Source: Blasia pusilla
Lineage: Eukaryota
Direction: 5' to 3'
Assembly: GCA_050084515.1 (NCBI GenBank)
Contig: CM114271.1
Span: 34,348,001-34,412,000, forward strand
Length of the DNA stretch: 64,000 nucleotides
Each line of letters starts with the position of its first letter. Within the stretch, counting starts at the first letter, position 1. Below are positions 1 through 64,000 of this stretch, one piece after another. The position numbers and the translations under genes were made by a program. The notes below the pieces were generated by a model. That model was not told where the DNA came from, made no database searches, and saw only the letters and a program-made list of their open reading frames with translations.

Positions 1-329
1 GAATGTTGTTGTTGTTGCACAAAATTTCATTTATATACAATTTTCCTTACATCTTAGGTTTGAGTTCACTTGCATAATTTGAAATTTTGAATATATGCTT
101 GCTGTTTTTTTTTAATATGAAAAAGTAACAAACAAAATTTTAAAAACAATCTTTTAGGTTTTTTTTTAATAAATTTTTTGCAAATTTTATACGAGTTTGT
201 TAATTCATAATTTTGAAGAGTTGAAAATTTTGAGTTCTTTGCGATCCTTTTTGGAGTCCTTGTTAATCCATTTTGAGTGTAATAAGCAAGGATTGTGAAG
301 TTTCATTGAAGTCGTAAGGTGCAAGTCTT

Positions 330-2790
330 AATCTCAAACGTGTGAGTCCAATACTTGCAATTATATGACGCATATACGACTCCAATGCGGCTCTTGGAAC
401 CCACAAAGTGACTCCAAATGTAATAGTGGAGGTGTTCCAATAAGTGTAAGTCCCTATAGAGTGCATATTCTTCAAGGGTTAGGTCAAGTATTTAAGGCAT
501 AACATAAATTCACAAGTGTTCAATAGTTAAAGGTAGAGGCTATAGGACATATCCCAAGCCCTACAGATATGAGTCAAGTCTAAACATTTATATGATTTAT
601 AAAGTCATATTGATGGTATGAAAAGGGTTTTAGTGTGATCATAAGGTCTTTGCTCTTGTTGATGAGACTTGATAATGTATGGCATGGGGAAATGATAAAT
701 AAGAAGTATTTCAAGAGCTCAAGGACATGTTAACCTCCTCGCCCATTTTATGGAGGCTTGGTAGGGGATTTTCCATTCAAGTTTCATACATATTAGAGGA
801 GCAAAGGAAGTTCATTGTGGCTTCTACAAATCAATGGAATAACATTTCAAGGGCAAAGTATAGATCCTACACGGCAGAGTGCTTAACCATACTATGGGTT
901 GTGGTACATTTTAGGTGTTATCTATCTTACAACCCTTTCACTTTTGTCATTGCTCATCAGTAATTTAGGTGGTTGATGGAGTCCAATAAGCTTACAGGGA
1001 AGCTTTACATGTGGGCTATTTTACTACACAAGTGTGATTTTCATGTGGTTTATGGATTAGATGAGTTCAATCCAAATAATGATAGGTTTAGTTGTTACCT
1101 ATATCTAAGTCAAAGAGATAAGATAGAAACTTGATGACATGAAGAGAGTGATGAGGAGATGGTGCCAAGTTGGCATCATTGTCCCTTCCTATATTCTTTG
1201 ATTACGTAAAGTTGAGAAGATGCAATGACTTCAACTAAGGGGTTGGATAGCGATTCTTTAAATCTTAAGGTCAATAAAGAGATAAAGGATAGTTAAGATA
1301 TCCAGAATGATGATGAGGTCGTGGAATATCTATACATAGATATCATAGTAAGCATAGAATATCGTACTTGTGTAGTAAAATAGTCCACCTGGAAAGCTTC
1401 CTTGTAAGCTTGTCGGAGTCCTTCCACCACCTCAACGATTATAGAGAGCCATGAGATTGAAGTGGAATGAGACACACATTTTATAGGTATGGGAATGTGG
1501 TAGGATGCGGATGGTGCCTCATCCTTCCTAACAAGTATGTGTTATACGCCATACCTATAAAGACTGTAAGGTTTAATATCAAGTTGGGGCATTTTAGAAG
1601 AAAGTGTGCTTACGACTTACTCTAGGTTTAATATCGTTTGCATGGCATGAAGATTGATTTTGAGCGAATTGGAGCAAAACTCATTGTGGGTGATTGAGTG
1701 CAATCAACCTTCAATGCTCCCACTCACAAATTTAATCTTTTCTTGATAATGGGATCAAGCCATCGTGGAGTCTAGACTTTGCTTGACCTTTGCCATTGAC
1801 ATTTTGTCCTCATATGTATTGTGTTGGTCATACTGTCAAACAAGGCAAGTGAAGGAGCGACTTACATTTTACTAGATCTTGTGTTGAGTCATTATAGTGT
1901 ACGCATTAAAGTGTTAAAAAACAAATCTATTTGTTGAGTTTAGAGGGAAGTTTTAGGCTTGAATGATTAGGCATTGTTAGATTATTGTACCGCATCTAAG
2001 GATTACTTTGAGGTGGATGGGTTGGCGAAGAGAATAATAGATACAGTGAAAAGAGTATTACGCAAGTATGGCTTATAGAAAGGATATTTGAGGGAGTGGG
2101 ACCTATATTTTCCATGGTTGGCTATGAGATATCATCTCAATAGGTAGAAACATTGAAACTATTTTCATCATATTTTTTATTTTATTGGAGAGAACTCGAT
2201 TGACTTTTTGGTATTTGATTAACATGGCATAGGTGTTACACCTTTATGACCTAGATGTATGAATATCAACATTTTCTCCAAAGGCGGATTTTGTTTTCTA
2301 ATGAGACGAAAACCTTATGTTACTACTCAACACAAGGATACATCGTAGCATGCAACCATTTATGGACAAGGCTATTATCAAAGGATTGTGAGATTCCATT
2401 TTGGAGATTATGTGTATTCATAGAGAGCAATATTAACGGAAGTAGATGTTATTGCAAGGCACACAATTTTGCATATGTGCGAGATGGTACCTATCAAAAT
2501 CCTCATATTGGAGGATATGATGGTTTGGTTTAGAAGTTTTGTGTGCATAATTTTTCATCGCATCATATTCTAAAAATGGGAAAATATATATTTGAGATTG
2601 AAAGTGGTATTTTTGGGCTTAATCTATAAATTGTATGGATATATAATAGATGCACATGTTTTGTTGGTTTGTAAGGGTTGTTTTAGAGGGTGGCATATTT
2701 TATGTTCTGTACCCTTCCCTTGATGTAATTCCCACAAGATAATGGATGTTGCCCATATATATATTTGTACTGTAATTTGTGGAGGGGTCT
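330..2790 (+). mobile_element. Degenerate Ty3/gypsy LTR-retrotransposon pol relic (RT end, RNase H, integrase, C-terminal PHD finger)
   Basis: Fragmentary translations in gypsy order: YLxHxI...KVEAIxxIPxPT (RT, ~490-570); FQELKDMLTSSPIL...ECLTILWVVVHFRCYL (RT-RH junction/RNase H, ~710-960); LGHF, WSLDFA and DGLAKRIIDTVKRVLRKYG (integrase, ~1580-2075); purine tract GGAGGGG near 2781. Many stops and frameshifts; boundaries approximate. Confidence 0.75.
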
Positions 2791-2996
2791 ACTCTATGAC
2801 TCTGATATGGCGACATCTCCGGAACACGACACGTGTTCCTAATACCCTACGGCAAAGGAAGCGTTTAAATACAGGGCAGGGCTCAAGGCGTATTCAAAAG
2901 AGAGGGGTGTATATGCACATTTATCAAGTGTATTCACAAGAGGGGGGCGTATACGCACATGAGGACCGTGCATGGCACGGTTCTTCACAGGCACTC

Positions 2997-3357
<361 letters not shown>

Positions 3358-3369
3358 ATTAGATTATAT

Positions 3370-4130
3370 AAAGTGGATGTGATGTGTGATATCTTAATTT
3401 AGGAGACTTAATCGTCTATTTGAGGGTTGGCTTTATGGTCTTAATATATATGTATGGTTTTTTTTAGAATATTGACGGATCTAGGTATGTATTGGGAAGA
3501 TGGATGATGTTTGTTATATACATGTGAATAATGATGTAGACTATGTAGTGATGTGTATGCACACAACAATTGTCACATCATAGTTAGCCAATAAGTAAAG
3601 TTATATCATGTTGACAATTGGTTGTTTGGGCATAACTTTGTCTTAAGTGGTTAGATTGGGTTGGCTTAACTTTAATCGCATTTGGATCATCTTTTATGAT
3701 CATCCATCTATTTGCAATTTCAAGTCGCATGATTTGTTGATAGTCATCTAAATAACTAATGTGCAAAGGTAACCATGTTTGGATATTTGTTAGGAACACT
3801 ATTTTGGCTCTTCCCAAAGGTATACAAGATGGGGAGAAGGCTCTCACTATGCATCTTCCTTGTGTTAAGCCTTTGTGACACTTATCCTTTATGGGCAAGT
3901 AGGAGTTTAAGTGCTGAATTCTTGATTTTTCTCATGGCAAAAGGGCGAATGTGGCTTGATTAGAGAGTGGAGCTAGCAGTGACCCCCATTTTTTACTTCA
4001 ATTTTGGTTGTATGGATGTACGTGTATGATTGTATTCTTGTATGTTTAGGGATCTACCAATGTATCAGGTAGATTGTCAATGTTTATTGCTTGGATGTGG
4101 ACAACAATAGTGATTTATATATGCACAATA
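3370..4130 (+). mobile_element. Two adjacent degenerate LTR-family copies (3' part of one ending at 3568, another starting at 3571)
   Basis: 3533-3568 GATGTAGACTATGTAGTGATGTGTATGCACACAACA matches the 3' end of the LTR at 29505-30130 and 55021-55320. TGTCACATC at 3571 matches their 5' end, and TTTTGGCTCTTCCCAAAGGTATA at ~3802 matches their interior. Confidence 0.55.
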
Positions 4131-4414
4131 AGGATCGCATGCTCTTAACTTCGGAAATGGTAGAAGAAATTATCATATTTCCCCTTCAATTAATATGAAT
4201 GAAATAAGCACTAAGATGAATGAAATAAGCCATGTCATTGATACATTTATGTGAGTGATGACTTTCAATGGAACGACTTTAACTCTGTCAAGGATATTGC
4301 TATTTAACACTAACAAATAGTGAAGGCCATAGAAGGCCGTGGCCTTGCAATTATTGTGAGAGCGGATAGCTTGAACATGGATAGGTAAGTAAGAAGGGAC
4401 TGAGAAAAGGAGCG

Positions 4415-4485
4415 TCAATGTGGATTCGAACCCGGACTAGAGCACCTGTTGCTCACGACCTACCCCACTAGCCTAGCAGCATTCC
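4415..4485 (-). mobile_element. tRNA-derived SINE-like head (Pol III A and B boxes)
   Basis: The minus strand reads ...TAGGCTAGTGG (A-box-like)...GGTTCGAATCC (perfect B box) at tRNA-like spacing. I could not fold a convincing cloverleaf. Confidence 0.5.
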
Positions 4486-6613
4486 ATGGTGATATGTAGG
4501 GGGCTTTGTTATTTAGTTGTGATTTAAAAAAAAATATCTGCCTATGTCTTATGCCCACTGAAGCCTGCTAGTCTCACAATGAATGCAAGAGTGTATATCT
4601 ATGCGCCTCGACAAATAGATATGGTACATTGCCTTTATTGTATTATTCACCCACAAGCATACCTACCTAAATATTGATTCCACTAGCGAACAAGGGTATA
4701 CACATATTTTCAACCAATTTTGAATACATAATATTCTTCAAAATTTCAAAACTACCTCTATGTCATTTGTCACTGAAAACTTTACACCAATTATGCTCCA
4801 TCGAATTTATGGTTCAAAATATCAAACAAATGGTATTCAATTGGATATTGAAAAAATTATTAAACATGTTGTAGTTATTGAGATAATCATACGAAAGAAT
4901 ATTGGGAGGCACTTTTTATTTCAAGTATTCCATTGATTTCATATACTAGAAGAAAAGTAAGGTTTGAATGACTCAACCATCAATAACTTATATCCAAAAT
5001 AGCTCAATTCATGACTTGATTCGTTTAGTTTCATTTTAATCACTTATCGAACTAATATAATTATATCCTCGTCACTTATGCAATAATTATATTCATATGT
5101 ATGAGATTTATATACAAGATAGAATAAATATATTCAAATATCATTTAAAAAATCTATAATTAGAAGGAAATGGGTTCACAATTCATATTGGATATCTTTC
5201 AAAAAGTACTATGAGCTTTAGTAAGAAATAAATTCCACTAGGAACACTAAAATTGAACCCACCTTACATATTCTATTATTGTCAATATGGAATGTAGAGT
5301 AGGAAAAAATTAAGAGAAAATAATAACACCTTTATTATTTGGCTTTTGAAATGTTCCTTATACTATATTGGACAAGTAAATTTCAAAGGAAGAAAAAAGG
5401 TCAAGTTGAATTTTAAAAGAGATGAGAAATGATAATAAATAACTATTTGGTACTCCCCAAGTTGGAGGAATGAGGTGTTTATTATGGGGTTATTGGAAAA
5501 GTATAATATTTATTGGGAATCGAACTAAAAGATACTTGGTGAGCATATACATGGTTGATTAAATGGAAGGCATATTCAATTTCATAACCTTTAGAGGTTT
5601 GTTTTATTCTTACCTATTTGATGGATTTTTAAACCTTAGAACTTTTCCAAAAGATATTATTTGAGATGATTTTAATTTTCCATATTTAAAAATAATTTTC
5701 AAGAATATTTAAGAACGAAAATAACCTATGTTTTATGCTTTTATTATCATAAATTTTCTAAAATTTTAAAAATTAATAGGTATTATAATTTTAATTATGG
5801 AATTGTTTTTTTTGGGAAAAAATTATTATTAAAAATTCCATGGAGACCCTTACATGTTTTAAAAAATGAATATTCCAAATATGAGTATAGAAAGAATCAT
5901 ATTTTACTAGTTCAATTTGAATGAAACTCCACTTTCAAAAATGCATTTATCTTTCTATGCACATCGAAAAAAGTAGGCTTTTCAATCAGTGGATAGCCTA
6001 TCAACCTTACACAAAACGTTGAAAATAAGTATATGGAGGTAAATGGTTTACATATCCAGATGATATTTTAAATTTATTAATTCCCTTTTTTATTTGTTGT
6101 ATTGTTGGAGTGGGGATGTGCTTAAACCCATTTGCTCTTCATAGGCCATTATTTATTAAAAAATATGATCACAAATATAAAATTTGGAAAAATCTCCAGA
6201 AAATTGGTACATGATATTTACGGACCCTACATGGATGCTTCGTTTTGCTTCTCGACTGGGCAGGCCATTTGGTTTGTGTGGTTGTTGTATACCGTGGATG
6301 AAAGTTTTGCGTGTCCGCCTACCCTGGATCCTTGTAACCTGATTCGTGTGACTTAAATTCATGTGATTAATAATATTCTTGCAACTCTTTAACAACCTCC
6401 TACTATTTCCGTCCCATTCGTATGGCTAAATTCATGTGATTAATGATATTTGTGACTTTATAATTAATTATGCCCCATCCGTCCTATTCTTTCATGTGCG
6501 TTATAGTATCCTCTCCCTTGGTGCGTATACTTCGTATACAAACTTGTTTATATATGGGCATCTTTTCTCCCCTCCCACAACTTCCTCTCCCTAGTATTCT
6601 CTACTTTCCGCGC

Positions 6614-6659
6614 GGCTATTCTCTCCTATATATATATTAGTATATAGGAGAGAATAGCC
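6614..6659. repeat. Perfect 19-bp inverted repeat (hairpin)
   Basis: GGCTATTCTCTCCTATATA, 8-nt spacer, TATATAGGAGAGAATAGCC. Confidence 0.95.
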
Positions 6660-9600
6660 CAAAACTTCCCCTCCCTCGTATATAAAAAACTAATGTATCT
6701 CGTATACAAACTACTAGTGGTTTGTACGAACTACAAATGTTTTCTCTCCCACTCTTACCAAAGGGCCGCATATTGGTTATAATTATATTTAAATGTCTCT
6801 GGATGTTACATATTTGAGCAAACTTCACTAGGTTGTTTAAGTTTGAAACCTACATCCTAGAAATTTTGATAAATGGACAAATGGGTGGAGGGTCAATTGA
6901 CTGATGGAGAAAAGATGGATGGAAAAACAGATAGAGGACGGACAAAGGCTGGATAGTAATCGCAGTGTGAGCGGATTTACACAAGATGGATGTATAGATA
7001 AGGAGCAAGTGAAAGGAGGGAGAATTGACAAATATAGTATGGACAAGTATATTTATATTTACATGTTTGTTATATATTTATGAATAGCCTTAGTCATTAT
7101 CAATGTCGTTAGCATAGTTGTACAGGTCATGAGGCATTATGAGTTATTCAGTGTTTGTCAACGACTCATCTTAGTGAACCTTTTGCCATCCTATAAGGCA
7201 CAAAAAATTTGAGGGCACCTTGTATAACATGGCCCCATAAATATGATGCACATACAGTTACGGCCAATTTACTGGTCTCTATAATGGTTGGATGTAATAA
7301 AAATCCAAAAAAGAAGAAGTATTTGGGTAGTACTATATACATATAAATTTGATCATGTAATATAAAATTAGAAGGCCTTAAGATACTCTTATAGTTGTCT
7401 TCTCATAATAATTATAGTCATACATTTTTTAATCAGTAATTCAAATAAGTCTTTATGAAAAATATGTTAATTACATTAAGGAATTTAAAGAAAGAAGTCC
7501 AACCACGCAACGCAGAGAAGAGATGTACTAGAGAGTTCAAATTTGTACTATCATGCTCCCCCAAAACAGACGCCTCATAGGATTTGCATATAGGATAACC
7601 CGTTCAGTATCATTAAGTAATAGAAGGCTAGCTAGAGGTATCTTGTGACTCACCATATTAACAATGACTCGGTAACATGCCCATGCTATGCACAAAAAAA
7701 GGGTTTAAAAAAAATCCTTAGAAAAGAAAATATCATGCTACAATCACCATTATCTGTATTATCATTGGAGAGTGCCCTTTCATTTCTCAAACTCTTCTCC
7801 TCTTGACACTTGGCAATTTTAGTCAATAGGACCATTTGCTTTTTGAACCAATAGGATTGTTCAAAATTAATTTAAAATGACACTTGAGAGTTAATTATGG
7901 GAGGTAATTCAAAACCACGAAGGGCACCAGCTTACATTAGTTGGATCTAAAAGAGTAGTGGAGGTTCTTCTTAAATACCCCATTCCTCATGTTCATTAAT
8001 TCCCCACTACTCAATAACTCGCACTATCGAAATAAAACCTTATTTCTTTCTCCAATATTACCATCTCTCCTCCGCCCAAATTTGTCACTTCCTTTAGGGT
8101 TCCTACTAACACGCTACCTTGAGAGATAAAATAATATATCTCAAGGTTGATATTCTTTTGTCTTACCGTGTAATTATATTCTAATGTTTAGGCATGAAAA
8201 AGTAAATTTGTTTCACGTTCTTTCAATAAAAAATTGGAATATAATTCCTACTTTCATAAATGTTAAAGGAGTAATAATATGACACTCTTATGAATAATTC
8301 CACTCTTACATTAAAATTAAAATAATATCCTATTCCCTTCAATAATTTCATCATTCCATAAAAATTTTGAACAATTTTTGTTCGTACCCCTCCACTCAAA
8401 AAATTTACACACTTCAATTAAATCATCATTTAATTTTAATTAATGAAATCATTTCATTTTTCATTCAAAATCGATTTTCCTTCCCAAAATATTAAGTACG
8501 AATTAAGAGAAAAAATTGGAAAATTGTTACTCTCTTGTCTTATCATTTTATCATTATGTCTTATTTTTCCCATAATATTAATATATATGTATGCCATATT
8601 TATATCATAAACGCGAATGCTACAAGAAAAAATAATCAACATTCTCATACTTCTTTTCCTCCTAACAATTCTCTTTGCTTTTGGACTAAAAATTCAAATC
8701 AAATTAGTGTAACGAGTGTAAACGTGCATTCAAATAATTTGAAGGGAGGAGAATTTAGAAAGTGAGAGGGTAAGTTTTATTTTTATAACAGGTTTGTGAA
8801 CGGTGGTGCTTAAATCCAACAAGACTTAAAATGAGAAATCAAATAGGGAAGTTTCAATTTCTCCTGTTCACTTACTTGCAATGAATGGATAAAGAGCAGA
8901 AGCGAGAAAATCTTCCTGTCTAAAAGAAGGAAAATCGCCAAACATGCGATGATTCAACTCGCTCATAAAGAAGTTCCTGAAATATTTTTGTGCGGTTGTC
9001 CATCAGTCGTACGAATAACCCGTCCATCTATCTATATATATGTATACCACAACTCACATCACAAGCAACACTCATAGGAGCGGGGAAAGAGGCACATGGT
9101 CATGTGGAGTGCCACACACCAAAAGCCAGGGTATTTTTTCCTGCACGCGGTCTCGTTCATTGGGAAAGGCCTAAACTATTATTTTGCGTCTCCCCAGCCG
9201 CTATGGTTCCCGGGCAAGTAAGATTTGTTTCGATAATTTATAATTTTCGTGGCGCGGCGGCCTGGAAGTGTGAAGTGACCGTTTATTAAGGCAGTAAAAA
9301 TTCCAGGCACAGTTGTAAATCGTAATATCATCATGACCTCGTATCGACAACTGCCCATGACCTACTCACTGGTGAACGGGTGAATCTCATTTTCATCTAT
9401 TTATGCACTCGTGAGTCATGAAGACCTATTTGGTTGGTTTGGACAGACGCCCCCGAAGTTAAACGTGCACCGGAACGAAATAATCCACATCGCAATAGCC
9501 ACTTATGCGTGCGATCCGTCCCCCCTTCCAGAGCAAACAAACGTAGATGTTATCTGTACCTCTCACCGACTTCAGTGGCCGCTGGTGAAGAAAGTGCACC

Positions 9601-10900
9601 ACTCGTCTGCGAGACACCCAAAACGAGGTCAAAAGGACGTGATACATCCCAAGGCTAGGCTAATTGTCAAACGAGAGCGGTCCTTTGTAACGCGACGGAG
9701 TCCTGCGACGCGAAGGAAATGCGTAATCCGTGATCAGTCCAGAACGCACCCAACCGCCCGGAGGCCGGTTAGCTAACCCTTGGGAGAGGGGTCACCGCTA
9801 AAGAACGACGTCCTGAGCACTGGAAGACAGTCAGGTCAAGGGCCACGGCTGGCTGGCTAGCTAGCTAGCTGGCTGGCTATCTGGATAGCGAGGCCCCTGG
9901 TTGGATGCGTATGCGGTCCCCGACACAAGCGGAGGACTGGGCACTCGTGTATATTGGTGGTGTAGATTTCAGGCGCGATCAAAGACAGCTACGAAAAATA
10001 TCTCGAATACCTGGCGTAAACCTAATGACGAGGGGGAGTTAGAGGAGGCGAGGTCGGTTAATAAATATAAAAGGCGCCAAAATAGCCGGGGTTCTATTTT
10101 CTCCAAGCCGTCAGAGGCGCTCTGACGCAGGAAGTGTATTGCAAGCTGAACTGGGAAGACCCGCGGTACGTCCGTCTGCTTGGTAGGAGCGAGCTGCGGG
10201 GTTCGCAGCGCGGTTGTAGACATGGTCTGGCAAGGAGGTTATGGCTTGGAGGCCGCCGCGCCGCCCTTTCGATCCCTGGCTTCGGCGGGAAAAATAGAGG
10301 CGAAATCCCAAGAACCTAATTACCACGTGCCGTGGTTAATCACCCGGTTTCACCTACCCCACTCCTGCCGCCTGCACTCTGGAGCAGCGGGCGTCTACGT
10401 AACCCTTCCGGGGCCGGTCAACGATGTGTATGACCCCTTGGGACCGGTTCGCCAGCCGGCACGAAGGACCGCGAGAGCTGCGGGCGACATTTCTCGAAAC
10501 TCCAGCTATCGAAAAAGAAAAAAAAGGAAAAAAAGGAAAAAGAAAACGAATGCCGTTGCGTTGTCGCCGAAAAGTGAAAGGGCCGGACGTCGTCGCCACG
10601 GCGAGAAGCAATTCCCGGCGGTGCAGGGCGACGGATTAACCCATGAGACGAGAGTAAACGTGGTTTATATCGAGGTTGGCCGCACGGTGGGGCGGCAGAG
10701 CGCGTCCACGGGTGCCTCATTAGGGGCGGATGGTTCCGCGCTGTTAGGGACAGGGTGAAAATTAGCCGCGGGTGATTAGGTTGGGGGCAGGTTCCGAGCG
10801 GCGGAGGACGGCCTCGAGTGGTCCGGCTTACGTGAAATCGATCAGTAAAGGGGGGGGGCGGCATCGTTTACGTAACGGGAGCGAGCGACTGAAGGGAAGC

Positions 10901-11146
10901 AGAGGGCCGGGAGCCGACGGAGACGAAGGAAGGAAGGAAGGAAGGGTGCAGGCCGCAGGCAGGGCCGAGGGGAGGGTAGAGGGCCGGGAGCCGACGGAGG
11001 CAAGGGAAGAAGGAAGCGCGCAGGCCGCACGTAGGGCCGAGGAGAGGGTAGAGGGCCGGGAGCCGACGGAGGCAAGGGAACAAGGAAGCGCGCAGGCCGC
11101 ACGCAGGGCCGAGGAGAGGGTAGAGGGCCGGGACTCGGGAGCCGAC
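10901..11146 (+). repeat. GC-rich 72-bp minisatellite, about 3.3 copies, upstream of the kinase gene
   Basis: The unit start AGAGGGCCGGGA recurs at 10901, 10978, 11050 and ~11122. Confidence 0.9.
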
Positions 11147-11206
11147 ACTCACTGGTCGACGGAGGCTAGGGACGAAGGCAAGCAGGAAGCAGGCGACGGG
11201 GTCGAC

Positions 11207-11251
11207 GAGAGAGAGAGAAAGAGAAAGAGAGAGACAGAGAGGAGAGGGAGA
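11207..11251. promoter_or_regulatory. GA-repeat (GAGA-type) tract in the 5' leader/promoter of the kinase gene
   Basis: GAGAGAGAGAGAAAGAGAAAGAGAGAGACAGAGAGGAGAGGGAGA about 700 bp upstream of the ATG; regulatory role inferred only. Confidence 0.35.
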
Positions 11252-11932
11252 GGTAGGAAATGCGGGTTGGCCTGGCCGGGTTAGGGGCAAGTAAGTAAAG
11301 CTGTGCTTGGCCGGGAGGGGTGGGGAGCGCCTGCAAGGGAAGACGAGCTTGGTTGATGAGGAAAGGAGCAGGAGGAAGAGGGTATGGTGGTGGTGGGGGA
11401 CGAGGTGGCGGTGGTGGTGCTGCGGGGAGGAGCAGGCAGGAGGAGGTGAGAGTGCGCTGCACTGTTTTCTCTGGCATCTCATACGTGCTGGCCATGGCGG
11501 ATGCACGTCCCTTGGAGCAAGAGTGGTAGATTCAGCAGAGCGGAAGATAGATGAGACAGGAGACGGGAGCCGTGTGATCAGGACGAGAGACTAGTCGATT
11601 TTTCATTTGCTCGTGTTGGATGTGCAAACTTGTGCAGTTGTTGCTTGTTTTACATCGGGTGAGAGGGAGTGGAACGAATTAGGAAAAGATCTGGCAGCAG
11701 ACGATAGTCAGTTAGGAGAGCAAGATCTCGAGGTTAAGAGGACGAATGAACGAAGGAACCCTAAGGAGGACGTCAGATCTGTTTGGCATTGTGTAGACCC
11801 GACTGACGGGGGTGACGAGAGTGGATAGTGAGGAGAGGAAAAGATTGGGGCGAAAGATATGAGTGAGGCTGTAGAGAAGGAGAGGGAGAGTGCCGTTTGT
11901 GCAGTACGGGTGGTTGAGTGCATGGGTGAAGG

Positions 11933-14900
11933 ATGCCAGAGCTGCGTAGCGGAGCGCGCCAACCCCGCTCCCCTCTCACTCCAGCCGTTTCTCCATCTCC
12001 TGCCATCGATCATCCACCTCCAGTAGCTCCCGTTGAAGCATTTGTAGATTTAGAACCGAACACGAGACGAGTTACACCGAGGAGGCGTGGAGCCGCGGGT
12101 GTCGGAGTTGCAGCAGGGGAAGCACTTCCTCAGGCGAGGACCAGGGTAAGAACTAGAGCGCTGGTAGCCAAAGAGGCTGCTGGGGGCGCAACGAGGGTTG
12201 CCAGCAAAGGAAAAGCGACTGGGCGGGTTGTTAAACCAAATCGTCCTGCCAAGCCTCCCCTTCAACCTAGAGCTGCCGTGGCCAGGCAAAGAGGAGGTCT
12301 AGGCCGGCTCAAACAAACGCTCTCCCCATCGCCTTCGCCTGAGAGGGAATCCTCCCAAGATCCGTTCAACCCTGACGAAGTTGAAGACGTGCAGGAAGAA
12401 GCTCCCCTCGTAGACCAGGACTCTCGAGACTTGGCAGAAGCGGAAACTGCCGAGAAGAAAGAAGACATGGAAGAAGAGAGTGCTGGAAGAAGCGCAGATA
12501 AGATTCCCGGAGCCGAAGAAGAGGGTAGCACTGCACCTCTTCCTGAGAGGGTACTTTATTTTGCCTCACCACCCGTTTTTCCCGGTTCCTGTCTACGGAG
12601 TTTACTACCGAAAGTCTGATTGAATCGCTCCATGTATTATTTATGTGCTATATTCTGTTTGCCCAGCTATTCGTCGGAGGCTGCATGCAGCGCTTTTGCC
12701 ATTCCTAACGGTTCAAGTCTGTCCATGTTGGAGCTAGTCCTTGTGTAGGACTTGCGGATGGTTTTGTCAGCTGCTTTTGCACAGAATAAATTAGCGCTAG
12801 TTTATATCCGTTGGTGGATGTTGTCTCGATGATGACTCGTGTGGATGTTTTTTGAGAAGTTTGTACATGCGACTTGCACCTCATGTGGCGCAGGTGCAAG
12901 TGGGTGGATCTCCGATTTACAAGATCGAGAGGAAGTTGGGCAAAGGTGGTTTTGGTCAAGTCTATGTTGGCAGACGGTTGAATGGAGGTTCGGAGCGTAC
13001 TGGTCCTCAAGCCATAGAGGTGGGAATTGTGTCCGAGCTCTATGGATGCGTCGTTTCCTTCCTGACGTGTTGATCCCAAGGATCAGAAGCCTTTGTTGAA
13101 ATCGTTAGACGCGGCGTCTTCCCCCCGAGGTTTGCTTATCGGGTATCCCTCTTCTAAGATTAGTTTCTGAAGTGCAGGTGGCCCTCAAGTTTGAGCACCG
13201 AAGCAGCAAAGGTTGTAATTATGGTCCTCCCTACGAGTGGCAGGTCTACAAGTGAGTGCAACCTCTTGGGCCCAATCCTCCATCGTTTTGGGAAGTGAGT
13301 TGATTTTATCCATGACTTCTGAATTCGAGTTGTGGTTAATCAATAGTTTACATCGCTTACCTCGTGTTTTTGTGGGTTGTCCTCCCAGCACGCTCGGTGG
13401 CAGTCATGGGGTGCCCCGTGTACATTATAAAGGTCGCCAGGGCGACTATTACGTCATGGTGCGTTGATCTATAAACATCCATGCTGGGGTTTACAACCTG
13501 ACCGAAGTCGTGCACTTTGACTGCAATATTCGTGGCATGTAGACTAACCTGGTTGAAAACTCTGCATTCGTTCGTTGTGGAATATGTGGCAGGTCATGGA
13601 CATGTTGGGACCCAGTCTTTGGGATGTGTGGAACTCTTCAGGCCAAGCGTAAGCCATCTCATGGACGATGTCAACCTCCTCTTTCATGCTTCATAACTTG
13701 GTCTTTAATCTTTAGAAGCACACTTTTCCAACGCCCTTTAGTGAAAGGAACATTACTGATTTCCCTGGCGTGTATCATTTCAGGATGTCCACCGAAATGG
13801 TGGCATGCATCGCAGTTGAGGCAATATCAATTCTTGAGAAAATGCACTCGAGAGGGTAAAGCTCCACCACTTCAGTACATTTATCCTCTGGCCTGCCTGG
13901 CCTCCATTGAAGATTTGTCCGTCTATGCCTTTACTGTATCAGATTGACTGTGGCTATTGTGAGACTGTGCAACTGTGTATTGACTCGGATGTTTCACCTG
14001 ACTACAGGTACGTCCATGGAGATGTAAAGCCAGAGAATTTTTTGTTGGGTCAATCTGGGACGGTTGATGAAAAAAAGCTGTTTCTTGTAGATCTTGGTTT
14101 AGGTGAGTGGAATGAGCCTTACCTCTTCCTACTATTTTGTGAAAGCGTGAGGCATGTTGCATTTTGACCAGGAATCCAAGTGGTTGTGGTTCTCCCATCA
14201 ATCTTTAGGTGTCATAGTTGTGATGGCTGGTTCACTGGGTTGAATTTCCCGAAGCTCTAAATGTTTATCCTGTCTGGTGCTCATCCTGGTCCATGTCATC
14301 TCACAGCGACAAGATGGAGGGATGGAACAACAGGCCAGCATGTAGATTATGACCAAAGACCAGATGTATTCAGGTATTCCAATGTTTTCTGTCTCACATG
14401 GCCTGACCATGATTGAATTCGGCAGTAGTTTCATCCTTATTATTTTCTGGTCTTTTCTGCCAGGCCAAGAGCAGTGGTGATTTGGAAGTTAAACTATTTT
14501 GTCCCAGATCTTGGTTGGATGACTCAGATCTGTATCTTGTCAGCAGTTTGCTGATGAATGTTTTTCCATATGCTCAGGGGTACTGTGCGGTATGCAAGTG
14601 TTCATGCTCATTTAGGCCGAACTGGTAGTAGGAGAGATGACTTGGAGTCCCTTGCATACACATTAGTTTTCCTCCTTCGAGGGCGTCTTCCATGGCAAGG
14701 CTACCAGGTAAGTTGAAGAATGGGCTTCCCCTTTTCAAAGTTCAGATTCATTTCTTATCTGGCCGTCTAGATATTTGGTGGTCAGCAAACAAACTCCTTG
14801 GTCTCTGTTGAATTGGTATTTTGTCACTTGGTACCTATCAGGATTCTATCTCATATGATGTGTTTGTATCATGTCATGATGAATTATTTGCGATGTCTTA

Positions 14901-17204
14901 ACTGCCTTGTTCTGTGAGCAGGGAGATAATAAGGGCTTCTTGGTGTGCAAGAAGAAAATGGCAACTTCTCCTGAGATGCTGTGCTGCTTTTGTCCTATTC
15001 CATTCAAGCAATTCCTGGAAATTGTTGTGAACATGAAGTTTGATGAAGAGCCGAACTATGCTAAGCTGGTGATGCTATTTGAAGGGATACTGGGTCCGAA
15101 TCCAGCTGTTAGACCTATCAACACGGATGGTGCTCAAAAGGTTTGTCCGAGAATTGCTGTTCCACATAGGTGATACTGGTCATCTCCAGTTGTTGTTTTA
15201 AACTTTTATAACATACCTATCAAGACCTTGTCTAGTTTCTTGTTTAGTTGTGGTCCCTTGAGAACTGATAGGTCCATGGAGGTTAGGTTATGTTTCTTCT
15301 CTCTTTATCTGGGGTGTGAAGTGATATTTTCAACTTTCTGATAGTCACCCAGGATTGGCCAAGTTCACACAGTTGATTGTTCCCACTTGATTCTTTCTCT
15401 CCCTCTCCCAGGGAATACTCTTTCCGCCATCTAAGAAGTAGGCTCAGCTGTGAAAATGAGGGGATTGATCGTCGTGGTGTTGGAGATCATAGTCTATATT
15501 TCTATTTAAGTGAAGTCTTTGCTGAGGAGTGATGGTGGAGTTTATCTGATCATGATGGAGCTGCAGAATTTGATCTGAGGTGTAGTATCCCTGATTACAA
15601 TTTAATGTTTGCTCTGCACAGGTGGGTCAAAAGAGGGGTAGGCTGACAGTAGAAGAAGAAGAGGATGACCAGCCAAAGAAAAAGATACGCCTAGGCATGC
15701 CTGCAACACAATGGATAACCGTGTATAATGCACGGAGGCCAATGAAGCAAAGGTCTCGATCCACATCATGTCTAGTCTATGTCTTGAATTTCATTTTATT
15801 TTGACTGGCCATAGAAAGTAATTCTATGATTTGGTTACAGAGATTACTTGGAATACAAGATTTTATCAGAGTTTATCCCTTTTATTTTATGTCTTAATGT
15901 CTATGTTATTGTCTCTTGGTATTGTTAAGTCTTAATTATTCTAGTCACTGAATTGATAATGTCGTGGTCCCACAAACTTATACTGTGTCGGCTGTACCAG
16001 GTATCATTACAATGTAGCAGACTCACGGTTAACACAACATGTTGAGAAAGGCAATGAAGATGGGCTGTACATAAGCAGTGTAGCATCTTGTACAAATCTA
16101 TGGGCTCTGATTATGGATGCCGGAACTGGTTTCACTGCTCAAGTTTATGAACTTTCACATGTTTTCTTACACAAGGTGAGGGATAAACCAAGGAATGTCT
16201 CCTAAAGGTCTTATATTTGAAACATGGAATGTGCCCCTGATATGTAGTCGGGAGGTCTTTGAGTTCATTGTTTGTATTATTCTCTTACACTTTCTATAAT
16301 CTTATGTTGAAATATTTGAGTTGGGGACAGGAAGACTTCCACCTAGTGTGCTAACTATCTGTGGTGATATTGAGCAGGAGTGGATCATGGAACAGTGGGA
16401 AAAGAATTATTATATCAGTGCAATCGCAGGTGCCAACAATGGAAGTTCTCTTGTTGTCATGTCAAAAGGTAGGTAAAACCCACTTGCAACTGCCCTCTTG
16501 AGACTGCTAGCAGCCCCCCCATTCAATATGATTGTTTGTTCTGTAATTTTATGTGTGAGTTTTACCTGATTTCACTGAATGAAACTGCAGGAACATCTTA
16601 TACCCAACAATCTTACAAAGTGAGTGATTCGTTTCCCTTCAAGTGGATCAACAAGAAATGGAGGGAGGGGTTCTATGTCACCTCCATGGCCACTGCTGGA
16701 AGTCGGTGGGGAGTTGTGATGTCTCGGAATGCTGGTTTCACTGACCAGGTATGTTAACATGGGTTATGTGTTCTATTGTGCTCCGGATTTTGTGAGGGAG
16801 GCAATTCTGATAGAACTGATGCATAACTGATAAGTGCAGGTTGTGGAGCTTGATTTCCTTTACCCTAGTGAAGGTATACACCGACGATGGGACAATGGCT
16901 ATCGTATCACAGCAACAGCAGCAACATGGGATCAGGCCGCCTTCGTCTTAAGTGTCCCAAGACGGAAGCCAGCAGATGAGACTCAGGAGACGTTACGAAC
17001 ATCAGCTTTTCCAAGTTCACATGTTAAGGTGTGTCCCTACCCTAGCCGGAAATGTGTTTTACTAGTTTACCTGGATGAATCGTGGTTAATGCAAGTAGGT
17101 GTCTCTTTGACTATGAGACTAAGTGTGGTTCTTCTTTTGTGCAGGAGAAATGGTCAAAGAATCTGTATATCGCAGCTGTCAGTTATGGCCGAACTGTGTC
17201 ATAG
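11933..17204 (+). CDS. MLK: MUT9-like kinase / plant-specific casein kinase 1-like protein (MLK/PPK/AEL family), 16 exons, 776 aa
   Basis: All introns GT-AG, frame preserved. Exons: 11933-12550, 12894-13019, 13178-13251, 13389-13458, 13593-13648, 13784-13855, 14008-14102, 14307-14373, 14578-14707, 14922-15140, 15622-15752, 16001-16175, 16378-16468, 16591-16748, 16840-17028, 17145-17204 (2331 nt). Family motifs: N-terminal [54 protein letters not shown], and a C-terminal domain ending YGRTVS*. Confidence 0.96.
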
Positions 17205-19648
17205 TCTTCTACCAATGCAGTGGTGCTTCTTCCCTCCAGATGTGGGTTTGGGAGTCAGTTGGTGGGATGATGTGAAATTGGCCATGGACATCTTCCGGAC
17301 TTCAAAAGTCTTTTCTTAAACCTGTTTTTACTTGGTAGTGCATGGCACGAGTGTTGGTCACGCTGTACCTGAGCATTGCGAATGCCGACACATGCTGTTG
17401 GGAGGATATCACTGCAGAAAGGTAAGGGTACACATATATGATTGATGTGGAATTTCACATTCCTAAGTGTAGATGAAATTGTGCAATACCTGGCCCTAGT
17501 CCTCTACCAGTAGGACTCAGTAGAAAGTGGAGAAGGGACAGGCCTCTCATTGCTTAGTTTCATCCAGAGGGTAAGGCCCGATGGTGTGAAATGAGTCACG
17601 ATTATAATGTATCCCTTGACAAGTAGGTAAATGATTGTCACTACTTGAAGCCAACTTTAGGTTCTCAATTATCTCGGAAGGTGGAATGTCTTGTTTTGCT
17701 ACTAATTCTAGCATGGGCATCCTTGGTGTACTTTTGTAGCTGCATCTGGCAAAGCTTTTTGTGAAGACCTGAGCGTAGAATAGAGTTACATGTCCGCTCA
17801 ATCCATCACCAGACATCCATCTGGTTGGTTGTGATTTAATCTGTAAGATATGAGTCACCAGAATCTTATTTTGCTTATAGTACTGAGGAGTCAGGTTTGC
17901 ATCTAATGAGGGACCCAGGACATCTAAGGGTAAAAAGTCTCAATGGCGGTGCAAACTCTTTTGCTCGTCATTTGTGGTCTAACTTTGGACTAATCTTATA
18001 ATTTTCACCTGCCTCCAACCTGATTGAATGTGGTGACTTTGAAATCAAAGGCTTGTACTATTCAGATGCTCTGGGAATGAAGGTAACAGTGTTTTCCTGT
18101 ACAGTGAATAAAGTAGTAGATTGTTCTGCCTCTTAGTGAGTTGAGGCACTTTGTTTGCTCAGGCGGTCCTTCAAAAGTGCATCTTCTGCCCTTTTGCCAA
18201 GGCACACCTTCAAAGGTTTCCTTTTTGTTCATTCTGTTAATTTAGTACCGAAACTTGTAGCCCTTCAGGAGGGAGTTGGTATCTGCAGGAAGCACTTGAA
18301 TTTCCTACTGTGTTTCGAGAGGGAGTTGCAAGCCCGTTTTGAAACTAATAGTTTTCCACGGTTTGATATCTCTAGAATGCCGATGGTAAGAGGCGAACAG
18401 TGCATTTAATTTAGGGTTCCAGAAAGTGAAAGAAATCACCAATTGATTGTTGCGTGGACGGTCATTGCCCATTCTATGTCATGAACATGCTCCAATCACC
18501 AGATCTAAGTGCTTTTAATGAGCAGCTGTAGTCATTCACCACCAACGTTCCGCTGAAGATGGTAAAGCATGTGTCTAATTTTTCTCACAATGAGGTCGAA
18601 AGGAGGCATAGGAATGACTGTACAGAACTTCATCACAAAGATTGATATGGTATTCCAACGACCTTAAATCTCAACTTTGAAGAGAAACTCATGGCTTTGT
18701 TAGCCTGTCTAGATGTGAATAATAGCGTAAATCTGAAACAAGTGGAGAAAATATTACAACTTAAGTCTGAAAAACTAATCAGAAGCGAACTAAACCCAAA
18801 TCATGATATTTCCAGACGATGATCTTTATCGTATGGGAAGTAAGACAATTAAACTCGAGGAGCAATCCTTTCGTGAATACGATTAGCATGTAAAGTAGAA
18901 CCTGCGTCACCCTTAATTTCTCCTAGAATCTTTAGCTGCGATTGCCTGTCACAGGAATCTCAAACCAGTGAGTATCCTAGTGGAAGGAGCGAGATCTCGA
19001 ATTAGTGAGTATCCCAGTAAAAGGAGTGATCGGCGAGAACAGACGGAGTGAAAATACCGCACTCAATCTCACGGGAAAAAAGTAATGCTGTCGTTAATCT
19101 ACAGTTGTGAGAACTAATGTGGTACTATCGCTCTCATGTTTGTTGCCTGCGACCCATACTATCGTAGAAACACAGCACACTTCCTCCGCACTACATAGAT
19201 GAGAGTGGTTCCCGTGCGAGTGAATTGGCGCACTCCCACGACTACGTAAGAGTGAAGTCGGTCTCGCGAATGTCACTGACATTCGCTCATGCGTGTTCGA
19301 AAATTCCTCACCCCTTTTCGACCTGTCGCTGCAGGTCGAGAAATAGCTGCTTTGCAATTCCTAATTGACCGTGAAGCACTTCAAGCTCATTAGACCGATC
19401 GGAGAGGAACACTGGAACCCACAGTGAGTTCCTCTCCAGCTCGGTTACATCAAGTCCCCAGGCGCTGGCGCAATCCCGGCTGCCATCACTGCCCATGAGT
19501 GAACTAGTGTCAACAAGTCGTGGACTGAAGAAGAAGACGGACCGCATATGGGGGTAGAAGTCGAAGGAACAAATTGGCACTTGCGAGTTTTTGAATCCTC
19601 CGTGGAAGGAAGGGTGACCAAAGAAATTCTAGTGGGCAAAGATTTTCC

Positions 19649-19691
19649 CATTTTTTAGTTGCAACCCTAAAGGGGTTGCAACTAAAAAATG
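19649..19691. repeat. Perfect 19-bp inverted repeat with 5-nt loop
   Basis: CATTTTTTAGTTGCAACCC-TAAAG-GGGTTGCAACTAAAAAATG. Confidence 0.95.
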
Positions 19692-21649
19692 TCTACTTTC
19701 ACGTTTGGTTTGCATCTCGATTTAAAAATTGGCGAACTGCTCAAAGCTCATGATTGAACGATATAAGATTTAATGTTGTCCCTTAGCAGCTGGATTTACT
19801 AAAAGCGGTTAGATTTCTCTACATCTCAAGACTTGCAATTGCGTTTAGGAACATTATTTGCCATGTTGTGCAGCATACATGCGAGAGATGTAGACTGATA
19901 TGCGATGTGTGGGTGAATTAGACTCCAAATATCTCTTAACTGTGTGGAGGCTATTCAAAATTTTTAGTGTTAAATACTGAAGGTCATCTCTTCTGACTTC
20001 ATGGAGATGATTTTTTTAATTGTTTCGCATATGATTGTCACCATGGAGTGATGATCGATACATGAGAGCTTCTATAGAGGAATCAAAATGTGCATCTTGA
20101 AACGAAAATCTTATTCTTTCTTTTATTTTTTCATTCAAATATTCATGTGTGAAAGTAGGGTTGATTTTACCAAGACTCATGATTTACGCTTTAATATTTG
20201 TGAAACCCTATGATTAAAATTTCCAAACTATTGGATTCTGACCAAATAATACGTTCAAGATTTCTATCCCACACTTTAACGAGCGTAGCATAGGGAAGAT
20301 GAGGCAAGGATTTATCACGGCACTTTGAACAGTCATGTGGATAATCAGCGTGCCATTTATGAACCTACCAAGGAGTTTGCGATGAATACAAAGATGTGAG
20401 GGGAGATTAGACTAGGTTTTCTACACTCAAACAATAATTCCTTTTTTGTGAGTACGGAGTAGGAGGATTTTGAGGTTGATATTGAACTTAGCATGAGACT
20501 ACTTTACAAAACATGAAGGGTGGAAAAATCAATTTTGAGGTATCAAATGGCAAGAGTCGAGATTGGTGCTAGCTATGAGACACAAAAAAGAGGGAGAAAG
20601 GGGCATGGGAGGATTTAGGGAAGTCTAGATGAGAAAATGTACCATGAGAAACCACCAAGTCATCTAGGATGTTAAGTAGCCAAACAAAGGGTTGGAAGTC
20701 ATGATCCATATTTGGATTGATACCCAAAACTAAGGGCGCAGGGAAAGGAGGGATTCCTTATAGAAACCTAGAAGTATCTATATGGAGTAGTGTTTGGATG
20801 GATGGTAGAGATGGGAATTTGACATGGAGGAGGAGGACTATGGTGGAGGAGATGGAGGTAAGGTTAGAATTTTGCTTGTAACTATTTTCATGGTGATCTA
20901 ATCTTTTCAATCGAAGGCCCAATGTTTTCGTCTTCTCAAGCTTGAACTTTCAGGTCTTCTTTTTTCCACTTAAGATTGAGTTTTCCAAAGTTCTTGGGAT
21001 CTTTGGACCTTCTTCTCTCATAAATGTGCTCATAGATTCTTATACGTAATTTCACACATAGTGCTCTCCTTATAGAGTGATATCGGGTTACCATCGATTT
21101 AAGGGATTCCTCTTTGCTTTTCTGGATCTTTTAATATGGGCTGGTCCCAACATTACGAACTCATTCCCTCATAACAGTCATTGGTGGGTTGCTCACTTAC
21201 TCCTCACATCCTCTTTTTTGGTATTTCCAATTTCTTTCATAACTTTCTTCTGGAGCATCTGTTTTGGACGTGTTTGGGCTTGTTTCGATCGTCTTGACTC
21301 GTTCTTTTCATATCAAGTATATTTTCTACTTGTTCTTCCTTCTCCATAGACGCCTACTTTAGTGTACGGGTTTGTTTTAGGTCAATTCCTCCCAAAAGTC
21401 TTCCTTGCTCTTTAAACTCTTTACCTTATTGTTTCGCCCCTATATACGTTTGCCATCTCTTTAAGGACATTAGAAATTCATATTCTTGAGCCACCTCTTC
21501 CGATACCATATAGATCACTTTTCCTTTTCAATTTCTTTTTAATATTTTTCTTATAGTAACTTTCAATCATAAATTTGGTATTGCCTAATCTTCTTCTCTC
21601 CATCTAAATTTCTTTTGGACGGATTCCACTACTTTTGTTTTTCTCGTTA

Positions 21650-24600
21650 TCCTCATGGTTTCTCCAAACCACGTTTCATATGTCTTCCTTTGTCTTTGAT
21701 GACTTGCCTACCTTTGCTTCTATGTCATAAGAGATGGAGTTGGATTCTCCATCTATTCGCTTATCTGGTTTTACACGCCCTCCTACAACCGTAACATCTC
21801 CCCGTGGTTCACCTCCTCATTATAGATCTTGCCATTTTCCTCCACCTGCTAATACATCCATTACACTTGCTGCATTTCTTCCGGATTCTCCTCTTCTCCC
21901 CTCTTCGTCTTAACCTATTGAGCCTAATCCTGATCCATTATTACCAAATCCTTCTACTTTGCCATCCCCACATATCTCATATATGCCCTTGCTTCCAACT
22001 CCCAGCAATTCTACCCGAATCTCCCCTCTTCCTCCTCCTCCTTCCCCAACCTACTTACCCCTCATCGTCGTCCATCATCATCTCTTGCACCTCCCACCTC
22101 CTCTCCTTGTAACCCTTCTACTTCTCCATTTGTATCAAAGGTTCGTTGCATACCTTGTGGTAAGGAGTTTGCTCCTAATGGTATCAAAAGACATCAGCGG
22201 TACTGTCAATTCATGCATGGGCCTTCAATCCCTAACCCGATACCACCTCCTAATGCACTCCCCACAACAACTGCTCGGACCTGGTTAAGCCAAATCGATC
22301 TCCTTCGCTCTTTCTATCCAGGTCTTCATCATCCTAGACTCTACACTCGCATTCCTATTGCCCTTCGTCCCATCACCCAACAAGCTTTGCTTTTCCCATT
22401 AGAAAGGTTAGTGCGTGATCCTACATATATTAATGCTTGGTATCTCCTATTACTCTTCCCACAATGGATTTTAGTCCTCCCTCCAAGGGGTGGTGTGACG
22501 GGTCATCATGAAACCTCCACACGTATTCAACGCTTTATGTCTGGGGATTGGAAGAATCTTCAGAATGAGCATGTACTTCGAGGAAAGGCCTTAGCTGCGG
22601 CTCATCCCACTCAACATGCCAATCATGGGAGACCTTCAATACAACAACTCCTTCGACGAAGTCTACTTTTGGGGCAGGTTGGTGAGTTTTCACGTGTAGC
22701 TTGAACATTGGGTCTTTTTTCTCCGGCGATTCTAAGTGCGGAAACAGTGCCTCTCTTAGAAGCTCTTCACCCTGCTTCAAGTGGCGATGCTCTAGCTTTT
22801 GTGGAAGACTATACAACGGACCTTGGCTTGGAGCTTGACTTGGAGGTTTTCACAAGGGCTTTTTTGCATACTCCTTGCTTATCAGCAAGCCGACTATCAG
22901 GGATGGTTTTTGAGCATCTCCACGATTGCTTTATCCCGACAGATTCAGCAAGTGGCTTTGTCTCTCTATATAAGGTGTGTGTACATATGGTGGCAAGTCA
23001 TCTTCCATTGCCTATCTCTAGGCTCTTAGGGGCTTGTCGTTTGTTGGCTATTTATAAGCCTCCTTCAAGTGTGCGCCCTTTGGCTATTGGAGAGGTTTTA
23101 TACCGCTTGGTTAGTCGATCCCTATGCTTGCAATTTCGTCCTCACTTTAGTGCTTAATTATTTCCTCATCAATTTGGAGTGGAAACTCCTGGAGGTTGTG
23201 AAGCTTTAGTGCATGGGATTCGCTCCACTCTTGATATTCATCTAGATTGGGTAGCAATTCAAGTCGATGTGGCTAACGCATTCAATTCAGTTTCTCGTGC
23301 GGCCATCTTTGAGGAGTTACGTTGTGTAGGAGGACAACTTACGAGCCTCATTCCATTTGCTTGCTCCTTCTATGCCTATGATATGCCCATTATCTATTCC
23401 CATCATGCTACCTCCGGGGAATATAGTATTCTACAATCGGCTTGTGACACATGTCAAGGTGATCCCATGGATGGCCCACTCTTTGCCATTGCCCACTTTC
23501 GTGCCCTTTGAGCATCAGCGCAAGCATTTCCATCTTGTATTTTCCCTTCTATTGCTGATGACACTCACATTATAGGTCCTCCTTCTGAAGTGGTTCCTGC
23601 TTATATCCATTTCATGGAGCAACTCTCTTTCTTAAACCTTAAAGTCCAACCTAGTAAATGTGGAGTATGGTCTCCTTCATGCCTTTCCTCAATATTCACC
23701 CCACCTACTCTTGATTTTCCCATCTACATTGAAGGGGTTAGGGTTCTTGGGGTCCCAATTGGCTTCATCGACTATGACTCAAAGTTCTTGGATGAGGCCC
23801 TTTTGAAAGACGTGGAATGGCTTCATTTGTTACCTCATCTAGGGGATCCCCAAGTGGCTTATGGGATTCTCTTCCAATTTTTTCTACGACAACCTTCCTA
23901 CCTTCTTTGCACTCGTCCTTCTACTTCAAGGTTCTTACATCGGTAGGCCTCTTTTGACGCTTCTATCTTGGCAACTTTTGGTCAACTTCTTGTCCTGAAT
24001 ACGTTTGAGGGAGAGGATGGTGTCTTTGCTTCACGACAAGCTATCTTGCCTATTTCTTTTGGAGGGGTGGGACTATCCTCCACAGTCGCATATGCTCCCA
24101 CAACCTTTTTGGGGAGTTGGGCGTTGGTAGCACCGATTATGGCTTCAAGGCTTCTCCAAGGAGATACACCTATACTTGATGGATCATATCGCCCATGTAG
24201 AGGAGGGGGACTTGTTATTTCAACAACAACTGAGATCTGTACGAGCTCTTCTTCCTCTTTCTACACAAGCAATTCTACCCCCTTGCAGTGAATTGATTAC
24301 GGAAGGGCTTGATCGACTTCAAGAGCATATCTCTGAGAATCTGCATCAAATCAACTTTTCCAGCATTCTCTCCGAGGCATTCTCTGACGCTCATCTAGCT
24401 CATCTGCATTCATGTGTGGGTACCAGAGCGGGGGCGTGGCTTACTGCAAATCCTCTTATTCTTCCATTTTTTCTTCCTCGAAGTATATTCTCGACAGCTT
24501 TGCGGTTACGTCTTGGACTTCCCCATCCTTCTCTATTAGGTGTGCCAAATTGTGTATGCGGGGATCCCATCGATGTCAAGGGTCATTTACATGTGTCTTT

Positions 24601-24980
24601 TGTTACTTTCCTGAAAACCTGTGCTCACCACTCCCTCGAGAATCATCACCTTGCCCCTTCTCGTAGTCCTTCTCTCTCTATAGTTACTACTTATTTTCGG
24701 CAATGCATCTCAATGGCCTTACAATGTGCACAAGCCTTGGCATTGATACGTCGTGCGGAGGTGGTGGGGGGTTTCTTGCCTCGTCGTCCATTCACGTCTG
24801 ACCAACCACTCGTGTTCTTGTCAGATTTGTTTCAGGCTATCAATCGTGTAGCTTGTTGAGTCGGTGTTTGCGTTGGCTTGTTGCCATTTTCTTTTTGCAT
24901 TCTTTTATGCATTTTTTGACTCCTCTTTTGAGATGTTATTACCTTTCTTTTTCCTCTTTTGAGGTTTATTCTATAATAAA
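21650..24980 (+). mobile_element. CRE-clade-like (RLE-type) non-LTR retrotransposon, pseudogenised single ORF
   Basis: Pro/Ser-rich N-terminus, zinc finger CIPCGKEFAPNGIKRHQRYC (22147), RT motifs VRPLAIGEVLYRL, QFGV...GGCEAL, DVANAFNSVSR, QGDPMDGPLF, IADD, RVLGVPIG, GGVGL; then AGAWL...ALRLRLG...CVCG and terminal RQCISMALQ. In-frame stops at 22702, 23155, 23509, 23944 and a frameshift near 24170. Termini approximate. Confidence 0.8.
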
Positions 24981-25004
24981 GTGGATATACTAATCATCTA
25001 CAAG

Positions 25005-25006
<2 letters not shown>

Positions 25007-25043
<37 letters not shown>
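25007..25043. repeat. (CT)n microsatellite
   Basis: Directly visible. Confidence 0.98.
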
Positions 25044-25046
<3 letters not shown>

Positions 25047-28000
25047 TTGGTGTATTTCAAGTTATGATCTAGAATATCGCTTGAGATGCACATTGAGGGA
25101 ATAATCGCCATACTATTGCTTATGTGAGAGATTGTGGAGATTTTAAGAGAGTCGAGGCATGGACCTTCCTAAGGAGATGGGATGTACATCAAAAGACTTG
25201 ACACTGAATACCACTTGATATCTTTGCCAACTCTATTTATGAAATATGTGACTTGTTGGGTCTTGGAGACCCAACTCAAGTGTTATGCTCATAGGTCTTA
25301 AGGTGAACTATCGTTGTGAGGCTAGCGAGAAGGATTATAGAAGCTGCTCTATGATGCAAATCTCTCTTTGGCTACTTTGTGTAGATGTGTATGGGGGACG
25401 CTAGGTGCCCACTAGCCACATATATCAACTTGGTAGCTCCTTGAAATTTTATAAATTAATGGAAATTAATATTTTTCATGATGATATTTTCCGCATTGAA
25501 TGTGTTTAATGTGAATTAAACCACACAAGAGTGGTGAAAAATACATAATATGCTTAGTGGTCCATAATGGGTAGCAATATATGTCGGACGTTAGAGGATT
25601 TGTATGAGAATCTACTATTGAAAATAATGATCATTTGAAGTAATTTGAATGCCATTAATTTAGTGCATTGGGATGTAGTCATACTTGTATAATACTTCGC
25701 AACTAATTTTTGAGTCCTTTGTAGCTCAATAGTTTCTTTTTTGCAAGTACTTATCTTTACAATCACAACATACTCACAAAGTACCAATATACTATAAGAG
25801 ACGCCCCTTATCATGTAGATGGCTACATCTATCTTTGGGTTTTGGAATCAGGAAGAGAGTGAAAATGTTGGAGAGCCATCCTTCATAACCATAACAGAGC
25901 CAAAAAAAAAGACTTTGAGAGTCTAGAACCTTTTTTGGGCTCTCAAAGGTTGCAAATATTTCCGAGTGTGGCTTTGCATGTGGTTTTTTTAGCTAATATT
26001 TTGAGTAAAAAATACAAGTACTTTTGTTACTTGATTTTCAAGACCCTCATAGACTCTTAAAAAGCCTTAGGTTTTGCCCTATTTCTTATATTGAAAGTTT
26101 TTCTCTCACACTCTTGGGAGCTGTTTGGGGGCTTGCATTGACAATGTGGTAGCAAGGAAGATGATGATAACAAGGAGGCATGACCATGATGTAACAAGAT
26201 ATCTTAGAGCTCTTGAAATTTTTTTGGGAGTTTGTGCCTTATTTTTAAGATAGGTTTGATGGGGTTTCAAACAAAGAAGAAATTGGTGGTCAACAATAGA
26301 TATTTAGGAATCATGTTATGAGTTGGCTCCCAATGCGGAAGAGCTGATGGGTTGAGGCTATTTTCCAAAACCTTTTTATGATTATGTTTCCATGATAATA
26401 GAGATCATTTAGGAGATTCAAAGAGTGAGACCATGAAAGATTTTCTCTAGGAAAAATGGATTACAAATACTTTAGTACTTGTAGATATTAGTTGAAAGGA
26501 AAAGAAATCCTTTCAAGTTTCCATTTGATTCATTTTCTCACACCTTGAGAATGTTGAGAAAAACTTAAGGGTTGGTCTTTCCATATACAAAGATTGTACC
26601 TAACTTCAAAGGGCTCCATGAAAACAATCAATGAGATAGTGGATTAGGTGGGATGAGAAATCAAAAAGTGATGGAGATCCCTATAGCAAAGGGTTAGGTG
26701 ATAATGAAAGTGACTAGTTGGGGATGAGAGTGCTAGAGGGAATTAACTGACAAAAGAATATCAAAGAAGTAGAAGCTTTAGAGTCTCTCACCCAATTTTT
26801 TTGTTAGCAATTTCAGAGAATTCATTATCCGTAGCTTGAACCATTATTGCAAGTTTACGGTGGTTGTAGTGAAGGGCCAACTAATGGAGCATTTGGGCAT
26901 AATATTTACAATCCCCAATAATTTGTAACACAAAAACTTCAAGGGTTGTATATTCAACCCTAATAGGGTTCCTCTCAAGGGATGCAACCGAGGTTTACAA
27001 TATCTTAAAAAAAGGTAAGTCCATGGTGTACATGCTTGCACCGAATCAAGAAGAGAGTGATAATTGCAAGTTCAAGGATCAACTTTGGTGAATGGCAAGA
27101 TTAGGAAAGACAAGGGGTGAAGACATGGTTATGGTTGAAGACTAGTTTTTGGTGAAAAGGAATGGAGTTGCTCATGGGGATGTAGGATGGGGCAAGATAG
27201 GTGGGGGAGCCTTTATTGGAGATGCTTGGGAAAGGAGGGTTTAACCTTTAGGAACCCTAGAAGTACATATAGATATAGACCTCTCTATTCCTTCATGCTC
27301 TAGTCTTGGAATGAGGACTTAACCTTGTTCATTTTTGTTCGTGTTTTAGGATTTGAGTTGAGGAATTTTCCATGATGCACCTTGAGGGATTAGTTGATGC
27401 GTTCTACCTTACGCTAGCGACATAAGGAGATTGGTTGAGGGTTAAGGCTAGAGCCTTTGATTGGAGATGGTATGGACCTTGGAAGTCTCACACTTGATTA
27501 TTTCTAGATGTCTTCATCGACTTAACCTACAAAGGGCGCGACTAGTTGGGATCTGCAAGATCCAAACCAAGTCTCAAGATAAGTGCTCTTTGCAAAGCAA
27601 GTAAGGAAGAGTAGAGGTTAGACTTTACGATGTTGTTTTAGAGAAAATCTCTAAACATACCATGGGTGGCCATGGGAAATTTTAGTAGAGGCGATCACCA
27701 TTATGAAAGAAAACGAAAAACCTAAGAAGGGAAGGCAAGAAAAAGGCCATTGATCTTGAGCTGCCCTAAGAGGTGAGAGGCTTGAGATGAGATGGAGTTG
27801 AGACAATAGGCTCCCATATTCCACATGAGGATCTGGGGAGACTTGCTAATAATTTTGACCATGATAAGGGATTGAAGAGAAAATGCCGTTTGGTGAGGAA
27901 TCTTCATTTACGACTCTTGACATCTCATAGAAGAAACTTGACCTCATAGGTCCCTATGCACCAGCAATCCTAACCCTATATCCAATCAAAGTCTTAAGTT

Positions 28001-28139
28001 ATAGTAATTATATATGATTCATGAATCCTAGTTAAGATAGTCGTGCTTAATTGATTAACAAAGATGAAGCTTTCTTATTTTATGTGAATACCAAATGTAG
28101 TACTTCGTGTGTCTAATAAGCTTGAATTTTATTCAATCT

Positions 28140-31100
28140 TCAATACTCCCCTTCAGAATCATATCGATATCTCTAACACCTAAATCAATTTTCTGCATCT
28201 CAACTTTATCTCTACACAATGCCTTTATAAAGATATTAGCAACTTGCTAATGTGTAGCTATACACATAAGTTCAATTTCTCCTAGAAGCACTTTTTCCTT
28301 GATAAAGTGATAGTGCATCTCTACATGCTTTGTTGGAGCATGAAACACAAGGTTATTAGCAATCTTAATGCTACTAATATTTTTTTATATATATTACACT
28401 TGATCAAAAGTTACTTACACCAATCTCAACATGCAATCAATAAAGCCACACCGCCTCACATGTTGTATTGGTTGCTCTTCTATACTCAACCTTTTTTAAA
28501 GATAAAATAAACGTAGGTTATTTTTTTGAAGCCCAACTTATAAGTGCGCTATCTTAGTTGAAGGAAAAACCAAATAGGGAATGCGTATTAGACACGATTC
28601 TTGCCTAAACAACATGTGTGAATCTTGTAATTGTAAAATTGGAGAAGGTTCAAATTGAAGCCCAAACTAAACCGAGAATTTTGCATATCGCATAATCCTC
28701 CTTGCAGAATCAATGAGGTTTTTGAGGTGCTTGCATGAATTGGCTAACTAAGTCAATTGCATAGCTAAAGTCTCACCTAGTAATAGTCAAATAGATCAAA
28801 CTTCCAACCATGCGTTTGTTTATATTGGAATTTGAAAGAAACTCTCCTTCATCCGCTTTTAGCTTCACACTCTTGTCTAACGGTGCAGAGATTGGCTTAC
28901 AAGCATCATACCATCTTTTGAAAGCATTTGAAGAACATACTGTCGTTGTAATAACCATATGCTCTTTCCAACATTGATAAACTCAACACCTAGGAGGTGT
29001 TTGAGTTCTTCTAAGTCCTTCATATGAAATTATGCTTATAATTTTAACATAATTTAGCATGATGTGAATCAAAATCTTAGATCTTAAACCTATGCTGTTG
29101 TAGGATGTATGTCTTCTTGCCATACCACGCTCTTGACGCTTGTTTGAACTTGTATAAAGCTTTCTTTAATCTGCATACGCGTAATAGAAATTATAGATGC
29201 TCATATCCAAATGGTTGAGCCATCTATACCTCCTTATGTGAATCTCCACTCAAAAAAAGGAATTCTCGATATCCATATGATGGTCTCTACTTCTTACTCA
29301 CTGCAATTGCAACCATTATTCTCGTATTTGCCATCTTTGCAACATAGCTAAATGTTTCCTTGTAATCGATACAAGATTGTTGTATATAGCCCTTGGCTAC
29401 CAACTTGGCTTTGTATCTATTCACTATACAATCTTGATTGTGCTTGACCTTTTAAACCTATCTACAACCAAAAGCTTCCTTACTAAAAGGTAAATCAACC
29501 AACTTGTCGTGTGCATACACATCGCTACACAACCCACATCACTGGTCACATCTACACACCACACAACACCAATCTTTCCAACACACGGGTCGAATCATCT
29601 ATAAACCAAACAAACTCACACATATACATCGAGATTCCACAACAAAATCAGAGTAGTAAAAACGGCTCATCCGGCCTAAAATTCCACTCTTGAATCTACA
29701 TTGACATATCGAATCACATCCATCCTCTACTATGAGGGAATGCGGATACTAGCACCCTAACTCCTACACACCCACATACGTTTATGCAAGAGAGGCGCTC
29801 CTAAGGCTCAACATGAGAATGATGGCTTGAGAAAGCCATCTCTCTCACTCTTATACTCTTGGGAAGAGCCAAAAGGCTCTTCCCCCAAAAGTAGCCCCCC
29901 CAACGGTAACCTACGTGCACAGGTTACCGGGTGACCGTTGACTCGGTCAATAGATCACTTGACGGACTAAGACCAAAATAGGAAAATGATTATAAATGGG
30001 GTTCCCCACGCAACAGACCTGTCGCCAACTTCATCCAACATCTCAGGATGAAGTTACATCCAAATAACACGCCGACTCTCTATACTGTCGAAGTGATAGA
30101 ACTCTACCTACGTCAAACTAAGATGTGACAAGCTTCCAAGTCTGTTGACTTCTTAATGCAACAAGCTCTTCCTCCATAACTTCAATATTTTCAACCTCAC
30201 ATGTAGCTTGTTCAAGATAACTTCATTCTTGTTCTTGTCATTATATATGCATGATATGTTACAAGAAACTCTTCATTTATGGATCTTTGAAGAGGATGTG
30301 TTACTCTACTTGATCTACAAAGTTATTTTTCAGAGGGGGATGCTTGTGACATTTAACTTGACCTCTGACTAGTGCCACTAGATTGAATACGTACTCTTTC
30401 CAACCATGGATTGAAATAATTAACTTAAGAGTCTAAGACCTCTCCTAACCCGACACTAGTACTTGGAGAATTTTTAAGGAATGTTTGTTGGTTTATAATC
30501 ATATTCTTCCCCTCAATACACATATTTAGAGGTGGAATAAGTTTAGATAGAGCATATCATGATTTCATCTCGTAAAAAATAACATTGTGACTAATAATAA
30601 GCTATCTTTAGGATAGAATGTAGCACTTATATTATTTAGTTTTATTAGTGTGGCCAATAAAGATTCTTGAATTTGAGATCTATTTTTACATTTTTCAGAA
30701 GGAACATGGGCATAAAAAATTGAACCTAAGACTTTTAGAAATCAGATTTATTTGTTGTGAAGACTTTGAATGGAGTCTTATTATGAACTCATGCTATTGA
30801 AGTTTAGTTGATTAAGAAGACTACGTGCGCTATCGCCTCTACCCACTACATATTAGACATGTTCTTCTCAATCAACATAGCTCCTGCCGCCTCAATAATC
30901 ACTAGAAGAAATCCTTGGTTTAATGACAAGGTTTTATGACTCATATATCACCATCAATGAGAAGAAATGACTAGTTATTGCAGAGATACAAAAGCCAAGT
31001 TATTTCTTCCACATAATTTGAATGATTAGCATGGTTTTTTGCAATGACATGAAAATATGAGTCATATTATTATGACTGCAATGCCCTTAGACAATATGGC

Positions 31101-31429
31101 AAGTAATTTGATAATTTAAACTAAATAGCAACAAATTTCAATAGATCAACAATATGTTTGATATTAAAAACAAAGTCTCTGATGTTTTGTGATCCTTTCT
31201 TCATTTGGTTCAATTTTTGTTCCAATTGAAGCTTTTTGGCCTTTTTAGATGTTTGGAACAACTTATCCAATACATCCTTGGCTTCCTTCAAAATATCAAC
31301 GTCTTGAATTTGATTAATTAATGACGAACTAATCGTTATTAAGATATAGTGGATTACTTGTCTTGCTAATTTGTTCCAAATGTAAACATTCAAGTCTGTT
31401 GAGTCATCTTTTGGTTTGCCTTCATTACT
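28140..31429 (-). mobile_element. Degenerate Ty1/copia retrotransposon (gag, integrase, RT, RNase H, PPT), interrupted by a solo LTR
   Basis: Minus strand: gag/UBN2-like KEAKDVLDKLF...KKLQLEQKLNQMKKG (31121-31420); integrase EAAGAML...WVEAIAHVVFLIN (~30800-30900); RT EEELVAL..QTW-LVDLP, RYKAKLVAKGYIQ...IDYKETF, MVGSLIYLTITR; RNase H KHVEMHYHFIKEKV; purine tract GAAGGGGAG at ~28146-28154. Confidence 0.85.
29505..30130 (-). mobile_element. Solo LTR (626 bp, TGTC...GACA termini) inserted in the copia RT
   Basis: Inverted 4-bp termini, flanks AACT/AGCT (4-bp TSD, 1 transition). Removing it restores the copia motif T-W-K-L-V-D-L-P. Homologous to 55021-55320. Confidence 0.85.
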
Positions 31430-32501
31430 TGTCATCACGTGGACAAAGTCCGTGTGGGCTCGAGTGCGGGCTCCATGATCCCGCGTTGCCCGCGGCCCGT
31501 GCACAGCGAGCATTCCACCCTTGCCTGCCCAGTGTGCATCATGCCCGACGCCAACTTTTTGGTCGGGCCCGTGTTGCAAATATGTAGGGCCTGCGTCGTG
31601 CCTTGTGATTCGTCGCCTCGGGCCCTAGCCTGCATGTGGGCTCTAAGGCCCGCAATGGAGCCCGCAAGCCCGCAAGCCCGCCTGCCCCCTCGACCTCCCC
31701 TCGCATGGCGGCCTGGGAGTGGTTGGGGCCAAGTTCGAACTTGGCCCCCCCCCTTCTTCCACTTTTCTCCCTTTTGGGTAAAATCCATAAGGGAAGGGCC
31801 CACAAGGGGCCCCAAAAACGTACATATGGAGGGGGATTTAAGGGGTTAATTACCTATTTATCCAAAATTTTAGTGATATTTTGGATTAGGCTCCAAATGT
31901 TTATGGTGCCTTGATAACTAAGGGCTCCCAAGGTTACTAGGAATTTTGCAGAAATCCCTTGGGTACCTTGATTTTATTTGGTACCAACTTGGATATTTGC
32001 GCTCCTTGTTGCATCCTAAAGAAACTCCAATTGACTCCACATTAGGTGAGTGTTTGTGAGTGTGGAATCTCTTGTTTCACTAAATTCTTTTGGTGATTTT
32101 GAGATTTATGATTCATAAACCCGAGTATTTTGATTTGTTTCATTGGTTCTCCTTAGCACATCGGGGATATGGGGTTGATCAAGGAACCTTATCTAAACAC
32201 ACCCATATCTACCTATTTCCTTTTAGTGCCCAACCGTAAACTTAGACCGCCGTTCCATCATTCACGCGCCCGTACATTCTGAGCCATTTTTTTAGCATCT
32301 CGCGTCATTATCTTTTCGGTATTTTCTTATCTCAACCCATACCTTTCTTTCCCTTGTTTTTTTACAAGATTTTATTATCTTCTTCATCCGAGAGTTGGGG
32401 CCATCCCTAGTGGGGTTGGGTCATCGAGAGCGGGAGAGAACCAAAATGAGTCTAACAATGGAGCCAAGAGACAAAGAGCAAATTCGAGGAATGATTTCAA
32501 C

Positions 32502-33772
32502 ATGGCCGTAAGAGAGGTATGGTTAGATTGGTTTTTCCAGCTTTCTTTAGATAAGAGACGATCCTACATTTCTAGGGGTATGGATGGTTTCCATGACTAC
32601 ACCTTGGAATTGGAGAGATTGTCCAATAGAGTGGCAAAGACGATTGAGTGGGAAGTGGATGTCGTGAAGGCTGATAGGTTAACTTAATTTTGTGCCCAAC
32701 AAGGTGTTAAACTAGAGAGACGGTATGTCGATCTCAAGACATATAAGGATGAGAAGCAGAATGCTGCAGAGTCGGCTCTCCTAGAAAGATTATGTGTAGA
32801 GTTAAGAAGTGCTCTACGTCTTTTCAAGGGACGTAGTACTTCAGTGGGGTTGACATTGACTGTTCTATGTGCAATAACATTCATTTCTGATATGAATGTA
32901 GTAGTAGGACATGGCCTGAGCAATATTCTGGGAACATGTTTACATGAAATTGTGTATGGTTGTAAAATAAATGGAACCCATGGCTTTAGGGAAGAAATGT
33001 ACTATTGCATGAAGGTGTTTAAGGAATCATCTCTATCAGGATCTAGAATATCAATGATGCGCGAGGAGTTATTTGCGAGTATTTTACATCGCGGTGTTGT
33101 TCGCATGGTGGGAAGGTTGATCGAGGATCCACCGCGTGCCATTTTTCCGTATTTTTCCATGGATATCTCAAAAATATGCCACGAGCATGCCATAACTTGA
33201 AGAACGGCGGGGGTAATCTAGGATGTCTGTCTCGCAATAGCATCACATGTCGTCTAGCTCGTGGATGCCCTTCTTGGTACCATAGAGACTGTCCACAAGC
33301 GTGGGGGTTTTTCATACTGACCTCCATGCTATGAACATGGTCATCCATTTTGGATCCAACTCTAGCCCATACATCGGCATTGGAGATTGGGGAAATGCCA
33401 TGTGGATTGATGAAATCTTAGAGTCTCCTCATAGATGGTGGCAGCATGAAGAAAAAAAATCATGTTGGGCATATAGCAATGAAGTTGAAAGCAGGGCTTC
33501 AGAATCTCCCTTTTAGCAAGGCCACAGAAATCTATGCCCTAGGAATGATTGTGAAGAATTTGAACTATGTGACATACAACCTCTATGTCAAAAATGCCCA
33601 AGCGAACGTGAGATTTACTTATTTGGAAAGGATTCAAAAGTGGGCATTAGCTCCGAATCCCTCTGATCGCAAAAGCTTAGAGTTTCTTATTGCATATATC
33701 AGAGCAAATGTGAAAGTATTAGGTGTAGACGATATAGATTCGGGATTAAGGCTAGTAACAATGGTAGTGTGA
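32502..33772 (+). pseudogene. Intronless atypical protein kinase pseudogene
   Basis: Subdomains in order: degenerate Gly-loop LGTCLHEIVY, YCMKVF (beta3 Lys), REE (helix C), HRGVVRMVG, FHTDLHAMN (catalytic loop), IGIGDWG (DFG-like), HIAMKL (APE-like), SKATEIYALGMI, PNPSDRKS. Stop at 32685 and frameshifts near 33170-33300 and ~33455. Confidence 0.75.
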
Positions 33773-33966
33773 TTGTAAATCCGTTTGGGGATTGGATATT
33801 TTTCATGAGAAATGAAAGACTTGGTTCAAAAATATGAATGTGTTACTATGAATTTTTGTAAATGATGAAGCTTGATTGATGTACAGATGTATCGTGTGTC
33901 ATCGTATCACTATTATTGGAATCATTTCTAAATCACCTTTCTTTTTGTATTTTGGTAAAAGAGAAG

Positions 33967-34752
33967 ATGGAGTTGCCATCTCATGAAGACCGTAGCCCTC
34001 ACGACAATGAGGGCGACAGAAGAGGGGAAGAACCCCTCCATACACCGAGACTAGAGATCCCTCCAAAGGTGAATAAGAAGATGGTCTTGCAATTCATCAC
34101 GAAAGATGAATTGAAGGTGCATATGGATAGCGCTATTGACCCACAAGTTTTGAAAAGAGAGTTCAAGAAGTCGCGGCTGAAGTGGATGAAGCGTGCCATT
34201 GGAGAATTTTCAAGGAAAGTGGAAGAGAATGAGTGGACAAAGGATTGGGCTTTATTCAATGGCGTCCGAAAGTACGAAGACCTCCCTAAGACGAAGAGGA
34301 AGTTTGTGAGCAAGGTATTTGTTCAGCTCAAAGTTGTGGAGTTGATGAAGGATATGGAGGTTAAATATGGCGATGTGGATGAGGGGTCTTCGAGAAGAGA
34401 TAAGAGACTAAGAGAAGGAGATAGTATAATCCCACCGCCACACTTTAAACGAGCAAGAGTGGAAGTGTCATCACCATGAGCGTCATCACGCCATTATCTG
34501 CAAGGTGGATTGTCAAGGAGCCTTAGAGCCATACTATCTTCCTTGGATGGTCAAAGAAGAAGTCGTTGTGCTGAAGAAGATATACAAGACGAGAGTGGAG
34601 ATGAAGGGCGAGTACAGATGGGGGCAAAGGATAGACGAGATGGTTTGAATGACCTCTATGTAGGTCGTAGTACGAGCTTTGATGAGACCGGGGATCACTA
34701 GAAGGAATATGGTGCTTTTAGCACTAAGGCACTCACAACTAGAGTCCACTAA
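33967..34752 (+). pseudogene. Uncharacterised charged-protein ORF with in-frame stops, probably TE-borne
   Basis: 171 open codons from ATG 33967; the same frame continues past TGA at 34477 (CGA>TGA-like) and TAG at 34699. No family recognised. Confidence 0.45.
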
Positions 34753-35001
34753 GAGTAAAATACAACTAATTGTAACTAAAGAGACTTGTGTGCGCATGAT
34801 ATAGTATCACTTAGAATGACTAGAGAATATGACTTGGTTTTTTAAAATATAATTGTAAAATTAATTTCTTATTAATTAATGGCATGTAACGTAGAATGAC
34901 TAGATTAGTGCAAAATAACTAAGACATGGAAATTATGATAAATTAATTTAAATTCAATTTTAGTCCATAATATGAGGTGTAAAAATAAGACTAGACTATA
35001 A

Positions 35002-35153
<152 letters not shown>

Positions 35154-35479
35154 CTGTTCGCTTTCTACTCGGGATTCCGACCGCTTTCCTTGTATTAATG
35201 AGCATCGATGCGGAGCTTGTAGGACGGGTGAAAACATTTGGAATAGTGGGCATTCCTTACTGAATCGCGCCGCGTAAAGTCATTTGTAGGGAGGAAAGTA
35301 GCGTAAGAGGTGTGGAGAAGAGTCGCGCCGCATACCGACATTCCTGCAGTAGAAGGGATGCGAAGGAGAAGAAGTGGACGGCTCGAGGATGCAAGAGTGG
35401 ACGTTCTGGTGCGCAGTTTGAGTATGTAAAGCGTTTGAGAAGGTGGATCTCTCTTTCCAAACTCTTACCACCTTCCAAA

Positions 35480-35700
35480 TGATCAAAGTTTGTATATTGT
35501 TTATCATCCCTGCAAACTGTCCTAAGAGTCTTTGCTCCACAAGAATCTCGGAGATGAAAATCCGTGGTCCATTCTCTAATTCGCCCTCCCCATTGAGGAG
35601 GTGGTTAGGCGGAGAGTACCATAGCGCACATAATGTTTTGGCAGGAAACCAAAGCTCATTGCGAATGATGTAGTTGAGATCAATTGTGCAATTGAATCTG
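35480..35700 (-). pseudogene. Fragment of a DUF1338 / 2-oxoadipate dioxygenase-decarboxylase (HGLS/FLO7-like) gene
   Basis: RNELWFPAKTLCALWYSPP...NGPRIFISEILVEQ resembles the plant DUF1338 segment RDELRFPAKKLRALWFSPP...NGPLPRIFISELLVDQ (recalled from memory). The rest of the gene is absent. Confidence 0.7.
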
Positions 35701-36283
35701 CTGAGGAGTATCATGCATGCCTTGATCTTGATGAAGCGTTAGCCCCTTGGTGGAACCGTGGATGGGAAGAGAGAAAAGCAACATACGATAAGGCTAGAAA
35801 GGAGGAAGAGTGGTACATGTGGAGGAAGAACATCAAGGAGTTGTCACTAGATTGGTGAGGTAATATATAGTATGAAATAGGTAATGATGTAGCAAAAAAG
35901 GCAAAGAGTGAGAGAGTATTTTCTTTCGAATTTTTTTAAAATGATATTTAAAATTCTTTTGTGAATGACGCTTTTTTGATGATGTTCCACATTTGACTTG
36001 CTATCTATTTTTTGGATCCATGATGCAGGTGATAGCTACAATGTTTGAATGGGGGAAATTGGAAGATTTACGACTTTGCTGTAGTTTATAATTTGACATG
36101 TAAATACCTATGGAGAAAAAATGATGTCTGAAATAGTCATTTTGGTTGATATCTTCTATTGATTGATCATGCGTCTGAATGTAAAATTGTATCATCCCTT
36201 AGAACACATGAAAAATAGATGTGAATGGAGGAGAGTTCTATATTATGTAGCCTATTTTTACACATATTATTTGGTCTATTAGA

Positions 36284-39200
36284 ATGGAGACAACGAGGCA
36301 ATTGGAAAAATCTAGGCCAGGTTTAAATGATGTTGGGAGGATTTCTTCCCACGACAATAAGATCTTGCGTAAAGAGAAGGAAGAAACTAGAGGTCTTGGG
36401 TTGAAGAAACTAAGGTGCCCGAGTAATGAATGCAAAGGGATAGAATTGAGATTACTACACATTGCAGAAAAGCACCTCATTCAAAATAAGAGATATCTTC
36501 CCAAACGAATCTAGGTAAATCCTGATGATTAAAATTCATCAGATGAGGAGTGGAAATCAAATGAACACCACCATGGTGATAATCACCATGCTCTAGATGA
36601 TGGTGATGTTATAATTGATATAAATAAGTCATATAGTGATCCACCGTTGAAAATTGACAACACGTTGGATATCCATCGGATGATGAATGAGGCTTTCCAT
36701 ACCTTTGACATGGGAAGGTCCAAGATCTGCCAATAGAGATACAACTAGATGCTAGAATCGAGGATGAAGATCAAGTGCCATTTGAGATTGGGGTAGACGA
36801 ATCTAAAAGGGGAGAAGGTAAGGAGGAATGGGCTACATAGTCTAAGGTGTTAAGGAATTCTTGTCAACCCTTATTTATGGGTCTTAAAACTAGCAAAATT
36901 GCATTCATCATGTTGTTCTTAAACATATGTGGTACTCACAATGTCTCAAATATTGATGTGGATGAGATCCTAAAATTCCTTGCACTTCAAATCATGCCTC
37001 GAGTCATGCCCAATGAGAATGTGGTTCCAAGAAACCACTATGATGCCAAAACATTGATCACTAAGTTGGGTTTGAATTACATTCAAATCCATTGTTGTTC
37101 TAATGGTTGTATGCTCTTCAATGGCGAGCATAAGGACTTGTTGAATTGCTCAAAGTGTAATTCCCCTTGATATAAAGTGCAAGGGAAAACAAAGATTACT
37201 GTAAAGGTTCTCAGACACTTTCCAATTATCCCGTGGCTAAAATGTATGTATAGATGTAAGACCATTGCCGAACTAATGAAATGGACATCAGAAAACAAAA
37301 GTAGTGATTCTAAGGTGCGTCATGTTGGAGATTTTTGACAGTGGAAAGATATAGATCATCGTTGGCGAGAGTTCATGAACGATCCTCATAATTATCGATT
37401 AGGGCTTGCTTTAGATGGAGTTAATCCTTTTAGGGACAAGAGTTTAGTTTGGCCAACTTGGCCTGTTGTTTTGGTGAACTATTATCTTCCACCATGGTTG
37501 TGTACAAAGAAATTCTTTCTCCAATTGGCTTTGATCATTCTTGGTAAGGAGTCAGTGTCTTCTTGTAACTTAGATGTGTATCTAGCTCCACTTGTAAACG
37601 AGTTACAACTACTTTAGAAAGGAGTTGTTGCATATGATAGTTCTTGTCTTGAAGGCCAAGATAAGTTCCTTCTTAGAGCCATGATCATATGGACTATCAG
37701 TGACTATCCTGGGCTAGGTGTGGTCTCTAGCCAATGTACCAAGGGAAAACTGGCATGCGTGGTGTGTGGACCACGAGTAGATTCATATTATTCTAAACCT
37801 TTGCATAAGCCAACATTTCAAGGCCACCGACGGTATACAGATAGGAATCATTCTCATAGGAAGATCCAATTTGCGCATCTTTTCAATCGACAGATTGAAA
37901 ATCGTCCAATGGCCAAGCGCGTGACGAATCATGATATGTTGAGATGGGCTTAAATGAAGAAGATATTTGATGAAAAACCAAGACCTAGGCACAAGAGGGG
38001 TGAGCAAGTTTAGGTTGATCCCTACAAAGTGTATGGGGTCCAACGTAAGAGCATTCTATTCAAACTGCCTTATTGGAAGGTGAGTAAAACCTATTGAAGA
38101 TGTTTGCATTTTTCATACTTGTCGTACTTTCCATTTCTTATGGTAATTGTGTTGGTAGGATCTTGATAGTAGTTTCTTTGTTGAGTGCATGGATGAACCC
38201 TAAATTCAGATTATCCCTTCTTGATTATTTTACGGGATTTATTGATCCGTCATACCCTTGACATTATGCATTGTGAGAAAAATGTTTCAGAAAATATGTT
38301 GAAAACCTTGTTTGGTATGAAAAACAAGGACTCAGTTCAAGTTAGGCAAGACATGGAGGTTAGGGGAATTAGACGTCACTTGTGGATTCAAGCACATCCT
38401 AGTAGAGCATCCGTCAAGTTAAAACCAAAGGCAGATTACGTACTTACCCAGGAGGAGGTTAAGGTATTTGACGCTAGGGTACAAAGTGTGAAAGTTCCTA
38501 GCGGTTATGATGGTGCTTTATAGAAACATCTTCTACGGAAGAATGTGGGTGCACTTAAGTCCCATGACCATCATATTTTTATGCAACAACTCTTACCATT
38601 CTTTTTGCGGGGACTCTTGAAAAGCCCAGTGAGGATGACTATCATGCGCATGTCTAGAATTTTCCGACGCCTTTGTGTGAAGACATACGACTTGGAGGAT
38701 TTTGAATCCTTAAAAGAAGACGTTTCTACCACACTTTGCCTTATGGAGATACACTTCCCCCCTTCCTTTTTTGACGTGATGACTCACCTCCTTGTCCATT
38801 TGGTTGAAGAGCTTGATATTTTTGGCCTTGTTCCATGTCGGTGGATGTACCCTGTGGAGAGATACTTGGGTGTATTGAAGAATTACGTCAAATCACGTGC
38901 TAGACTATAAGGCTCTATGACCAAAGGATATCTACTTGATGAAGCTCTTGGTCTTGTCACCGAGTACATGCAAAACTATGATGTCATACAAACAAGAGTT
39001 TGGGATGCAACCAAGGACGAAGGAGTTATTGGCGAAGTGTTAGAAGGTGCTCGGACCAAGCGTCAAATGAGCTTTGAACTTCTTGAAGTGGCACATGCAT
39101 ATGTGCTCCACAATAGTGAATGTTTCACAATGTGGTTGGAGTAAGTACTAGTGTTATGTTGTTATGGCCTTTCCATCTAGTTTCCTTCTATCCTTTCTAT

Positions 39201-40117
39201 TCTATTGAATCAGATTATTTGGGCATGAAGAAGTAGCTACCTTTTGTACATAATAGAGGGTGCAGTTTTTTAAAAGTGTGTCATTAGTGGTTATTTCGCA
39301 GGAAGTTGAGAGAGGAGGGCAATGGGGATTCCACATTCTCTGAGTGGATCCGTCCAAAGATCATAGAATGGTTAGCTTCCGGCCATGATGTTGATGATAT
39401 GGTTGTAAAATTTTCGGTCCCACCTTCTCAATTTTACTTGTCATACAAAAAATGAAAGCTTATGGAAACCATTTTAGGGTAGATGATGGAAGTGATTACA
39501 CAACCTTTGATTCGGGGATTGCATCAATCTTTGAATCTCATTCGTCAGAGGAAGCTATTGCAAACCATCATATGCCTTATGTTGGCCTCTTGTATGATAT
39601 TTTAGTTATGGATTATGGCCGCTTAGAGCAGCCCATTATCTTGATGAGGGGAAAATGGGTTCAATCTACATGGGGCTCCCGAGAACCCACCATGCTTTAT
39701 GATGAGAATGGTTTCCTACTAGCCAACTTTAGAAAATTCTTGCCCTTGAATTCTGATCCTTTTGTTTTTCCTAGCCAAGTAGAGCAAGTATTTTATGGAG
39801 ATGTAGAAGATAGGCTAGGATGGAAAGTTGTTATGCAAAAACAAGCACGATCAAGAAGGGTAGTGGGGGAGAGTGTAGACCTATCAAGAAATGATAGCTT
39901 GCAACCTAGAGGGTTTGATGCTCATACATAGCTAGAGAGTGAAGTTCCTGACATAACACTGGTTGGGGCAATATAACTATCAGATGAAGAAATAACAATT
40001 GCAAATATGGACTACACTACAAACGATATAGAGGATGCAAATGAAGGAATGTATGAGGCTCCTACATCTCAGGATGAGAAGGAGCAAAAGAGTAGCTCAA
40101 ATAGTCAAGATGAATAG
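36284..40117 (+). mobile_element. CACTA/En-Spm TnpD-like transposase pseudogene (Transposase_21, DUF4218, DUF4216 regions)
   Basis: CPSNECK, IHCCSNGCMLF...CSKC, RLGLALDGVNPF, TWPVVLVNYYLPPW, WTISDYPGLG, LPYWK/DLLIRHTLDIMHCEKNV, LKSHDHHIFMQ, FPPSFFDVMTHLLVHL, WMYPVERYL, DPFVFPSQVEQVFY. Intron-like breaks at ~38080-38236 and ~39141-39301; multiple stops. Confidence 0.93.
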
Positions 40118-40400
40118 TCAATTCATGCCTTTTGGTGTTATTCTATACAAGTAGGGCAACAACTTTACCTTGTAAGGTTTTAAGTGAGAAGGATTTTCAA
40201 TGATAATAGTATGCCTTGGACATGTGAATTTTGAGTTTTCTAAATGCTTTTTTTGGATTTTGGATCTATCTGTTTGAGGAACTTTATCCAACTTGATGAC
40301 ATATATCTTTTTTGAGAAAAAAATTCCTAGAGAAGTACTTACAATCGGACCTTATTTGTAGTTTTACACCGGGTCCAATTTCATTAGTGTTTGAATGATC

Positions 40401-42800
40401 ATGCCATCGGAGGTGGGCAGAGACTTTGAGACTGATGATAAGACCCGCATTGTAGAGGAGAGTCCTTGGAGTAAGTACCATCGACTACATGAGGAGCGTG
40501 TGGCTTTTGTGAGAGAGATGACAAGGAAACTTAGGAAGGAGTTTTAGTTAGAAGTACTCTTTGAACTTGGACATTGGTGGACTTACTTTAAGAAGGTTCT
40601 GGTTTTCATCCTTTGTGACTATAATCTTACTAACATTGGATGGATTGGCTATCAATTTGGTTTGAAGGAGAGTTCTTCCACCTCTTAAGCAACCTGTTCT
40701 TCAAAAGAGTGCAAGAACCAGCGAGGGTGCTTGTTCATTAACTCCAAATGTATGTAATACTTGGAGTGTTGCACAGAGAACAATTGCGTCGTAGGACTCA
40801 TCAAATGATGAAGAGAAAGGGTTCAGTAGTAATAGTGAATCTGATAAAGACTAAGATGCAACACCTGAACAATCTTCTCCTGAAGGTTTAGAATAGATTT
40901 GAGTAGCCAAAGGGAAGTCTCCATTGAGGCAGAAGAAGAATCGAGGCAAGGCGAGTGAAGAATGTGTAAGTAAGAAGTCTCTTTTTTGCAAATATTGAAA
41001 TACTTGCATAGTAGGTATTTTATATTTTCATAGCTTCTTTCTTTCAAATACTAAAATGACTCACTTTGATTAAATTGTTTGGCGATAGCGTCCTAGTCCG
41101 GGCAAGAAGCAAAAATAAAGCGAGAAGAACCCACTTTCCCATCTTCCCGGAGTCCTACAATGGCCGATTTCTGGGATGTACCCAGGGTTCCAAATGCCCA
41201 CACAATGCCCTTCGGGCATGTCAGGTACTCAAAAGGATCCTAAACACCTCCCATAATATTTCATGAAGTTATAAGTTTGGACAAGGGGTCATTTTTTGAG
41301 GGCTCCAAGAGTTTATTAAATCCGATGTTGATGCATGTTAAATTTTGGCATGCAGGTTCTATTCCTCCTGGATCGGACCAACCCCTTGGCTTCTTTGGTG
41401 GACATTTCTTTGTTCCAAATCTTGGACTTGCCCCACAGGTTCCACCAACTGATCACCAACCTGGTCCACTTGATAAGATAAGTCATTGTATTAATGTTGC
41501 CTATTATGTCAGATTGTACCAAGTAGTAAGGAGAGGGATTTTGATTTTTCTAAAGTGTAGAAGTGGGAAATTTTTGGTGTAGAATCATCAATTAAATGGA
41601 TGAAGAGAAAGGAGGATTATAATGCATGGAAGGCGGCCAACAAGATTTGAGAGCGAGCTGGGCTAAAACTTTTGGTTGAGGTCACAAGAAAGGGTAAGAT
41701 AGTATATGGTTGTGACGGAAAAAGTAGTTGGTACGATGAAGTGAAGGTTGCAGTGCATTGACACTTAGACATCAACATTGTTGATGTTGTTAAATAAACA
41801 CATACAGATTTGAAAGATGTGCGTAGGGATGTTGATGCCCACTATGAATACACGGGGAGTGAACTTAGTGAGAAATTTTGGCGAAACTCTCTCCAAGAAC
41901 TAATGAAGAGGGATAGGGCTCGATTGAAGAGGATGTGGACAGAGGCAGGCTGTTCTCCGAAATGCCCCTCTCCTCTAGATGTGAATCCTAAGAGTTGGGA
42001 AAGTTTGAAATCATATTGGTTGTCTCCCGAAGGACAAAACAAATCTAAGCGTATGAAGGCCAATCGCTCAAAGGTGGAGAAGCCCAATCCCAATGGAAGG
42101 CGTGGTTGTGTAGGAGCAAAGCACAATTTGGTAAAGTCATGCTTTTATTCTCATTATCTCTTCCACCAAGTTTTCATTCTTCTAAATCTTCTACACATCT
42201 TAATCTTAACTTGCAATGGTAACCTCATGTGATGGAAGGTAGCGAAAAGAGATGGGCGGGAGGAGTCCATCCCTACAAGACATTGAGGAGTCTTTGGATG
42301 CAGGAAAAGCATCCCCAAGCTAAGCAACTGTTAATAAGGTAAGCTAATGGGTGACCTTGTTGATAATTAGGTTACAAAAAACAGAAGTTGTCTTGGCATA
42401 GTATTCTAAATTGGATCGCTGTAAAATTCTCTTACAATTTCAGAAATTGTTTTGCTGTATGATATTCAAAATTGGCTTGGCTGTAAATTTCTCTTACAAA
42501 TTCAGAAGTTTTCTTGGCATAGTATTCAAAATTGGCTTGTTGTAAACTGAATTTACAGGTATAGAAGTTTCCTTAGCATAGTATGGTGAATTGGCTTGTT
42601 GTAAACCGAACTTCGAAGTTGGTCATGTGATCTAATATTGTATCTTCATCAAGTTTTTCTTACCAAAAAAATTCTCACTTGTATGTTGGTATTGTTTGTG
42701 AGAGTGGTCTATCCACCTTGACAGATAGGATACGAGTGGTTGAAAATGACTTGGGTGGTCTCAAATCAAACATGGAAATCTTGATGGGAATGATATGAAC
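40401..42800 (+). mobile_element. Second CACTA gene (TnpA/PTTA-like), degenerate and multi-exon
   Basis: 41810-42130 encodes RDRARLKRMW...CPSPLDVNPKSWESLKSYWLSPEGQNKSKRMKANRSKV...NGRRGCVG, the W..L..YW.S...S..K.NR signature of En/Spm TnpA-like proteins. A probable first exon starts at ATG 40401. Confidence 0.7.
42382..42611 (+). repeat. About 60-bp tandem repeat, 4 diverged copies
   Basis: AGAAGTT..CTTGGCATAGTATTC.AAATTGG...TGTAAA unit at ~42382, 42441, 42503, 42561. Confidence 0.8.
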
Positions 42801-43790
42801 TAAAGGATATGGCAAGTAAGGGACAAAACAATATACCAAATCACAAGGTGGGGTCCATACGGACAAGTCCTTCCATAAGACGGACATAAGTCCACGGACA
42901 TGGATATGAAGGGGGGAGAACCACCAATCCCTATGTGGCACAATTTTGGTTAGCATAATGTCGCTGGACAGATTCAGTTGCCCGGCGGCGTTTAGGGTTT
43001 AGGGTTCCGAATATTTCCGAACCTCTCCTCAGCCGCGGGTCAACCAAGAGAACCAAGGAAGAGACGAGAGTTCATATGGTCGAAACATTCAAACTGCACA
43101 TGAATATGTCAAATGTTTCTTTTCTACTTCACCAGACGCCCATTTTGCAGGCACCGCCCCACCAGTGAAAGGAAATAATGGTGCTATGGAACATCCATCA
43201 TTCCGGTTATGAGAAAACGCAAACCCCTTTCGGACAAGCGTTCAATAGCGGGTTTCCGTGTACGCATTACACGTTCGCATGGTCTTTGGAAATGGACCAA
43301 TCGCATCGCGTACACTCTGCAGCTCGTTCGGTAGTAGTTCGAGCTATGGATCCAACGAAGCACCAGTCTGTCCTCACCGAGCGCAGCGCTGGACGTTCGA
43401 ACTGTTCTTGACAATCTGAGAACTTGGGAGATCGTCGCAGTCACCTCAGCGCTGGTCATTTTGCAGCAGATGTGTGGATGTTTCGGTAGATGGACCGAGC
43501 GAGGGTTTAAAGCTCCGGAGTTTTATCATCATGTCGCCTCGGTTTGTTGCTCGGGAACATGATGTAAAATGGTAGTTGTTTTAAACAGTCGCCGCAATTC
43601 CTCTCAAAATGCATTCCGATTGGCTACGTTTCGCGAGCATCGTGAGATGCTCCATCCGATTTCTCAAGCGTCGCAACATTTCGGACCGGTCGCGCGTCGG
43701 GAATCATAGCAACAGATCCGTTCTCTGGATCGTCGGTCCACAGACTTCGTGCCTCCCCGCCCGCCGTTCCGTACCCGCCCGCTCACGGAG

Positions 43791-45086
43791 ATGGTGCGTA
43801 CGAGGGAGTCTGGCAGTCGGGAGATCCAGTTTCACAATGAGCAGGACCGGCGTTCCGGACCCAGATATGAATCCTTTCACCGAATGCCCGGGGAGCGTAT
43901 TAACTCCGGTTCCGCCCGGGACTTTCACGACACGAATGCCGACATAGAAATGCCGCCGCAACGGCCGCAACACACTTACGAGTTCCTTCCCCGATCTCGT
44001 AGCTTCCAGAGCCATGATGAAGCAGAGGACAGAACGATTCGGTCCGCAGACGCTCACGGATTGAGTTACGACGATCGCTCGTCTACTCACGAGAGCACGG
44101 AATATCGTGACAATTTCGGAGACGGTGGGCGGTCTAGATCTCGTAGGAGCATTTCTTCTCCCTCACGGTCCCAAGCTCCTGCGGAGTCTCGCCACCTTAC
44201 GAGATTGAGATCCCGTTCTAGATCTCCCAGGAGAGTGCCGCCGGAGGATCTACTTCCAGCCGGAATTCCCAGTAGTCTCGTTCATGCTTCAGAAGTCAGC
44301 CCTAGATCCCCTGTCAGCTATGCACGATATCACGAATCTCCTCCACGCGCCCGCTCCATTCCTCCCCCAGAAGTAAGCAGCAGTACCGGTGGTACCCAGC
44401 AGCATAGTAGCTTTTATCCATCGGAAGAGGACGAGGTAAGCTCGAAGTACCCCGGAACCCAATCCTCCGACCATTCGAGAAACCGCGTGCAACGCCCGAC
44501 CAGGCCTACGAACTATGGCGATCGATCTCGACCTCGTGTCGAAACGCCTCTCGATAGTACCGCTCATTGTGAGCCCGTGGGTTTTCGGGAAAGGAGAAGG
44601 CTGCTTGCTGAGGAACGAGAGAGGGTGGCTAGGGAGAGGATGCAAGAGAACCCGAACCGATTAGCTTCGACATGGCCGCGACCGCTGTATGACCCGAATC
44701 GCTACACAGAGGAGCCAAACTTTCGCGATCGCTCTAGAAGCCCGCCGCGCAGATCGAATTACAATCGAAATTGGGAAAATGATGTACGTATTACAGACAG
44801 TCCCCAGTTCTCGGAGCCCACGCAACATTATTCTGTTGACGCGGGCAGCGCGCACCTAGGCGAGATTGTCGCCGAGACTCGTAGACACCATCCCCAGTAC
44901 ACGTCGAGGAGGGAAGATCGACGTTATGGCCTGGGGGGTAGACTAGGAGATGATCCCATCGGATCGCATCCGCAAGATGTCGAGGATGTGATGGACGACA
45001 ATTTTTCGCCCACTCCCGTGGAAGTAGCAGCCCATAGTTTGGGTGCTTTGACGTTGCGATCTCGTCCAGGAAGCCCGAGGCGTTAA
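43791..45086 (+). CDS. Intact single-exon ORF, 431 aa, Arg/Ser/Pro/Glu/Asp-rich, probably disordered; no family recognised
   Basis: 432 codons uninterrupted from ATG 43791 to TAA 45086 in a CpG-rich island, whereas neighbouring TE ORFs are full of stops. Confidence 0.55.
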   Translation: MVRTRESGSREIQFHNEQDRRSGPRYESFHRMPGERINSGSARDFHDTNADIEMPPQRPQHTYEFLPRSRSFQSHDEAEDRTIRSADAHGLSYDDRSSTHESTEYRDNFGDGGRSRSRRSISSPSRSQAPAESRHLTRLRSRSRSPRRVPPEDLLPAGIPSSLVHASEVSPRSPVSYARYHESPPRARSIPPPEVSSSTGGTQQHSSFYPSEEDEVSSKYPGTQSSDHSRNRVQRPTRPTNYGDRSRPRVETPLDSTAHCEPVGFRERRRLLAEERERVARERMQENPNRLASTWPRPLYDPNRYTEEPNFRDRSRSPPRRSNYNRNWENDVRITDSPQFSEPTQHYSVDAGSAHLGEIVAETRRHHPQYTSRREDRRYGLGGRLGDDPIGSHPQDVEDVMDDNFSPTPVEVAAHSLGALTLRSRPGSPRR

Positions 45087-46314
45087 GCATCTGTACCCCG
45101 TTTGCTGACAGGAACTAGAGCCTTTGAGGGATGGGATCATTCATCGGTCGAGCGAGAGATTGCAGTGCGCGCTCTCTCTCTCTCTCCCCATACGGTGTTC
45201 AACGGAGACGTCAGTTCCGTTGGCATCTGCCCCTAAATCCGGACCTGATCCCATGTCCCCCCTTTGGGAAGAAACTCTTCATTGCGTTTGCAACGAAACG
45301 TCTACTCTCGATCACGGGTTGAGCGCCTTCAACACTCACAGAAGATGCCACAGTTCGTAAATCCATAGATATATTGCTGGAAGGCCTAATCTGACATGCT
45401 AAGTCTCCTATAAAACGGATGGATCTCACTTATTTCCGTCCCTATAATCGTAAAACTGAAATCTGTCGATGTACTGCTTAGAAGAATTCGTCGATTCGAT
45501 CGACTATCAAGTCGATCGAAACTGGACCTCCTCACTGCAGAACCGTCCCTACAGTGGTTGAGTTTGTTTAACCGTAGGTTATACTAACTCAACTACAACT
45601 ACGTTAGGATGTATTCGGCACAAACCTTCCTTTTTAGGCGGCCTATGAAGAATAACGTTCGATTCTCACGGAGCGGGAGCATTTCCGCATTAAATATTAT
45701 TATTAGTAAGTGCACTCAAATGCATGGGAAATAAAAATATGTTTTAAAAGTGTATAATCTGAAGAGATTAATTAATGAGGTGAAGGGAAGAGATTAGTGA
45801 TGTTTTAAATTAATTCAAATTCGTAACATACAATCCGGTTTCCGTGTTTAAAATAAAAAAAAACATACACATTAGGACGTCCAATAATGTGTGATTTTCT
45901 AATGATTTCGAGAAGTTGTGTGCGAAACGTGTAAGGAGGGGTGTGATAACGTCCGATCTCAGGTCAAAAGCTCAGGTCAGGAGTTGGTACTTCATTAGGT
46001 CTCCAGTGACGGGACTGCTGTACCAGAGTCCGGTAGTTTTTTGCTAGAACCGGTACATTTCCGGTCTTTATGGACTAGAACAATAATTTTGGATATTTTC
46101 TTGAATCCGGCTAGATAAAGAGATACAAATACAAAGGAGGACCCCTCTATTTTTTCGGTTTTTGGCCCTTACAAAATGAATCGGAAATTCTAAATTTCTT
46201 CAGGCTAAGTCAACACTTAACCCCGGTTCTCCACGGACATTGGATATTTCAACTTAAACATTTTATTTACACGAATCAAAATTTTACCGCATTGGCGTTT
46301 AGCTTTGAGTATAA

Positions 46315-47482
46315 CCCATGAACGCCACGTGTGAATTTTTATAGTTCTTTTTATGGAATTTTTTGAAATTCACATAAAATTTTATTTCTATGAGGAATTA
46401 TGAGTCTCTTTTATGCTCAATTTATTTTTCATTTCAAAAAAAAATTCTTCTTTTCATATATTTAAAAAGATTGAACTTTTAATTTCAAGTTAGGTTTGAG
46501 AGGGAAATCACGCATTGTTTTGGAAAGAATAAAGAATAATTATAAAATAACAGTGGGAAAAGAAGTATTCTTCAAAAGAGTGAAAATCATTTTAGTTTCT
46601 TTTCAAAACAAATGAAGCTTTCATTGGGATTTTTCAGGAATATTTTGAAAAAATAATCAAAATGAATGATTTTATTTTATTAATCGATAGAGGGAAGTCT
46701 AAAATATGATGATAAATTCATTTTCAAATTAAGAAGAGATAATAAATGATTAAAAAAAAAAAATGTATTTTCATGATTATTCACATATTAAACCGAAAAT
46801 TTTATTTTCCATTTAATTCTTAATTCCACCTTCAATGTGTGGCTTTTCATTAATGGTTTCATTGTATTCTCCATTTTTAAAGTATTTTCATTTTCATGCA
46901 TATGGTAAAGCATTACAAACAGAAAAACATTTACTAATATAATGATAAAAAAATAATATTTCATTGAAATATATGAAATAATTGAGAATTAAAATTCTTA
47001 TTTTAGAAATTGATCTTCATTATGATTCACTTCATAATGTAGAGATAAATTTTAAAATTAAATTTTATATTTAAATGAACAAAATAAAATCATTCATTTT
47101 GATATAGAAGTTTGTTCAAAATATTCTTTAAAACCTCTTGCAACAAAATCTTGAAATTTTTAAAAAGTCTATTTTTAGAATAATTTTTTTCCACAATTTT
47201 ATTGTTAAATATTTTCATTTTTCACCCAAAAATATGAAATTTCCTATGCTCTCCGAACTTGAAATAAAAAAAGTTTTAAACTTAATATTAAAATAATAAA
47301 TTTAATTCTTTCAATGGAAAAAACAATTGAACATAAAAGAGACTTAAAATTTCTAAAATTTTCTTTGGATTTTTTTACAAAATTACTAAAACCACTTTTC
47401 TACTCAAATTTTATCTTCGTTTAGGCAAAATAAACTTTAATAATTATTGAGTTGAATGGTTTCACGCATGATGTTCAATGGG
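46315..47482. mobile_element. AT-rich foldback/long-TIR MITE-like element
   Basis: Symmetric inverted matches: CCCATGAACGCCACGTGTGAA vs TTCACGCATGATGTTCAATGGG; GAGTCTCTTTTATGCTCAATT (~46402) vs AATTGAACATAAAAGAGACTT (~47325); ATCAAAATGAATGATTTTATTT (~46656) vs AAATAAAATCATTCATTTTGAT (~47082). No TSD found. Confidence 0.65.
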
Positions 47483-47616
47483 AGGATCATTGCCAACACT
47501 TGCGCCCTTAATAGTATTGCTAGTTAGCAATGCGCGTGTTACGTACGAAAAGAGATAGTATTTTAAAGAATTATTAGAAAAAATTTGAAATTAAAGAGTG
47601 GACATTATTTTTAAAC

Positions 47617-47832
47617 CCACTCCTCACATGCATAAAATCACCTGTAAACCAATTCCCCCATAAATATAATCCCTATTAATCAAACTAAACCCCATTACTT
47701 CGTAGAATAATTACTACCTAAGTTTTAATCCATTCCTCACATACATAAAATCACCACTAAACCACTCCCCATAAATATAACCAATCAAATTAAATTCCAC
47801 TACTTCTTACAATAATTACTATCCAAATTTTT
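47617..47832 (+). repeat. Diverged tandem duplication, about 113-bp unit
   Basis: CCA.TCCTCACAT.CATAAAATCACC...CCCCATAAATATAA...AATAATTACTA occurs twice. Confidence 0.75.
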
Positions 47833-47945
47833 TCATTTCTTTTCAAACCCATAGCAAGTTACAAAATGAATACATGAAAACAAAAATAGTAACATTTTAC
47901 TATCTTGTCCTATTATGGTTGCTATCTTGTCTTATTCTACTTGTG

Positions 47946-48245
47946 CAAGGTTGCATGTGGACAAAGTCCGTGTCCGTGAACTTATGTTCGTCATATTGAA
48001 GGATTTGTCCGTATGGGCTCCACCTTTCTGTTCTCTCATTCCCTTTACTTGCCTTCGTGTTCCATACTCTCTCATTTCTTCCTCCCTCCACCTCCACTCC
48101 CTCCTCCCTCATTGCTCCTCTCATCCTTGTCTTGCCTTCCATCATGGACTAAAAGTGTGGGTCCCACCTCTTTGAACCCATGTCCGTGGACATATCTAGA
48201 CTTGTCCGTCCTAAGGAAGGACTTGTCCGCTTTTGTGCAACCATA
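47946..48245. mobile_element. hAT-type non-autonomous element (MITE-like)
   Basis: Termini CAAGGTTGCA...TGCAACCATA, subterminal TGTCCG/CGGACA motifs, 8-bp flanks TACTTGTG/TATTTTTG (6/8). Confidence 0.65.
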
Positions 48246-49297
48246 TATTTTTGGGGTTGCGCATTATAGTATGGATTATTAGTATACATCATAAGTTTGT
48301 TTTTATTAGTTGTATTAGGTTTTTCATAAATATTCCAGAAATGTTCTTAAGATGATCAAAACTTTTTTATACAAAATAATCTCTTATGGACAAATTCAAG
48401 AAAGGATTTTATTTTCAATATGGCAGAGGAATAAATAGGGTTATATTTTGATTAGGGCGGAGGCATAGTCTTATATTTTTAATAAAGTAGAACCCAATTA
48501 TGAACTTGAAATTCTATAATTTTTTATTTTCAATATATGAGTCAACGATGGATACTATTAAATTTTCAAGAGGGAAGGGTAAGAGAAGATTCGAGGGTTT
48601 ATAAAGGATTTAAAAAAAATCAACATGGGAAAAAGAAAGAAAGTGATGAATTTTCAATGACAAGATTCATAAGGATTGTTTTTAAGACATTAAATTTCAA
48701 CATGATATGGAGATGGGAGAGGAGATGAGAAATGGATCAAGTCCCATCGACCTTTGTCTAACCAGACCACCCCTCTTAATCAATATTCAATAGAATGTTT
48801 GGCATTGAATTTTTGGAAATTTATAGAATATTTAATGTATCGGTTTCCCTTAGGTGAGAAAACAGGTTCCATATCTATGATGGAATATCAATAAAAAAAG
48901 TCCAGATTGAATATTCAGAAAGTTCCCGAAAAAACTTACCAAACATTTGATTTATGCAAGACCTTATTTGTTCCTCCAAAAAGGGAAGACTTTGATAGGG
49001 GAGGAGAGGATCTACATAGACGGACCAAAAGGACAAATATGGATGGGCCATCTTCGGATGTCAAGAGAGTATCACTCTTTCTTGGCCCATTGCACAAGCA
49101 CAAAAGGGCATGAATGAATACTATTTTATATACATTTATTTATTTGTTGAATTCGTATCTTTCTAGAATTAGTTAATAATACTCATTCAATATAATTCTC
49201 CATGCTATAAGAGTTCCAAATACTTCTACAAGTTTGTTATCTTAAGATTGAAAGCTTGCCTTAGAAGGATGATTCAATTAGGAATGGGATCCTCAAG

Positions 49298-49806
49298 CAA
49301 GGTTGTACGCAGACAAAGTCTGTGTACACAGACTTATGTTTGTCTTTGGAACCCTAAACGTGTCTATGCGGTCTTGGGTTTCTACGGCCCGCACCCGCAA
49401 CCGAGCATGCCCCGCTTGCATTATAGACCCGGGCTTGGCTAGTCCAAAAACCCGTCATCCTTTCTTGCCACCCATTTTGTAGTCTGCACCGAGCTGGTAG
49501 AGGCGCGTACCAGCTTGCGGTAGGCCTTTGCAGGATCCGTGGTAGGCCGATAGAGTGTGGGTTCTAGGGCCCACAGTTGCCTGCTCGGGCCAATTGCGGG
49601 CCCTGAGATTGGCCTCTACAGACCAATGAATATCCAATATGCGCTACGCAGGCTAGATGCGGGCTTGGCGATGGCTCGTAGCCTACATACCCATTCGATC
49701 CCTACTCGCACCCTCTCTTGCCCCTTAAGCCCGTGGGGGCAACTGGGAAACCAAAAAGATATGGGTAGGGGACTCATTGGGCATAGACCATTCCTATGCA
49801 ATCTTA
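49298..49806. mobile_element. hAT-type non-autonomous element, same family as 47946-48245
   Basis: Termini CAAGGTTGTA...TGCAATCTTA, shared start CAGACAAAGTCTGTGTACACAGACTTATG, 8-bp flanks TCCTCAAG/CTCTTAAG differing only by C/T. Confidence 0.6.
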
Positions 49807-50942
49807 CTCTTAAGCATTTTGTTCCCCCAAAGAATTCCAAGGCATTATCCAATTTCTTCTTGCAAGGTTTTTAAGAATGAGCTCTCTTCTTTAGTTTGAC
49901 TAGACCAACCAAAACATTATTTATGAACTGATTTTCACATATTCAGATATATGACATTCTTATTTCTTAGAGCTTAGGGAAAATTATTTTCAATAATATG
50001 ATTATACATGCAAGTGAGAGAAAATAATTCTAAAACAAAAATTTTGAGTAAAATGAAATAAAAAATTTGCTTCATAAAATTATGAACAGATAACAATTTT
50101 TAATTTAATGTCAAGAAAATTTTAGATAGGAAGAGATATTTCTTAAACTTTTTCAAAATTTAAAAGTTAATTATCCAAATGTTACTATAAAGTGTAAAAA
50201 GATAAACTAAAACTTTCCATGATTTAATTCACAAATCATAATTTTATGATAATAAATGGGGCGGACCAAAACATACGTAAGGTAGAATTGTCATGTTAGT
50301 TGTACTTGTCTATGAGTAGAGAGTATTTGTGCAATGTACTCGCGAATATAAAAGAGCAGGCATCGTAAAAGTGTATAGACAACGCTTAGATTCAAACAAA
50401 GGAGAAAAAATGACGATGATACAATCCATTTCCAACCTTATCCCCATGTAAAACCTTATCCATAAAATGAATGTTAGCCACATGATGTGATTTCTTTTTA
50501 GAATTAAGGCCAAAAAATATCAACACTTACGCTTGCTGCCAATGATAGACCAAAGCTGTAATACTGAAGTAATTAAGGAATACAACACAAAAAATAGGTT
50601 TCAAATAGATGCACCCAAAAAACGGAGGAAGACGAGATGATGACCCCAACTATAGCAAGTTTTTGCATAAACCAAATATTTGGTAAATTTTCTGGAAAAA
50701 CATCTTGAATATTTGATCCCAAATTTTCTATTGGACATCCCATGATTGACATGACATATATTTTTTTACCTACCTAGAAACCAATTTTTTTGGAAATTCC
50801 ATATCAAATATTCAATCCTAAAGCCTAATGTGAACCTTGAACCATAGCAATCGGCCCATCGCCATGGATAGAACTTATTCTCAACCTTATCCATAAGGTG
50901 GATCTTAGCCATAGGATTTGGTTTGGCAGTGAGGAGGCATAC

Positions 50943-51167
50943 CACATGGAGCGATATATTGTGCGAATACACATTGGTACACAACCTGCATGGTTGTCAC
51001 ATACAAACATATCGTAAGGTAACATCAATGTAACCCATATCACAAACATATGTCACATGGAGCGATATATTGTGCGAATACACATTGGTACACAAATTAC
51101 ATTTTTGTCACATACAAACATACAATAAGATAACATCACCATAACTCATATCACAAACACGTCACAT
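50943..51167 (+). repeat. Tandem duplication, 111-bp unit, 2 copies
   Basis: CACATGGAGCGATATATTGTGCGAATACACATTGGTACACAA identical at 50943 and 51054; the remainder is diverged. Confidence 0.9.
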
Positions 51168-52559
51168 CCACATGTATACAATTAGCCCATTACATAAAGA
51201 GGTTGCAGAAAGAAAATTAGATAAGAAACACAATATTCTGCAATAATGTTGAACAATAGTCGAACCAAACCCATCCTCAACGTTAGGTAATCCTCATCTA
51301 ATGCATGCCAGAAAAATCGTGCCCTAACCCCTCCTGGGAAGACACAACTGTGGAAAAGTGAGCCTCTCCAAGCCTCCCTTGGACCCTTTGGGATATATCC
51401 CTCTCAAGGCTCCAAGAACGTGACTTATTCATACAAGGCACCTCAACTTGCACAATAGGTTCCTAACTAATCAAGATCTTCCAAGAAACCTCCAAGAAAG
51501 CCTTTGGGGGCTTTCTTGGAGGTTTCTTGGAACGTAATTTAGTAAGGGAGGCCAACAAGTCACTTTTGACTTCTACACACCTAAGTACAAACATAGTCTC
51601 GCTCCCGAGGCCTACTACATACTCTTGCTCAAAAACAAATACGGTGATTGATGGGACTACATGATGTCGTTCTGGTGATATGCTGTTTGGTGGTGAAGTT
51701 CTTAAGGGTTGTTGGCTACGCACAAGTGGTCTTTTTTTTCATCTTTTGTGATATTTTTCAATGATTCTTCATAATTTGGTCAAAACTTTGGCAATATAGT
51801 AACTTCTTGTAGATGAGGTGCCATTGAGCTTAAGTTTATCAATAAGTTATCAAGAGGGGTAATTATTTTTTGATAGTTCTAAGTGAAAATTTCTTTGATG
51901 ATGTTGGAGCTCATGAGAGAGTGAGAGTATAGGCAAAGGGTTTACACATAGTGGCATAGGATATCTTGGGCTCCTACATTTGGAACCATCTTGATCCATC
52001 CTTGTGACAACCTCAAACTTTGCTTCCGCTTCATCTTAGAGTACCATAAGTTTAATAAAGCTTATCTTCTCTATTTGGAGACATCAACGCTTGACCTACA
52101 TGTCATATTTAACCTCATTACTTTCAAATTACAACTTCAAAACTCAAAGGCGTAGTCATGATTATTTGCCAAATAAAATTAACCCGCTTTGCACCAAGTT
52201 TTGGCGCATATGAATTTCTTCTAAATACAAAGTTATATATGTTAAGTTAATTGTACCATCACCTAAATCATCTAATCTCTCGGTGAGAGAACTGCTTCAT
52301 GAACCAATTTATGGAGGAAAATTAATAGAGGGCAAGTCCTTATCTACACAAACTCATTATGGAACTAGATTTGAGTTTAGGAACAATGTGATCTTGGATG
52401 GATACGACTTTGAAGGGAATTATGGAGAAAAAGGATGTCAAAGAATTGGAGCTTTTTTGAAGAAATACTTACACTAGAGGATTACAAATCAAACGTGAAA
52501 TAAATATTTTCAACTCCTAATTTGATGAAATAGAGAAGTTTTGGTGGTGGAAATGACTT

Positions 52560-53130
52560 TTTGAAAATCAAGAAGAAATATTGGAAAACGACCTTGACAC
52601 AAGCACTTGATTAAAGATTTGGGGCTGGTGGTTTGATCAAAATACTTGCTTGTTACCTACCCCCAATTTGAGGGTTGCATACAAACAAAGTGCATGTTTG
52701 CAAACTGATGTAAGTTATGTTCATCCTAGGGACCGATATATTGGTGTGAGTTTGGCTACCGACATCATGTACCAAGGCACACCCTGCCCAATATGCTCAC
52801 ACCCCAAGAATGCACAAAAAAGAACTTATCCCTCTTTGGACAAGTCCGGAGGTGCCATCCTGTACTTGTTCTTGCATTATGGCCGGTGTCCCTATTTCAA
52901 CCCTTGCCCGTGTTTGATCCACATCCCACCTTCATCCCTACCATGTGGTTTGGATGTGAGCTAGAGTTTTTGGAGGGATATAGGCTCAGGGGTAGCGGTG
53001 TGGGATTAGATGCAGCGGGTGGACCCACATGGACATATATTTTCCTAAGACAGACATAAATCCACAAACATGGAAAAGTCATATTTTTTTCCTGGGGAGA
53101 ATGTGATACCAAAGAGGATCTTCATTATAT
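52560..53130 (-). mobile_element. Heavily deleted Ty3/gypsy pol relic
   Basis: Minus-strand YRMAPPDL (pre-RT motif), upstream DVDQ-like and downstream FLG-like fragments; very degenerate. Confidence 0.35.
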
Positions 53131-55020
53131 GGTTTAATGCCATCAAAGATGCTTTGAATGGTTACCAAGAGGTAGTTGAGGGAATTAGGAAAAATGAAGA
53201 AGATACATGATAGATAAACAAGACAAATATTTTTAGGTATATTTATTACTTGAAAACCAAAAATTCCATGAAATGTGCAATGATATAATTTATAAGTGCA
53301 ACACTTCCAAGTTATGAGTTAGAGGAGTAGGGACGGAAATTTTCATTTCACGGGGTGATCTTCATTTTCCAAAAAATAGCTTTGTTTACAAAAAATACAA
53401 TGCATTTACAAGAATTTCCACTCGGAGGAAACCTCAATCTTACATCTCATAAAATATCCTCTTCCTCCTCTTTTCTTTACTCCACTTCTTCTTTAATGAC
53501 TATCTCTTATTCTTGGAATATCTTTGTTTGGAAAAAATGATAGACTCATCTTCCTAAATTGGAGACAAGAAACTCTTGCCTCACAAGTTGTGTCATGTTG
53601 TATCCTCACTACTTTCTACAACTTTGGATTTCAAAGGTATAGTCGTGATTCTATCTTCTATTGCATAAGAATTTCTTTCAATTAACAAAGATTTGGTTGT
53701 AAAACTACCTCGCCTATAGCAACATATAGATCCATCACCCTATCTCTTAGGGGAGAGAAGTGCTCGATGAAACAAATTATGAGTGGAACTGCCTTTAGGT
53801 AAGGATTAACGATTTCATTGTCAAGATGCATATATTTCTTTCTCACTACAACGGAGGCAAAAATATTTGCTCAAGATCTTTTTGGCTAAAAAATGTGTAA
53901 GTTAGGTGTTATTTTTCTTGAGATGTGATGGTAATCAATGATCCACATCTCAAAAGTGAATGCTTATTTATAACTAGATAATTGGTTCTCAATATTTGGC
54001 CATAGTTCCTCCCAAATGCAAGATTAAACTCCAACATTGCAAATTTGACTCAATGCAAAAACAATTACCCACCTACTCGATAGGTGGAAACATATGAATA
54101 TCACACCTTTCATGAGGTAGCCCTTTTAAAAAATACAATATTTAGTGATATCTTCAAGAGAGAAAGGACTTTGATTAGATTGTGCTCCCAAAGAGGCAAA
54201 CACTTGTAATTAAGCATAAGGAAAGTCAACTAAGTCTAGTATATTAAATCACTTTTTTACAATGAAATCCAGATCCTTGACTTCCTTAGTTATAAAGACG
54301 TACTCATTCTCCACATTCTTCATTGACTCTCATGTAAACATGTACTTCCTTCTCAAAACTTGTACTTGCAATGTCTCTCGCTAGCAACTTCTTCTTTTAG
54401 GCCTTCATTTCCTTCAACAAGTACTAGGGAAAGCATTGGTAATTTATTCTCTCTTGGTAGCTCTTCTTTCTTCTCTTCTCTTGGTTATCCCTTGCCTCTT
54501 TTGGAGAGTAAACCCTTTTGACATTTTTAAATCTGAAAATAATCAAAGAAAGAGTTAATACGTAGTTGAAATGAAGGCTCAATTAGAGAATGGTGAACAA
54601 TAGAAGACCAAATTTATGTAAATATTGCTATTGTAATATCACTTAACTAATCACATTGCAGCTTGGAAGGTCTAGAACTGATCTACTCACTAAAAATGCC
54701 CCCTTTGTGCCGTGTGTCGAGTCTTACATACATACATTTCTACATGACATAAAATGGTGTCACCGTGCAGACATACATAAACACAAGATATCATACTCAC
54801 TCATAAAATCTACAAACATAAATGATCATATACTAAAATATCTTGTATTGCCAAATATCTCTTAGTTCATCTCTTCTTTTAATCTGTATCAAATAAAAAT
54901 TCTTACATACTCTCCATGTCTCTCTCATGTCAAACCCAACCTAATCTCCTTGTAAGAGGCTTGGACTACCCACAAGGAGGACCATAGCTTAGCGCCATAT
55001 GGAAAGAGGTTCAACAAAGA

Positions 55021-55320
55021 TGTCACATCTTAGTAGTCGATAGAAAGACATCTATCGTGACAATGGTAAGAGTCAACAAATTGTCTTGAGTGTTACTTTG
55101 GCTGAGATGTTGGATGAGGTTGGCGACAGGTTTGTTGCATCGGGAACATTGTTTATGGAAATTTTCCTATTTAGGTCTTAGTCAGTCAGGTTAAACGTTC
55201 ACTCGATAAACTGTGCATGCAGATTACTGTTGGGAGGGCTATTTTTGGGGGAAGAGCCTTTTTCCTCTTCCCAAGGGTAAAAGAGATGTGGGTTGTGTAG
55301 CGATGTGTATGTGCATGACA
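55021..55320 (+). mobile_element. Internally deleted solo LTR (300 bp), same family as 29505-30130
   Basis: TGTCACATCTTAG...GATGTGGGTTGTGTAGCGATGTGTATGTGCATGACA; flanks AAGA/AGGA (4-bp TSD, 1 transition). Confidence 0.8.
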
Positions 55321-56779
55321 AGGAGCTCTCTCTCCTTGGGTATATCCCTCCCCTCTCCCCAAGCTCTCTCCTCGATGACATGTGTACATTGATGACCTAC
55401 TTGGCTCTTAACCCATAGTAGGGGTGTAAGGATAATTTCCAAAAATGGAAATAAAACTATGCTCCTAATATAAACTTAACAAAAATAGTAAGTTTCTAAA
55501 TATGGTTTCAAATGAATCCAAACCAAGGAGAAAGTTGCTTAATGAGATTACCCTAATCCCCAATAGATCACCGTTGATCATCCGATCTCCTTGAAGACAC
55601 CATACAAATACTCATCAATCCACTTTAAAAAAGGTGAGAGTCGCCCTTCCCTATCCCTCAAAGTTGCACGCGGACAAAGACCTTGTCACGGGCTTATGAC
55701 CATCCCTAGGACTAACATTTACGTTCAGGCTTAGGTTCTTGAGGCTCGCACTCGGGTCCATCTTTCCCTCAACGTAGACATGGTCTCGGCTTGCTTGCAC
55801 TCACTATCACCCCCTCCAACAACTTACCGCTCATTCTTGCCACCCATTGCTTTCAGCTCGCCCTTGCTCGTAGAGGCCCGCATCGAGCCCATCTAGCCCA
55901 GATTGGGCTAGCCCAAGTAGCTTAGCAAGATTGGCTACGGGCTCGTGGCAGGCGCGTAGGCTTCCGTCGCATCCGCGCTTCCTGACACTGGAGCAAAGTG
56001 TACCAAGGCCATATATATAATTTCCTTTGGGGATGGATATATTTTGAGCATGGTAAGATTCAACTACTACATCTTCTATTCTCTTAAAGCTAATTCACGG
56101 TGTGAGTTCAAATAACCTTTATTTTTTTGCAGAATGCTTGTGCCTATAGTATTTCTCTTTGAGTGGAATGTACAAGAGAACATGTCAAATAACATGATGG
56201 TGGCGCAAAAAACTTGAGGATTCATGGTGGTATTTATCATGCTATTGGAAAACTACATCAAGAGATAGATGCTTCACCACAATTTGCATATATTTATATT
56301 CATGATGGTCATAAAATATAGAACAAGCATCATAAAATTGAGAAAATCATACTAAACAGGGGGGGGAGGGGGAATATTTTTAAATTACCAAACACGTTTT
56401 GGAGGACACGTGGATAGTCTCAATGACCAGGAAAAAAAATGAGACATGTTTGTAGAGGCCGTAATTAGATTACAAGACGACGTGTAGTGGTTGAGAAACA
56501 TGGAGATCATATAGAGGATAATAATTTATATAGAGCATATTCAGTGTGAGGAAAGAACTCACAAGGCATGTACAAAGACTACAACTGCTCCACAATTTTC
56601 TTTTGTCTAACTCCAAGTTAGAGCCCATGATGTACATTACAGGAAGTTATTGAGGTTGTATCGTTTTACTCAAGAAAACTTGTTGGATGTGTTTGCAAGT
56701 ATAAAGATGTAAACATTGACTTTGGTACAACTTTAGAAGAAGAAGAAAGAAGTTGAGATTTGACTCCTACGTACCGAGG

Positions 56780-58790
56780 TATTAGAGATATTATGACTAT
56801 GCACGATGTTAATGGTAATGCAATAGGGAGATAATTCCTCTTGACAAAGAGGAATTATCATTGTAGAAGGACCACAATACATGCATCGATTTTATGATGA
56901 TGTCATAGCCATTGTAAGACACTTTGAGCATCCTAGCTACTTTTAAACCATGACTTGGAGCCCTTAATGGTTAGAGATTGCTTCAACTCTACTTCTAGTC
57001 AACAATCTCTTATAGTAATGACTTCGTCGTATATGCTTTGTAAAGAGAGAGAGAAAATACCTATAGTGGAAAGACATTTTTAAAAAGTAATAGGATGTAT
57101 TCATATAGTCAAGCTTCAAAAAGGATGTGTGTAATGTGTGCTTATGTTAATTATTCTTGCCTTTGAAGATAAGTTACCACAAGCATAAGATATAATGATG
57201 GCAACCTAATTTTGATTTTGATATGATAATGATGATATTACTTTTATTTTGATGATGTTTTATATGTGGAGATTATCAATCCTACCACTTATCCTAGACT
57301 TAGTCTACTAAAAGAAATTATATGGTTGATGGTGCATATGGAATCTTCAAGCAAATGTGCCAAGTATAGATTTTTTTTTCTTTTTAATGCTACCCAATCC
57401 CTTTGCATCTATGACAATGGAGAACAAGGATGTATATGTGATTAATAAGAGGTGTTTCTTTTGTTTGACGATTAATTAATTTGATAGTAAATAAATAAAT
57501 ATTATTAATTAATTTATATCTTCTGATTATGCATATATGATAATGACAAGACTCAAAAGAAGGCTAATAAGTCAAACCACCACTTCAAAATTTGGTTATT
57601 GGGTCCATATAATTCCCTGCTATGTACTCTCATTGCATGTTCTATCAATTGTGAGATAACATATTTAATTTGGCAGAAAAATTATTACCGGCAGAAAGTA
57701 GGTGCATAGGGGATGTGATTTCGTGATATACATCTTGGCAAAAGGACAAGTGGGATGAGACATTGCTTTATCTTAATGAAAGGTAATTCAATATTTTGAG
57801 TATTTTACAATCTTCTTACTATTGTTTTCTAATGGTTGGTGGTTTGAGTAATCTTACTTTAAGTTATTGTAAATTTTTCTTAGTTGTCTTTATATTAATC
57901 TTTGGAAGTATGTTGGTGATTTGTCATTACAAGATAAATTGTACATCTTCCAAAAAGAGAAAATTTCCAAATGGTGCATTTTCATGAGTGGATCATTGAC
58001 TTATTGGGTAATATTTTGGAGTGAGTAAGGAGACAACTCTCACTCAATGATAGGCCGTTTAATGACATCTTTATTTAGATTTCCCTTTTTACTACTCTTT
58101 GATACCATATTAGACATTTTTCTTTCACTAATCTAGATAAAATTTATCTTCTATCTTAAGAACTATTTTAAAAATAATTAATGAAATTAAAAAGGAAAAT
58201 TCTTACCTTAAATTGCAAAGGGAATTTTTCAAAGCTTCTCTTGGGGGATAACTCCTTAACTATTGGATGGAGATTCTGAAGTTACGAATGAGTGATTCAA
58301 GATGTGTGACCTTAGATCCCTATCCAAGTATATAAGAGCTCCACTTGCATGTATAGATTCGTGACTCAAATAGCTTCTTTTATGGCTACTCTTTGTCATG
58401 TCTATCATTAATATATTTCATCTCAAATTTTTTTATTACGAGTGTGTGCCTTTCACATTATATTGATGTGTTGGATATTTCTTAGTCTATCATTGAATGG
58501 TCAAATGACCCATATTATATAGAAGGCAATGTTGATTGTGTGGGATGAAGCCCCTATGCCCTATTTGAATTTCAATTTCCAAGACAATGAGGGTTGGGTG
58601 GATCCTCAACCGCAAAACTTGCAAGTTGGGATCAAGATATTCATATTTGGTTGTGATTTTTTACAATTTCTTATGATTATCCCTCGTAGAAGTCAATGGA
58701 GAGTGCGTCAAGCTAAGGAGATATCTTATTCGGTCTCATGTAAGGGTCCTAAATTCACTAAGAACATGAGAGTGAATATTTTACAAGGTT
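56780..58790 (+). mobile_element. Degenerate Helitron Rep/helicase relic
   Basis: Rep-like IAIVRHFEHPSYFxTMTW.P.WLEI (~56905-56980) and HIVKLQK (VEFQKRG-like, ~57102); PIF1-helicase motifs LIVWDEAPM, FGCDFLQFL (GGDFRQ-like) and FTKNMRV (58529-58760). Confidence 0.75.
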
Positions 58791-59230
58791 ACCGTATTTT
58801 CCTTTCTTTTGGATATACTATTTTTCAAGAAATTACTAAGGATTTTACTATTTTATCTTTTCTAAGACTTGAAGGACAAGATCAATAATCATTTAAAAGT
58901 TGATTGTATTCCTGAAATGTGGACCAACGCAATAATGGTTAAGACCATGAAATTGAAAAGTACCTCAATCAAGAAAAGAATTAATTCATTGCTTTCATTG
59001 AGAATAATGTTTATAAATGGATTCATATTGAATTCTTGAGGGACATTTCCATTTGACTAAAAATATTACTATGGTTATTACTATATTATCACTATTGAAA
59101 TGAAATCATGTCTCATTCCCAAGTGAGGTATGTTTTTGTTAACTTGAAAATTTCTCAAAATCCTCAAGATATATTTGAAACATGAAAATTTCCATAAATT
59201 ATACTTTCCCGTCCTTCTTAGTCTCACGAT

Positions 59231-59830
59231 CAAGGTTGCATGGAAATGGAAAAGTCAACAGACATGTCCTCTTATCCTCGGCCCCCATTCGAGCTCACCC
59301 TCGAAGCCCGCCAAGCCCGTAGCGGGCACCCGGGCTAGCCAAGCCCCGCACAGGTTTTGTGGCATGCGGCTAAGCCCGCGCAAGGCCCACATAGACACGT
59401 AAGGTTGCACATAAACATAGAAGTTTGTCCATGGGACAAATATGTCCACGGACATGCCAGCCGTGTAGACCTAGGCTGACGGAGCCGACACTCTTTGCGT
59501 GGCCCACGAAGGCCCACCGCGAGCTTGGCCGCTATTGGGTGGGGCCCACATGGTGGGTTGGTGGCCGTTGGGGGCTTGCCTTGGGAACCCGCGTAGAGAC
59601 CGCCAAAAGCATGCATGGTAGGCTCAAGCGAGCCTTTTGCCCGCATGCGGGCTCTCTCACTGCGGGTCTACGCGGTGGACTCTGAGCAAGCTCGGGTGCA
59701 GGAACCCGGGTCCGGACGGACATGAGTCCGTGGACATGGACTTTTTCCGTGTGCAACCCATTGGGCGGGCTCGGCGGGCCACCAAACCGGTGTGGGCTTC
59801 GGGTACGGGCTCGGGTGAGGGCCATAGGTA
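59231..59830. mobile_element. Nested hAT-type non-autonomous elements (inner copy 59400-59761)
   Basis: CAAGGTTGCA at 59231 and TAAGGTTGCA at 59400; the inner copy ends ...GGACTTTTTCCGTGTGCAACCCAT, the reverse complement of the family start; dense GCCCG/CGGGC motifs. Confidence 0.6.
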
Positions 59831-62800
59831 CTTGTGCTTATTGAGGTTATGACTTTGGTGGGTCATACCAAAATCTCTCCTCCTTGGATCATGACTCGCT
59901 TCCCAAAAGTCTCCTAACTCAACCGTCATAAATTGAACTATTCGCAAACTTCTACTAAATGTCTAGAACATTTAATTACAAACTTCTCATGGGATAAATT
60001 TTACATGTTTTTTTTTTACTTCTTCTTATCAGCTTTACTAATTTTCATTATCAGGCCAGTGGCTATTTTAAAAATTGATTTTTTTAATAGCACGTGCCTT
60101 TCCAAGATACCCAATTTACTAGTATAGGAATATAAAAGATATGGAAGAATAAAATCCGATGGAATGTACATAGGGATAACCCCAAACGAGAAACTCTCAA
60201 ATGAAAAACTGTTAGTTTAGAACGCAGACTGAATTGTTCGTATCCACGATCCCATTTATGCGATTTAACACGATGGCAGAGTGCGATGATAGTGGAGCCT
60301 AAAAATATATGCGCAAGGACTATTCGACTTTCGAGGGGAGAGAGAGAGTTTCCTGTGGCAAGCAGAGAAGAAGGGAGGGGTTGACATTACCACGTCCGAA
60401 CCCGCCCAGCGCCTAACTCGCCGTAGGTCGCTCAAGGAAGCAGTCAGTGCTCCCTCCAAGCGAAGTCGGCCATTCTCTGAAAAGCTCGTGGAACAGTCAA
60501 TTCTGGACAAGTACCGGCATAGAACACGGGGGTTTTCGACAATCGGACTTGCCTCGTTCTTTACTTGGGCATGTCTAACTTTTCACAAATTGTCGCAAAT
60601 TGACAAAGCGGCTCCTAATAGAACCGGTGACCTGGTCTTCTTACCCACACGTCCGCCTCTTGAAGGCTCGGGAATACTGACTGCTCTTCGTTCACATTCT
60701 CCGGGCCAGCGCTGGGGCCTCGATTTCGGTCTATATTTGAATCTCTGTTGCGTAAGCGGAACTCGGAAGACCCGCACAATCGCTCGCGGTCGGATACAGA
60801 TCGTCGTGCATTGGTAGTGAGAGGCTTGAAGTCATAAAGTGTGGAATTAAGCTGGATTCGGTTTCGGTCGGACCCAGAACGTCTTATATTGGTAGTAGGA
60901 AAGAGCCTTGAAGCGCGGAATGAGTTCTGTGCGGCACTAGCTCGGTCAACTGGTAGCCGTGGTGCGCCGGTGTAGTGGCTTTGGGGAGAATGTGCGTTAC
61001 GCTTTTTCGGATACTTGAACGAAGCGCTCTCTTCCACAGAGCGGACGACATCGCCTTTCGAAGTAGTGCAACTTGGCCGACGAACATGTCACTTGCAGCA
61101 GTTTCACGACTTGGGAGCGAACCGGCCAGAACGAAATTCCGACGATTGGCTCTGCGTGCGGCTAACCTGAAGGACGGACTGTGTCGTTTTGTATTGAAGA
61201 GAGATTTAACTGATCGTTGAGAGTTACGGCGCTCATCGAGTGCCGATAGCGCACGCCTTTTTCAAACCATTGCTGCATTCAAACCATTAATTATACAAGC
61301 ACGCTTCAGATTGTCGTTTGGCAATAGAGAGCCTTGTTGATGGCATCAGGATCCACCTTGATTCGCTCTGATTCACACCGTCAGCTGTATTCCTCGCACG
61401 GTCGCAGCGCAGCATCTGAAGGACCATGTGCAATAAGCACTTTTCGAAGGGTGTTGGGCACCGCGGCGAGTTTGACTGACACTGCAAAGTTGTACGCGGC
61501 TCGAAGGATCAAATTGATGTTGTGATTCATCTTACCGGGATGTTTGAGGTAACGACGGATGCATTTACCAGGACTCGTATGAAAACGCTCCGGTGATATC
61601 AATCGCCGATTCCTCCAGAAATATCAATCGCTGATACCTGACAAACCATGTACCTCCTCCATTTCTGTTCTCGCTGAGACGTGGAGGATGGCCTAGCTGC
61701 AGTGCTCCTGCACTGCCAGAGAGAGGGTTTTTTCAGTCAGTTGTGAGATAGGAGAAGGCAGAGAGTCCAGCCAAACCCTTTCAAGAATAGGCGTCTGGAC
61801 TTTAGATCTCATGTGCCAATCGCCGGCTTTCCGATGCGCATGCAGCAACCAGACGATTCCCATGTCCATGCCGCATTCCGGATACGTCGTGGTTGGTCCA
61901 ATTATTGTGTAGATGTGAGCGCTTTCGGGGCTAAATGCCAAGACACCTGCAGGGCTGCCGTGCTGTCAGTGTAAGACAAAAAGACTCTTTTCACTAGCTT
62001 TAATTGGCGATGGGCGGATCACCGGCCACGTCCTGGTATCCGAACGTCTGTTACATAGTCGCTTCACGCAAAGGAACCAAAGGCTCACGCCAGGAGAAAA
62101 GGGAAACGGACAAATTCCCTTCCACCCTTTCCACAGAGTAGTTTTCTTCGGCCGCCGCTCCTTTTTAAGGAGTAACGAAAGCGTGGCCTGTTCTTGAATT
62201 CGGATGTCAAAAAAGCCTCAAGTTCATGTCACCGGTCGCGAATGTTTTATGACTGTCCAGATACGCGCCTCCCATCTCTTTCATGTTCCGCAACTGACCG
62301 TAGGTGGCAATCAAATCCATCCATCCCCTTCGACGTTACCGAATGATTCTTCTATCCGACAGCGGCCGAGGTTAGCTAGCAACTTCTTATTCCCCCCCGA
62401 TCGAGCAAAAGGGAATGTAGCTCAGATCCAGAGACGTAATGAACCCAGTCCAAATGTCACCGCAGCCCGAGCAGGAAACCGTACTGCTGGATCTGAAGAC
62501 ACTCACTTCTCCTGCATCCAAGCGAAAAATAAAGCCCTCGGAAATCCTCCGCATATGTACCTGCCCCGAGAGCCTACATATGTATGATGATACATATCAT
62601 GACGAGCTTCGAGCTCACCTCACGGTACCCCAGCGTGCCGTGGCCTCCTGGTCAGTGTTCAAGGGCCGTGGATGCGCCGTGAGACGTCCAAGTACCCTTC
62701 CTATCGCTGAAATTAGACTGGCCGTCACACACCATGGGCCCCAAGGACGACGGGGTACACTGGACTTCCTCTTCGGTACTTTTATAATTATAGTTATAGT

Positions 62801-64000
62801 TACTGTGCCCGTGGGATGAAGGGGTTAACTCCCAAAATTGTTATGGGATATGTTTTTAAATCAATTTAGAAAGAATGATTCCGTTGGTTGAGAGATGGTT
62901 GGGACCACATGAAGAGTTTGGAAAAAATGGGTTTGGGCACTCCCCACTTATCCTACAGATTAATGATAGACCAAATCCCCCATGGTAAAGTAGGCACCCG
63001 ACTAACCTATTTCTTCGGAACTTCGTGGAACTCTCATATCTGACATGATCGCTCTATCCCACTTCTAGGCCAAGTGATCAACCTCGCACCCTACGAGCAA
63101 TCAAAGGTGAGAAGCCTGGCCCACGTAGGACCAAATTATCTCTGCCGTGATTGCAGGCAGGGAAGGAGTACCTGCTGCTGCTGATGATAGATTTTCGCTG
63201 CCCAAGTTGATCGATATCTAGTTTCGCAAAGGCTCCAGAAACTTCCGCCTAGCGTTTGGGGTGATTCTCTTGCCCCTTAGAGATCACTGCCATAAATCGG
63301 AACTGATACTCGTCGATTTTCCAAGAAAGGAACCTAAGGATTTTAATCTGTAGGTTCTTGTACGGCTTGTCCAAAAATCTGGTCTCAAAACAGGAGTCCA
63401 AAGGTAACCCCGTTCTCCAAATGTTGAAAAGGTGAAAAGAGGGTTTGGAAGTCAATAGAGTTTATTAACATTCGGTAGACCATGGAAAGTCGAAGTCGGA
63501 TAAAAAGTAATGGTCCCAATTGCCACAAGCTTCTGTGGTTGCATTCCAGAAAAGTGTAAAAAATGACCACCTATAACTCAAGTCAGGGTTTTAGGCTCAA
63601 CTACACATTCAGGGAATACATACATATATATATTTATATCCATGTATATATAGAAAGTGGTGCGGTGGATTAATCGTCTTCTAGCTCGTGGAGCTGGAAT
63701 CTGATCGAGAGCTTGGCAGCTCGAGCCGACCGACTTCATGATCATCTGGGTAGTCGCGGAAGCAAATCTCTATCTAGTTCTAGAGCCGTTACCACGAGTC
63801 TCGTGGACTCGCCGGATCGCTGAAGGTAGTCGAGCCGTTGCGTGAGGATACATGCGATACACAGTGCCTGCTGCCGATTTGTATAATTAGACAAAGCAAC
63901 AATCACGGAGTTTGAGTGAGGTCACGATCGACGGTCACGTCAGACTTGCATGTCTTGAAGCTCAGAGAAAGAACCTGGCAAAACCCCTGACGAGTGCGTG

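Follow-up and report, generated by a model that had tools for sequence, protein, structure and literature searches.

Does the kinase-like gene that lies, together with an orphan ORF, ahead of a decayed CACTA transposase gene belong to that transposon, or do two separate repeats stand side by side at this locus? A preliminary description had proposed that the kinase and the orphan ORF are a dedicated accessory module of the CACTA family. Table 1 collects the features that bear on this question in the window, the 64-kb stretch of Blasia pusilla DNA analysed here. All the genes of the earlier account apart from the host fragment proved to be co-oriented, every other feature listed there lying on the plus strand.

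Table 1. Features of the kinase/orphan block, the CACTA copy and their surroundings (window positions).
Feature	Start	End	Strand	Basis or remarks
Upstream part of kinase-bearing repeat unit	31,900	32,501	+	WGS depth rise, one-strand RNA reads
Kinase-like pseudogene	32,502	33,772	+	Frames, stops, catalytic-loop motif HTDLHAMN and DWG
Orphan ORF	33,967	34,752	+	Very rich in charged residues; in-frame stops
AT-rich low-copy spacer	34,702	35,004	.	WGS depth 36, then 8.3, after the orphan's stop
(CT)73 microsatellite	35,005	35,150	.	
Host hydroxyglutarate synthase scrap, single exon	35,532	35,684	-	PDB 6w1k match
Probable TnpD first exon	36,284	36,514	+	Position and sequence reading; Met at 36,284; ends in TAG, followed by GTAAAT
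TnpD (CACTA/En-Spm transposase) pseudogene	36,709	39,931	+	Pfam domains
TnpA-like ORF (weak)	41,798	42,232	+	Transposase_24 below cut-off
Three direct repeats, about 60-72 nt each	42,377	42,628	+	Possible subterminal array at the right end of the CACTA copy
Element X, neighbouring segment bounded by inverted repeats	42,845	48,229	.	Right-hand limit of the CACTA copy

A decayed kinase-like gene next to an orphan ORF

The kinase described earlier is present as a pseudogene. The ORF is intronless and full-length (422 codons, stop codon at 33,770-33,772), with its catalytic residues kept. It is read in three frames (32,502-33,302, 33,304-33,451 and 33,453-33,769), with two frameshifts of one base each in homopolymer runs (G5 at 33,301-33,305 and A8 near 33,452), and is interrupted by four in-frame stops (TAA at 32,685, TGA at 33,198, TAG at 33,219 and TAG at 33,255). 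The gene copy in this window is a dead pseudogene. Its HTDLHAMN motif lies at 33,313 and its DWG motif at 33,385, with 16 residues between them. The six frames of the window hold the pattern H.D.{4}N.{10,25}D.G twice, whereas 100 block shuffles gave a mean of 0.03 and never more than 1; the second instance, at 14,015, belongs to a real host kinase gene. The pair of motifs in the kinase-like ORF is far beyond chance.

The orphan ORF was also found where it had been placed. It starts with the Met at 33,967, is interrupted in frame by stops at 34,477 (TGA) and 34,699 (TAG), and ends at 34,750-34,752. It had no match in Pfam, NCBIfam, Atlas or a word-index search that covered near lengths only. 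Basic clusters (KRAR and KTKRK) can be seen in it by eye.

The spacing from HTDLHAMN to DWG falls in the range of the protein-kinase-like superfamily, and the ORF has His where HRDLKPxN has Lys. The Pkinase profile of Pfam matched no piece of the ORF, even at E up to 10. The APH profile aligned over its positions 168-201 at E 0.013 and 0.023, below its cut-off, and NCBIfam PknD reached a sub-threshold E of 0.05. In the catalytic loop of Sky1p, an SR-protein kinase, HTDIKPEN...IADLGNACWYDE aligns with HTDLHAMN...IGDWGNAMWIDE of the ORF, at E values (0.48 and 0.61) that are not significant. All matches to Sky1p and to the APH/choline-kinase-like phosphotransferases are below significance or curated cut-offs and, judged by profiles, kinase membership of the ORF fails every cut-off. 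No detectable similarity to any database protein was found, and a search of 1.84 billion protein representatives with the N-terminal 267 residues revealed no true relative. Single-sequence AlphaFold2 models, made as a test of the bilobal kinase fold, had pLDDT values of 38 and 51, and a Foldseek search returned nothing at E <= 0.001. Atlas features of the N-terminal piece led to kinases at 0.94, on only 107-121 shared features. The intact protein may have had a kinase fold and kinase activity.

The lack of relatives bears on the origin of the gene. If the ORF were captured cargo of the Pack-CACTA type, it would derive from a normal host kinase by transduplication and serve no function for the element, and the hydroxyglutarate synthase exon scrap in the same stretch indicates that capture happens here. 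However, a recently captured host kinase should match thousands of plant kinases, whereas neither the window's host kinase (best E 4.4) nor any database protein is significantly similar to this ORF. Its full-length, intronless structure and kept catalytic residues also argue against captured cargo, as do the intact frames of the family's founder (see below). We regard such a capture as highly improbable.

The kinase/orphan block is a dispersed repeat

The new result of this analysis comes from whole-genome reads: the kinase/orphan block, at about 31.9-34.7 kb (2.8 kb), is a diverged dispersed repeat present in roughly 100 copy-equivalents. Depth was taken from reads of the same species (run X11) aligned at 80% likeness, with the two mate columns summed. 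It is 11 at 31,613-31,813; the three bins that follow have 49, 93 and 72, and over 32,015-34,627 the depth is 72-150 (85-137 in the kinase-like ORF, 108-150 in the orphan ORF), compared with about 8-11 in the lowest bins. At the right edge it falls from about 115 to 36 (34,628-34,828) and then to 8.3 (34,829-35,004), a step that coincides with the orphan's TAG stop at 34,699. Of the 14,640 aligned reads, 10,044 were under 90% alike and only 40 were at 99% or more, which we took to mean that single-copy depth is about 1x.

The same reads give a view of the ancestral gene. The bases at 33,303 and 33,452 are exactly the two frameshifts of this kinase-like copy, and they are absent in 57 of 106 and 48 of 111 reads, respectively. 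About half of the repeat family's reads thus have the kinase frames joined without a break, and the ancestral ORF was continuous. Upstream, open frame leads from 32,283 up to the kinase-like ORF, and one-strand RNA reads begin in the segment at 31,900-32,501. Over 32,015-34,426, stranded RNA-seq run X15 reached 11.9 for 'first mate on -' versus 0-1.1 for 'first mate on +', and run X14 reached 4.78 versus 0.83 or less on the other mate strand. The family is still transcribed at a low level, probably from the coding strand, where the strand assignment depends on the library type, which was assumed. Contigs show internal-deletion variants of the block (e.g., 33,651->34,293), and transitions dominate the differences from it (C>T 269, G>A 273). 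A strong transition bias is typical of methylated repeats.

No transposase is encoded by the block itself. Its edges showed neither a transposase nor a TIR or LTR, and no CACTA terminus was found at the 31,900-32,501 edge. There is no second copy of it within the 64-kb window, and metagenome scans for copies elsewhere found nothing. These edges would suit a non-mobile, lineage-specific multigene family, in which dispersed or segmental duplicates of a fast-evolving kinase-like gene and its neighbour include this one pseudogene and the CACTA lies next to it by chance; the block's own upstream region and one-strand transcription would agree with this as well. However, the roughly 100 diverged copy-equivalents with their sharp common extent, transition bias and internal deletions are TE-like, and one would expect an annotated family of host genes to have a predicted protein among the 1.84 billion representatives, where none appears. 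We consider a non-mobile family improbable; the repeat family may well have been mobile. The data support the view that the kinase-like and orphan ORFs are not ordinary host genes. As the two ORFs have equal depth, contiguous frames, one-strand RNA and no detectable relatives, they fit a dedicated module of a repeat family. To this extent the earlier proposal stands; that the module belongs to the CACTA carrying TnpD and TnpA is not supported, in view of the depth step, the subterminal repeat and CpG content.

The neighbouring CACTA copy and the spacer

The unit at 36.3-42.6 kb is, by its TnpD profile, assigned to CACTA/En-Spm. Transposase_21 matched at 37,339-37,953 on two adjacent pieces (E 1.1e-29 and 1.8e-19, above the 28.6-bit cut-off) and DUF4218 at 38,524-38,910 (E 6.1e-25), while the match of DUF4216 at 39,398-39,931 (E 1.2e-4) is below cut-off. 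The probable first exon of TnpD has a Cys/His-rich stretch and no Pfam match. For the TnpA-like ORF, Transposase_24 reached E 0.0073 and 16.9 bits versus a cut-off of 28.7, with only positions 1-44 of the 138 in the profile matched. Both transposon genes named earlier are present, the TnpA-like ORF as a weak match. Across the 811 codons of the TnpD frame at 36,709-39,141 there are 14 stops, some 8 of them within an intron-like stretch near 38.04-38.2 kb; outside this stretch, about 6-7 stops remain in about 760 codons. Of the scattered stops and frameshifts mentioned in the preliminary description, stops were recovered in TnpD and in the kinase-like and orphan ORFs, and frameshifts in the kinase-like ORF. 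The density of disabling mutations is similar in the kinase-like ORF and TnpD, which counts against separate elements.

The core motifs of the direct-repeat array at 42,377-42,628 occur nowhere else in the window. Its 17-mer matches only inside the array, and none of the six other loose matches of its 12-mer falls between 29.5 and 42.3 kb. A left counterpart of this right subterminal repeat was not found anywhere leftward in the window. The TIRs, which had previously escaped detection, were again not found: among all CAC[TAG]/[ATC]GTG pairs between 20-36.9 kb and 42.2-60 kb there was no CACTA/TAGTG pair with a TSD, and the best TSD-bearing pairs had only 10-13 of 20 TIR matches. The only pair more complementary than chance was an unrelated repeat at 29.5/55.3 kb, and position 34,696 had no right partner as a terminus. 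Decay or truncation of an old CACTA copy could be the reason for the missing TIRs. On the right, element X has inverted-repeat arms (42,845-42,924 versus 47,967-48,026 and 48,157-48,229) and clusters of the ACGGAC/GTCCGT motif, and its CpG observed/expected ratio is 1.16.

The spacer between the block and TnpD showed neither a TSD nor a TIR that would mark an inserted element. Variant letters at 34,955 and 34,963 in 5-9 contigs (run X1) show that a few other copies exist. The host-gene fragment reported upstream of TnpD was confirmed as a scrap of hydroxyglutarate synthase, which we take to be of the DUF1338-type family. Residues 19-69 of the minus-strand ORF at 35,283-35,738 match the hydroxyglutarate synthase of PDB 6w1k over 51 residues (E 1.4e-8).

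One element or two

We infer, tentatively and with slightly less than even confidence, that the kinase/orphan block and the CACTA are juxtaposed separate elements. Two decayed repeats would lie side by side, the 2.8-kb kinase/orphan unit and a CACTA (En/Spm) copy without recognisable termini (TnpD at 36.28-39.93, TnpA-like ORF at 41.8-42.23 and right subterminal array at 42.38-42.63 kb), with 1.6 kb of low-copy DNA, the microsatellite and the host-gene exon scrap between them. The 2.8-kb unit would be a member of a lineage-restricted dispersed repeat family, whose founder would have had two intact genes, one for a highly divergent protein-kinase-like enzyme that kept the catalytic HxD...N...DxG residues and the other for an orphan protein that is charged and carries basic clusters. 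The pair would represent an accessory cassette of a mobile element, whose mobilising gene was not found in this copy. The two proteins may act in the nucleus.

The alternative is one composite CACTA, whose autonomous element carries the kinase-like and orphan genes upstream of TnpD and TnpA; the present copy would have lost or mutated its termini and gained a private spacer with the microsatellite and a captured host exon. The units are only 1.6 kb apart, co-oriented and similarly decayed, with no element terminus found between them, so there is no positive sign of a division. Although it lacks a transposase, the block, whose ORFs were intact in the founder, reached about 100 copies, and the TnpD next to it is the obvious candidate mobiliser. 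These points count against separate elements. CACTAs are known to capture host fragments. CACTA elements can also have long 5' regions, such as the 6,122 bp given for soybean Tgmt* in the available text of its description (PMC2613891).

Set against a composite element is the 14-fold depth drop at the orphan's stop. Instead of a physical end, this step may reflect coding conservation in an old family whose reads were aligned at 80% likeness, and a few longer copies may share the start of the spacer, as its depth of 8 and the variant contigs fit a small subfamily with this spacer. No left TIR, TSD or subterminal motif was found upstream of the kinase block, although the missing left terminus carries little weight, as the CACTA's right terminus is also unrecognisable. 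Terminal regions of DNA transposons usually show a depth excess from deletion derivatives, but the left edge of the kinase block does not. CpG depletion also differs between the units, with an observed/expected ratio of 0.66 in the block versus 0.39-0.45 in TnpD/TnpA. Finally, full-text literature searches found no kinase-bearing CACTA, and the word 'kinase' occurs 0 times in the accessible portion of an Arabidopsis atlas of TE products. Membership of the kinase/orphan block in this CACTA is rated the less likely option, and we judge a composite element unlikely. A fuller version of it is somewhat more doubtful still. In this version, autonomous elements of a lineage-specific CACTA family would carry, upstream of TnpD/TnpA, a two-gene cassette encoding an orphan-clade kinase-like enzyme with intact catalytic residues and a charged, probably nuclear partner. 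The cassette would have been kept by selection during the spread to about 100 copies and would influence either the transposition machinery or silencing by the host. It is conceivable that the kinase-like protein phosphoregulated the transposase or chromatin.

Significance and comparison with known systems

Plant DNA transposons have few accessory genes, and these are instructive on the arms race with silencing, with VANC as the model case. If the kinase/orphan cassette does belong to a CACTA, it would give plant DNA transposons their first accessory gene of kinase type. If the family kept a catalytically plausible kinase-like gene and its partner intact while it amplified, the former, for which no relative was detected, would represent a new type of transposon-encoded enzyme and a possible handle on phosphorylation-based control of transposition or host defence. 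Should the CACTA have no part in it, the block would still represent a transcribed gene pair, unclassified and borne on a repeat, that deserves a name.

The right-hand unit shares with En/Spm elements (maize En/Spm, soybean Tgmt*, Arabidopsis EN/SPM) a TnpD with Transposase_21, DUF4218 and DUF4216, and the order of TnpD, a head-to-tail ORF that is weakly TnpA-like and a subterminal repeat array. Head-to-tail TnpD and TnpA genes are reported for Arabidopsis SPM2, 5, 6 and 9 in the available part of one account (PMC13547354). Unlike these elements, the copy described here is without CACTA/TAGTG termini, a 3-bp TSD and a left subterminal array.

For the kinase/orphan block, the likeness to VANDAL21 and its VANC is one of concept only. 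VANDAL21 is a Mutator-like family of plant DNA transposons in which lineage-specific accessory genes accompany the transposase, according to the portions of the reports at hand (PMC5735166, PMC10398659). It belongs to another superfamily than CACTA and VANC is not a kinase; the linkage of accessory gene and transposase has been shown there, whereas the block here only adjoins TnpD. Fungal DNA transposons, EnSpm and Plavaka included, encode a TET/JBP dioxygenase that is thought to aid escape from silencing, as stated in the accessible text of the source (PMC12730594). As far as that text goes, the likeness is that CACTA-superfamily and other DNA transposons carry an enzyme gene, but the hosts are fungi rather than plants, the enzyme is a dioxygenase and not kinase-like, and it has clear homologues, whereas the kinase-like protein has none.

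A dispersed repeat family carries the kinase-like and orphan ORFs

The kinase-like ORF with the motifs HTDLHAMN (at 33,313) and DWG (at 33,385) lies where the preliminary description had placed it, as does the orphan ORF, whose start, end and in-frame stops were all read. The kinase-like ORF runs through three frames (32,502-33,302, 33,304-33,451 and 33,453-33,769) and is broken by four in-frame stops (32,685, 33,198, 33,219 and 33,255); both frame changes fall in homopolymer runs, G5 at 33,301-33,305 and A8 near 33,452. Together with the part upstream, the two ORFs make up a block at about 31.9-34.7 kb, of which the copy in the window is a dead pseudogene.

Main annotated features of the window
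Feature	Position	Strand	Basis
Reverse-transcriptase RNase H scrap	703-960	+	E 2e-6
Multi-exon host gene	12,800-17,316	+	casein-kinase-1-like (CK1-like) kinase exons, then three DUF7477 exons (E 5e-30 to 1e-34)
Copia-type gag scrap, weak	31,124-31,624	-	Retrotran_gag_2, E 1.4e-5
Kinase-like ORF	Met 32,502 to stop 33,770-33,772	+	frame reading
Orphan ORF	33,967-34,752	+	in-frame stops 34,477 and 34,699
Hydroxyglutarate synthase scrap	35,532-35,684	-	residues 19-69 of ORF 35,283-35,738 against 6w1k, E 1.4e-8
PIF1-helicase scrap, Helitron-like	58,523-58,885	+	E 1.1e-4

Reads of one WGS run and two RNA-seq runs, together with the sequences of one contig run, all with the same species label, were mapped on 29,000-35,004 at 80% likeness. 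WGS depth, given throughout as the sum of two mate columns, was 49 at 31,814-32,014 and stayed at 72-150 throughout the bins of 32,015-34,627 (85-137 over the kinase-like ORF, 108-150 over the orphan). Outside the block it was 11 at 31,613-31,813, 36 at 34,628-34,828 and 8.3 at 34,829-35,004. Among the 14,640 reads on this region, 10,044 were less than 90% alike and only 40 reached 99% or more. Single-copy depth is probably about 1x, and the block would therefore represent roughly 100 diverged copy-equivalents. Of 106 reads, 57 lack the base at 33,303, and 48 of 111 lack that at 33,452. These are exactly the two frameshifts of the window copy; as about half of the reads are free of them, the kinase ORF of the founder was contiguous. 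Differences among reads were mostly transitions (C>T 269, G>A 273), and the contigs included internal-deletion variants (e.g., 33,651 joined to 34,293). A direct repeat at 31,902 and 34,708 was rejected as the block termini, as its extended alignment scored 53, within the range given by shuffles (mean 37, sd 7, maximum 71).

RNA reads over 32,015-34,426 fell almost entirely in the 'first mate on -' column: one RNA-seq run (X15) reached a depth of 11.9 there and at most 1.1 in the opposite column, and the other (X14) reached 4.78 and at most 0.83. With a stranded library of the usual type, the block RNA would be + strand (sense), and it derives mostly from copies other than the one in the window. 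The kinase-like and orphan ORFs had been proposed as an accessory module of a cargo-carrying CACTA transposon. This proposal is borne out in part: WGS depth and diverged reads place the gene pair in a repeat family, which is a new and modestly interesting result, and membership of the pair in the CACTA, like any function, is hypothetical. That these copies form a non-mobile multigene family is improbable.

Weak resemblance of the kinase-like ORF to phosphotransferase families

None of the kinase-like pieces matched the Pkinase profile of Pfam, even at E up to 10. For the catalytic piece, APH phosphotransferases gave E 0.013 (0.023 for P0005, a longer read-through), and in PDB it aligned best with Sky1p, an SR-protein kinase, with the motifs of the two in register (HTDIKPEN...IADLGNACWYDE; E 0.48-0.61). 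In NCBIfam, residues 5-90 aligned to positions 131-222 of PknD (E 0.05), and a non-overlapping N-terminal piece returned kinase families only from the ESM Atlas (0.94), though the features they share with it are few. These weak signals all agree in direction; profile membership fails. The pattern H.D.{4}N.{10,25}D.G is present twice when all six frames of the window are read, and 0.03 times in shuffles, the second occurrence being the true CK1-like kinase of the host at 14,015. Inspection by eye suggests that YYCMKVF holds a beta-3 Lys and MMREELF an alpha-C Glu, and that SKATEIYALGMIV is subdomain-IX-like. Two single-sequence AlphaFold2 models were too poor for use (pLDDT 38 and 51). Foldseek with the second model gave nothing at E <= 0.001, and RIPK2 kinase chains ranked no higher than 12 (then 21, 35 and 43), at a probability of 0.03, which carries no evidential weight. 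We consider it quite probable that the ORF has a protein-kinase-like fold; the HxDLHxxN and DW motifs look as similar to APH-type enzymes as to eukaryotic protein kinases. The probability left by the other readings of the locus falls to an ORF that is not kinase-like at all.

Word-index protein searches returned no match for the N-terminal part of the kinase-like ORF, at longer and near lengths, or for the orphan at near lengths. An exhaustive HMMER search with the 267-residue N-terminal read-through against 1.84 billion representatives gave a single match, P0004. This translation of a tandem repeat, 88 residues long and aligned in 13 weak segments, was rejected as spurious. This search covered those 267 residues, and the C-terminal pieces were compared with Pfam, NCBIfam and PDB only. 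The orphan ORF had no usable match in the ESM Atlas and none in NCBIfam, and metagenome scans with a kinase piece and with a TnpD piece found no relatives. The host CK1-like/DUF7477 gene appears intact, with kinase exons near 12.95 kb, at 14,015 and, later, near 14.56-14.71 kb. It is unrelated to the repeat-borne ORF, which was rejected as a copy of its kinase (12.8-15.2 kb, 18 kb upstream; best E 4.4). We regard captured host cargo as a very unlikely origin of the block.

The CACTA unit and its ends

TnpD (36.28-39.93 kb) is certain and stands where it had been reported, with matches to Transposase_21 (E 1.1e-29 and 1.8e-19) and DUF4218 (E 6.1e-25); DUF4216 (E 1.2e-4) is below cut-off. Of the TnpA-like gene the ORF itself is present, but its profile match is weak (Transposase_24, E 0.0073; 16.9 bits, cut-off 28.7). 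Three direct repeats of 60-72 nt at 42,377-42,628 are likely the right subterminal array of the CACTA, and no counterpart of them was found anywhere to the left. Among all CAC[TAG]/[ATC]GTG pairs between 20-36.9 kb and 42.2-60 kb there was no TIR-plus-TSD candidate. As a left end, CACTAGAAGGAA at 34,696 was rejected, having neither right partner nor TSD; its inverted match to 36,634-36,647 takes in flanking bases and is chance-sized. The right terminus is unrecognisable. It has to fall between about 42,630 and 42,845, the latter being the start of a segment of ~5.4 kb bounded by inverted repeats.

This segment (42,845-48,229) has inverted arms full of GGACAAGTCC / ACGGAC motifs, the right arm being duplicated, and no CpG depletion (observed/expected 1.16, against 0.3-0.7 around it). 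It contains an uninterrupted Arg/Ser-rich ORF of 458 residues (43,710-45,086) for which neither Pfam nor PDB gave a match. That an RS-rich ORF stands 10 kb away from the kinase-like gene, with its catalytic loop closest to that of an SR-protein kinase, is curious but may be coincidence.

Inverted matches between 29,503-30,046 and 55,102-55,322 were rejected as the ends of a giant CACTA, as they are copies of a high-copy unit of ~626 bp that starts with TGT. This unit (29,505-30,130, with further copies at 3,439-3,873 and 55,102-55,322, the latter missing ~300 bp internally) has a WGS depth of about 720-1,060 and a sharp left edge at 29,504/29,505 (786 and 1,181 loose-ended reads). Reads join it head to tail, from 30,130 to 29,504/5, and it is therefore a tandem satellite or an LTR-like unit.

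One element or two

We tentatively favour two juxtaposed units, in which the kinase/orphan block and the CACTA would have separate identities. A single composite CACTA, holding the block together with TnpD and TnpA, seems doubtful. In its favour, the two parts are co-oriented and 1.6 kb apart with no terminus in between, and the block itself has no transposase; the spacer, however, is without signs of a discrete insertion. The WGS depth step coincides with the TAG of the orphan (34,699), although it possibly marks no more than where conserved coding sequence stops in this old family, and the depth of 8 and variant contigs at 34.83-35.0 kb permit a small subfamily that shares the spacer. The missing TIR-plus-TSD pair, the unpartnered CACTAGAAGGAA and the one-sided subterminal array speak against a composite, whereas the right terminus is unrecognisable too. 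Decay is similar, with four stops in 422 codons and two frameshifts in the kinase-like ORF and about 6-7 stops in ~760 codons in TnpD (an intron-like stretch excluded), but CpG observed/expected differs, with 0.66 for the block, 0.45 for TnpD and 0.39 for 39.9-42.2 kb. We grade the adverse points as against a composite, or at least not for it.

The host gene fragment described in the spacer is real and matches a solved hydroxyglutarate synthase. The spacer also contains a (CT)73 microsatellite at 35,005-35,150. An exon-like open stretch (35,750-35,860, +, …PWWNRGWEERKATYDKARKEEEWYMWRKNIKELSLDW) runs up to a GT donor shortly before TnpD begins. Pfam and PDB gave no match for it; it may have been captured with other DNA, or the CACTA transcript may use it as a 5' exon.

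Genomic setting

With a G+C content of ~40%, the window resembles plant nuclear DNA and contains retrotransposon scraps, Helitron scraps and one multi-exon host gene. The PIF1-helicase and RNase H scraps add to the picture of a region crowded with dead TEs. Adjoining the gag scrap is a stretch of 61% G+C (31,412-31,850) with several frames open on both strands and a read depth of 11, the lowest in 29,000-35,004. A G+C-rich 72-bp tandem repeat (10,901-11,140; three units, 81-88% identity) lies in the interval 10-12 kb, where G+C is 59%. The window also has a long (GT)n/(AT)n microsatellite at 3,001-3,330. A Pfam search of 81 shorter ORF scraps from the flanks and spacer gave no new match.

Comparison with known elements

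CACTA elements described so far combine a transposase with ORF2/TnpA and are flanked by CACTA/TAGTG ends and a 3-bp TSD (PMC4158355, PMC2613891). In Arabidopsis, an atlas of TE products shows that EN/SPM families may have distinct TnpD and TnpA genes in head-to-tail order (PMC13547354). Full-text literature searching turned up no kinase-like gene in a CACTA. The word 'kinase' has 0 occurrences in the main text of that atlas and 2 in PMC4158355, and its only occurrence in PMC2613891 is T4 polynucleotide kinase; the supplements of these papers might list more accessory ORFs. The nearest analogues to the kinase/orphan pair are conceptual, namely VANC of VANDAL21 and fungal DNA transposons with a TET/JBP dioxygenase, EnSpm among them (PMC12730594).
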